From Botryllus schlosseri (lineage: Eukaryota), in NCBI GenBank assembly GCA_051294905.1, contig CM119372.1, forward strand, positions 24,182,001 to 24,246,000: a DNA stretch of 64,000 nt. The letters are read 5' to 3'. The notes beneath the pieces were generated by a model that was not told where the DNA came from, searched no databases, and saw nothing but the letters and a program-made list of their open reading frames with translations. Shown here piece by piece: positions 1 to 64,000 of the stretch (its first letter is position 1; every line of letters begins with the position of its first letter). The position numbers and the translations under genes are program-made.

Positions 1-189
1 TTGCTACAACGACAGCAGCTGTAAGCAGGTATGTATCGTAAGCAGAGTGTTGTTGGAGTTCGATTGTGCGCGCGCGATCAGCTAATGAAAAGTAGTAGGG
101 CAGGTTTTGAGAAGTTGGATTTTGTTAATTATCATGATCAAGCCGCATCGCTCGACCCAAGTTCGTTTCCCGATGTGATTTGCAGAAAC

Positions 190-821
190 GGTTGAAGTAG
201 TCATGGTTGCTGCTCAAGTAGAAGTAGAATTAACGCTATGAATTTCTACTCAATTTCAAGTACAAGTAGCAATATTAATTGTCAAAGCTACATCAAGTAG
301 AACTGAAAAAAGACACAATGAAAATAACTTCGACAAGTAGGTTCAAAAATTATATTTCATTGATGGCGCACATATTATTCACTGTTAATCGGAATTGACC
401 AGTCTCGAAATTGCAGGGTGCAACTTCGCGACCATGTGTATGTATACCATGCGTTGCTAGGCTACATGAGCCGCTGTGGATACCGCAAAAGATGAATAAG
501 GACAAAAATAAAAACGTCCTATTCCTACCAACGCAAAATGTCCAATGATGCCATTTTTGAAACGTATCCATTTTCTGCGATACAGGGGCTCTTTCGGCCA
601 CTCGTCATAGCTATTGCATTGAGTAAATTGATGCAAGCATACACGAAAACTATTTTCCACCATACGAAATTCTAAATGCAAAAAGCAATCAGTTTTACCT
701 CGAAACCGTAAGTTAGAAGTAGAAGTCTTAGAACATTACCACTTCAGATAAGTAGTAAAAAGTTGGCGAAATCAAAAAGTAATCGAAAAAAGTAGAAGTA
801 CTTCGTTACTGACCACCTCTG
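190..821. mobile_element. Degenerate non-autonomous DNA element of the AGTAGA-rich family (right end intact)
   Basis: AAGTAG-rich subterminal repeats and terminus GTACTTCGTTACTGACCACCTCTG, shared with the elements ending at 8771, 54444 and about 62866. Confidence 0.7.
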
Positions 822-907
822 CGCGTCAGGAAGGTTGTCTGGCACAAAAACTTCAAACTATATTGCGTATCATTGAATCACAAAGCAGAATTCTGCCCGT
901 GCTCCAG

Positions 908-1078
908 GTGAAAGAAGAAGACATGGAGATCGATACGTCCTACATTCTCTTTTACGAGCGCCAGGGAATCAGCTCCGAAGACTTCATGCCGAAAACCGAA
1001 GGCGTCTCGAAAATCGACACGGCCAACATGGACGACGACTTTAATTCCGAATATAAAAAGTACTGCGCCATACAGTGA
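908..1078 (+). CDS. USP32: Terminal coding exon of a USP32-like ubiquitin-specific protease (rest of gene upstream of the window)
   Basis: CAG acceptor at 905-907, then VKEEDMEIDTSYILFYERQGISSEDFMPKTEGVSKIDTANMDDDFNSEYKKYCAIQ*. Has the USP C-terminal YILFYER motif and a tail matching my recollection of USP32 (..YILFYEQQG..FLPKTDGKK..DEDFESDYKKYCVLQ), ending in a CaaX box. Confidence 0.9.
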   Translation: MKEEDMEIDTSYILFYERQGISSEDFMPKTEGVSKIDTANMDDDFNSEYKKYCAIQ

Positions 1079-4000
1079 TCCATACCCCGCAGAATATGAG
1101 CGCCGAAAATGTGTTTCTAGATTTGCCAATTAGACGCCGGTTCGCGGGCCGCGCCACGTCGCTTCGTTACAGATTGAAAAAAAATGTCTTGTTATTTCTG
1201 TTAGCGAACACCGCGGTGTGTTTTCACCAGTGTTATTTGCGGTACGTCGAAATGTTGGCTAGGACGAGGTAATTATTTATTTCTGCTCACTGTGCTCTTC
1301 GCATGACCCGTCGGAAAAGCTCAACGTCTGCGTTTTCCGACGGGAATACCTAACCGATGGCGATACAATCCGTACTAGACCGCTACAGACTAACCGTAGT
1401 AACAGCGGTAACCATGTTTCTATCGCATGACGACTGACAAGGGCAAATAATAATCGATCAATGTTGGCAAATTTATGGTCTGAAATTTCTGAACGAGCAC
1501 TTTCATTCTTTTTGGGTGTCTTCATCTTCCTATGCCACAATCGGTTCTTTAATATTTGCAAAATTTCACCATGCGTACTTCTTGCGTGAGCAAATTCACT
1601 TCGAATCGGCTATTGCAGTCAGTTATGAATATTGTCGAGATATCAGGTTTCTTCTCAAAGAGTTACGGAACGGTTATTCTTATCATATCCCCCGAGTGTA
1701 ACTATGAGCAAAATTGTCTATGCGTTGTTCAGTCCTTAGTTAAATGTGACCGCTTGAATTGATCGAAAATCTGTCAAACCGCAGCGTGTTCGCGTTTTTT
1801 TTCGTGTGGTCTTTGTCTTGTTATTTTCGATGAGTGCCGGTCGATCCGCAATTCGATTAGTTATTATGGAAAATTTAGGAGTCTACAAAGCCCCGGTGAC
1901 GATTTGACGAGCAGACGCACGATGTCCAAGAACTAAGTGTGAACTCTTTCGTCCTTGAGAGACGATGGTATGGTTGCTCGCGCAAACTGCGAGATTTGTC
2001 ACGTTGACTGAAATAAGATCTTCACATCGTGGCCAAATCTCAATTTAGGCTAAATGATGTACAAAGCTACCTGATGACTAAAATAAAGACCGCATTAAGC
2101 TCGACTCTATTTGGGCAATTCCATGCTTGAAATGAGCTAACTCATGACTATAGAGAAGGTAGTCACAATCCCACTCAGGGGGTCTGTAAACCCCACAGAT
2201 CACGAACCATTACTCTATCAGAAAGGAAGTGTTGCGCTATGTCAGACTCGGTGCTATTTTGTCTTTTCCTTATTTCCTCGCATGATGATTTCCTTTCCGA
2301 TGAGATATAGGCTTTCGTGGAATGCCGCGATACTCGATGTTCTATGCAACTTGTGTGGTGTGTGTTCGCGGATACGTATCGGGAAAATGCAACTTAGTAA
2401 CACTGGCTTCTACGCGATCCATCGGTCATGCAGTGTTTTGATCTTTCATTGTCTATCGCAATAACCCGCATAACTGTTCCGTTCTGCTAGCGTACCCTTT
2501 ATATCGAGACCGGCGTTTTCTGCTTACAGTGATTTCAAAGGTATACACTGGCGTCGCTGATACATCGCTGGCCCGACGCCGTGTGATAAAAGTAAATCCT
2601 TAATGGTCGGAAGATGACAATAAATCGCAAATGGACCGAATTGCATGCTACCCAGTCGCTCGTGAATACATAGAATACGACATAACTCTCGCAGGGGTGT
2701 TTCGCGTAAATGCATGGGTTGTGATTTTGTGATCAAGAAGCTTCTGCATGATAAATGATACCACAAGTCCAATGGGTTGGGTGTGTACGTTGGCGGACTA
2801 GCGGCAGTTCAAGTCGGGCCTGACTCTGTTGAGAAACACTGTAAATTATTATTTTGCATTTGTAGACCCTGCTTGGCGTGATGCGCGCCGCGCTGGCTGG
2901 AAGCAGCTTTACTTTCGCGGTGCCGTTTCGACAGCTATTCGAAGTTTCGAACTATTGTAACTTTTCATTATGTCCTATTCTGATTTCTAATTGTGTGAGT
3001 AAAGATTTCGAAATAACGTCTCGAAATTCGAGTGCTTCAATGTTGTTTTTAATATCCAATTGTCGGCAGCAACTTCAAACCTTCAAAATAGCGAGGCTTG
3101 GAAATAGATAGCGTCAAAACATCTAGTGTCATAATCGTGTATCATTCAAGATGGGGAGATAATTTGCTAGAGCACTTTTCCGGAGTGTTGCAAGTTTGTT
3201 TGGGCTCCTCATCCTGTATCTTTGCACAAAAGCCCCAGTTACAGGTCGTATACGCCAGGGCTCTTCAGTCTTCAACCGGGTGTATCGTACACCCTGGGGT
3301 GTACCATAATTTTTAAATGGTGTACCACTCGGATGGGGTGTGCGAGATCCGCCCTACAATGGACTGATGACTAGCTATCACAATATATACGGAAGTTTAT
3401 GCTTCAGAACAGGTTGACAGGGTGTTCAATATTGTGCATCAACCGTACGCAGCTGATAAATGATTCCTTTTGGTGTAGAACAGGGTTTGCGATATCTGTC
3501 CAGTGGCGGCTGGTGACAATATCGGGTGGTGAAGCAAGGGGTGTATGCGATGTTAATAATCTAAATGACGTCACAATAGTGTATTCTGACGTGAAATGTG
3601 ACGTCGTGGTCGTCACACACAGTTTGTATGGTGTATAGATATTAGGCATGGTTAACTAGGCTTACGCATTTCAAATTTTAATGATATATTCATGACAGAA
3701 ATATATTAAAACTCGAAGCTTTTCGAGCTGACACTCTTCAAATTATTCGGAAGAAAATATGAAGTACAGTAGTTCATACCTGCATATTTTAACGTTTGTG
3801 TCAGTAGGCGCATTGCGCGCGGCGTGATTTCATGCAAAATGTTCAATGACGAATTCATTGAAATCTGGAATACTCATAGTGACAGCGCTGAGAATCCTGA
3901 GCACATCTACTGTAACTCATCGAGCCTATATCTTTACACATCCCGATTCTAAGAGAAGTCTCGATGCGTTTTGATGTGCTGAAACCACGCTTGGATTCTG

Positions 4001-5190
4001 CGGCTGAAATCGGGGTGGTCAATATGATATTAAAAAAGCTAGTTATTGCAGCAAAGTTGATAGTAAGCGATTTTTCAACTAAAGGAATTTTAAAAGTTCA
4101 CCACTGGTTACAACTTCGAAAAAAAGATGCATTGGAATATAAGACAGTCAACTCGCTAACCGAGTAATGTCGACGATCGGGTAATATCGAGACACCGTTT
4201 GCAGTAGAGACCACATTCTTCAGATCACGATTGCCAATTTTGTTCCAACTAGATAGACCGCCTCTGGCACCAGAACAAGGCGTCCTCGCTTATACCTCAG
4301 CTATTCATTGTTATCGAAATATGTTGGGAAAAGGGTAAGAGTGCGCTTTCCTCCCGCGTACGATTAGATCAATGGACATTGGACAATTTCTAGGCTGATA
4401 AGGACCGAGTCTCTTTACCTCTAATTATTGCTCTAAAGGAAACTGCTTAAACGGCGTACGGAGCAGAAATTCAACACGATTCATGTTCGCAATTGACCTG
4501 GCTAACAATATGCAGACATAAGACTGTAACTCGAGATATTATTGTGTATAGCCTACTGGAAAGGTCAACGAGTTCAGACACAAACGCCATTGTTATCTCA
4601 TGGATTGGGCCTGTCGTATTGAATCCAACACATCATTCTAAATTTGAAGAAGTAAGACGAAAGCAGCCTCGGAATTTCGGCCCCGGAACAACTTAGAGGA
4701 GATTTTGGCCTTGAAACTGGAGACTGTGACATAACGCAAATGGCTTACTGTCTAGAAGTCTGCTGCTAAATCGGCATTGGAAAATATATTACCGAATAGA
4801 TACGTGAATAAAAGCTGTAAACTTAGTACACTGTTACATGACATCATCGAGAAGTAGCCTCATGACCCTTTTCGGTATGGTACTGTCAAAATTAATACGA
4901 ACAGCCTGTTCGGAACAGACCAACAGCGAATTTTGCGTAAAATTTACTGAGGAATAGGCTGATCAAGTGATCAGCAGTTAGCCGTCATCGAAAACGAAAT
5001 AGCTTCGCGCTTGACAGGGGGTTGTCAGCAAATGGCTTGAAGGCCACAATTTCACGGTGAAATTGACATTGGAGAATATAAAGTAAAAGTAAATATTTGA
5101 ATGCAAAACGAGAATGTTAGTTAACAGTTTCATGATATCATCGTCTCATCACCTATCTCAGTATGAAACACAGTTAACGTTAGCATAGAC

Positions 5191-6457
5191 CAGGGGTTCT
5201 CAACTTTCCTTGCATAACGGGCCGCATCTTAACAGCAAAAACCGCTGCGGGCCGCAGAACATTATTACGGTATATTTGTGGACTACTATTATATTTACGC
5301 TAATATAGCCTATTTACCAGTCGTATAGGTGCATTTAGTATATTTGTATGCATTCTACAGCATTAATGGACAGCGTTCGTAAGCTTTCAGTTGCTGTTTC
5401 TAGTGAGATTATGTCATCTTCCGACGGAACAAGTAAATCCTTTCATGAAGCGTGCATTGCATTAGTTCCCAAGTCGGTATGTGCAGATTGTGCATGTGCA
5501 CCTTCAAACCCTTGCACCAGAGAACTGAACTCTCTGTTTCAATGCGTGAGCGAGCAAGTATAAAATTACATTAACTTTTTCGTTACAGAGGCCATTGTCA
5601 CTTTGAGCTCTGAGTGATATGAGAAGGAGTCTCATGTTCGGGGTAATTTCTGAGCAAACCAATCAACCCTTCATTTTTCCTTCCATGGCTGATGCCCTGC
5701 ACCAATAGTTACAGAAGTCAGCTTTGTCAAGTTGATGGTGTTTGCTAGTCCCCTCTCCCCACGTTTGCCCGGCCAGCATTACGTCTACAAATATGTCCAC
5801 TCCGATATAATACTCCAATACAATTAGCGTTGCAATGTCCGTGGATTTTGTCCAATGCTAGGTTAAAGTAGTCTACGCGCAACGTGTTTCAAAACATGCG
5901 GCAAAAGATCAACTGACATTGCTGTTGCTCTTCTTGTTACGGTTGAATCAGACAACTGCTGCAGCTTCGAAATTTGTTAGGTGAAGTTGTCCTTGCTGCT
6001 AAATTCTGGAAACAGCGGAGATTGGCACAGTATAGTAACGTTTTGTTGAAAACACACCCTTTCTAGCAGATTTCATGGGTTTAGCGTTTTGAACCATGCG
6101 CCTTTAACGTGGTCGGCAATCTCGACAATGCCTCAAATATCGATTGCTGGGCCTGAGACCTATCTAGCAACGCTTTTTTCTAAGATCAGGTAATATGCAT
6201 AACTACAGATGGAACTGTCCGAAGACCTATTCAAAACAATAAGAATCTAAACTCGACCATATATTAAGAAAGCAGAACACATTGAAGAATGAGAATAAAT
6301 CAAACGAAACAAAGACGGTGCGATAAGAGAGCTTAAGTAGCTAAATTAATATGTAACAATACTGTGCCGGTAGTAATTGCAATCATATTGAAAGATCTCG
6401 CGGGCCGCAGAATAAGCGTCTGCGGGCCGCATGCGGGCCGCGGGTTGAGAACCCCTG
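5191..6457. mobile_element. Non-autonomous hAT-type element (MITE)
   Basis: TIRs CAGGGGTTCTCAAC / GTTGAGAACCCCTG, GCGGGCCGC subterminal motifs, perfect 8-bp TSD GCATAGAC (5183-5190 and 6458-6465). Confidence 0.92.
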
Positions 6458-6469
6458 GCATAGACAGAC

Positions 6470-7100
6470 ACACCGGCTTTAGCGTGAAATCCTCAATGCG
6501 TTAGGTAGGCTATAGTGTCAGATCGGCGCACATCACTACCATACTCGACCTCAATAACGAAATTACTGCCCTAATCATTGAGTGTCAACCTTGAGACTTG
6601 GCACAGCGTTCGATACTAAAATCAAGACATACCGTGCAAAGGCTCATGACAGATCTAGGTAAGGAGCATCGTTAAAATCAATAGAGACCAATTCCGGCTT
6701 TGCGTAAAATCTGTTGGCGATAAATGACGAGTCAGCTCTCACTCGACTTTGGAAACGAAATTACCACTACATAGTTCAGTGACAAACTTGAAACTTAGTA
6801 GCCTACAACGTTCGATACTGACATCAAGACTTACCGTGTCAAATGTCATGACCGATCTCGGTATGGAACATCGTCAAAATCAATGGACTGGACACCAATA
6901 CCGGCTTTCGAGTAAAATCTGTTTGCGATACATGACGGATCAGCACACACTCAATTTCGGAAACGGAATTACTACCCTAATCTTAAAGTACCAACCCTGA
7001 AACTTGGGGCAGTGTTAAATACCACCATCACGACATAACACACCAAGTTTCAAGAATTATTTTGGTGTGAAACACCGTCAAAATGGACCTATACCAGCAA
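6470..7100. repeat. Degenerate tandem repeat, unit about 200-220 bp, three clear copies; weaker copies at about 4680-5180
   Basis: Recurring CCGGCTTT..GTAAAATC (about 6473, 6694, 6901), AATTAC..CTTGAAACTT and CATGAC.GATCT.GGTA.GGA.CATCGT.AAAATCAAT blocks. Confidence 0.7.
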
Positions 7101-7497
7101 ATATCGACTCAACGCCATATGACGGTAAGTCGGTAACCGAGTTCATATATAGATTCGATTGTTACATCACACCTTAAGGGCAACCAGGCTATGTTGCCCC
7201 ACCTGCTCGGTAATTTTATGAATAGGAGAGGGTAAATCACCGTTTCTTTATCGTGCGCGGCTTTGAGAGAATAGACAGTGAAAGCTTGTTTTGAGCGCTA
7301 CCGGGGCATGCCCCGGCTAGGCATTCGCAAAGCGAAAACACGGAAGAGAATTCGATTTTCGCAGAGACTTCGCTATATATGGGCATTTACAAGCGAAAGC
7401 ACAAGAAGAATGCGATTTTCGCTGTGATTTCGGTAGATATTGATTGTTGTGCGTCTATAAATGATAAATAATTGTTATTGAACCGAATTTTGGCCCG

Positions 7498-8771
7498 CAG
7501 AGATGGTCAAAGTAGTCAAGAAAGCTACTCAAGTAGAAGTAGAAGTAGCTGCGAAAAAATCTACTCAAGTACGAGTAGAAGTACTTCTTCCGTAAGCCAC
7601 CTAAAACTACTTGAAGTAGAAGTAGAATTGACTGACTTTAAATCTACTCAAGTAAAGTAGTTTTGAAAACAGTCTTAATTCGTTCACATGGACTGTCAAA
7701 AGCTGCAAATTGAGCTATGCGGAAGGTGCAGAGAGCTTGATTCGTATTGATGCATCCCAGGAGGTACCAATTTTCGACAGAATATACATTCTTTCGTATC
7801 ATGGGATGAAAATTATAGTATTGATATGAAAATGAGATACTAACCCTTTGTTTCCTAGAAAACCCTGTTTTAGACAATATCATGACATGGCGCCCTACCC
7901 ATATTATGAGGTCCCAAGTTTAGGCGAAGAGCAATACGGAGATGTTGTATCGGATACGGTTTCAACACTTTGCGCGATTAGTTTACGTTAATAACTAATA
8001 TTGTGGTTCGTAAAATTTATATTTAGTATAGCTTTATTTTTGGAAAATAGAGGCATTACTATACACTTGCTTTTATGCTTCAACATGTATCTTCTGCAGA
8101 CAAAAGAACTGAAAGTATGATACTCGGAATTCAAAGTGAAATACAAATACCACTTCTAAAAAGCGGAGAATACATTTCATGTCTTTTGTCCATAAAACTT
8201 CAAAGATGATCTACTAAAACAGGTGTAACGTTCCAAAAAGCCGGATTTTCCAGATTAGCAGGACACGTCATGGGCTGCTAGATAACGATAGGATAGGTAA
8301 TTGCTAAATTGCGAAACGGTAGTTTCAAACGTTATGGTGGGCCATATTCACTGTGATGAAATATTGGATATGGGCGACAATGCGGTGTGAGCGGAACCAT
8401 TAGCAACCCGGTACCTAAATTATATTCACTAATTCGTTCGTGAAAACATATTTGTCACTCTATAGCTACTGTGCGCAAATCGCAGCAAAATTTCTGGGCT
8501 TTACTTGACTTTTATGAATATTAAATGTTGGTACTCTGTGAAAACAGCCTCGAAATTCCTCAGGCTATCTTTCGTATTGGGGTATTAAACTACTTCTACT
8601 TGACAAACTTAAAATAGAGAAAAGTAAGTAAGTAGATCACAAAATATTACGAAGTAGAAGTAGGAGTAGAGAAAATCAGATCTACTTGAGTAAGTACCAG
8701 AAGTAGAGGAAAACTACTTGAGTACTTCCAGAAAGTAGAAGTACTTCGTTACTGACCAGTGACCACCTCTG
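7498..8771. mobile_element. Non-autonomous hAT-type element, AGTAGA-rich family
   Basis: Ends CAGAGATGGTCA / TGACCACCTCTG; colinear with 52836-54444; no TSD found. Confidence 0.85.
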
Positions 8772-9896
8772 CATATAACGCAATTTTAGTAGTCAATTAT
8801 AAAGCCACGCGCATCCGCTATTACAGGGGCGGGCAACATATGGCCCGAGGGCCGTATCTGGCAATAACGACGGGATTTTGAGCGGCCCGCAGACACTTTC
8901 CGGTCTGGCATGATAATATGGCCCGGGGGTCTACAACTCTACATACATGTGCGAGCAAATATTTTCGAACATGAACTAAGATAAAGCTGTGTTATAATCT
9001 GCTGTGTTACAGTCCAACTCAATATTTCTCAAACTGGTGGGCATGAAAGCATCTGAAGGGGGCGCGAAGCTGTGATCATCTGAATTTTTTCGCGCTTCGC
9101 CCAATTTGCCTCCAATTCGTAGATATTGCTCTGTATATAGCCCGAACTTCATGTTTGAGATTTCTCTCATCAACAGTCATAACCTTCCTTATCATCAAAC
9201 TATCCGTTAGGGTTGCAAGAATTTTGGTCGCAGTTCGTGATATGACGTTAAGGGGGCGGAATTTGTGACTATAATAAAGGAAGGCGTGACTAAAAAAAAG
9301 TTAGGAACCGCTGATCTAACTGATGCTCACGTGCAGTCTTCACTAAGGGCTTTTAAGTCCGACCTACGGTTACAGTTCAAATAACTCATTGACAACTTTG
9401 CTCGACCACGACCACAGATGCCTCATTGAATTCAAGAGCTATTGAAGTACATTACGTCAAAAATTCATTGAACACTGGTGTAAGTCTCCATGCTTTAAAC
9501 TTGAAATATAGGCGGATAAATCCGCGAATAATGTTTCGATTCCGGAATCTGGCCCGCGAAGTTTGCTACTTTGTTTTACCATATCGGGCCCGCATGCAGA
9601 GGCCGAGTTTTCCATTCCATATGCTTGGATCATACGGTCTCAAAGTTCTTGGAATATCGTGCGACAAGACATTTCACGGAGGTCACATCGTAAATAGTGA
9701 CATATTACGCACTAGCGCTTTTCAATACAACTATTCTAACGAGCTAAAATTTCAAACCCCGTATTCCGGATTTATGCCAAGTCCAATTACACTATGAAGC
9801 AAAAATGTTTCTTTGTCCTTGGAAAATAATTGCCATGTAAAGTTAGCATATGCCAAAAATATGAAAATCTGATCTATAGCAATATGCTTTTCAATA

Positions 9897-11202
9897 TAGG
9901 GGCGGTGTGGACTTGAGGTTTACGTTCGCGTTCGGTGAGTGAACCTCGGAAATTTGGAGTTTTCCGATCGCAAACGAACCTTGGTAGTTTATACACTGTG
10001 TAACTTTTTTCCATATATTACAATTTTTCACGACATTATAAGTTTATAACATCTTTGGATTGAATTATTTGAATTTCAACTTCGGTCCGCTCGTCCATGC
10101 ATGACGCTGACAGCATGGAAATAAACTCAACAATATACGAGCATGCATTTTGCCTGTTTCAAAAAATATTTGCTTTGTTAGAAAGTTAGCTCGAAATATT
10201 CAGCTTTGCGTTTGTGAATATTGATTGACTCTCTGCAGTGAGATTTCCCCGCAATCACATAAAATAACAAGACCGAGGTACATGCGGGTAATCAGAGAAT
10301 TGTGCTTAAATATTCAATGAATCAATTATTTACATCAACGAAATTGATATAAAGCATGCAGAATTTCAACTTCGGTCCGCTCGTCCATGCATGACGCTGA
10401 CAGCATGGAAATAAACTCAACAATATACGAGCATGCATTTTGCCTGTTTCAAAAAATATTTGCTTTGTTAGAAAGTTAGCTCGAAATATTCAGCTTTGCG
10501 TTTGTGAATATTGATTGACTCTCTGCAGTGAGATTTCCCCGCAATCACATAAAATAACAAGACCGAGGTACATGCGGGTAATCAGAGAATTGTGCTTAAA
10601 TATTCAATGAATCAATTATTTACATCAACGAAATTGATATAAAGCATGCATCGCTGTCTACTGTAAAAAATCTAGCAAGCATATTTATTTTATCATAAAA
10701 ATCAACTTCGTCCGATTGGGGGTGCTAATGGCTACTGCATAATTTATTGTGAGGTAATATCCGTCGCTAATACATAAACGGTTTTGCACTCCGATCAATA
10801 TCAATGTAGCAATAGTCTGACTGCGCCTATAAAGAACATCTTGGGCGCCCTATAGCATAGACCATTAATGAGTAAGCCTATATTTCTTTACTCGATATTG
10901 TTGTCAAAGCGACGGAAGATATCGATTTCATGGAATTAGTATAGCATTTGATTGTTCCAGTTGAACATATGGTGATGCTTAAAATTTGAGCTTGTGCTTT
11001 AGCCTTGAGGCATAACGTGGCCTGAGTCGTCGCTAGGTATCGTTACATTACTATATTACTTCGCGGAAATGTAAGGTTGCAATTAGCCTTATGACGTCAC
11101 GTGACACCGTAGGTTCGTGTTCATGTTCACGTTCACATAGAATTTCTAAAAAGGTTCGCGTTCAAACGAACCGGAACCTTTCAGGGATACGCATTATCCC
11201 TA
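9897..11202. mobile_element. MITE of the TAGGGATGGTGTGAAC family with an internal tandem duplication
   Basis: Colinear with 33093-34082; degenerate termini TAGGGGCGGTGTG / CATTATCCCTA. Confidence 0.8.
10071..10650. repeat. Tandem duplication, 2 x 290 bp
   Basis: 10071-10360 is repeated at 10361-10650 with no difference that I could see. Confidence 0.95.
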
Positions 11203-11632
11203 TACCTTACAAGCAGTGGGGTGGTACGCACCTGAGCGGGTGAAAAAATGCAGAACGGTTGGCAAGCGATGGTGCGGATGAAAGTCGCGCATATATTTTA
11301 CTTTTTCTTACGTGGAATAATTCAAATAATTTTTAACAACTTGTCGGACTTACGACGAAGCGAAAATTGTAACTTTCACAATAATTATAGTATCGCGCCA
11401 GCCCCTAGTGAATTAACATTTGCGCACTATTATTATTACCTATAGTTGAAAGTGTGGTTCGAAACAGTCTAAAGACCTCGCCGCACCAAAAGGTCTTGTA
11501 AAAAACCCCACAACTTTTTTGACCGAAAGGGGCTTCAGTGCATTAGTTGCCGTCAAAACGAGGAAGCGGAGTTTTCTTCACGATCAGGCAGTTGGTGACC
11601 CAATGACGGGGGCTTTGAAGATGGGTCTAACT

Positions 11633-12807
11633 CAGGGGTGGGCAAACTTTTGAGCTCGCGGGCCGCATTCAACATTTGAATCCATTCGCGGGCCGCACTA
11701 TATAAAACTGGGATTATAAACCAAAACGCAATATTGGTATTTGATTATATAGTGAGGACATGGAGATGCTTATTTGAAACAAACCAAGCATTGCTATGAT
11801 GATATCGTACACGCGCCAGAAACAGTGGCGAGATTTCATAGGCTGGTCGACCACAATAACCAAATTTGTCAAAACTATAGAGATGTAAGTCGCGGTCCCG
11901 ATTCTTAGAACAGGATTGAAATTAAAATCTGTCAGCAGTGATCTGTTCATAGATTTGCTAATTCCACTTTTGTTTCAGTTCCAGGACACACGATGCTGAC
12001 ATGCTCATAAGCATGTGAGCTTCAAACACGATTCTACTGTGTAGATAAAATATTTAATACCCTCATTCTCGGCATACAGAGAACGAATCTACCTAAGACA
12101 AGCGCGAATCGTTTTTTTATAACCACATCAATGAAAAAATTAAAACTGGAGTGACCAATCTGAAATCACATTCGTGATCCGAATTACGTCAATCTCGTTT
12201 AGGATTTCTGTGATTGTTAGCAGCTGAGACCATTCAAACTGCGTGAGCTTCAAAATCGGGCTGTCGCGCCAGACATTAAACATAAAATATAATATAGGAA
12301 GTCTTTACCTTAGAACAGTGGTTCTCAAACTTTGCAAGACACGCCCCTTATGATGATGAAAGATATCGCGTCCCATTTATCGTCATATCACAAAACGAAA
12401 CCAGGATGCTAGCAAACCTAGCGGATAGTTTGATGGCATGGAAGGCCACGACTATGGATGAGAGATTTTTAAAGATGAAATTTAGACTAAATACAGAGCA
12501 ACAAACGTGAATTGGAAGTAAATCGCGCAGAGCGCGAAAAAATTTGTCAGTTGATCTCAGCTTTGCGCTTTTCTTCAGATGCTTTCACGCCCGCAAGGTG
12601 GGCGTGCCCCCCATGCAGTTTGAGAACCACTTCCTTAAAAATATCATGGTGAAATATGCTAAAAAGTTTAATCAAGTCCCTGCGTTAATTCGATTTTTAG
12701 TACGGATTTATCAATATTTTTAATAAGTTTCTTTAGACTCTCGCGGGCCGCACAGAACGGTGTTGCGGGCCGCATGCGGCCCGCGGGCCGTAGTTTGCCC
12801 ACCCCTG
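11633..12807. mobile_element. Non-autonomous hAT-type element with a nested MITE
   Basis: TIRs CAGGGGTGGGCAAAC / GTTTGCCCACCCCTG, perfect TSD GTCTAACT (11625-11632, 12808-12815). A partial copy of the right end lies at about 26310-26456. Confidence 0.92.
12316..12632. mobile_element. Small hAT-type MITE nested in 11633-12807
   Basis: CAGTGGTTCTCAAAC / GTTTGAGAACCACTT termini; TSD CCTTAGAA vs CCTTAAAA (7/8). Confidence 0.8.
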
Positions 12808-13207
12808 GTCTAACTGGTCACTGGTCTGAAATTGCCAGAAATATTCGGCATTAACAGCGTCATTGATAAACCTGTAGCCCGCATGTTCGACAATTTAATA
12901 CACGAGTGTTATCGCTCTTCTATTTCTTTTTTGATAAGGATTCCGGTTGGTTTATTTGGATGAAATTTTGCAAAATTAAAGTGCAAATGGCTCTCAAAAA
13001 GATTGAAAATCACTGCTTTTCATACATGTTTATGTTAGTCGTAGTGCATAAAAGCATTCCTAAAAACGGACAGAATATCCAATATTGTATCTTTAAGTGT
13101 CTTGTTTGGTCCAGATTCTGTACGTGAGGAGTCTATCCTGCAAAATCGAAAAAAATCCAAGTTATCAGATGACTGGGTCACGTATTACTAGATTTATGAA
13201 CACATTA

Positions 13208-13419
13208 TCACCCTTGGACAGTTGCTTCGTTGATAGCAGAGTTACGCGTGGTTGTGACCCGATCCAGTGAGCACATATCGTCCCAGTTGCAATCATTCGG
13301 GTCATTATAGCCGAAGTACTCCAATGCCGCTTTCAAGTCCAACATGCCATGACTAACTGGATTTTTCAGAGGTAACGGCACTGGCCTCTCGTTGTGAAAT
13401 ACTTGGAGCTTCTTTGCGA
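13208..13419 (-). CDS. MINPP1: MINPP1-like histidine phosphatase, exon 8 (terminal)
   Basis: CTAACAG acceptor, phase 1 matches exon 7; KKLQVFHNERPVPLP...CNWDDMC...VQG* resembles the MINPP1 C-terminus (VQMLLNE..LPL, two late Cys). Confidence 0.85.
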
Positions 13420-14211
13420 CTGTTAGTGGAAAGATCATGAGAATAATACATGCAAACGCCACCGCCATGCGTCACCCATGGCTAAATTTGGTCACACACC
13501 TGAACTGGTGATGAAAACTCAATTGTATGTGTAATGTACGCCTACCGGAAACTGCAGTAAATTTAAAGATATGTTAATGAGGTTGTTGTTCTACTTATTA
13601 TAATATAAATACTGGTGACGATAGAACGCGACTATACGATACGCAGAATATGTGCCACACGCTATGCGATGCTGGTGACGTATTGCAAGTGATTATAGCT
13701 GCATTATGAAATATTGTGTACATACAATCTTAAAAACAGTGTCTCTCACACATGCCATCTAATAAATAGACTGTTAACTTAAAGCTGATTCTTTTAATCC
13801 ATCCCTAGGAAACGCATTAATTTTCGACCGCATTACTTGTGATGCTGTTGTCAGGTTATTTTGACGTCTGTTGTCCTTTTTACGCTGGGCTTGCATTTTT
13901 ATTGACTATTCCTCAGCTGACGACTTATAACACGCCCCGCTTCGATTCGAGGTTCTGTGAGACACCACATCTCATGTGAATCGAATGGCGAGAAGTAGCT
14001 TGAATAAACCTACTATATTTGGTAAAAACTGATGCAGTCGACCTTGGTCGAACTCATATCCATCTACAAATTAGTCTTGCAGCATTGTAATATGACAGTT
14101 CTCTACCCGTCACCGTCTCATTGTGGTGTATTATATGGTAGCGCAACCACGAATGTTAATAATACAACTGATTATTTCTCTTTCTATCGCTAGCTGACCG
14201 AACAAACTTAC

Positions 14212-14326
14212 CACCGCATTGATTCACAAGAAATGCCACGTTCCCTCCATTCGGTGCATACATCGACACCTTGAACTTTCGATTCAACCTTTCCGGATAA
14301 TCCTCAGCTTTGAATGGAGCTTCTTT
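14212..14326 (-). CDS. MINPP1: MINPP1-like, exon 7 (absent from the ORF track)
   Basis: TTTTCAG|...|GTAAGT; KEAPFKAEDYPERLNRKFKVSMYAPNGGNVAFLVNQCG resembles MINPP1 KEPLTA.NY...RKFRS..VPYASNL.FVLYHC; phases 0 and 1. Confidence 0.9.
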
Positions 14327-16883
14327 CTGAAAAGTAGGCCCATAGATCAGAACAGCTTATAGGGACTTGATAATGCTTGACTATGACTATAGTCAAAGTC
14401 GTAATCAAGGTATCGGACCCGGCTGGACGATGAATAATAATACATGGTTCATATACATAGTTTTGACAACAAGTCGGCCGCTAAATTCGGTTAAATAATC
14501 GGATTCACACTTCAAACGGTCGAGAGCAGTGGTTAATTATTTTAATTATTAGGGTATCAGATATTCGAAAGGGTCCGTTGTATAACCCAACAGTTTAAGA
14601 TTTGCAGGGTGTCTGCTTGTTCCGTTTCTTTCTTCACTATTCAATCAATCATGCATACACTTCTATGTTCTCTAGGTTTAAAACTGGAGGATAATCCTGA
14701 AAAATGGTAAATTTTTCCCACTTCGGGGTCGGTTGACTAAAAAAAGGGTCGACTTTCCGGTTCAGCTTCACATTATCAGGTGGTTGACTAAAAAAAGGTC
14801 AACTTTCCGGCCCTGCTCCCAAAATACCCGCCGGAGCGTTACTTCAGATCTGATTTTCTGCATCTAAGTCTATTTTGCCATATATTTAACCTAAATTCTC
14901 AAAAAAGAGGACAAAATCCCAAAAAGAGGACATTTGAGCGTCCTCCGAGGACACTTTCAAAAAAGTCCAAAATGAGGAAAAATCCTCTTAAAATTGGACG
15001 TATGGTAACCCTACATTATAGCATTTCGATCTCAGCTCCTGCAGAGCTGTAAAATTCGGTACTTTCCCATCTCTGGTGAGCCACCGAAAATTACATTCTT
15101 TGTCGGTTCGGCAATGCAACTCAATGCGGAAATAATTTCCTCCAAAAACCAAACAGGATAGCGATAATCCACCCCCTCCACCCAAAAACTCAAATATCAC
15201 ACCCCAAACCCCACGGTCTACAATTTGACCAAAGGCCTTGCAGCAAAACTCAGTGTTGGCGACGTTTACAAAATCAACAGCCTGAAAAACGTGCCGCAGT
15301 GAAAAAGTAATTTCCGTCGGACTCGCCTGGGCTTCCATGGGTAATTACGTCGAATTCAAACGACAATCAAGCTATCTATTTACGTATAGTTCGGGTATGG
15401 TCGTGCTTGCAAGCCATTGCGTCACAGATAACTATGAGATGTAGCTAATACATCACATAGTTATTTGTTATGCAATTATAAAAGAGAATAGTGCCGTATT
15501 GGAAATAGTTTCATAACATGTGTTTTAATTCATTCATTAATATTTTGCGTTATTTCTGATAAAAGTTGCAGTAGAAATTGCATGAAAAATAGAAAAAAAA
15601 GTTGCAATATACAATTCCCACCAACAGCTTAAAGCATCATTCTACATATCTTCTGAGACCCTAGGAAGCTGTAAAAATAGTTGCAAAAGATACAAAAACT
15701 TGCCCTACTGATCAGTCTTACAGGTCATAAACTCTTTGTTAGTACGTAATGATCAGGACAATTTTTTTGACATGTCAAAATAGTCAAAATTTTGTCAAAA
15801 TTGTAGCGTTAGGTCAAAAAATTGTCAAAATTGTTCACAAAGTCAAATTATTTTTGCAACCTGTATTTCGTTTGTATCGTAGATGTTTGCACTGTCGGTG
15901 AACGTATCGTTTGACATGTCACATCTCATTGAGTACTTTATTGGCCTACCGTTGTAGATGGCCCATTGTCTGCTCATTGTGAATCGTAAACGGTCAAATG
16001 AAACAAATAGGTTGACATGGTGTTATGCTCAACGTACCACAATATTTAAACTCAAGCAAGACTACATGGGCATTGATTCTTATGTCAAGAATCCCATGAT
16101 GAAAAATTGTGATGTGGACAACATTTTCAGAATTAAGCAACACGGTATGTTATCAGCAGTGTACGCACGTCGCACAACTTCAGTGTTGCCAGTCAACAAC
16201 TGCTGCTGTTAAACGTTATTTCTCCATTCTTGGCAAGCTATTCAGTAAGGACAGACACTTTCTATTCGAGAATAAAGGAAAGTGTATTTCATTGTAATGC
16301 AACAACAAATTTTAATTATTTCTACCATAATGCGTGATGTAACTACTGGAATTCTTCATGGACCCAAATTGCGTTTAAATTAAGTTTTTTCATGCAAAAA
16401 TCTGTTCGTTTTTAAGTCAATTTTTTTCAGGCCAAGCTACTTCGTAAGAACAGACAGTTCAACCAGAAATGAAGATGATACAATTCTAACATTATGTCCG
16501 AAAACACCTAGTTTACATTCATGTGGGCAAAATGTTGTCAAAATTAGGTTTTTCAAGGTACAGATGTCAAAATTTTCATGTTTTAGGCAAAAATCTTTCG
16601 AGTTTTAGGCTGAAAAAAAAAATCGTACTAGTAATGATATTACGTAGGCCTATATAGGTTGGTCCCCACATCCTTGAGCGTTGAGCGTATGGTTGGTGCC
16701 CGATTAAATGAGATTTGCTCAAGCGTCGTTATCGTATGTTTGCATCAACATACTGACTTTAAATTACATGTAAAAAAGGATCGTCAACTGAACTGTACGC
16801 GAGGGCTTTGCGTATATACGTGTAGGTCTACTTGAACAAGTGTTAGCAGACACAATGTGCACAATGTGCACCATGTGTCACAC

Positions 16884-17083
16884 CTCAATCAATTTCATAT
16901 CCGCAAGTACTCGCAGCAACAACCATCCGTGTCCATTTAGAAAGTGACTGACTACGTTTCCATCGCTGATGTTTTTCAACGCATCCAAGATAAATCTTTT
17001 GGTTAGACAACCAGACTTGTAACTTAGCTCGATGCCATATCCGTGCTTCATGTAGTCGCCCATGTCATCTCTGTATTCGATTG
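16884..17083 (-). CDS. MINPP1: MINPP1-like, exon 6
   Basis: TTTACAG|...GAG|GTGTGA; IEYRDDMGDYMKHGYGIELSYKSGC...HFLNGHGWLLLRVL resembles LEY..DL..YWKRGYG..IN....C...FGHAETLL. Confidence 0.9.
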
Positions 17084-17311
17084 CTGTAAAATAAAATTCA
17101 ACACGTCTCGCACCGTGTTTTCGCACGATAACAATCAAAAGCCTCGACTATGGAATACGTGGCGAGAAAGAACAAATTGCCGGAAGGACGCAGAATAGTG
17201 ACGCGCGATGAGGTTCATTGTTGGTGAGGCACTGGCTCCTTTAGGGTCAGATTTACAGATATACGAGGAGGCTACGTAAGAAGGTACTACGGTACTAGGA
17301 TAGGGGTACAG

Positions 17312-17969
17312 TAGGGCTCTTCAAAAATGACTTTTTTTCTCAAATCGTAGTGGCTACTTGATAAAATTGTTAGGTTACCTAATTTAAGCCTACCCACCAA
17401 ATTTGGTTCAATTCCAACCAGTAGCCGCATTGCTACAGAAGAAGAAAGTTTCCATATATTATATAAAAATAAATAACAAAAAATTTGAAAATTTTCTGTT
17501 CACGCCATGAAAGTGTTATGTTGTCTATAGAAACGATGTTCACCAAATTTGGTTGAATTCCAACCAGTGGAAGCGGAGTTATTGCCGTCGAAAATTTGGA
17601 TTTCAATAAAATAGTATTTACGGTACTATAATAAATAATTAAAGAATGGGTCACCGTAAATACTATTTTATTCATATTCCAAATTTTTCGACGGCACTAA
17701 CTCCGCTTCCACTGGTTGGAATTCAACCAAATTTGGTGAACATCGTTTCTATAAACAACCTAACACTTTCATGGGGTGAACAGAAACTTTTCAATCTTTT
17801 TGCTATTTATTTTTACATAATAAATAGAAACTTTCTTCTCGTGTAGCAATGCGGATACTAGTTGGAATTGAACCAAATGTGGTGTGTAAGCTTAAATTAG
17901 GTAACCTAACAATTTTATCAAGTAGCCAGTACGATTTGAGAAAAAAAAAGTCATTTTTGAAGACCCCTA
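17312..17969. mobile_element. Foldback MITE (nearly whole element is palindromic)
   Basis: Arms of about 310 bp, TAGGGCTCTTCAAAAATGAC / GTCATTTTTGAAGACCCCTA; TSD GGGTACAG vs GTGTACAG (7/8). Confidence 0.9.
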
Positions 17970-19197
17970 GTGTACAGGGGTGTATCATATCTGCGTTACA
18001 ATGGACCGATGACAATATAGCTATCACAATAAATAGGCAAGTTTATGCTTCCAGTTTGACTGGATGTGCAACATCTTGCAATGTTCACGTCAACCGTATG
18101 CAACATGTACATTGCATTCATTTTGTGATGTCGTAAGCAAATGTATCTCCTCATCATTTAACGTATTAACCGTTGGTAGTGCACTTATTGGTTCATTTCG
18201 GAGTAGAACCGGGTGGAGTTTACATGTGTTTAGCTTGCGATATTTGACTATAGTAATTCTCGATGAAACCACCGCAACATCATGAAATGGCGCTTCCTGC
18301 GACAAGCTTATAAATAGCGCAGTGTACACAATTGCGCTGGCGGGGGTCGAGTTTAAGAACCACTGTGTTAGAAGGTTGTCCTGTAACCTCGAACCACGAC
18401 CCCTGATTATTATTTAGCATTTCGTACGTTGCAGCCTAACTCATCCTTATTCGATTAGGCCGGAGGTGGCCGTATACACATAATTAAATTAGCGTGTGTT
18501 GGCGGCAGTTGCCCGACATATGAGCATGCGACTCAATGAAAAGCGACAGATCACCATGCGACACTTTCGAATGCGTCACTTTGGCATGTGGGTTCACATG
18601 CCAAAAACTTACCATAACCCTGAAATCAACCCTTACATATGTCCCAACCCTAGCCCTAACTCAATCCTCAATCTCGGCCCTAACCGCAAGTTTGTCGCAT
18701 GCACAATTGCCGCATGCTGAGGTGTCACACGCTATTATGTCGCAGTGCTCATATGACCACGGACCGTTGACTACCGTCAATATGCAGTTTGAAGTTACGA
18801 ATTGGTCCCCAAATCGTTGATTGATTTTAATTAAACTTACAAAATTTCTTAGCGCTTTGTGACATTCATTTCGTTTTTAATATAATAGTATACTTGCCAT
18901 CTGACCCGCACCGTACAAATGCAAACCGCAGATAAAATGATGCGCCCCACAAAAATATCGAGTTGCGATCGTGTTCGTCTCACAAATTTTTCGAAGACAC
19001 CCCATCCATTAGCTCTACCGGTTAATCCGATCACGTGGACTGAGAATGAGTTAAATTTGACAGTAATATGTGAAACTACCAACATTATCGACGAAATTTA
19101 GCAGAGGTTGAAATCATTTTTTTGCTCGGCGCGACTAGAAACTCGATCCCTGTAACTATTCCTGACATTTGTACTGGTAATTTTGGTCGATATGTAG

Positions 19198-20495
19198 CAG
19201 AGATGAGCATGGATTAGGATTTCAGAAAACCGGATTTGAGAAATTTTGCCGGATTATTATTGGGTTAGGATTTGAGAATTATTTTTAATTGAGAACGGTT
19301 AGGATTGGATATACCGGTTTTAGGGGAGATTGATGTACTTATTTTGTTATTAATTTTTACATTTTGGTTATGGTTATTCAATTCCCTGTTCATCCTCATG
19401 TGGAAGGATATCTCACATCATTGACACATTAGTAGGATAGGTGTGACGATCATAGGGTAGCCTGATTCGGTAAGCCAATAACGACACTAATCATTTGAAC
19501 ACGACTCGTTTCTAACCAGACATTTCGTGATCGGTTGTGAAGGAACTCCGCACCATATTAATTCATAGTGAGATGCGTCACAACATCCTTGGTGTTCAAC
19601 AACAACATTATTGAGCTCCCAGTATCTAAACCCTAACGATACAGTATGCAGTGTAAAGGGGAGAAAATGGATATACTTCCGTCTGTACTTGTCTCAATAG
19701 GTCAGCGGACTCGCGTCAATGGGTTGATCGGTAGGGACTCGTCCTGTGGCAAATAGCGATAATCTTTTTTGTTTGGATCAATATTATCAAGGTGATTCAG
19801 AGTGATTGTGATACTTTCGAAACAGGAGCACTAAATAAAATCAAAATTTACGCCGAAGCTATAAATATTTCAAACGCATTGTCGAATTAGTTTTGGAGTA
19901 CTAGAGGCTTTGACTACCTGAACGTTTGGTTATTGCGAAAAGACTGTGGGAATGTTCCACCGACTGAGCAAACGAGGCGTATCATACCTGCCTCTAGTGT
20001 TGCAAGTGAGCGGGCTTTCAGTGCTGCTAGCAACACAATCTGTAAGACGCGCTCACAGTTAGCATCATCGACTGTCGATGCAACTCTTGTATTTCATTCG
20101 GAATTTATCAGGTGTAAAATGACTGTTGATTTATTTTTACATCTGTACTAGTACTCTTTAGAGTGGACACCCTCAACGTTGTGCTACAGTTTCGTTCCGC
20201 TGTGTTTGTCCATTTCAGTTGATCGAATTATTGTTGCCAAAATTGTTCTGTTCGCACGCAACGACAATTGGTTTGGAAGGTAACGCGATATACGTTCGCG
20301 CTCATTGACCGTTATATTTCTTTTAACAGAAATATAGGCATAGCCATAAGATGTAGGCTATAACTTTCTAAGTTTGAATCAGATTAGGATTGGATATTGA
20401 TTTGAACATACAAAAGTTATGGATTATGACTCGGATTTGGAGTTTCGTATTGGGGTTGGATTAGGACATAGAAATTTCAAATCCGCCCATCTCTG
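19198..20495 (+). mobile_element. hAT deletion derivative with a remnant of the transposase C-terminal dimerisation domain
   Basis: TIRs CAGAGATG.GC / GCCCATCTCTG, GGATT subterminal repeats, TSD ATATGTAG vs ATATTTAG; about 19980-20100 encodes IPASSVASERAFSAASNTICKTRSQL (hAT SER.FS motif). Confidence 0.9.
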
Positions 20496-21238
20496 ATATT
20501 TAGTAAGCCTGCAGGGATATTTTGCTTCTACAATTATAAACTTTTATACGCAAGGTATATCTCAAGAAATCAATGATGGCACAGAACACCACAGGGATTC
20601 TCCGCAGTGCAACGTTCCCATTAGCCAATTTAACATGCGCAGTTGTCGTCCAGGGGGGCCATGACGATTCTCCGCTGGAAGCGGCCGTCTATGATACATA
20701 TGTAATCGAAATGCGGCCTTCTACGGAATCGGTGTATTATGTCGTCAGGGGTGGACGAGTTTCGAGTAACCGTTCAAACGGTGTACCAGGACGAAAAAGG
20801 CTGAAGAACACTGCAATAGATATCAAAGTCGTGTAATTTTGGGCGTTAAAATGTTCCAAATTAGTCGTTCATCAACATGGGAACAAAATCCCAAATAATT
20901 CAGTCACGGCTTTCATAATTTTATTTTACATATCCTACGCAGACGAGATACTGCCTCTCTTATCTCCCCTGAACTCACGCCATTGACTTGTTCACGCAAA
21001 GATGGTAAATAAATTACCATAATATTAATGAGCGATAGTCTGTTGAGTCGGATTCTGTCACAATTACAAATTCGGTAGTAATCTAATCAAGTTAGCAACA
21101 AGGATTGGCCAATAGAGTTAGAGCATGTGCTGATTCAGACATAAAAGGCAAATTATACGACTATACGTATTAATTTGATAAAACAGTCGTAAAGTCGAAA
21201 CATGCCTTCTAAATACACCGATATTGTGCTAAACGTAC

Positions 21239-21412
21239 CCTTCAGATCGTCTGTTGTGAATACATGGCACCATGGACTGTTTTTTCCGTCCACTGCCACT
21301 TTCTCAGCGCACCCTTCGAGGTACAACGTATCTATCGTGCCAATGTCGATTTCACTCTCCGGCACCCCGAGTCGTTTTGCAATGTTTGATGCCATCTCTA
21401 CAAAGACTTCGC
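21239..21412 (-). CDS. MINPP1: MINPP1-like, exon 5
   Basis: TTTCTCCAG|...G|GTACGT; IAKRLGV...CAEKVAVDGKNSPWCHVFTTDDLK contains the MINPP1 SPWC.vF motif. Confidence 0.92.
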
Positions 21413-21599
21413 CTGGAGAAAGAATTCATTTTTCAAGATATATGTTGTTGATATTGTTGTTGTATATGGGGTCAATGGTGCTGACCTTGTGCACCAGACC
21501 GCTTCGAAATAATATATCCGTTAAATTATATTGATGGTGTGACAAATACGAATTCGATAACAGGCTGAATTTTGTATGGGCTCAATAATAATATTGCCG

Positions 21600-21860
21600 T
21601 ACTGTCATGTCGACATGGTTCTGCCTAGCTATTTTCCAAATATCTTCATGCGTAGATTTTGCACATTAGCAGGAAGTGTTCGACCACCTCTTTTACCATG
21701 CCACCTTCGCCACCACCACCATCGTGACACTTTATCCAATAAAGATGAGAATTCAATCGAGAATGTCCCCATTTCAACGTAATTATAATGGAGGAAATCC
21801 TTCGTGGAAAATTCGGCGTGGCAGGAATTTCCATGAGGGCTGCGTAGATTTTGTAATATG
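21600..21860 (-). mobile_element. Decayed 3' end of a non-LTR retrotransposon ORF2 (zinc-finger-like region)
   Basis: LKWGHSRLNSHLYWI...EVVEHFLLMCKIYA* resembles the LINE ORF2 C-terminal pattern LR.GH..LN.HL....E.VEHFLL.C..Y; the two upstream Cys are degenerate. Confidence 0.6.
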
Positions 21861-23176
21861 TTGATCCGTCACCAGACCACTTGCAGATATGTCATCAATG
21901 CACAGTGTATAAGACACAATTGTGCAAAACAATGTACAGTGTTTCCAAGTATACGCTTTTTGTGACATATATGGTCAATTGGTTATTGCTCAGTAGCAAA
22001 CCGCTTTGCTACATACTTGGAGTACTCAAGTATTTGTACTACTTACTTAAGTGTTTATGCTTTTAGACTTATTTCTACTATTTTTTAGGAAAAACCAGGC
22101 CTGAAGTATTTACTATTTACATCTACTTTTCCTTGAGTACCAATGATCATTGCTTTGACTACCTCTGAGCCCAAAGTATCATTATGGTTTATTGGAAAAT
22201 GTTTATTGTTTAGTCTTCGGGTTGTCAAAACAACTCGAAGTAGTCATTAAAACTGACATCCACCTTGGCCTGAAACACTGGTGGTAAACTACGATACGCG
22301 ACTACATTTTGTGAGACCTACAAAGTCCCCGAGAAACGCTACAAAAATATTCATAAAATGCGTATTGTTGTTGTTTGTTATATTAATGGTGTTTCGACTA
22401 TTTACATCAGGTCGTTATTCTTTATTCCTGATTCCGTATTTACCGACTTATAGCACGGACCACTTCTAGGCATTCACAAGACAACGCTTACGCGGATCAC
22501 GTGGCGAGGACGAGCCTAGATAAACCTACAACACTTAGATAGGAATTCTGAACGCGAACCCACTTCGCATTGGTGATGTAGCTGTGGATCATAACACTGT
22601 GCTATCTCGCCATCTGCGTATTAAAAATCTAATGACTGCAGGCAGCGTCTTGATTAAAGTTTTTTTTTAGCATATTTAACGATGATTTAGATAAGTCTTA
22701 CTAGTCTTACAAATACTATCTAAAAAGCGAAAAGTTGAAAACAATTTCCGCTTCGGCGTCGGAGGTGTAACGCAATATGTGTCACTTGTTATATAATGCA
22801 TCCTTTGCTGCAATTTGAAATACCACTTTAAACCGAACATCCTAATTATAGACATCATTTATCGATTTATAAGCTACTAATAAAGCAACCGAATGTACAA
22901 AATGTTTAGCCCCAGCTAATGTCGATTTCGAAGAAGGCAAAGTTTACACAGTAACATAGTAAGTCATTTGCTGAAGCTAATTTAGGTAAGATGGTGATGA
23001 TGCTGTCAGCATTGTGTGTCCTGAAGTTAAACCAACTATAGAATCACTTAAATAGCTGGTTCGTGGTACAGAACTTGAAAATAGCTTTCAATAAACATCC
23101 ATAGCAGTAAAATATTTATTCAGCTCGAAGACTGTTCAAGTGCTTTTTTCAAGAGCTAACTATGCACACTATGGGG

Positions 23177-25198
23177 CAGCGGTCGGGAACCTATCGTTCG
23201 CGAGCCATATGTGGCTTTTTTGGGTATAAAATATGGCTCTTTGCCGAATTTTGATTTTTGTACTCAATTTAGCAATATTACAGTGGCTTGTTAGTAAATT
23301 TCCACCACAGTCAAATAATTTTTTTGTGGCAGTACAAACATGTATTTGAGAGGCCAAGACAATGACGTATTCAGTGATATGGGCTCCGACACCTCGTCAA
23401 AATCCTTAAAATTAAGTTGTTGTCACGCCGGCGACCAATATCACTCCCTAATTCGATGTACCCGCCTCTAAATCTTGGATTGCATAATACCTCGATTTAT
23501 CAAAGAGAATAACCGACATTTTGACGCCTGTATGACCATGTAGCCATGGAAGTGACATTCACAATTACAAATTCTAACGACAAATGACGCCAAAGCTATG
23601 CACGCGCTTGATTTATAATAAATATGCAAATTGCGTCATTTTGGGAGTAAAAAATGTTCAAAATCTAGTCATTCATGAATATCGATAGAAAATACCAATA
23701 ATATATTCATTGAAGTTTTCACGATTTTCGTTTACTCATCCTGACGACAGGTGAGGCACTGCGTCACTTGCCCCCCCCCCCGTGACCCCACGTCATTGAC
23801 ATATCACACATTACGGTGAGTATATACTGCTGTAGTTACCATGTATATATTGCTTCACCTACGCATGTGATCATGGATACTCGCATTTTAAAAGAGCATC
23901 AAGATCAGGGGTGGCCAACCTGCGGTTGTAGAATTATACGTTAATTAGCGTGAGTTGGCGGCAGTCAACATGCAATTTTAATTTGGGAATTTCAAGTCGA
24001 CTTCTAAATTTTCTTCGTGCTGGGTGCAATTTTGAGTGGCTTGATTTTTCATGTAAAATATATTAATGTTCTTGTAATCTGACCGCCGCATTATACAAAT
24101 GCGAACCACAGAGGAAAATCATGCGCCTCGTCAAGAAATACCAATTCGGAATCATGTAGCCTACGTCTCACGACTGAATTTTTTTCTGGTACGTTCGGGT
24201 GATTTCAATATGTATTTTGGCTACTCCTAAAATCCTGACGGGAAGTCAAGATATAACAATATACAACAAAGTGATTAATAATATTCCGAGATGCATGATT
24301 ATTAATTATGTGCCCAAAATTTTCGGATCCAGCGGAAAATCTGACCAGGGGGGCTGAGAGAGGATATATGTTTGACCAATATTATCGATGAAATTCATTC
24401 ATAAAGACTAAACGTATATTTCCGGAAAGTTTTCATATCCGCAATATTTGCAATTTCGCTGCGTATATAAAGCCTGCTGGGGCGTTCTACTTCTACAATT
24501 TAAATCTTTCTTGTGCAAGATATTTCACAAGAAAACTGTGATGGTACAGAACACCACGACGGCTGCCTGCGACGCGGAGTCTCCAAGTAGCCAATTTAGC
24601 ATCGATATTCGGTGATCCATTACGACTATATTCTACATATGTATTCGAAATGCGGCCGTGAATAGCAAAACGGTTGAACAGCCATGATCAAGACAAACCT
24701 ACGATCTCGTATAACTGACGAAAGTCTCAACTTTTGTATGGAGCTTAACCTCATTAATTTATCAATCAGACTGCACTTGCACACTGCACTGTGCATAGCC
24801 ATCAGTAATAGCGCGCAACACCAAGAGACGCATTAACTGTAAAAAGCGTGTAAATCGTAGTTAAATGTTGGAAATATAAATTGTCTTAAGCTTCGAAAAA
24901 TATCATATGGCTCTCATCGTAATACAATTAAAAAGATGTAACTAAAAAAGATCTATGTAACTCCAGTCTCGTGTTCTCAGAGAAAGTAACCAGCATTATT
25001 AATACTAGTTTTTATAGAGTAAATATGGTGCGCACGACTAATCCCATTTTATAAGTGAGTTCGAATCATCACTACCAGGACGTCATGAGTGTCCAATTGT
25101 GACGTAACTATTGATTAACATGTATGGCTCCTTGAGATTTAAAATGGAAAATATAGGGCCAATATGACTCTTTGAACGAAAAAGGTTCCCAACCACTG
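23177..25198. mobile_element. Composite non-autonomous hAT-type element
   Basis: CAGCGGTCGGGAACCT / AGGTTCCCAACCACTG; TSD CTATGGGG vs CTATAGGG; internal second terminus CAGGGGTGGCCAAC at about 23906. Confidence 0.8.
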
Positions 25199-27638
25199 CT
25201 ATAGGGATTTAAACAGAATGAGAAGCAAAACCAAAAAGGCAGAGTATGACATAACAATAAGAATTACATACCATGAAGTCCGCAATGTAACAATGGCAAC
25301 AATAACAAACTTTGAAATGCACGGTACTATACAGGGCTTTGGATCCGGAGCCGTAGCAAGGAGCCGGAGCCCCGGAGCCCCGGAGCCGTGCATTTCCAGC
25401 GGAGCAGGAGCTGGAGCCGGAGTTCTACTTCAAATTCAAGTGAAGCCGGAGCTGGAGCTGGTTGTTTGAACGGTATCTCCGGCTCCGATGTATTTCATAT
25501 GATGCTTGTGCTTTTAATAATGGTTGAATTCACATAATTTGACGATAACCGGTCACAAGATTAAGAATTGTTGCCTCGTTGGCACCACATTTTCTAACTA
25601 ACCAGTAACCATCATACATAGGCACCACACCTGGAAAGGCTGGGTTTGCCGCGCTTACTCGATCCCTAATTACCTAATAATGGGTATACCCACAATTTCG
25701 ATTTAAGCACAACAACCATGGCCAATTGTGTTGTTCAAAAAATAATAAAAACCGTGCATGTCACAAGATGGGATTGATGCTTATATGAGCTGAGCAATTT
25801 ACCTAATTGGTAATGAGACGAATATATAGGCGACGCCAAAGAATAAAAGCGTGACCTTGCTGCACATTTCGATTTGGCGGCGCGCATGTCGCATGCTAAG
25901 AAATATCGTCTCCATTCTGAATTGGATGAGCAAATGCACGACCTTGGTTGATAGTTTTTGAATCGTAGCGCCAAATTGGACAATGTGTTATCGTTTATGC
26001 CTGCGAATTGAAATTCATTCCAGCACATGATCGTCTACTCTAGTATCGATTTGAGAACGTGAATAGCGAAATGCATCGGAGCAGCCCAGGTCGCTATTAT
26101 AGTACGCATACGCGTACAATTGTCGCGATGCAATCTAGTTACTGCAATGTCCGAAACCTGCCCTGGTGTTGAATTGAATATAAGAGGGCAATTAGTGATT
26201 ACCGGTATTAAAACGTCAAGTCACCGTTTTACTGCTGTACAATGTGTACATGCCATAGCATGGAGTAAAGTGCGTTCTCGTGCGGATATGACGTCATTGA
26301 CAGACGAAAAAAAGGTTAATTAAGTCCCTGCATCAATTCGATTTTCAGTACCCATTTTATCAATATTAAAAAAAAATTTTTTTATACTCTCGCGGGCCGC
26401 ACAGAATTGTGTTGCGGGCCGCATGCGGCCCGCGGGCCGTAGTTTGCCCACCCCTGCACTAGAGCCTCGAAAATAGCAGCAGCATGTCGCAGACAACTAA
26501 CTAGTATCCACAGCAAAACGCTAACATATTGATAGACTATCGCTCTTTGCTCTTTTCCCGTCTGTCTGTCAAATAGCTGAACTGTACCGGTGCTGGTTAC
26601 GAGATGATATCTCCGGTTGATATAAAATGCTCATGATTGTCCGATAATAAACCACATTAACGCATCTCGTCCGAAAATTTGAAAAAAAAAACAAAATAGT
26701 CAATAAAATCAAAATGGTAAAATTAAAATAAAAAATCAACGGAAAAAAATGATTTAAATCACACTGATTTAAATCAGCCTGATTTAAACCAGAACCCTGT
26801 TCGGACCAAAATATCTTTCACTTATAGGACTATATCTGTCGGGCAAATTGTCTCGCGAAATTTACCCGCTGTAACAGCAGGGGAATCTCGTATATCGGGT
26901 AACAGAAACGTTCGTCCTGAGATTTTGGTTTGGTTTTGGTATTTCCATGGCTGCCTAATTGATTGTAAGTCAGTTTTATAATTTTTTTAAAAATGTAATT
27001 TGTTTAAAGACATGTTTTAAGCGAAATGTTTTTAATAAACTCTCTCCGAAAAGTTTGCATTCAAATCATCGACGCGATGCAGACTCACAGGATGTACAAT
27101 TATACGTAGCTTGTCATTTACGTTCTAAATCGATAACCTTCGACATTAAATTGAGATACGGTACATTGTGCGTTATCAGCTAATCTCCATCATCGACATT
27201 ATCATAGTAGTCGCCAGGACAAAAGCTAATCGGCAATACTACATCCAGCGACTCAACCTTTCAGCAATTACAGAATTTGGCTGACTTGATCATGTTTCGA
27301 GGCCGTCAGGTCGTGTTTACCGTTATTCCGGGGTTTTCTCCTTGAGTCAGAACTCGAAGATCATTACAAGTTCGTGAGCAAATTTAAGCAAACCACATCC
27401 TCTTCAATACTCTAGTGACGACCAAATTAAATTGATAAATATATCTCCATCTGATCCATGCAAGCGGTGACTTACATAAGCCTAAATCAAAAGTCAACCA
27501 CGCCATAAGTCGGTAGCTCATATATCTTGTATATCACTAATTGAACTATAGTACTTGAGTAGAAATCACATATAATAATTTATCCTCCACTTGAATCGTG
27601 TCAGGTTCGTGTTCGATCACCTCTGAATGGACACATAC

Positions 27639-27826
27639 CTTGTGCAAATTTCGTTTTTTCGGGTACAATATTGTCGTCATAAAATATTTCTTCCAAGTAT
27701 CTGTCACAAATCGGACGATTGAATATTATGGTGTCGTTGATGATTATTGACTTTGATGAGTTGTGCGTATTTTCCATGAACATCCTGGTTGATTCTCGCG
27801 TCCTCTGGTAGTCTGACGAATAGTAT
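27639..27826 (-). CDS. MINPP1: MINPP1-like, exon 4
   Basis: AAG acceptor, G|GTATGT donor; YYSSDYQRTRESTRMFM...ND.II.....C.RY has the second conserved histidine-phosphatase Arg (RT..S); phases 2 and 1 fit the neighbouring exons. Confidence 0.85.
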
Positions 27827-27866
27827 CTTAATTCAGGAGAATAGAAAAACATTACATCATGACTCT

Positions 27867-28149
27867 GACCAGTGTGGCGAGATAGCGCAGTGGTATAATC
27901 CGCGGCTGCAACACCAATGGGTGCAGGTTCGAGTCCGACCGAGGTCGACTTCCGAATTCCGATACCTAAGTGTTGGAGGTTTACCTAGGCTCCTCCTCGC
28001 CACCTCATCCGCGTCAGCGGTGTCTTACAAAAGCCTAGAGGTGGGCCGTGCTATAAGTCGGCAGTTACGGAAAATAAGAAAAATATCGGCCTGGGGTAAA
28101 TGACCATAGTATAGTCGACAAACACCATTAATACCACAAAAACAAACAA
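27867..28149 (+). mobile_element. tRNA-derived SINE
   Basis: A-box-like TAGCGCAGTGG and B-box GGTTCGAGTCC, (CAAA)n tail, perfect 13-bp TSD ACATCATGACTCT (27854-27866, 28150-28162). Confidence 0.92.
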
Positions 28150-28199
28150 ACATCATGACTCTTTATTCAGCGATACGCGATGATTTTAAGGCCCTAAGG

Positions 28200-30259
28200 A
28201 AGGGGTTCTCAAGCCGCGGCCCGCAGACGCTGGTCTTGCGGCCCACGACATCTTAGATTATGAAAGCAATTAATACTGATATGATATTGTTACATGAGAA
28301 TTTAGCCGCTTAGCTGTCTCATCGAAGCGTCTGTTTTGTTTATTGAACACTCATTCTGGTTTATTGATGTGCTCGAGTTGAAATTGGTAGGTTTTGATAA
28401 TAATCGGTAGTCGTCTGATGGACTCTGATTGAAAAGAATATTGCTACAGCCAAGAAGTCACATTTGTAGAGTAAATGTTGGCAGGCATGGCATGGGGAGG
28501 GGACAGTTGTTCTGTAATGACCAGCTTTCATCCAGGATCACCCAAAACACCAACTTGAAAAAGTTGACTTCTGTAAGATGGGGATCAAGCCATGGTAGGA
28601 AATGAAAAAGGGTTGATCGGTTTGCTCAAAAGAGATCGCGAAACCCCAAACTTCTTCTCATATCACTGTATTTAGCATGAGAGGTGGCGAGCTCACAGTT
28701 GCAATGGCCTCTGTGACGAATATATATATCGGCTTTCAATTAAATAAAAGGGCAAAAGAAAACAGGAAACAAAGGAACATCAAGATAATCAGTTTTGGGC
28801 CCTTATTAAGCGCCTCCAGCGTGGGCGGTCGTGGGCGTCTTCGAGCGATAGCCCGCGTTGCGCTAGCTCGGTCTCTATTGTTGAGCGCCATGTGGTTCTA
28901 TTCCAGCCACCTCTGCGCCATGGCTCCGTCGGAATGTGGTTGGTGATGGCGGCGGCTGGTTGATCGTCTTGATGCCGCACTAGATGACCGATTAAGCTTA
29001 AGCGTCGTTCAGCAGCCAGCAAACGGCATGGGGCTGTTTTTGTGAGTTTGCGCAGAGCATTGGTGGATATGTGCTCCGGGTGGTGGATGCCGAGTGCGTA
29101 GCGGAGGAGTGCATCGTAGTTGGCGTTGAGTGTCTTAGCCAGCTTTTCTGTCAGCGTGAGTGCTTCTATTCCGCAAAGAAGAACCTGCTCGACAGTGGCA
29201 CGGAAAATGCGGGTCTTGAGTTGGGGTGAGGCACTTGAGTGGAAGAGGCAATGTAGCCATCTTGTCGCGCCCCAGGCCTTTGCTCCCCTCGCCTTCAGTG
29301 CTTTTCCAGAGTCCGCGACGTCAATACCGAGGTATATAAAACTCTTGACATTCTTGAGCCTGACTTCTCCCAGTTGAATTGGTGTCGCGTTCTCCGGCAG
29401 AGCTGGTATGGCCAGAACCTCAGTCTTCTTGGCATTGATCTGGAGGCCAATAAGAGCGGTGGTGGCCTCTAGTTGGTTGATGAGGCGCTGTGCCGACGCG
29501 GTATTCGGGGCAAGCAAGGCGAGGTCGTCCGCGTAGGCAAGAATACCTACGTGGATAGCCTCGCGAGTCGTACGCGTACGCGTTCCTTGCCGTGGCCGCC
29601 ATTCAAAGAAGTCCGAGTTGTCCGCAAGGCCGTTCGTAGCACGAAGTCAAGGATTATCACGAACAAGAATGGTGCCAAGGTGTCACCTTGAAGCACGCCA
29701 GCCGAAGTGGTAAAATCTTCGCTTGGACCGTCGTCTGTTCGAACTCGCGCTCGTGTGTCAATGTAGAGGGCCATAATGGCGTACCTTATCACCTCAGGAA
29801 TTCCATAGAATCTGAGAATCTTCGCCATGGCTGGGCTGGGCTGTGACGAAAACAGTTACCGTAATCTGATACTTGCTCACGCATTGAAACAGAGAGTTCC
29901 GTGGTGGAAGGGTTGGAAGGTGCATATACGTACTTGCTACTTGGTAACGCACGCATGATGCATCGCACGTTCCATGAAGTTGCTACTAGCAGTAAGCATA
30001 TTTTATGAGAAAAATCGACTTGATTTACTAACGCCACTGGAAGATAAAATATTCACACAACTAACACCAACTGCAAACTAGCGAGCGGTGGCCATTATTG
30101 CTTTAGAATGCTTAACCATGTATTAAACGTCCGTATACGCCTGGTAAATACAGTGAAAGTAATAGTAGCCTACGATTACATGGTTATAATGTTATGCGGC
30201 GTGCAGCACATTTTATGTTATAATGTGGCCCGTTATACATGGGAAGTTGAGAACCCCTG
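28200..30259. mobile_element. hAT-type MITE (family of 5191-6457, opposite orientation) hosting a LINE insertion
   Basis: AGGGGTTCTCAA / TTGAGAACCCCTG termini; internal similarity to the reverse complement of 5191-6457; degenerate TSD CCCTAAGG vs CCCCAAGC. Confidence 0.8.
28721..29840 (-). mobile_element. 5'-truncated RTE-like non-LTR retrotransposon (reverse transcriptase C-terminal part, one frameshift)
   Basis: GVLQGDTLAPFLF, LAYADD, GLQINAKKTE and FIYLG motifs; frameshift near 29620; (AT)n tail at 28721-28729; 10-bp TSD CTGTGACGAA (28711-28720, 29841-29850). Confidence 0.93.
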
Positions 30260-30910
30260 CCCCAAGCTTCGGATTTGGATTGGATTTGGACCTAGAAATT
30301 TCAAATCCGTCTATCTCTGGCCAGCAGCCGTTCGCTCACCTGGGAAGAGCTGGAAGCTGTTCAAGTGTTCATATTATGGGTGTTGTTTATCGCATTGTAT
30401 ATTTTTCAAGATTGCATTGGTATATTGTTGATAGCTATTCGTTTAATTGACCATTAGGACAAAGGCATACACTGCAAAGGTATTTTGAAATAGAACAAGA
30501 TAATACCATGGTTTCATGGTAGAAAAGTACCAGTGGTTCCTGAACTGAACAATCAAGAAATATTTTGAAAAAGATTGGAGCTTTCACCGCCTTCAACATC
30601 TGATAATGGTGGTTCGGATTCGGTGAAAACGTTTTCCCTCGCGATTACCACTGCTGCAGTCGTTCTAAAAATTGTGACTGTGGTTCTTATGGCAAAGGAT
30701 ATTGGAACTGCATACAGACTACAGAATAAATGTTATGCTGCTTAATTTAGTATTGGAGTATCATGCTGATATTGATGCTAAAAATAGTACGTTTGAAAAA
30801 TCTCGGGGGCAAATATAGGTGTAGTATCTTCACTTACACCACCTGAAATGGGTATTTTGACAATGTCGCAGTATTATTGACATGTTGTATCATCTTTGCA
30901 ACATCTAACT

Positions 30911-31942
30911 CAGTGGTTCTTAAACTTTTTCCCTCCAGCACCCCTTTCAAAAATTATCGTGCTCCAGCCCCCCCCCCCCCACCTCATATTCTACGGACTG
31001 TAATAAAGACAATTGGCAAGAGGGCCACCAGCACTTCGTCAGCCCCCTAAAAACGATTTTTATGCGCACATATAGCGTGATAAACCAAACATCTGAAGGC
31101 TTCGCCCCCGAGAACCCATCGCAGTCGCGTGATTTCGATGGTCAGGAAAGTTTGTGTGGCCTTGTCGCCCTGGGCGCCAAAATTTTCTATAATGAATGAA
31201 TGAATAGGTGGTAATTGCATATATATGTCGCTATAAACTTTTTATCCTCTTCACCCTGGTAATCAGATTTATCAGTAGCGCTGAGTGAGCTGTCGTTTCG
31301 GAAAATGAAGGCCAAGTACTTTATAATTGAACATATTCGGGCGTGCCCATTGGTACAATTAATTCGTTACATGTTGTTATTTTGTTACCTCTTGTATACA
31401 GTCAAAAGATAATGAAACGCATAAACGTATTAAACTAAAGTAAGCACACGATTCAAAATTGATATTTCTTAACTGGCAAATAATTTTCTCTGATGGATGT
31501 TATTTGTCCAGTGGGTTGCAGATTGCGACGACATGATAACTCGGCACGAGCGATTTAAGCACCTATGGACAATTGACTTATATGCATCGAAGTTTACGGT
31601 CAACATAACGGCAATCCTCTTCAACTAAAGTTTTCTCGCTGACCACCTTTTTGACACACTTCTCGGAGTCCCATATTGACCGGAACTTCACATGTCTTCG
31701 CGCATCGTGGCGTGGTAATAGCCGACGCCGAAATGCCTATTTATATTTTCTAGAATTATGCGTATTCTTGCGTGGCGGAGTCGTCAAAACATGATGTGTA
31801 ATTTATGTCCATTCACCGAAATAATTTAGGGCACCCTTCTAGCTCAGCGATTGGGGGTTTGGGTTGCAATAGTTTCGGTTCTGGTTGAGGTCAAAGTCCA
31901 GTCGGTCTCTTCGGAACTTGGAGGCAAGGTTAAGAACCACTG
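30911..31942. mobile_element. Non-autonomous hAT-type element
   Basis: CAGTGGTTCTTAA / TTAAGAACCACTG; TSD ATCTAACT vs ATCTCACT. Confidence 0.85.
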
Positions 31943-32859
31943 ATCTCACTGATGTACATTCCAAGATTTGCAAATTTTTCGAATCTGGTATAGCAGTTTT
32001 GAGTGAAAAATCATCAAATCACTCTTACTTTATATCACTTATTTTGCATTTAGGCACATTTAATTTTGTTCAAATTTGGCAGTGTACTAATTAAAGCATG
32101 CCTGCACCACTTCAAAGCCAATGCCTATTTTACTTTTTCACCAAAAATATTTTTCAATTTTCGAAGTTGATTTTTTTCCATTTTAAGTTTTTGGTAATAT
32201 GGTATCATGGGGACAGGCAATTTTGATATCAGAAGAACTTCATTACTGATAAAACTTGGCTTAGTAGTAGCAGTATAACAATTCCATCTCCTAATCCTAT
32301 TGATTTTACTAAAGGAGTTTTATTTCATTTACTATGCTACTTATGACCTGAATTTTACGAAAAAATATTGAAAAGTCGGCACCGCAATAGTACAAAATAA
32401 ATATTTCGAAAAAATTTCTGATAATCAGTAGTTTCAAGCATTTCAGCAGGTGTTTAGAGGCCTCATGTCACTTTTGAATCGTTTCTTAGAATTTCTCAGC
32501 ATCCTTCGATGAGACAGCCAACCTTCTCAATCGCCACTCGTCCCCCAATTTGGGCTCGAGGAATTATTTATGCATGCTAAAATTTATACAGTATGTGAAG
32601 TTTGGTATGAATAGCTTGCACGTCAATTTTTGAGAATCTAGGCTCGATAGTTTATGAAATATAGCAATTTGAAATTCTGCGTTCCGTAGCAGTACATTGG
32701 AGCCTTAAATAAAGGAAAGGACGTAGTTTATTTTTGCCCTTGATGTTTTTTTGCGGCATATACACCGACACATGATACAAATACACACGATCTGTGCATA
32801 TGCATACCATGAATGCATGATGTGCATATGCCGCCGGACAAGGAAGTGCAGATATATAG

Positions 32860-33045
32860 CCTGTACGGCTTTCTAAGTCATGCACCACCCCTCCATGCTA
32901 TCCCAGTAATGCATGAGCGCCAAGCAGAGAAGTCATGGATACCAGTGTTACTAATCAGGTCTTTGGTCTGACCCGGCCGGGGATCGAACCCACGATCTAC
33001 CGATCAAGAAGCCGGACGCTTCACCATTACGCTATCTTGTCGGTT
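32860..33045 (-). mobile_element. tRNA-derived SINE (5' part)
   Basis: Reverse strand reads GATAGCGTAATGG...GGGTTCGATCCCCGGCCGGGTCAGACCAAAGAC, followed by a SINE-type body; 3' boundary uncertain. Confidence 0.75.
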
Positions 33046-33092
33046 AAATAAGTTGGATCAAATACTTGACTTGGTATATACATGGTAATTAT

Positions 33093-34082
33093 TAGGGATG
33101 GTGTGAACGTGAGGTTCACGTTCGCGTTCTGTGTGTGAACCTCGGAAATTTAGAGGTTCGCGTTCAAAACAGAACCTTGGTAGGTTCTGCACTGTGAACC
33201 TTTTTCATATATTGCAATTTTCACTTCATTATAACATCATTGGTTCAAATTTATTGCATTTAACTGCGGGCCACTCCATGCATGGCGCTGGCAGCATTCA
33301 AAATCAACACTAAACGAGCATGCACCTTGACAATCTCAAATGTTTTACTTGCTTTGTTACAAAAGTTTGCTCGAATTATCCAGTTTTCCGTTTGTGAATA
33401 TTTAGTGACTCTCTGCTGTGAGCTTGACCCGCAATCACACAACATCACGAGCGAAATACGTAGTCAGCGAAGGATGCTTATTCAACCAATCAATAAGATT
33501 GATATCGTTTTCTGATGTAAAAATTCGAGAAGGCGTATGGGGTCACTTTGGACTTCATATCTTTACTGCATCATTAAAACCAAATCTGTGCGATTGAGGA
33601 GTTGGCTACTGTTGTATAACTTCTTAATGAGGTAATATCGGTAGCAAATATAGAAACCCATTTTACACTCTGATCAATGTCAATGTAGCAATATTCAGAC
33701 ACCGAATACATTGTCCGGTCTGGCCTAGATCGATAAGGGATAAGCGTATATTCCCTGGTAAGTCCTCTTCAAAATTGTTGGCAAAGCGACGAAAGATATT
33801 GATTTTATGGTAGTATTATATCCTTTGATTGCCTCAGTTGATACATATAGCGACGTTTAAAACGCCAATATGTACTTCAGAATTGTTGCATTATGTGGCC
33901 CAAGTCGTCGCTAGGTATCGTGTACATTAATATAGGCTATAACTTCATTGAAAGATAGGGTTGGAATTAGCAATATGACGTCACGTGACGTCATGAGGTT
34001 CACGTTCGTGTTCACACAGAACCTTTTAAAAAGGTTCGCGTTCACACGAACCTGAACCTTTCAGGGGTTCACACCATCCCTA
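33093..34082. mobile_element. hAT-type MITE
   Basis: TIRs TAGGGATGGTGTGAAC / GTTCACACCATCCCTA; perfect TSD GTAATTAT. Confidence 0.92.
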
Positions 34083-34338
34083 GTAATTATATTAAAATAT
34101 GAGAGCAATGTAGCTCGCGTTCAAAATATCGAGTGCGAACACAACAATTTCGAAACAACGCGTGTCAAAATAGCGGGTATCATGATAGCCAGTCATCCAG
34201 AACAACCCAAGCTAGCCCTAACCATTCCTCCGGTAGTAAACGTAACGTAAGCTAACCAACACCGTAACACGATGAGCTAACCTTATCGATAACCCGAAAT
34301 TCCCTAACTCCTATCTCAATATTTCGACCCTGCCTTAC

Positions 34339-34478
34339 TTTAAACGATTCCTGTCGGTGAACAATTGTGGTAATGCCTGGGAAAATCTTTTACCGAGGCC
34401 AATCATTTCACGATATCCCAGCTCCGTTAGATTTGTTTTCAAATCAGGATGATACCAATTATCCCAGAGCTGGATTCT
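34339..34478 (-). CDS. MINPP1: MINPP1-like, exon 3 (absent from the ORF track)
   Basis: TTTCCTAG|...|GTAAGG; RIQLWDNWYHPDLKTNLTELGYREMIGLGKRFSQALPQLF contains the LT..G..E...LG.R....P.LF motif. Confidence 0.92.
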
Positions 34479-35203
34479 CTAGGAAACAAAGTTGAAAATT
34501 GTCATCGCATCGTTATTCCACATCTTTTTTCAAATTAGGTTTTGTTCTCGTGTTCCACCCTTTTCTGCCTTTTGGGCATGAATACCAGCGATATCTAGAA
34601 CTAGATATCACTGATGAATACATACTCTTTTCGCTAAGAATCTAGAATCCAACGAAAATACTAACCAGCACAAACATATACTTAACGTGGTTTATTCATA
34701 TTATCATGGAGGAGTTTAGCAGTTCTCTAATATGATTTTATAAAATAATATTGGCATTGCTGGTATTTTAGTTGAAATAAGTAACGGGATATACTGACAT
34801 AGCCGTTTACGGGACCTGTACCCTAGCAGGTTTGTGAAACATGTTAGTTCAAGGATGACGACATATACATAGTCAAGGCGCATAAATGTGTCTATTGTTA
34901 TCCGATGTATACGATCAAATTTATTTTAGAATATACTCTTTATACGCCCATTCAATCTCGCGTATGTACGCACAACATCCAGACCGCCGATTCCAGGAAT
35001 GCTTATGAGTGTTGATTGAGTGGAGTATAGAGATAAGATCACCTTTATTTCCTGATTCTGGTTTCTTCGTAGGTAAATACCTTGTAATTTGTTTGTTATT
35101 GTTCAGGCTTTATAAAAATCAAACTTATCCCTAACAGATAACCAAAATATTGTCAACAAGCTGTATAGGTTTCTATACATACACGCGAAATAGAATAACT
35201 CAC

Positions 35204-35355
35204 CTGTAAGTCATTCGAGCACATTTGCGCCTTTCCGGTGACATTCAAATTTTGTTTCAGACTCTCGAGTTTAGCAAATTTTTCAGCTTCGTCAGATGTC
35301 GGTCTGTGTCGTGAGCCATGTCGTGCAACAAATACCATACCAAGCGGTTTGCACC
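35204..35355 (-). CDS. MINPP1: MINPP1-like, exon 2 (catalytic RHG motif)
   Basis: CTTTAG|...CAG|GTGAGT; GCKPLGMVFVARHGSRHRPT...MCSNDLQ. Confidence 0.92.
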
Positions 35356-35789
35356 CTAAAGTTGGTTCGAGTTCATCAACTTTGTTATATGAGAGAGAAG
35401 AGAGAATGGGGGTATTCGTTTTCGTCTGCATCATCGAGATGCTTTGACGACGGAGATGCGATAAGACACCTAGTCTGCACCACCGTTTTTTCCCCTCCAT
35501 GCTATCGGTGGATGCTGAGCACCTAGCAGGATAGCCGCAGCAAAATAAGAAACATACATTTAATGAAATTTCGGAAATCTATAATGTCCGCTGTAATAAG
35601 CAAAAAGCGATTTTCGGGATAATTTCAAGAATTTTATATTGCACCACAAGATCATAAAAAGTGCCCTGCTATCCACATATATTACAAGAACGCAAAAATG
35701 ACATAAGCACTCTCCGAACGTTTTATAAGATAGTGTCATCCATGCCACTTTCCCAACATTTTAGATTTCTCCTTTGCTAGATGGAGAAT

Positions 35790-36631
35790 TACGTAATTTT
35801 CCATGTATAATGCGCTAAATTTTACCGATTTTTTGCCATAAAATAGGGGGGTGCGTATTATACATGGGTACAGCAAGCCTAGAAAAAAAAAATCCCTCGA
35901 TCAAAAACTTGAAATCACACCTTTCTTCATGTTTGTTTAAATCGCGCATCACCTCTGGCCATTGGGCCCCGTAATTCGTATTATAGAGTGTAACGTGCTG
36001 CCAAATAGAGAAGCGTGTTGCCAATTAACTAAAAGCGTGTTTCTAATTAACGAGAGTCGTCTGCAAAGCACGCGATCTCTTGCTGAGTTGGTTTGCCGTT
36101 TGTACGCGAGCGAAATCAGGTCGCTGATTGCTACAAGCGTGCGCGGCAATCCTTGTTGATTCATCGCGTCAACGACTGGCCTTATCAATCGCATACACAT
36201 TGCACAAGAGGCCATGTGCGCAAGATATAATCGCATGCTTAATCAGTCGCATCTCCAACAGGACTGGTGCGCGCGACATAACCGTTGGCCTGAGCAATCG
36301 CATCTGTAATTGTAATAGGCCACGTGCGCAAGATGTCGTGTGTCGCTAGCCTGAGCTATCGCGTCGCCGACCTCACAGGCTTTGCCTACTATCTACTCTC
36401 GTTTAGAGACAATGCCGTTAATTGTATTATGATTAGCGATCATTATGTCACGATTGTTCGACAGTGACATCGCAAAACAGAACAACATCGAGTACTAAAC
36501 CGCAACTATTCGTGTACTGCGAATGCAGGGTGCGTACTATACATGGGTACAGGCTTTTTCTCAGAATATACACGTCTTTTTAAGGGTGCGTATTATACAT
36601 GGGGGCGCACTATATTCGGAAAATTACGGTA
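35790..36631. mobile_element. Tc1/mariner-pogo-type MITE in MINPP1 intron 1
   Basis: TACGTAATTTTCC...TATAATGCGC / GCGCACTATATTCGGAAAATTACGGTA termini flanked by TA; repeated GGGTGCGTATTATACATGGG subterminal motif. Confidence 0.75.
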
Positions 36632-36780
36632 GTAGTATGATCGTTAAATATCAATTTGGTAATAGAAGTATTGCTGCAGCCTGCATCGTTCATTTTCCGG
36701 GACCTTAATATTTAGGACAAACACATGGATGACGACAAATCTAAACTTACGGAAAAAAGTAATAGGGCATAATATCTTAC

Positions 36781-36964
36781 CTGTTGGGACGTCATATAGT
36801 GTTATGTCGTCTCTTCCCGAGTCATCGTAAGCGGTAGTAGTTTGATATTTCCGATAGGGAGATTCGGGGTCTTTTCCAAAATCAGTAGAACAAAGACCAT
36901 ACGCATAGACAGGTAAATAGCAAATGACGTATACTAAGATCCTATTACCCGCGTACACTGACAT
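36781..36964 (-). CDS. MINPP1: MINPP1-like, exon 1 (signal peptide); alternative in-frame ATG at 36982
   Basis: MSVYAGNRILVYVICYLPVYAYG hydrophobic leader, PYRKYQTTTAY resembles MINPP1 Y.F.TKT.Y, donor G|GTAAGA. All eight exons join in frame: 1365 nt, 454 aa plus stop. Confidence 0.88.
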
Positions 36965-38176
36965 CGCTGATATTGTCTTCATGAAAAAATATGTCAATAT
37001 CGAAAGCCTGGTATAGAAAAGTTATCACGGATTAGTAAGCGATATGTAGGCTAACATAAGCGAAATATGGAACATATGATATTTAACGTTCCTGAACTTT
37101 CAGCAACATGGATCCTTTTGTCTTGACGTGACGAATCTGCGATCGAGTAATAACGTCGAGATACCACACTTCATATCATTTTCTCCAGACTTGCACAAAC
37201 TACTGAATTTTCAAAATACGCAACTAGAACTAGAACTACCCAATATAACTTACAACCATTACTATAACTAGAAATACCTAATTTTTAAAATCGGCAACTA
37301 GTACTAGAACTTCCCAATTTTTATAATCCGCAAGTAGAATTAGAACTAGAACTACTCACTATTCAAAACCCGCAACTAGAACTAGAACTAACGACCATTA
37401 AAAATCCGCAACTAAAACACAACTATGTTTCACCTTGACCTATGCTTCCGAGTGCACAATGTAAGTAATGTATTAAACCTGTACTTAATGTGTAATATGG
37501 TAGACTTTTGTTTTTGACCTTCACTGTACTTTTGTTTTTGTGACGGACTGGAAATTAGATATTCCCCGAAAGATTATAGAGTAACGTATAGGGCAGGCCT
37601 GGGCAATGGGCCCGCGGGCCAAATATAGACGGCGAGAAGTTGCTTAAAGAATTTTGAATTATACATTTATCGGATTGTGACTATCGCATTGTACATTGTG
37701 AGTGTCTTGTCCAGATGAAAATATAATCAGACAAATATTACGATTATTACATTCGAATATGTACTAAACACATGGGCTGTATATATAAATTGAACCGGAA
37801 TGGCGTTTACTTTGAAGGCTGATTAGTGTTTATTTGTTCACCGTGGTTACGTAGCCCAAGTTCGTCGTATGCGTAATCTCTATCCAAAATAAAGTTGATA
37901 TAACATGGGTTAATTCAAGCGGAGATTATGACATAAGCTCGCCGTCACTCGGCTGAGTCTGCGGGAAGACGAATTAGGAAAACATGCCAGCGACACTACC
38001 GAAACAACAGGACGGTTTTACCAAGCTATACACCGCTCGGGATAGTGATCAAGCTGTAAGATCCCATACATTTTCATGTCGTAATAGAAGGTAGCGCGGA
38101 GCGGATCGACAAATCCTCTGGTCCTACTCCGATCCTGTTTTTTAAGCTCTGGTCTGCCTCCGGTCCGACTCCTAGG

Positions 38177-38694
38177 TAGGGCTGGGCACAATGATTCGAG
38201 TACTCGAATCTGAATCGAGTAATAATTTTAATGATTCGAGTCGAGTAGTAAAAGACGATTTTTTCGAGTACGGAAATTATAAGCTCCTCGCAACTGTAAG
38301 TTAATTTACTAACGAATATTATAGTTTTTATACTACGTTCCACTGAGGAAGCCTTGAGACCTTGATGTGCCGTGTTGCAGCATAAGAGACACTGTACAAA
38401 GTTACGATTGTTACTGGAAATAACACATTTCCAAAGTCATGATCATTCCAAAACATTGTCAAATAAGTGCAATGAAATTGGTATATGGTTGAAAAAATAC
38501 CACATTATCTTTAGCGTGACAGATAACAGGCATTATATTCTTTGTGGTGGCATAAAACGTACATATTTGAACTTTGGCATGATACATTATGTTGTGATGT
38601 CATAATGAGTGATACTCGATTACTCGACTCGACTCGAAGCGTAAAACGTGATTCAGAATCGAATCACCCAGGCACTCGATTTTGCCCAGCCCTA
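38177..38694. mobile_element. Young hAT-type MITE, copy 1
   Basis: TIRs TAGGGCTGGGCA / TGCCCAGCCCTA; perfect TSD CTCCTAGG; near-identical inverted copy at 61265-61782. Confidence 0.95.
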
Positions 38695-41600
38695 CTCCTA
38701 GGCCGGATTCCAGAAATGAACGCGATCCGGTCCGAAAAATTTCAATAATAATTATCTACTAACAGGATGGTTTTGAATATTGATTGATACAATGCAAACA
38801 GGAAATTAAAAACTCAAAGGTCAGACCCAACCTATATCTGAAGTAATTATGCCAACTTGGTCTATTTTCATGAACGTTTCAGTTTACCTATTGATTCGAG
38901 GGTGGAAGTGGGTAATTCTGTCATATTCTTAGTCAAAAGTACTGACCTGTCTCCGATCCGACTCCGGCCGTATCCAAAAGGGTACTGATCTGGCTCCGAA
39001 CCGGCTCCGACACAAATGAGGAGTATTTCGATATTTATATAAAATTTATTAGATTTTTGTGAGTTAATTCAGGTCAAAATGTCGCAACGTAAACACTTAT
39101 TCTCTAATAAACCTGACAATCGAAGTATAAAGCAGTTCTTGTCTGGTAAACCGGAAACACGTACTGCTGCTCTAATCCTGAACCTGAAAAATTTGTTCTG
39201 TGATTGTGCACTGCCAGTTGCCTAGTAAATAATTAGTTTAAGCAAAGATGTTTTTTTTGTATTTAAATGAAACACTTGCGGTCTCTTAAATCTACTTAGC
39301 AGTCACTCAAACCAAACCCTAAAAAACCTGCATGAAAGTATTGTGTTTCGTGGAGTTAGCCTTCAAGTAGGGTTGATAGCTTTTCCATGAATAATTATCT
39401 GCTCCGATAAAATCTTATTGATTTTAATTCCCACTGTTTCGTGATGTAGATTCATCAAGTGCAAATTTTCTCATCTGGCTGGAAATCTGGACGATCGATA
39501 GCCAACACTTTCCTATGTCATTAACAATATAGACTTATAAACGAGTATGTTAACTACCATTGATGCTATCCATACAGTACAGTATGTATAGCGGGATGCT
39601 GACCAATTCACATTCAACAATGAGCTCCTCACACAATTATGTAACCCGATTTTCGTTGTTATTTGTAAACTCAAACGACTGATTGATAGGGCTTCATTCT
39701 TATACCAGCATAATTTCGCAGGCCGAGGATAAATGTGGTTAAATTGCCACTTAATCGCCGGCGGCGACAATAATCGAAGCTTGTTTTGGCTCGAGAACCG
39801 TATTGTATGTATGAATTCATTCGCAGGGCGCGATATAGTAAATTTAGGATGATAAGCCAAAACCGAACACATGCAGATAATAATAATATATTTAGAACAA
39901 ATCAAGTATTACTTGATGATGACATAGTCGCGTCATAAACATTCAACGAGTTCTATAAGCTGGTCATCCGCAATAACGAATTTGTAAAAATTAGGGATGA
40001 AAGGGGGTTGTGCCGTTACCTAGAACATGAAAAAAATCTGGTTATAGATTTGCTGATTGTGCCTGCTGACACCACCATAACCATGTCACTTTTAATTACA
40101 CTTCAGCTGATGTCTTTCTGTTTTACTATGTAAAACATGCTTTCTGCACGTTCTTTCGCGAAGACGAATGCAATTTACTGAAGTCTAAAATCATTTTAAT
40201 AATTCAGTTATTGCATGTAGCAGTTCGTAATTTGAAATCAGCAACGACTTTATTACATGACAAGTCATATATTTTACGTTACCTTCAACGCCCAATAGAA
40301 ATACTAATGTTTGCTCGATTGTTTATTGAAAGAAAAGCGTTTGTATTCAACTGTTCGCATTTTAGATTACTTTGGGTTGTGATGGAAGTTATGAATGAGT
40401 TATGCCTAACTGCACAGTGTACTTATAAAGGTGGAATCTACTTAACAGACGCATGGATCGCTGATTCCAAGTACACCACTGAAAGTAATAAGCGTGCTGG
40501 GGTTATCAATCTATAATTACATTCGCGATACGAAATAAGTCATTTCCATTTTGACTTTATGGAATGTCCAGGAACTACCTTTCAAAATGCGTGGGCCCCG
40601 AAGTCAGGTTATTGCACACGCAATAAAAAATATATAGTACTGTAGTATAATTTTAGTCAGGTCGATACAATAATTATATTTTCACTACACATTTAGTCGA
40701 TATCTTCAAAATTACATCTTGATGTTATCGTGAGCCACTGAAATGTTATCCGCCTGTCACCCGCGCGGACCGTAGTTTGCTCACACCTGGTCTAAAGCAT
40801 AACCCCTTGAGTATAAGTACTATGGGTTGGCAAACCCTATCGAAGTATACACTGATAAAGGCAGGAGTAATTCGTTACCGATCAACTTGCGTCATCAATT
40901 TCTTCAGTAACAGAAAATCAGTGACCAATCGCGACGTTGCGAAATAAATGAACAGCATGCAACATATGAGCAGGGCATGAATAAGCTACGATGTCTGACA
41001 ATTTGATTCAATTAAAGTAGATGTATAGAGATTTCCAGTTAAGTAAAAATTTAGCCCATATCCCGCTCTTTGATAATAAGGACTAATGATATTCGTTTTA
41101 TTTCGATAATATCCAACATGTGGGTTCATGTCGAACGGTAATATTTAGAACTCAAGTATCGCTTAGTGGGGAACTTTACAAATTTTTCGATATATTTAGA
41201 TATGTTTTGGTCGCGATAAATCACACACATCATAAAAAAGGGCATCGTACAATTCAGATTAAATTGCTACCTTTCGTCCAGGCCGTTATAAAAGTAGTAA
41301 AACATTGGAAATTTCTATTCAAGTAGCGATTTCCGGGCGAGCAAAAAGTAAGTATTGCGGGCCGAGTTTGTCTAAAAACTGAAAAGGCAGTCTAAATACA
41401 TAATCGATCCTCAGTGCCCTGGAATGTCCTCATATATAGATGAGAGCATACACCCAGCTGGTAAAATCAACTCTCCGAATGATAGTCAAGACGCTCTTGG
41501 AAAGAAGATAAACGTTTATTTGACACCTTCCGAATAGCGAGATCGAATATCCCTGAAAAAATGAATAATAGTCATGGTACCGATCCACACATTGTTGTAC

Positions 41601-42137
41601 GTAATATTTTATTTGACACTGACCAGTGATTATTTGGAATTGGGTAGACAAGAAGTCGCAATATCGTCGATGCGCCGGGTGCAATGATTCGAGTAATCTG
41701 ACTCGACTGTATTTGTTGTAATGATTCGAGTCAGTAGTAAAATTTTATTTATTCGAGTAATGAAATTACAGTAGGAGTTATATTACGGATAAGAAATTTG
41801 GTTTCGATACTCTCTTTACCACAAAATAGCTGTGAAATATGGATCCGTTGTAACACGAAATTCAAAACACGTACACACACACACCATTTCCCTGGAATGT
41901 TAATTAATCCGGAACATTTTCATAAATAGAGAAGCTCGAAGAAATATACAAATATAATTAACGTGGTATGTATTATGGAACTGGAAACATCTTCTTCGTG
42001 TTGACCAGAGATTATGTTCTAATTCGTAATTTCAAGCGTATCATCAGTCCCTCGAAAAACAAGCAAATATTTGGATACCAATTTCAAGATAGCTTAGATC
42101 TTTGACTGAGTTCTGACTCGCTGTTATCTCACAAACC

Positions 42138-42973
42138 ATGGAATTGTTACGGGTATCACCTTCGCTCAATGAAGAAATGGATGAAATTACATCCGGAGCA
42201 TATACTTTGGCCAGGAATTTTATCATGTACAAACTCGACGGGCCAAGCGTCAAGACAAATACCGAGGCGGAGAGGACGTTACGGCGAATTGCGGATGAAA
42301 TGTTCGAGCAACATCGAACTCTCTTAAACGCACTCTCTAAACGTCTCCGTTACAGTGACGGTGAAATCGATGAAAAATATGAAGAATATTCACCCGATGA
42401 GCGGATGTTCTTGATCATAGCTGATGAAATTTCGAAAGATAACCAAGAAAATTGGGGTCGGATTGTCTCTCTCTTTGTGCTCGGTAGCATTCTTGCTCGC
42501 AAAAACGAGGATGAGCGACACGGCGAGCATATAGAAGGTATCATACGATCAGTCGGGAATTGCATTGGTAGTAGAAAACGAAAGTGGATATAGGATAATG
42601 GAGGATGGGTAAGCGATTCTACATGCCTTGCTTTGGATTTAGGGATTATCATTTAGCACGAGGCACAGTGAATCTTCTCTATAGAGCCTCCATCATCTCT
42701 CGATAATGAAACTCATCTTCCGGCATCCCATTTGATTATGAATTTACATTTACCATAGGCCGCTACAATTTAGATTTCCAGCGCTCCGAAATTGGAATTG
42801 CCCGGCAAGTACGGTAATTTTATTCTGCAAGATCATGAAGGCATATACTTTTGTTTCAGGACAGTTTTGTAGGATTTTTTGATAACGCAGCTTTCGGTGA
42901 CAGTAAAGTTTGGAAGGGCCACATATTTGCTGGAATTAGACTGAAGTTCATTGTATTGGCACTAACAAGATAA
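42138..42973 (+). pseudogene. Bcl-2-family (MCL1-like) gene copy A, two exons (42138-42608, 42860-42973), premature TAG at codon 152
   Basis: BH3 LRRIADEM, BH1 NWGRIVSLF, BH2 WI*DNGGW|DSFVGFF with the intron after GGW typical of the family; TAG at 42591-42593 where copy B has GAG. Confidence 0.9.
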
Positions 42974-43649
42974 TAGATAGGCTATTCATTTATTATCGGC
43001 CCACCTCATGGAATATTTTAAATATTACAATTTTGCGTCGTATAATTACATCTATTCTGCTGTAGGACGGATGTATGGTCTTCTGAGATTACTTGAAATA
43101 TAGCCCCGTATAAAAACCGTCTTTATCTGAGAACGTTTGCATTTTTCAAAATTCTCCAGCTACGTCAGAGAATTGTTAGGTTACCTAGAAAAAGCTGCAG
43201 GTCAAAGTTGATCCGCTTCCGACCAGTATCGATAAGTGGTTATGACAGCTTAAAACTATCCAACTTACAACGCCAAATTTGATCAGTTCTCCACGACCAA
43301 ATATCGTTTTCTACAATTATGGTGTATATGGAACAAATGTAAATGTGGCTATGTTGTTGCTAGTAACGAGAATACGTCGCTCAGTAACTAATTTTTCGGC
43401 GATTCTGAACCTCTATACATACCAGTGAGCAAAGTTACATGAACCTGCGTTAACTTGTGGTGTTATGTACCTACCTACAATGTTATCAGACAGTAGCGAT
43501 CAAGACAAGTATTATGAAGTTAAGGAATAAGGACGCCATATTCTCACCTACAGATACATATTTGTTTGGAAAACATCGTGTTACGTGGCGAGTGTAATTG
43601 TTTCCTTAATGTTGTCTTATAGTCTCGACCATTCAAGTGCGCGCTAGAT

Positions 43650-44015
43650 CAGTTTGAGTTGGCGATATTCGAGATGATATCTCGCGAAGCTCTGCATGGA
43701 ATTCATGCATTGCTCGTCGATTCTTGTTCAATCGCTGTCGCTGAGGTTGATTGCGTTTAGCTGTTCCGGTCATTGAATAATTGAACATTAGGCGGTTCAT
43801 TTCAATTTCAAAAAACACCATTTGAACTACATTGCATTATTGGGATCCATGAGATAGCAGAAAGACATTACTGTAGCGCATCGATTCCCCATCTCTTCGC
43901 AGAGATTCCTGATCTGCACGGGAAGCATCTTGCAACTACTCAGATTGCATTATGCCACGCTAGACTTGTACAATATTTCGGTTACTGTTTTGTAGCAGGA
44001 GAAAATGCCATGATT
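43650..44015 (-). pseudogene. Remnant (last one and a half exons) of the duplicated LRR pseudogene in the left arm
   Basis: Reverse complement of about 49055-49420. Confidence 0.75.
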
Positions 44016-44291
44016 AGTTTTTGATTTTGTAAGTCCTAAATTAATAGAAATTATTATTCAAAAAGTTCAAACTTCAGTTCTGACTTTATGAGATTAAATA
44101 TAATTACTTCGTCGAAATGGTGGTATGGTGCTTGTAATAACGAATGTCTTTTTTCACAACAAGCTAGTTAATTAAGTCAATGACACAAGCTAATTAATTA
44201 ATTTTGTACAGGATTGCAAGATACAAAGATAATTGTTAGATTCGACAGCGGTAAAACAATTGTATTTGAATGTTATTTATTACTATATAAG

Positions 44292-46018
44292 CAGGGTTGC
44301 CATCGCCATGGACCCAAAAATAAGGACGGTCGAAAAATTAGATTAGCATTAAAAAGCGTTTTTGTACGTACTTGGTTTGTATTTATACGAACTGCGGCAT
44401 ATTACATTCAATTCATCTTATTGCTAATAATTTCGTCATTTTAATTCACCACATGACTGCGATACAATGAACAATAAGAAGGTATCGGACCGACTTGGAT
44501 TAGTCTTCGAAAGCAGACCCCCACCTGGCCTAGGCGATGTAAAAAGGAGGCATGCACACTGAATGAAAAGCAAAAGAAGCTAATATAAAAGTACAGGAGA
44601 CAAAAAAGTGGCATGTGTCGGAAGACGAGATCGATATGTCAGGTCGTAATCCGGTAAACTAGAGGGATGACAGGGGTTCATTCTGCATAAATTGTTTGTA
44701 TTTCGACTTGAATGTGGACATGTCATGCTCGATGACTGTCGGATAGCCGGCGAGATATTGTTTCAAAAATTGTGTCTGGCATATTTGATAGCGCGAGGAT
44801 GGTCTTTTTTGTCCACCATATGGTAGTTGGACGACGTGGACGCGCGCGCGCGTGTCGTGCATTTTTGATACCGAGATAAAGTTATTGAAGTTTTCGGGGC
44901 AGTAGCACTGATACATAAACTTGGCTATTTCTAGTTTCCACATATCTTTTATGTTTAGGACACCGAATCTTTTGAGCAGTGATTTGCTGGACACATCATC
45001 CCGGTCCCGTTGGGGCCCTGGTTATGATACGGAGAACCTGATGCTGTGATTTTTTCCGTGGCTCCAGTGCGCTAACACTGGCAGCCTCCACAAACAGATG
45101 ATGCCATATTGTTACTTTGTTTGGAATACTTTTTTCCAGAAACAAATCTGCTCTAGCGACTACTTGTTATTAGAAAGTGCTTCATGGATCTCAACACAGC
45201 TGAGGTCAATAGGTTAATTTTACTGGTAGCTGGGACTTGACTGTCATTTCGATCTTACGTCCATTTTGACAGGCTTGCCGAGCGCTAAATTTAATAAAAT
45301 GGTTATCAATGGAAAGCTGCACTCATTACGAAAAGATGCATTTTATTCTGCTCAGGGCCCTGGAACCCCCCAACCTTAAAAAAAGAAGTCTCGAGTTTTG
45401 CATTCGGATGGAGTTTGGCTTTGTCACGTAACTATGTAGTCTGGCTCTTTCTCTTGAGCTGCACTCTCCTTTTCCCAGACAGAATTGTTGTGTCACAATG
45501 GAAAATTCGAGGATGATTTTTGGGGTTCCGGGGCCATGAACAGAGTAATATTTATATTTTCGTAGTCAGTACACCAGCAGCTTTCCATTATTACCCATTT
45601 TATTAAAGTTAGCGCTCGGTAAGCCGGTCAAGAATGGCCGTCAAATTGCCTTTGGCCAAATAAAAAGTATGATATAAACCCAAATACAGTAATTTTCAAT
45701 CTCGCTGTGTCTATATACCGTTTAGGACACTATGATCTGACCACTTAGAAGTCAAATCCTGTGGTGTGTAAACGCCGGGAGTTCTTTTCATTTCTGATAA
45801 CATAAAATCTCGACGTAAAATCATTATTTTAGAATATTATGCAACACAGATACAACAGGAAAACGATCGAAGTTCTGCAGTTGTTAAAAATAAGACAAAA
45901 TAAGAACACAAGTCGAAAATAAGGACATTTCTTAGAAATAAGGACAGTTGAGTTTTTTAAGACATGGCCTTTCAAAATAAGGACAAATCTTAGAAATAAG
46001 GACGGTATGGCAACCCTG
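44292..46018. mobile_element. Composite hAT-type element private to the left arm
   Basis: TIRs CAGGGTTGCCAT / ATGGCAACCCTG, AAATAAGGAC subterminal repeats, perfect TSD TATATAAG (44284-44291, 46019-46026); empty site in the right arm at about 46508-46515. Confidence 0.93.
44450..45110 (-). mobile_element. Decayed 3' fragment of the CR1/L2-like LINE family found at 57281-58455
   Basis: KSLLKRFGVLNIKDMWKLEIAKFMYQ and MSTFKSKYKQ are shared with the 57527-58471 ORF; shared 3' UTR (GGCCTAGGCGATGTAAA..GCATGCACACTGAATGAAA). Confidence 0.85.
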
Positions 46019-47100
46019 TATATAAGTATTGGTATGGCTTTGTGACGATGTAAATAGTTGTGTCGTACGACATCTGTTTCGTATCGTCGCGCTTCGTACG
46101 CCGATAAGGAATACCTGGCTCATCCGACTTGTGTCTATTTGTCATAAACTATAGTTTAGATATTGTAAGTTTTAAGGTTGTAAGATGTAGTAAGCAGGAC
46201 GATGAGTATTTCACGTATTCTGTGAGTTGTATGACCATATAAAGTTTCCGAAGACATGCTCCGAATAAGGCTAGGAGTTTTACATGTAATAATTACATAA
46301 TACTGAAGCCGGTTACAGGATAATTAGGCTAAATTTTATCCATAACTTTAGAGGTCCGCTCTAGCAAAAAAGGAGAATGCGAAGACAATAAAGAGACAAA
46401 TCTGAGGATGCCGCCCACCCCCTCTGGGTTGGGAGTAAGTAAAAAGGATGAGGTGGGGGGCGGGCGGCATCCTCAGATTGTCTCTTTATTGTCTTCGCAT
46501 AGTAATACTTATATAGTAATAAATAACATTCAAATACAATTGTTTTACCGCTGTCGAATCTAACAATTAGCTTTGTATCTTACAATCCTGTACAAAATTA
46601 ATTAATTAGCTTGTGTTATTGACTTAATTAACTAGCTTGTTGTGGAAAAAGACATTCGTTATTACAAGCACCATACCACCACTTCGACGAAGTAATTATA
46701 ATTAATCTCATAAAGTCAGAACTGAAGTTTGAACTTTTTGAATAATAATTTCTATTAATTTAGGACTTACAAAATCAAAAACTAATATAGTTTTAAATCG
46801 TGGATAAATTCTATGTTACCTAGTGTAATTGGGATAACTCGATATTCTAATAGCGCGAAAACTGTATAATGGTTGACTATACTCTGCAAACAACCCTGAT
46901 TCAGTCATATGTTATTGGCATATACGTAATGGAGCAGTCCCAGCTTGAGTAATGAGTATATATGTCCCGTATTATTACTTTATCAGATGGGTTGAAATAT
47001 TGAAATGGCCCAACACGAAAATCGCATTGGTGCTTTGATTAGAGTGATCGTTAATTCTATTTTCTGATCACAAATTTATGACAATCCACATATCTTGAAG

Positions 47101-49430
47101 GTGATAAGACGATGAACCATCAATCAATACTTATGGATCAGTATGAAGTTGAAATTGCTTCTGGGGTCTGTCATCAAACTACGAATGAATTGGATGTAAA
47201 GAATATCGTGAATGATGGTCTCATAGAGAAATCCCACAGCTACGAGTGGGAATTCCGCCAATGCCATCTCAATGAAAACCTTGTAAAGATGCTATTGGAC
47301 AAAATTCGTGGATTCGAATTTTCGGTAAACAAATTTACACATTCCGCTCACAGTCACTGATAGTTTTAAATCCACGTTTAATTTAGGCATGTTATCCGTA
47401 AGACCCGGCTTTTGAAAAAAAAAACTGTCATCATCATCACATTGTTTCACATTGATAATGTGATTATGCATGAATTGAAGGTATCGTACCGAACAATGCT
47501 CAATTGTCCACCGGTGCAGCTATTTAACGCAATAGCCGTGCTAAACTAGTTAGAGTTGATTAGTTGTTAATTTTAGTTATTAATACCTCATTTCTGTTTT
47601 ATGCGACAAAATTTGGCATTCGTACAGAATCAAATAAAAAAGGCAGCGTCACAGATCACGATGGCATTGACAAACTCCTGCCAATCTTCTGCGAGTTGAT
47701 GAATGTATGTGCCTCGACGAAACTCAATCTGGAAGGAAGTAGCGGATCAGACGATTTACTCGTCGTTTTGAGTCAACTTATCCGGCAGCATCAGGTATTG
47801 GCGATGTTTAAAATAGGCACTAATCTTATAACACCTTTCGAAATGAGATTTCCTAATACCTCATTCCCATAGGTGAAATTGCAAAAACTCGATCTCAGCT
47901 ACAATCAAAACATTGACTTAACGCAACTCGTAACTATTATTTCAAACGATACAACCTATTTGTCACTTGTGAACTCGCACTTGCAGCCAAAAGATTTCGT
48001 TGCAATGCACGTCAAAAACAGGTAGGTGAGGGTCTTGTCTTGAGCGTTTGTTGTTGGAGAGTTGTCAATAGTCACACTATCTTTGAGTGGTTGAATAGAG
48101 TTCACTTGAGACGAATGACGGAAATTCTATTTTAATCCTAGAGCATTTCACTTATCTATTATGGCGTCACTGACTAACCAACATTTCTCTGTTGTTGGCT
48201 CGTAATGTTTGTCTTGATTTCTGATCAATTCTACTTGCAAATTGTCAGTTGCTCCGTATTCGTTTAGCTCCAACATCTCGACATCCATCTACAATCATCT
48301 GGATGAAGAGTGCATAGCAGCGCTGGTAGCCTTCTTTTGTAAAGACAATCCGGTTGCTCTTGTGAGAAAGGGATGCGACCTGACATCCGAGGAAATTAGC
48401 GCTTCTGATAGATTAGGTGATATCGGGGTAGCCACTCGTTTCCACAGTTTTGTGTGTCTTTTTGAAATAATTTACTGGATTTTTCAGGTTGAAAACCTCG
48501 ATCTGAGTTACAATACGGATTTCGAACCGGAAGGATTGGAAGAAAGCCGACGCTTCACAAGAAAGCATAACACGAAAAAAGTTCGGCTTTCAGCTTGCGA
48601 ATTGGATGAAGACTCTTAATCTCGTTGAAATGGTCTAGAAAATCACGAGGTAATTATTTCGACCTAGAACTGTTTTGTTTTCTTACAACCAAAATAATCA
48701 CGCATAGCGTAATACTAATGTGGAACTTTATCATAGTCAAGCATGGAATTTCATTTAGCGACCGAATTTATCATCAGTAAAGTATTTCTGATCACGTATG
48801 CTGGTAGAGAGGAACAATAATGCGTATAACCAAGAGATTTTGGGACGCGCATTCGTTTTTTTGGTAATTTCCGCGTTTCTTCAATATCCTATCGACCTTC
48901 CTTGTTTTTTTGTGTTACACCAGTTTTGCGATTAGGTGCAGAAATGGAAAAATATTATTATTACTTATCTATTACACCCGTCGAGTGGTGTGTAGTTCGT
49001 AAAATATATGAACGTCACACCCTGTTTTAGCTGTAATCGCTGGATTTTAGTAGAAATCATGGCATTTTCTCCTGCTACAAAACAGTAACGGAAATATTGT
49101 ACAAGTCTAGCGTGGCATAATTCAATCTGAGTAGTTGCAAGATGCTTCCCGTGCAAATCAGGAATCTCTGCGAAGAGATGGGGCATCGATGCGCTACAGT
49201 AAAGTCTTTCTGCTATCTCATGGATCCCAATAATGCAATGTAGTTCAAATTCGGTTTTTTGAAATTGAACTGAACCACCTAATATTCAATTATTCAATGA
49301 CCTGAACAGCTAAACGCAATCAACCTCAGCGACAGCGATTGAACAAGAATCGACGAGCAATGCATGAATTCCATGCAGATCTTCGCGAGATATCATCTCC
49401 AATATCGCCAACTCAAACTGATCTAGCGCG
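47101..49430 (+). pseudogene. Multi-exon leucine-rich-repeat pseudogene (RNI-like/NLR-type LRR exons)
   Basis: Exons starting after AG at 47873 (VKLQKLDLSYN), 48268 (LQHLDI, frameshift, YNHL), 48488 (VENLDLSYN), 49031 (L*SLDFSRN) and 49310 (LNAINLSDS); in-frame stops at 48617, 48626, 49034 and 49340. Confidence 0.8.
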
Positions 49431-50096
49431 CACTTGAATGGTGGAGACTGTAAGACCACATTAAGGAAACAATTACACTCGGCCCGCAACACGATGTTTT
49501 CCAAACAAATATGTATCTGTAGGCGAGAATATGGCGTCCTTATTCCTTCACTTCATAATACTTGTCTTGATCGCTACGGTCTGATAACATTGTAGGTAGG
49601 TACATAACACCACAAGTTAACGCAGGTTGCTGTAACTTTGCTCACTGGTATGTATAGAGGTTCAGAATCGCTGAGAAATTAGTTACTGAGCGATGTATTA
49701 TCGTTACTAGCAACAACATAGCCACATTTACATTTGTTCCATATACACCATAATTGTAGAAAACGATTTCTGGTCTTGGAGAACTGATCAAATTTGACGT
49801 TGTAAGTTGGATAGCTTTAAGCTCTCATAACCACTCATCGATACTGGTCGGAAGCGGATCAACTTTGACCTGCAGCTTTTTCTAGGTAACCTAACAATTC
49901 CCTGACGAAGCTGGAGAAATTTGAAAAATGCAAACGTTGTCAGATAAAGACGGTTTTCATACGGGGCTATATTTCAAGCAATCTCAGAAGACAATACATC
50001 CGTCCTACAGCAGAATAGATGTAATTAAACGACGCAAAATTGTAATATTGAAAATATTCCATGAGGTAGGCCTATAATAAATGAATAGCCTATCCA

Positions 50097-50931
50097 TTAT
50101 CTTGTTAGTGCCAGTACAATGAACGTCAGTCCAATTCCAGCAAATATGAGGCCCTTCCAAACTTTACTGTCACCGAAAGCTGCGTTATCAAAAAATCCTA
50201 CAAATCTGTCCTGAAAAAAAAGTATATGCCTTCAGGATCTTGCAGAATAAAATTACCGTACTTGCCGGGCAATTCGAAGTTCGGAACGCTGGAAATGGAA
50301 ATTGTAGCGGCTTATGGTAAATGTAAATTCATAATCAAATGGGATGCCGGAAATGAGTTTCATTATCGAGAGATGATGGAGGCTCTGGAGAGAAGATTCA
50401 CAGTGCCTCGTGCTAAATGATAATCTTTAAATCCAAAGCAAGGTATGTAGAATCGCTTACCCATCCTCCATTTTCCTCTATCCACTTTCGTTTTCTAGTA
50501 CCAATGTAATTCCCGACTGATCGTATGATACCTTCTATATGCTCGCCGTGACGCTCATCCTCGATTTTGCGAGCAAGAATGCTACCGAGCACAAAGAGAG
50601 AGACAATCTGACCCCAATTTTCTCGGTTATCTTTCGAAATTTCATCAGCTATGATCAAGAACATCCGCTCATCGGGTGAATATTCTTCATATTTTTCATC
50701 GATTTTAACGTGACTGTAACGGAGACGTTTAGAAAGTGCCTTTAAGACAGTTCGATGTTACTCGAACATTTCATCCGCAATTCGCCGTAACGTCCTCTCC
50801 GCCTCGGTATTTGTCTTGACGCTTGGCCCGTCGAGTTTGTACATGATAAAATTCCTGGCCAAAGAATATGCTCCGGATGTAATTTCATCCTTTTCTTCAG
50901 TGAGCGAAGGTGATACCCGTAATAATTCCAT
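50097..50931 (-). pseudogene. Bcl-2-family (MCL1-like) gene copy B, two exons (50461-50931, 50097-50210), premature TAA at codon 58
   Basis: Same structure as copy A; TAA at 50760-50758 where copy A has CAA; BH1 NWGQ; intact BH2 WIEENGGW|DRFVGFF and hydrophobic tail GLIFAGIGLTFIVLAL. Confidence 0.9.
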
Positions 50932-52835
50932 GGTTTGTGAGATAACAGCGAATCAGAGCTTAGTCAGAGATCTATGCTATCTTGAAATTGGTATCCAAAT
51001 ATTTGCTTGTTTTTCGAGGGACTGATGATACGCTTGAAATTACGAATTAGAACATAATCTCAGGTCAACACGAAGAAGATGTTTCCAGTTCCATAATACA
51101 TACCACATTAATGATATTTGTATATTTCTTCGACCTTCTCTATTTATGAAAATGTTCCGGATTAATTAATATTCCATGGAAATGGTGTGTGTATGTACGT
51201 GTTTTGAATTTCGTGTTACAGCGGATCCATATTTCACAGCTTTTTTGTGGGAAAGAGAGTCTCGAAACCAAATTTCTTATCCGTACTATAACTCCTACTG
51301 TAATTTCATTACTCGAATAAATAAAATTTTACTACTGACTCGAATCATTACAACAAATATAGTCAATTCGGATTACTCGAATCATTGCACCCGGCGCATC
51401 GACGATATTGCGACTTCTTGTCTACCCAATTCCAAATAATCACGGGTCAGTGTCGAAGAAAATTTTACGTACAACAATGTGTGGATCGGTACCATGACTA
51501 TTAGTCATTTTTTCAGGGATATTCGATCTCGCTATTCGGAAGGTGTCAGATAAACGTTTATTTTCTTTCCAAGAGCGTCTTGACTATCTTTCGGAGAGTT
51601 GATTTTACCAGCTGGGTGTATACTCTCATCTATATATGAGGATATTCCAGGGCACTGAGGATCGATTATGTATTTAGACTGCCTTTTCAGTTTTTAGACA
51701 AACTCGGCCCGCAACACTTACTTTTTAGTCGCCCGGAAATCGCTACTTCTTGTACTTGAATAGAAATTTGCTATGTTTTACTACTTTTACAACGGCCTGG
51801 ACAAAAGGTAGCAATTTAATCTGAATTGTACGATGCCTTTTTTATGATGCTGTGTGATTTATCTTGACCAAAAAATATCTAAATATATCGAAAAATTTGT
51901 AAAGTTCCACTAAGCGATACTTGAGTTCTAAATATTACCGCTCGACATGAGCCCACATGTTGGATATTATCGAAATAAAACGAATATCATTAGTCCTTAT
52001 TATCAAAGAGCGGGATATGGGCTAAATTTTTACGTAACTGAAAATCTCTATACATCTACTATAATTGAATCAAATTGTCAGACATCGTAGCTTATTCATG
52101 CCCTGCTCATGTTGCATGCTGTTCATTTATTTCGCAACGTCGCGAATGGTCACCGATTTTCTGTTACTGAAGAAATTGATGACGAAAGTTGATCGGTAAC
52201 GAATTACTCCTGCCTTTATCAGTGTATACTTTGATGGGGTTTGCCAACCCATAGTACTTATACTCAAGGGGTTATGCTTTAGAGCAGGTGTGAGCAAACT
52301 ACGGTCCGCGCGGGTGACAGGCGGATAACATTTCAGCGGCTCACGATAACATCAAGATGTAATTTTGAAGATATTGAGTAAATGTGTTGTGAAAATATAA
52401 TTGTTGCCTCGACTTGACTAAACTTATACTACAGTACTATATATTTTTATTGCGTGTGCAATAACCTGACTTCGGGGCCCACGCATTTTGAAAGGTAGTT
52501 CCTGGACATTCCATAAAGTTAAAATGGAAATGACTTATTTCGTATCGCGCTTATTACTTTCAGTGGTGTACTTGGAATCAGCGATCCATGCGTCTGTTAA
52601 GTAGATTCCACCTCTATTGGTACACTGTGCAGCTAGGCATAACTCATTCATAACTGGCGTCACAACCCAAAGTAATTTAAAATGCGAACAATTGAATATA
52701 AACGCTTTTCTTTCAATAAACAATCGAGCAAACATCAGTATTTCTATTGGGCGTTAAAGGTAACGTAGAATATATGACTTGTCAATGTAATAAAGTCGCT
52801 GCTGATTTCATATTACGAACTGCTACATGAAATAA

Positions 52836-54444
52836 CAGATGTGGTCAAAGTAGTCAAGAAAGCTACTCAAGTAGAAGTAGAAGTAGTGACGAAAAAATCT
52901 ACTCAAGTACGAGTAGAAGTACTTCTTCAATAAGCAACCTAAAACTACTTGAAGTAGAAGTAGAATTTACTGACTATTAAAGTACTCAAGTAAGTAAGTA
53001 GTTGTGAAAACGATCCTAATTCGTTCACATGGATTGTAAAAAAGGTGCAAATTGAGCTATGCGAAAGGTGACGAGCTTGATTCATATTGACGCATACCAG
53101 CAGGTATCCAATTTTCGAAAGCATAAGCATTCGTCGACATCACAGGATGAAAATTTTAGTATTATTATGGAGATGCGATACTTATCCTCTGTTTTCTCGA
53201 ACAACACGTTTTAGAAAATAGCATGGTATGGCATCATCCCAATCAGCAGGGGATTACGATAAGCGCCCTGCACGCAGGCGAACCGCGTTCGATTCCCGTC
53301 GGAGGTTTATCTGGGCTCCTCTTCCCCTGCCGTTGCCGTTCTTACGGCGACAAAAAAGCCCAGAAAAAGACCTGACGAAAGAAAGCACTCACAATGAATG
53401 GAAAAGAACTAGTAGAAAGGGCCGCGGCTTCAAAGAGATCAACATCGAAAAAGAACTGTGACATCGGGCACTCTAGGCCGAGGTGGATGTTAGAGTAAAG
53501 GATCGCTACTGATGCGTGTCGTTCTACATCCTCCTATCTGTTCATGACATCGCATTGTGTCTTATCGCATTGTACATTGTGTGTGACTTGTTCAGATAAA
53601 AATATAACCCAACCATGTTATGTTATGTTATTATAAGGTCCGTAGTTTAGTCGAAGAGCAATACGGAGAAGTTGAATAGGATACGGTTTGAACACTTTGC
53701 GCGATTAGTAAACGCTAATAAAAAAATGGGGGACCGTAATAATGCAATGTTGTGTAGCTTTATTTCTGGAAATTAAAGGCATTACTACACCTGCTTTTAT
53801 ACTTCAACATGTATTTTATCCAGACAAAAGAACTGATAATAATTATAACTCAGAAAGACCCAGAAAGTTTCAAAGGCAGAATGCTAAACAGCACTAAAAC
53901 TAACAAAAAAGTCAGAGTCCGCTTTTTCAGGTTAGGACGTGCCACGGACATGGTAGATTACGATATGACAAGTAAATGATAGATTGCGAAACATCAGTTT
54001 CAAACGATATGATGAGCCATATATACTGTGATGAATTATTTCATATGGGTGAAGAGCCACACGGTGGTGTGAACGGAATCACGCCAACCCGCTACCTAAA
54101 TTATATTCATCGATACTTTCGTCAAATCATACTGGTAACTCTGTATCCACTGCACGCGAAGCGCGACGAAAATTCTGGGCTATACTCAACTTTTATGAAA
54201 ATTAAATGTTGATGCTCCGAAAAACACCCCCGAAATTCCTCAGGCTATCTTTCTGATTGGAAGATTGAACTACTTCTACTTGACAAACTGAAAATAGCGA
54301 AAAGTAAGTAAGTAGATCACATATTATTACGAAGTATAGGTAGAAGTAGCGAAAATCAGATCTACTTGAGTAAGTACCAGAAGTAGAGGAAAACTACTTG
54401 AGTACTTCGAAAAAGTAGAAGTACTTCGTTACTGACCACCTCTG
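52836..54444. mobile_element. hAT-type element (AGTAGA-rich family) private to the right arm
   Basis: CAGATGTGGTCA / TGACCACCTCTG; perfect TSD TGAAATAA (52828-52835, 54445-54452); empty site in the left arm at about 40208-40215. Confidence 0.93.
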
Positions 54445-57280
54445 TGAAATAACCGAATTATTAAAATGATTTTAGACTTCAGTAAATTGCGTTCGTCTTC
54501 GCGAAAGAACGTGCAGAAAGCATGTTTTACATAGAAAAACAGAAAGACATATTAGCATTAAAGGTGACATGGTTATGATATCAGCAGGCACTATCAGCAA
54601 ATCTATAACCAGATTTTCGTCTTGTTCTAAGAAACGGCACAACCCCCTTTCATCCCTAATTTTTACAAATTCGATATTGCGGATGACCAGCTTATAAAAC
54701 TCGTTGATAGTTTATGACGCGAGTACGTCATCTAGCAATACTTGATTTGTTCTAAATATATATATATGTGTTATTTCCATGTCTTCGGTCTTGGCTTATC
54801 ATCCTGAATTGACTATATCGCGCCCTGCGAATGGATTCATCTATACAATACGGTTCTCGAGTCAAAACAAGCTTCGATTATTGTCGCCGCAGGCGATTAA
54901 GTAGCAATCTAACCACATTTATCCTTGGCCTGCGAAATTATGCTGGTATAAGAATGAAGCCCTATAAATCAGTCGTTTGAGTTTACAAATAACAACGAAA
55001 ATCGGATTACATAATTGTGTGAGGAGCTCATTGTTGAATGTGAATTGGTCAGCATCCCGCTATACATACTGTACTGTATGGATAGCATCAATGGTATTTG
55101 AATATACTCGTTTACAAGTCTATATTGTTAATGACATATGGAAAGTGTTGGCTATCTATCGTCCAGATTTATAGATTCGATTTAGTGTTCATCTCTCGAT
55201 ACAAGAATGGAATCCGCGGATGCGACTTTCGAAACATCCATCGGGTCCCAATTTTGCAAGAGAGTCATAGTTATTCCCGCATCGACCAAGCGGTCTTATT
55301 TGATCGAAGCGACCAGTGAACGGAAGTTAAACTAATATGTATTTGTTGTTTGTACATGTACGTTAGGGCTGTTTCAAAAATAACTTTTTTCACGGATTCC
55401 AGCAATTCACTGTTTAAATGGTCAGGTTGCCCTAAAAATGCTTCACACCAAATTTGGTTCAATTTTAAGAAGTATAAGACCCCGCAGATCCTATTAAAAT
55501 GTTTAATTCATTAGGCAAAATTTGAAACAAATTAATTCAAATTTTTTGTCAACCCCATGAAATTGTTAAGCTGTTTTCAAAGACAATGCAAAACAAATTT
55601 GACTCAATTCCAACTAGTAGAAACGAAATTATTTGAGTTTTTCGTCGATAATTCTCGGATTGTCTACACGGCCAGATTGAATGTGTTAACCGTGATCGCA
55701 GTGTTGGATGGCAATCGCTCGCTGGCTCAGTTCCAAGCACAAGCAACAACAACAGAAAGGGTGAATTTGAGCAAACAAGTTCTCAATACGATGCACAAAG
55801 ATATCGTTGATGTACTTCTGTTTTCATGCTCGAATAAATGCATACATAGGCTACACAGAAGAAGATGTTTTGATCGCGTCAGTACTAGAAATGGTTAGAA
55901 TCTGCTATGAATGAGTCAATGAGTTGTATCGTGTTCGAGCCTTTGATAAAGATGCCATGATATTATAGCCTCAGGTATTTCATTTCTCTGTTAATAACAT
56001 AGCTTCATTGCTCAGTGTCGTCTACTATTATTGATGTGTGATTTGAAAGGATATCACAGGTGTTTCGTTGTTTAATTCAACAAAATCATATATGACAGAC
56101 TTATAATAAAACAACATCAGATCGAGTTTAGTATGTAATCAAATCAATTTTAGGTATATATACTCAATTAAATACGTTCGGAACAGGCTGGAACTATAGT
56201 AAAGTGGTATCTTTTGTGTTTCGATATGAGTGGTCCCTGGTTCAAATCACGGTAAATGTAACTTTTAGGAGGCGCGGCGTGGCAATAATGTGATGACGTA
56301 GCACGATTTGATTGGTGCCATATTTCAAGCACTATATACTACTGTCCTTCGTTCGTTTTACTACAGGATGCGTGATTATGGGGAAACAAAAGCGATGCAT
56401 ACAGTAACAATCGACAATGAGCACATATAGCGGTGGTTCTTAACCTTTTTAGGCCGTGACCCAAATCTGAGTTTAGTGGCATCTCGCGAGCCAAGCGTCA
56501 CACATCAAAAAAAAATCCATTTTAATATTAGTAAACTGCGTTTTTACGGGCATGACTTAGAACGCGCAGACGACAGCTGTACGCAACGCAGTTCTATGAA
56601 ACATTTCTGCCTCACGCTATTCCAAAATGCAGTGCATTTTGAACCCGGCAAAGAAGGACACTGTTTCAAAATCTTTAGACTTACAAACTGGAGCAAAATC
56701 CGGAAAGAAACGTATGTTTTTTCCGACTTTGTGGTTGGTTGACAAAAAAACACGAATTTCTTATATAGTGTCATTTATGTGTTTTTTTACTTGAATCTCT
56801 CCAGTATCTTAGCTTTAAGAGCTGTAGAGGTGGAAGAATTGCCAAAAAGGAGGACATTTTCAAAAACCCGAAGAAATAGGACAAATCATCCTAACGGATG
56901 TATAGTAGCCCTGCTATTTGTACTACTGATACTCGGATTTAAAGGGCGGAACTGTGCCAATAGCTTAGGTCATTTTCGCCACATATCTTGTTGGCACTGC
57001 ACTTTGCCCACCCGTATATGTTGTCCAAAACTGGATGTGTTCATGTGCTTCGGTGCGGAATGGGTTAGCCTCAAAATACGTAGGTTTCATAGTCCCGCAC
57101 CCGCTTGTTGCACACCCCTTCGCTAAAGCATCCCTACGGCCAGGGCATGGTATGGTATGGTATGGAACGCGAATTTTACATACTCCATACTTGCCTTACT
57201 CTCTCCATACCATACTTGCAATTTTCCATACCATACCAACATTGTTCCATACCATACTTTCCATACATTCCATACTTTCA

Positions 57281-58455
57281 ATCATCATCATCATTATTGG
57301 TTTATTAGCAATTTTATCAGTTCAATACACCACAAAAAAATGCGATACAATGAAAAGACAGGAAGGTGTCGAAGCGACAAGGAGCAGTCTATGGAATCTG
57401 ACACCCACCTTGGCCTAGGCGATGTAAAGAGGAGGCATGCACACTGAATGAAAGTAAAGAAGATAGTATAGAAAAAGAAAGCGACAATAAATAGGGCGGC
57501 ATGTCATGGGAAGCGAGATCGATAGGTCAGTCGTGGTCCGGTAATCTTGAGGATGGACTGTATTTATTTAGTAGTAATTGCTTGTATTTCGACTTGAATG
57601 TGGACATGCTCGTCGACTGTCGGAAGGCCGGCGGGATACTGTTCCACACATCAGGTCCGGCATATTTGATAGAGCGATGATCTTTTCGGTCGATCATATG
57701 ATATTTGGACGACGTGGACGCGCGTGTGTTGTACTTGTGCGCTTTTGATTTCGAGGTAAAGAAGTCATTGAAATATTCGGGGCAACGACCGCAGTGGAAC
57801 TGATACATAAACTTGGCGATTTCTAGTTTCCGCATATCTTCTATGTTTAGGACGCCGAATCTCTTCAGCAGCGACTTGTTGGATGGGCAGCCAGGCCCCT
57901 TTGGGGCCCTAGCTATGATTCGGAGTACTTTATGTTGTAGTTTTTGCAGTGGCTTGAGTGCAGTTTTACTGGCAGCCCCCCAACAGAGGATGCCATAGTG
58001 TAACTTCGATTGGATTAAGGATTTAAAGAGTATCAGAAGAACCCATGCTGGCATGAAGCGCCTAAGGCTGTAGAACAGGCCGCACTTCGGTGATAATTTA
58101 GTTTCTAGGGACTGAATATGACTCTTCCAGGACATGTTCGAGTCCAGTAAAACCCCGAGATATTTGGCATTATCTGTGTTGGAAACGGGCTGACCAGCGA
58201 TATTAACGGTTAGGTTATTTTTTGAATTTACTGTCAGCAATTGCGATTTCGAGGCGTTTATGCAGAGGTTGTTCTGGGCCGTCCACTCATGGACTTTGGG
58301 CATTTGGTCACCAGTCAGGGCATCCAGCTCTGCCGTCGAAGATGCTGAAGAGAGGAGGTGAGTATCATCAGCGAAAAGTGTGGTGTTCAATGAAGAGGTT
58401 TCAAAAATGTCGTTGACATTTAAGGTGAAAAGGACCGGTCCAAGTACTGAGTCCA
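57281..58455 (-). mobile_element. 5'-truncated CR1/L2-like LINE (open reverse transcriptase C-terminal frame of about 300 aa)
   Basis: SVLGPVLF..VNDI, LFADDT, INASKS and KYLGVLLDSNMSW motifs; stop at 57527; (GAT)n tail near 57281-57295. Confidence 0.92.
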
Positions 58456-58691
58456 AGTACTTCAATATCATAAGTATAGTACCTTTTATAGCACCTATAT
58501 TATTGATATTTCAGATGTCATTATTGCTTAAACTAGCGAATCTAATGCGAATCTAAGTACTGGTAATAGTTTTACAGAGTCTGTTTTGGTGAGGTTTAGT
58601 TCACGGTGGTGAGGTGCCGTGTACCTCTACTCTACAGCTTCCGCGAGCAAAATGAGATTGTGAGTAGATTGTTATCTAGTACTGTCCATAA

Positions 58692-59248
58692 AAGGGACTG
58701 GCAACCTACGACCGGCAGGCCGGATGCGGCCCGAAACAAGATTTTTTCCGGCCCGCTGACAATTTCCCGTCTTACATAATCACTTGCCTAAACGTCAAAT
58801 TTTAGTGACTGTATGTTATTATATAGGTGTGCGCACTGTGCTGCGTGCGATAGTGGAGGTTAGGCGTAAGTTCGTCGAAGCGAGAAGACTTGCATTATCG
58901 GCATTTACGATGTGCTGAACCATAATGAATTTATTCTTGGTAAATTTTTGGTACCGGGCTTATCAAACGCTTTGAAATCTTAATTAAGGATTGCACCGTG
59001 AGTTATTTGATCAGAAAGAAGCAGACACGGCGGTGCCTGTATGACAATGCTATTCTCAAATCAACCTTGTAGTCATTATCGGCGAGAAATGGCTTTGAAG
59101 TGACATTGCTGTCGATAAAATACATTGATTAAATACGATTTATTCCTTGTATACATGGGCGAATAATTTATCCATTCAGCATTCCGACCCGCCAAGTACC
59201 TAATTTTCCTATTTCCTGCCCGCCGACTGGAGAAGTTGCCAGCCCCTG
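58692..59248. mobile_element. MITE nested in 57141-59986
   Basis: AGGGACTGGCAAC / GTTGCCAGCCCCTG termini with GGCCGGATGCGGCCCG subterminal motif; TSD not clear. Confidence 0.65.
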
Positions 59249-61264
59249 CTCCATGCATATCATCTCATTTCCGGTACATTGGCATGAGGCACATACAAGT
59301 TTGAAGTAAACTCGCAAAATAATTTATAGTATAGGCGCACCCATAAAATATCCCAGCTGCAGGCAATCTGCAGCGATCTGCATGATTGTTAGTACAGTAT
59401 TTGGTCGGGGTTAGCGTGGCGAGAATTCCAAACTTACATCTACCCCACTCCCTGATCTATAATCCTAATGCGAGATCGAGCATTTAGTTCGTAGCGTCAT
59501 GATTGCTTGTAAGCTGTCGTCACTCAAGGAATGAGGTAGTTGGAGTAGCCTACATTACCAATTATTGCGTCACATGACAGACTCTACTCGGAGACGTCGT
59601 GTCTCTCTCAACTCGAGAGAATATCGGATCAACTTTACTGCTGTCATTATTACATCACAAAATCATGTCATTCCAAGTGCTCCTAAAACCATTGCACAAG
59701 CGTGTATTTGTTCCTACACAGCTTTCAATAGTTCACGTTCACACATAACAAAAGCGATCGACGATCGTATTCCGTGAACAACGAACAACGTACGCTTCAT
59801 GAAGCTTGCACAGATCACGATAAAATGTATAAAGCACCAATGTATGGAAGTATGGAAATGTCGTTCCATACCATAGATTAAAATCTTCCATTCCATACCA
59901 TACTTGCATTGTTCCATATTCCATACCAAAATATCGATCCATACCATACCATACTTCCATACCATACCATACCATACCATGCCCTGCCTACGGCCTCCGA
60001 CGGTGTTTTGCAGAGAAACCATTGTTGGATAAATCTTATCATGAATTCAAACCAATTTGTGTTATACAAAGGTCGACACACTTTCATGATCAGCCGATAT
60101 TGTAGTAAGGAATTTATCACATGAGATCACAAATTCGACAACAGGGGTTAATAGGTCAGGCATGCAGGACTAAGAGGCTATAATTAGTGAGTGAAATGTT
60201 GCGATTGTGATAGGATTCGATGAGAAACGAACGATGAAAATCATATCTTGATCAGCTGAGGAGAAAATGGTCTACGGTTTCGGGGATATTGCAATTATTA
60301 CAGATTGGGGTGTCTGAACATCTCATTTTAAATAAATGAGCATCAAGCCGTCAGTGACTGGAGCGCATACGGAGCATTATGACATCAAATTGCCGATATT
60401 CATGAATTGACGTGAATTTGTTGCTATGAAACCATGAAACGGTTTTTAACGAGCCCCTTTATCTTCACGTGCAAACAGTTCCTGACAGACAGTCCGCGAA
60501 TACTGGCGGATAAATGACTTCCCTTCTCCGATGGACAACTTAGGAATCTGACGATTTTGGACAGACGAGGTCCCAAATTTTTGCTTTTTGATGTCGTGGA
60601 CCCCTTTGGTGGAAATATGAGCCAAAATCCCTCCTAGGAAAAATCAGCCCGATGATTAAAAATTGTCATTTTATTCCGTGCAAACACCTCTTGACTGAAC
60701 AATAAGACGAGCGCTACAGACTGTTTGTTTCAAGCTGGGACGTAACAACACTTTGTCGTTCTTGCACCAATCGCTGTGAAAACCAGTGTGCATAAATTTA
60801 CTGACTTTTTAAATTTCATGTATGGATTTGGTCAATGATATTGGCACTTCCATTTATTGCTAGAGCTGATGGAAAGGGTGTCTTCGAAAATTTAGCACGC
60901 CCATGCCACACAGTCATGAATAAAAATGAAGTTTCGGGTGGGTCCATATTAATTTGTGGAAGCATGTTGTTTTTTCGTGACCTTTGGTAAAGATTGGCGC
61001 TAGTCGAATCGAAAGATTACCAATTTGTTTTCCTTGACTAGGTGATGTGTCTTCCTCTTCGGGTCGCATTTGTACCGCGGGGCTTAGATTTCATGGGCAG
61101 GACTATTTGTTGCCGTCATTTCGGAGCCGCACAGTCATATCTACATCGACGGTTTCGGTAAACATGTGTCGGTCGTTATGGATTCTAGATGTTAGCACCG
61201 TCGATCTTTCCGGGAGCATACTTCGCAGAGTCACAGGTCTCGCGAAGCGTTTATATGTCGCGAT

Positions 61265-61782
61265 TAGGGCTGGGCAAAATCGAGTACCTGGGTGATTCGA
61301 TTCTGAATCACGTTTTACGCTTCGAGTCGAGTCGAGTAATCGAGTATCACTCATTATGACATCACAACATAATGTATCATGCCAAAGTTCAAATATGTAC
61401 GTTTTATGCCACCACAAAGAATATAATGCCTGTTATCTGTCACGCTAAAGATAATGTGGTATTTTTTCAACCATATACCAATTTCATTGCACTTATTTGA
61501 CAATGTTTTGGAATGATCATGACTTTGGAAATGTGTTATTTCCAGTAACAATCGTAACTTTGTACAGTGTCTCTTATGCTGCAACACGGCACATCAAGGT
61601 CTCAAGGCTTCCTCAGTGAAACGTAGTATAAAAACTATAATATTCGTTAGTAAATTAACTTACAGTTGCGAGGAGCTTATAATTTCCGTACTCGAAAAAA
61701 TCGTCTTTTACTACTCGACTCGAATCATTAAAATTAATACTCGATTCAGATTCGAGTACTCGAATCATTGTGCCCAGCCCTA
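61265..61782. mobile_element. Young hAT-type MITE, copy 2 (inverted relative to 38177-38694)
   Basis: Same TIRs as copy 1; perfect TSD GTCGCGAT (61257-61264, 61783-61790). Confidence 0.95.
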
Positions 61783-64000
61783 GTCGCGATGGGTCCTAGC
61801 GCGGATATGCATGTGCATAATGGTCCCGCACTAGCATACTGCATAAATGTAGACTGATATATCTTTACGGCCTCAAACGATACTAAGAAAGTACTTTCCT
61901 TCCATAATTTCGAATACAGTTTGACTCAATTCTGTAAATCAAGCGTATTTATTTTTTCAATTTTAGTTTTCAAAGCACACTAAATCGCGCGAAGCGCGCA
62001 AAGAAATAGGCATGGTAAATGAACTTGCTGAAAAACAGTACATTTATTGCTCATTAAAAAAATGACAAATAATTGGAGGGATTGTCTCTTTCACCCTCTG
62101 GCTAATAAATATAGCACAAAAAATTATAGTTCGTCACTTTCCGTTTTGACAACATTGCACCAAGTTTAGCAAGTTTTTTTCTCGCTCGGATATCTGTTCA
62201 TTAAACTTTAAGGAAGTTCACTTGCGATTTCTCTGACTTTAATCGACGACGCTGTAATGTTTTGTCACTATCTGAAGACAGTTGACTTGAAAATAAGACG
62301 AATACTAACACTAGAGGCTTGGTTGTGATAGATTCGACACGAAGTTTGCCCACTTGAGGAAAATTGGATTGAGAGGCGGTCACTGGCCCAACAAAATTAT
62401 CTAGCGAACTACACTTTTATCACATCTGAACTAGTTTAAAAAATGAGGGGGAATTTGTATGTAAAGGAAAGATTTCTAATAGTATTTGAACATACTTCCA
62501 GCGAAAAAAAAAACAGTCAAAAGGAACTGAGCACTATTTAATGTGACTAAACTGTCAAATGGGCAACTGGGTGGCCTGAACTTGAGCACATGAGCCACGC
62601 AATCGCTACATAAGTAATATTGACCGACCTTATCATTGAGCATGACAAAATTTCTCACCGCGAAGACAGTCCACGAATTTCATAAAAATATTACCTCTAC
62701 TTGACAAACTGTAAATAGTGGAAAGTATGTAACTAAGCCCTAAAACATGGCCAAGTAGGAATAAGTAGCAAAAAAATAGATTTACTTGAGTAAATACAGC
62801 AAGTAGAAGAAAGCTATTTGAGTGCTTCGAAAAAGCAAAAGTATACTTCGTTACTGACCACCGCTGGAAATATGTAATCCATACGTTTCATGCACATGAC
62901 CAGATTAGGTAAACCTGTGGCCCTGCTCCTTCATTTTATCTTTTCATTTGATATATGGCTCTAATTTTATGCATTCCATCATGAATCTGGAAAACTTGAC
63001 TCTCTCAAACACGATCTCGCTAACCACCATATAACTGATTTGTGCAGACTGTCATTAAAGAAAATTTACATTTTTGTACACTTGCGATTTAGAATCCAAA
63101 ATTGCACTGCACTGTTACCGATCATATTTAATGGACACATTGCGTGCCTTACCATGATATCATTTGCCTCAAATATTTCGGTTTCCTTCTGCAAATATAC
63201 TATGAAAAAATCATCGTTCACGGAAAAGTGCTGGATATTCACAACATACAAATCACATAACGAAACCGATTGCTTCTTAGAATGATGTACAATTTTGTAA
63301 TGTAGCTAATCCCCAAATGTGGAAATAAACAACATGCTAGGGCATGTAAGCCTCGAGCATACCGCAAGCGTTATCACTACGCATCTGTAATATACGACGC
63401 AGCAATTCATGACATGGTGAATTAGCCAAGACGATTATCATGTAGCACAACTATACGACACACACACTGGCTAAAGTTGTTGAGATAAGATGTTTAAAGC
63501 ATATATTTTAAATCGCTCAAGTATGGAAATATTACCGTTCAACTCTTACTCAGGTACAATTATAGGCCCGATTATTTCAGATCTATAGTCTCCAAACATC
63601 CAATATAAGAACTATATGAAATCATGAACCCATTAATTTTCGAAAACACACAATTATTTTACATGCGAATGTACGGGGCCGTAACTGCCGCGCCCAAACG
63701 TCCCAATTGAGGAGGGGGCAGACTCAAAGGGTGTCCGAAAATTATTTCGCAAATCAAAACAAATTATAAATTATTTTGTGGGAGATTTCGAACAACTTCA
63801 AAGTTTTCTTTGCGCTTTGCGCGATTTAGTGTAATTGAATGTCTGCTTTTTAATATGGGTACCCGCAGCGCTCCAAGAAAAAAAATGGCATCCTTTGTAA
63901 AATAAAGAATATGCATTTCATCGTCGACCATTGCCAATTGTCCATTGTCCGTAGGCGCGGAATAGTCCTACACTTGATATCTGAAGTCACCACCTCCATC

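Follow-up and report, generated by a model that had tools for sequence, protein, structure and literature searches.

The palindrome at positions 39483-55170 of the window (the whole stretch of 64,000 nucleotides analysed here) is probably an old copy, dead on arrival, of a palindromic mobile element that carries genes and exists in many copies. It is a real unit of about 14.6 kb, arranged as arm, 473-bp loop and arm, and it has no present function.

A sequence-only reading had described an inverted duplication whose arms align throughout, with small indels, around a 473-bp spacer. Self-comparison confirmed the inverted homology (E=0), and the inner ends were placed exactly at 46030 and 46504, so that the spacer is indeed 473 bp long. 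The alignment throughout was not recovered: the alignment comprises just 4,743 columns and covers about 60% of the 15,688-bp span. The parts of the palindrome are as follows:

39483..44291, no strand: main part of the left arm, pairing with 55170-46508 except for two right-only blocks
46019..46030, no strand: end of the left arm, comprising the second target-duplication copy and the last 4 paired bases
46031..46503, no strand: central spacer of 473 bp, without a recognisable gene
46377..46500, no strand: short hairpin with a stem of about 45 bp, at the spacer's right-hand edge and not centred on the large palindrome's axis
46504..55170, no strand: right arm, 7,050 bp minus its hAT insertion

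About 4.75 kb of each arm is paired, with 210 substitutions in the 4,743 columns (4.43%; K2P 4.6%); the longest stretch without a mismatch, in the main block, measures 104 bp. Unpaired DNA amounting to 5.6 kb interrupts the arms, in the form of three large blocks present in one arm only: a hAT insertion on the left, another on the right, and a right-only block of 2,271 bp. When the later insertions are removed and the deleted block is counted in both arms, the ancestral unit comes to 14,573 bp, almost wholly palindromic with a short loop, and bearing a Bcl-2 and an LRR gene in each arm, both broken. From the outermost block to the innermost, the divergence falls from 5.8% through 4.3% to 2.2% (chi-square p 0.037), which gives a weak hint of gene conversion near the loop. 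Four left-type bases in a contig bridging the spacer were considered as conversion and set aside, as they may reflect bubble-popping instead. The hairpin at the spacer edge has a z of -8.4, computed for the whole folded stretch of 502 nt. Across the inner ends 8 of 10 bases pair, and a short motif is present three times at the left outer end.

The explanation that two alleles were joined head to head in the assembly via a common 473-bp piece, raised as an alternative in the sequence-only reading, appears improbable. It draws on the closeness of the 4.4% arm divergence to the allelic divergence of 3.63% reported for a polymorphic colonial ascidian (PMC12448946), on the nature of contigs, which are graph paths and not single molecules across both arms, and on the absence of the left-arm junctions among the 15 of 702 joints listed. 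However, two alleles predict half depth for the right-only block and the right flank, unlike the DNA run X1, where the spacer, this block and the flank are at the same depth (16.1, 13.1 and 14.7, and 15.1, respectively) and the arms are higher. The X1 arm contigs have depths of 20.7 and 23.3, where two full copies would give about 19 and two alleles about 9.5. In X5, a DNA run from another study, arm contigs reach 132-137 vs. 94.5 for the flank, with two others at 55 and 89. The contigs of both runs favour two copies. Moreover, one contig bridges the spacer and the right arm, another crosses the right outer end, and the left-arm base is seen at 18 of the 20 variant sites listed in paired positions. 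The outer flanks are unrelated to each other, and there is no N in the window.

Each arm bears a two-exon Bcl-2-family gene with a premature stop of its own:

42138..42608, plus strand: left Bcl-2 exon 1 (Pfam PF00452, E 3e-16)
42860..42973, plus strand: left Bcl-2 exon 2, the membrane-anchor tail, with GT/AG sites and resembling the C-terminus of Styela clava XP_039252627
50461..50931, minus strand: right Bcl-2 exon 1 (Pfam PF00452, E 7e-18)
50097..50210, minus strand: right Bcl-2 exon 2

The PF00452 scores of 60.1 and 65.5 bits lie well above the curated cut-off of 31.4, and no further Bcl-2 matches were found within the 64-kb window. The closest named relative is the bcl-2-like protein 2 of Styela clava (48% identity over 137 residues), which shares the BH1/BH2 region and the C-terminal tail; the best PDB matches are BCL2L10 and Mcl-1 (E 4e-7 to 2e-5). 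Judging from such likeness, the Bcl-2 family here may be anti-apoptotic. Unlike the Styela protein, both copies carry premature stops, on the left at 42591-42593 (codon 152, in the BH2 region) and on the right at 50758-50760 (codon 58), and in neither does the frame stay open across BH2 and the membrane anchor. Both copies decay neutrally, without selection on either. They differ by 20 non-synonymous changes (two of them the stops) and 4 synonymous ones, with three of the non-synonymous differences in the tail; pN/pS is 1.39, neutrality is not rejected (p 0.80), and an omega of 0.3 is rejected (p 0.0014). Polarised by paralogues, 10 changes belong to the left copy and 8 to the right, 2 being unresolved. 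A duplicated host gene would usually retain one working copy, and the neutral decay of both counts towards the mobile-element reading.

The second gene of the unit is a probable LRR pseudogene:

46860..49450, plus strand: putative NLR-type LRR pseudogene composed of about seven exon-like blocks, convergent with Bcl-2
43620..44015, minus strand: left copy, last two exon-like blocks, the remainder deleted

The blocks are roughly 140-170 nt long, the first being longer, with approximate bounds. The stops in the last two blocks are common to both arms, and the gene was already dead before the arms diverged. In the Atlas the blocks fall to LRR clusters at 0.96, but the recognition of 2028 is below 2300. 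The blocks matched nothing in Pfam and nothing else in the 64-kb window, the longer-protein search gave no homologue, and there was no NACHT domain among the frames scanned against Pfam. The sequence-only reading overlooked the 2,271-bp block lost from the left arm. It also overlooked the Bcl-2 and LRR pseudogenes and their many relatives, and these change the likely origin of the palindrome.

The insertions and the deleted block allow the events to be placed relative to arm divergence:

44292..46018, no strand: left-only hAT-type insertion, 1,727 bp, non-autonomous, with a decayed LINE 3′ fragment
52836..54444, no strand: right-only hAT-type insertion, 1,609 bp, non-autonomous
39784..40795, no strand: remnant of an old hAT-type MITE that both arms share, identified by local alignment to a copy at 11648-12813
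46784..49054, no strand: right-only block, 2,271 bp, with 3-bp microhomology at its ends and no target duplication

Just as had been proposed, each private insertion has its empty site in the opposite arm, which supports an inverted duplication older than both. The left one has a perfect 12-bp terminal repeat and the 8-bp duplication TATATAAG, the right arm having a single site; the right one matches at 11 of 12 terminal bases, with the 8-bp duplication TGAAATAA, and its empty site in the left arm is a single copy with one substitution. Both thus show the 8-bp target duplication and short terminal inverted repeats of hAT elements. Neither contains a hAT transposase frame, so that both are non-autonomous and hAT-type by their ends only. 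About 390 bp of the right insertion (53240-53628), missing from other copies of the family and heavily transcribed elsewhere, are probably SINE-like. The MITE remnant, whose mirror copy in the right arm is interrupted by the 52836-54444 insertion, was inserted before the arms diverged. The right-only block was lost from the left arm by deletion, as indicated by the lack of a duplication, the microhomology, and an exon frame that crosses its right end; for the same reasons it was rejected as a Helitron or hAT insertion. A 99% inverted pair, 38177-38697 and 61262-61782, was likewise rejected as an outer arm, being one MITE inserted twice with different 8-bp duplications.

The unit probably has many relatives. 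The summed depth in the DNA runs, which is no measure of copy number, is about 200x (X1) and about 380x (X5) that of single-copy contigs at 50863 in the Bcl-2 exon, and about 60-70x at the LRR site 47987; it suggests one to a few hundred relatives of the Bcl-2 exon. In X5, all 16 non-hAT bins over 46413-54892, the non-coding ones included, are at 2.4-52x the flank bin, and the loop hairpin is at about 45x. In X1, 10 of the 16 bins are at 0.7-3x the flank bin, the excess is weak outside exons, and the loop hairpin is single-copy, which speaks against the mobile-element reading. Large host Bcl-2 and NLR families could, moreover, give the same exon depth and relaxed selection. Single queries found no related loci in metagenome or viral contigs, nor did an alignment query in viral contigs. 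One distant related locus (L001) has 37% identity over 46 residues.

A one-off chromosomal fold-back is a possible, though less probable, origin: a break near the loop, priming by a short imperfect repeat, and inverted copying of 7 kb of host DNA containing one gene of a large Bcl-2 family together with the 3′ portion of an NLR pseudogene, redundancy having allowed both to decay. Neither element ends nor a target duplication are present, the old MITE is common to both arms, and the LRR gene lacks the upstream NACHT part and starts near the loop, as if it might have been cut there. The pairing across the inner ends and the repeated motif at the left outer end point the same way, and fold-back inverted duplications are known to arise by priming at short inverted repeats (PMC10622511). 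The palindrome resembles the duplications described there in its inverted copy of several kb, short single-copy spacer and imperfect inner repeat; those, however, are one-off repair products with identical arms, whereas the present unit has multi-copy content, and its outer junctions are not tied to a parent locus. Against a fold-back, the two Bcl-2 copies died about equally, and X5 shows many close relatives of the non-coding parts and of the loop hairpin.

As to the kind of mobile element, animal Mavericks/Polintons (adintoviruses) are the nearest comparison, with a size range near 15 kb, Bcl2 homologues among their accessory genes and mostly degraded genomic copies, as described in PMC8097293 and PMC8502044. 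Unlike them, the unit here consists almost entirely of the inverted repeat and not of inverted ends alone, its genes have introns, and polB, integrase, ATPase, protease and capsid genes were absent from a Pfam scan of 26 frames of the window (the full set of 16 with at least 120 aa and 10 shorter ones), where only Bcl-2 and RVT_1 scored above cut-off. Among the AGTAGT/ACTACT and AGAGAG/CTCTCT pairs tested (15 x 3 and 6 x 3, all those left of 39600 and right of 55050), none had a 6-bp duplication, and none had matching terminal sequence except one pair internal to a MITE. There was no 5-9-bp duplication within 15 bp of the arm ends and no homology between the flanks beyond the arms except MITEs, and Rfam (gathering scores) and ARAGORN gave nothing in the window. 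One end of the expected type stands alone:

56260..56343, minus strand: lone candidate Maverick-type end, its AGTAGT facing the palindrome, with no partner and no target duplication

Such an end is at chance level (0.34 expected), and the 18-base pattern derived from it had no match in viral contigs. The AGTAGT at 36631 was rejected as its partner: the alignment stops at 8 bases, 3.7 such 8-mers being expected by chance, so that 36631 and 56343 cannot both end one 4%-diverged element. Since Maverick ends and the 6-bp duplication were looked for and not found, we do not assign the palindrome to Maverick-ended elements; together with the unrelated flanks and the missing polB, integrase and capsid frames, this weighs against a mobile element.

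For the preferred mobile-element origin, the course of events is as follows. The old MITE and the LRR stops were already in place before the arms diverged, and the unit would have arrived or arisen with both arms identical. The arms then drifted to 4.4% without selection on Bcl-2, each acquiring a separate stop, and received, in whatever order, one hAT-type element each and, on the left, the 2,271-bp deletion. At least one outer end may also have been lost, which would account for the lack of a terminus or target duplication.

Taken alone, the locus is a dead duplication, and its value is that of a time point. There is an even chance that it represents the fossilised last stage of a family, apparently unpublished, of giant Maverick satellites that are palindromes throughout, and that this family has multiplied an intron-containing Bcl-2 to hundreds of copies within an ascidian genome. 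If it belongs to such palindromic, Bcl-2-carrying elements, the arms would be made equal during copying alone, not while resident in the chromosome; homogenisation would end at integration, and arm-to-arm divergence would therefore date insertions, like the two LTRs of a retrotransposon. The 4.4% would then mean that the family, with its Bcl-2 cargo, has been mobile for roughly the time over which ascidian alleles diverge. Cargo genes would die neutrally after insertion, thus implying that selection on the element keeps the working copies.

The long double-stranded RNA suggested in the sequence-only reading did not find support, and a maintained hairpin-RNA locus, giving long double-stranded or small RNAs against the Bcl-2 family, is very unlikely. 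The two Bcl-2 promoters face each other, so that transcripts reading through would form 4.75 kb of duplex at 95.6% identity, and the many Bcl-2 relatives would be possible targets. Nevertheless, there was no read-through in the parts read of two RNA runs, X21 and X19 (about 6 and 3 in 100, from individuals other than the source). X21 reads fell in 2 of 12 paired-arm bins, both in the Bcl-2 exon and of a non-arm type, and X19 depth was at most 0.55, in 6 of 12. No RNA data set was listed for 46020-52830, which has no bearing on expression. A-to-I editing was not apparent, A>G being no commoner than T>C in the two runs (52 and 52; 47 and 47). The arms diverge neutrally and are cut by the 5.6 kb of unpaired DNA. 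The palindrome is most likely not a working source of double-stranded RNA. At 50863, all 22 X21 reads and all 3 X19 reads have a base unlike either arm: the transcribed Bcl-2 copies are relatives elsewhere, and the exon reads derive from them and not from the arms. The many near-identical relatives also serve as a warning, as they inflate RNA mapping and the count of Bcl-2 genes in this animal.

Self-comparison of the window revealed three inverted blocks (91-98% identity) across 39483-55170, in which exact pairing stops at 46030 and 46504. Both results bear out the palindrome with a 473-bp spacer proposed in the sequence-only reading.

Insertions and unpaired block of the palindrome
44292-46018, left hAT insertion, 12-bp perfect terminal repeats, 8-bp duplication TATATAAG
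52836-54444, right hAT insertion, terminal bases paired 11/12, 8-bp duplication TGAAATAA
46784-49054, right-only block, 2,271 bp, absent from the left arm

Each hAT insertion site is single-copy in the opposite arm, and this, together with the terminal repeats and duplications, confirms the earlier claim of one private insertion per arm with its empty site opposite. From their ends, we take both insertions to be hAT-type; neither contains a transposase frame. The arms do not, as had been stated, align throughout: just 4,743 columns pair (about 60% of the span), with 210 substitutions (4.43%; K2P 4.6%), and a third large block is right-only. This block shows no target duplication, its two ends share a microhomology of 3 bp, and an exon-like frame crosses its right end and continues into the shared arm; the left arm therefore lost it by deletion. 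An old MITE remnant is common to both arms, and the unit amounts to 14,573 bp once both hAT insertions are subtracted and the deleted block is added back to the left arm.

Each arm bears a two-exon Bcl-2-family gene oriented toward the centre, which the first reading had missed. The Pfam scan gave PF00452 scores of 60 and 66 bits (cut-off 31). The best named match of 58 hits, from a search of 1.84 billion representatives, was Styela clava bcl-2-like protein 2 (48%), whose C-terminus matched the second exon; other relatives showed 72-83%. These matches make a stolidobranch ascidian other than S. clava the most likely source animal. The left copy is interrupted by a stop at 42591-42593 (codon 152) and the right copy by one in codon 58 (50758-50760). 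A comparison of 194 codons gave 20 non-synonymous and 4 synonymous differences between the copies (pN/pS 1.39), such that neutrality was not rejected (p 0.80) and an omega of 0.3 was (p 0.0014); polarisation with five paralogues placed 10 changes in the left copy and 8 in the right, leaving 2 unassigned. Neither copy was maintained in a working state. The gene facing Bcl-2 carries LRR-type motifs in a series of about seven exon-like blocks. One block was grouped by the Atlas with LRR clusters at 0.96, with a recognition value of 2028, under the tool's 2300, and neither Pfam nor a longer-protein search gave a match. We presume from the motif and exon size that the gene is of NLR type; no NACHT part was found in it. 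Both arms share the stops that interrupt its last two blocks, so this gene was dead before the arms diverged. No second match to Bcl-2 or the LRR blocks was found elsewhere within the window. At 49393-49735, a contig of DNA run X1 (depth 7.8, 32 differences) comes from a divergent relative of this LRR-Bcl-2 interval.

Contigs of DNA runs X1 (maybe the source sample) and X5 (from a different study) and RNA runs X21 and X19 were compared with 44293-57000, a stretch that takes in the left hAT insertion, spacer and right arm together with 1.8 kb of flanking DNA. The likeness threshold was 90%, because of which left-arm sequence mapped onto the right arm. Among the 16 of 68,182 pieces displayed, a 682-bp X1 contig ran from the left hAT end through the spacer into 176 bp of the right arm; its 21 hAT bases are too few to bridge the left hAT junction. 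Another X1 contig bridged the right outer end. If two alleles had been joined as a palindrome, the haplotig alternative of the earlier reading, half depth would be predicted except in the spacer. Depth, as the tool warns, is no copy number. The X1 depths matched between spacer (16.1), right-only block (13.1, 14.7) and flank (15.1), and the arm contigs (20.7, 23.3) lay near the roughly 19 that two full copies would give, not the 9.5 for two alleles. In X5 the flank had 94.5, the right-only block, in two versions, 44 and 50, and the arm contigs 55, 89, 132 and 137. The 40 of 936 variant sites displayed included 20 in paired positions, 18 of which carried the left-arm base; moreover, the outer flanks are unrelated except for MITEs, and the window has no N. 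All this speaks against an assembly artefact, within the limits that contigs are graph paths and that the 15 of 702 joints displayed did not include the left-arm junctions. We still grant it a very small probability because the arms differ by nearly as little as the alleles of one colonial ascidian, whose heterozygosity is 3.63% in the accessible part of PMC12448946.

Summed depth relative to single-copy contigs reached about 200x (X1) and 380x (X5) at position 50863, in exon 1 of the right Bcl-2 copy, and 58-74x at an LRR site. All 16 non-hAT bins of X5 across 46413-54892 were 2.4-52x the flank bin. The hairpin at the right edge of the spacer (46377-46500) was about 45x the flank bin in X5, but single-copy in X1, where 10 of the 16 non-hAT bins lay within 3x of the flank. 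On balance we lean toward the palindrome being a dead mobile-element copy, which would be old, palindromic and gene-carrying; a host fold-back duplication within large Bcl-2 and NLR families (for fold-back priming, see the accessible part of PMC10622511) is somewhat less likely. With the Maverick end motifs given in the available text of PMC8097293, no motif pair with a 6-bp duplication was found flanking the palindrome, nor was any 5-9-bp duplication at the arm ends. A lone AGTAGT at 56343 faces the palindrome, is partnerless and at chance level, and could instead be a SINE tail. Just inside this candidate end, 56190-56260 (+ strand) is a decayed stretch that we take to be tRNA-like; ARAGORN and Rfam were negative for it. 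Maverick ends are thus not observed, and the palindrome is not assigned to Mavericks. For a dead element, one outer deletion would have removed the partner end and the target duplication from view, because the arms are homologous only as far as the shorter one reaches.

Taken alone, the locus is a duplication in decay, without present working function, and it matters for what it would show about a palindromic element family, should its membership be confirmed. The accessible parts of PMC8502044 and 10.1101/2022.07.12.499685 report Bcl2 homologues in adintoviruses and cargo-carrying Mavericks in nematodes, respectively. The string 'palindrom' is absent from the available text of a giant-transposon review (PMC6431247); the colonial-ascidian genome paper (PMC12448946) describes, in its accessible part, far larger, syntenic palindromes, and its main text as available has neither 'Polinton' nor 'Maverick'. 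Among the papers listed, with subscription literature mostly outside the search, no title or abstract beginning described Maverick satellites that are palindromic throughout and carry Bcl-2.

Long double-stranded RNA by read-through, as suggested earlier, found no support. Of 12 bins on the paired arms, X21 (about 6/100 of the run) had reads in 2, each on the Bcl-2 exon, and X19 (about 3/100) had reads in 6, with depth no higher than 0.55. At 50863, all reads (22/22 in X21, 3/3 in X19) carried a base found in neither arm, and A>G sites, as would mark A-to-I editing, were not commoner than T>C sites in these runs. We judge a working hairpin-RNA locus very improbable. The reads give weak evidence for a silent locus, because the RNA came from other individuals and included no small-RNA library.

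Several repeats lie around the palindrome. The right-arm hAT-type family has more copies at 7498-8771 (without a 390-bp SINE-like piece), 182-821 and 62692-62872. At 53197-53620, RNA depth exceeded 6,000 (X21) over a SINE-like repeat transcribed elsewhere, the majority of reads continuing into sequence unlike the window. LINE reverse-transcriptase fragments (RVT_1) lie at 28789-29646 and 57527-58510, the latter 76% like a fragment within the left hAT insertion. A fully palindromic 670-bp MITE (17306-17975, 89% self-identity) has a partial relative at about 55358-55633. Another MITE, with a relative at 33093-34082, contains a perfect 290-bp tandem duplication (10071-10650), either very recent or an assembly slip. 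The 521-bp MITE copies at 38177-38697 and 61262-61782, 99.2% identical, in opposite orientation and with different 8-bp duplications, belong to a young family. A tandem array of 36-42-bp units occupies 37198-37425, 2 kb outside the left arm.
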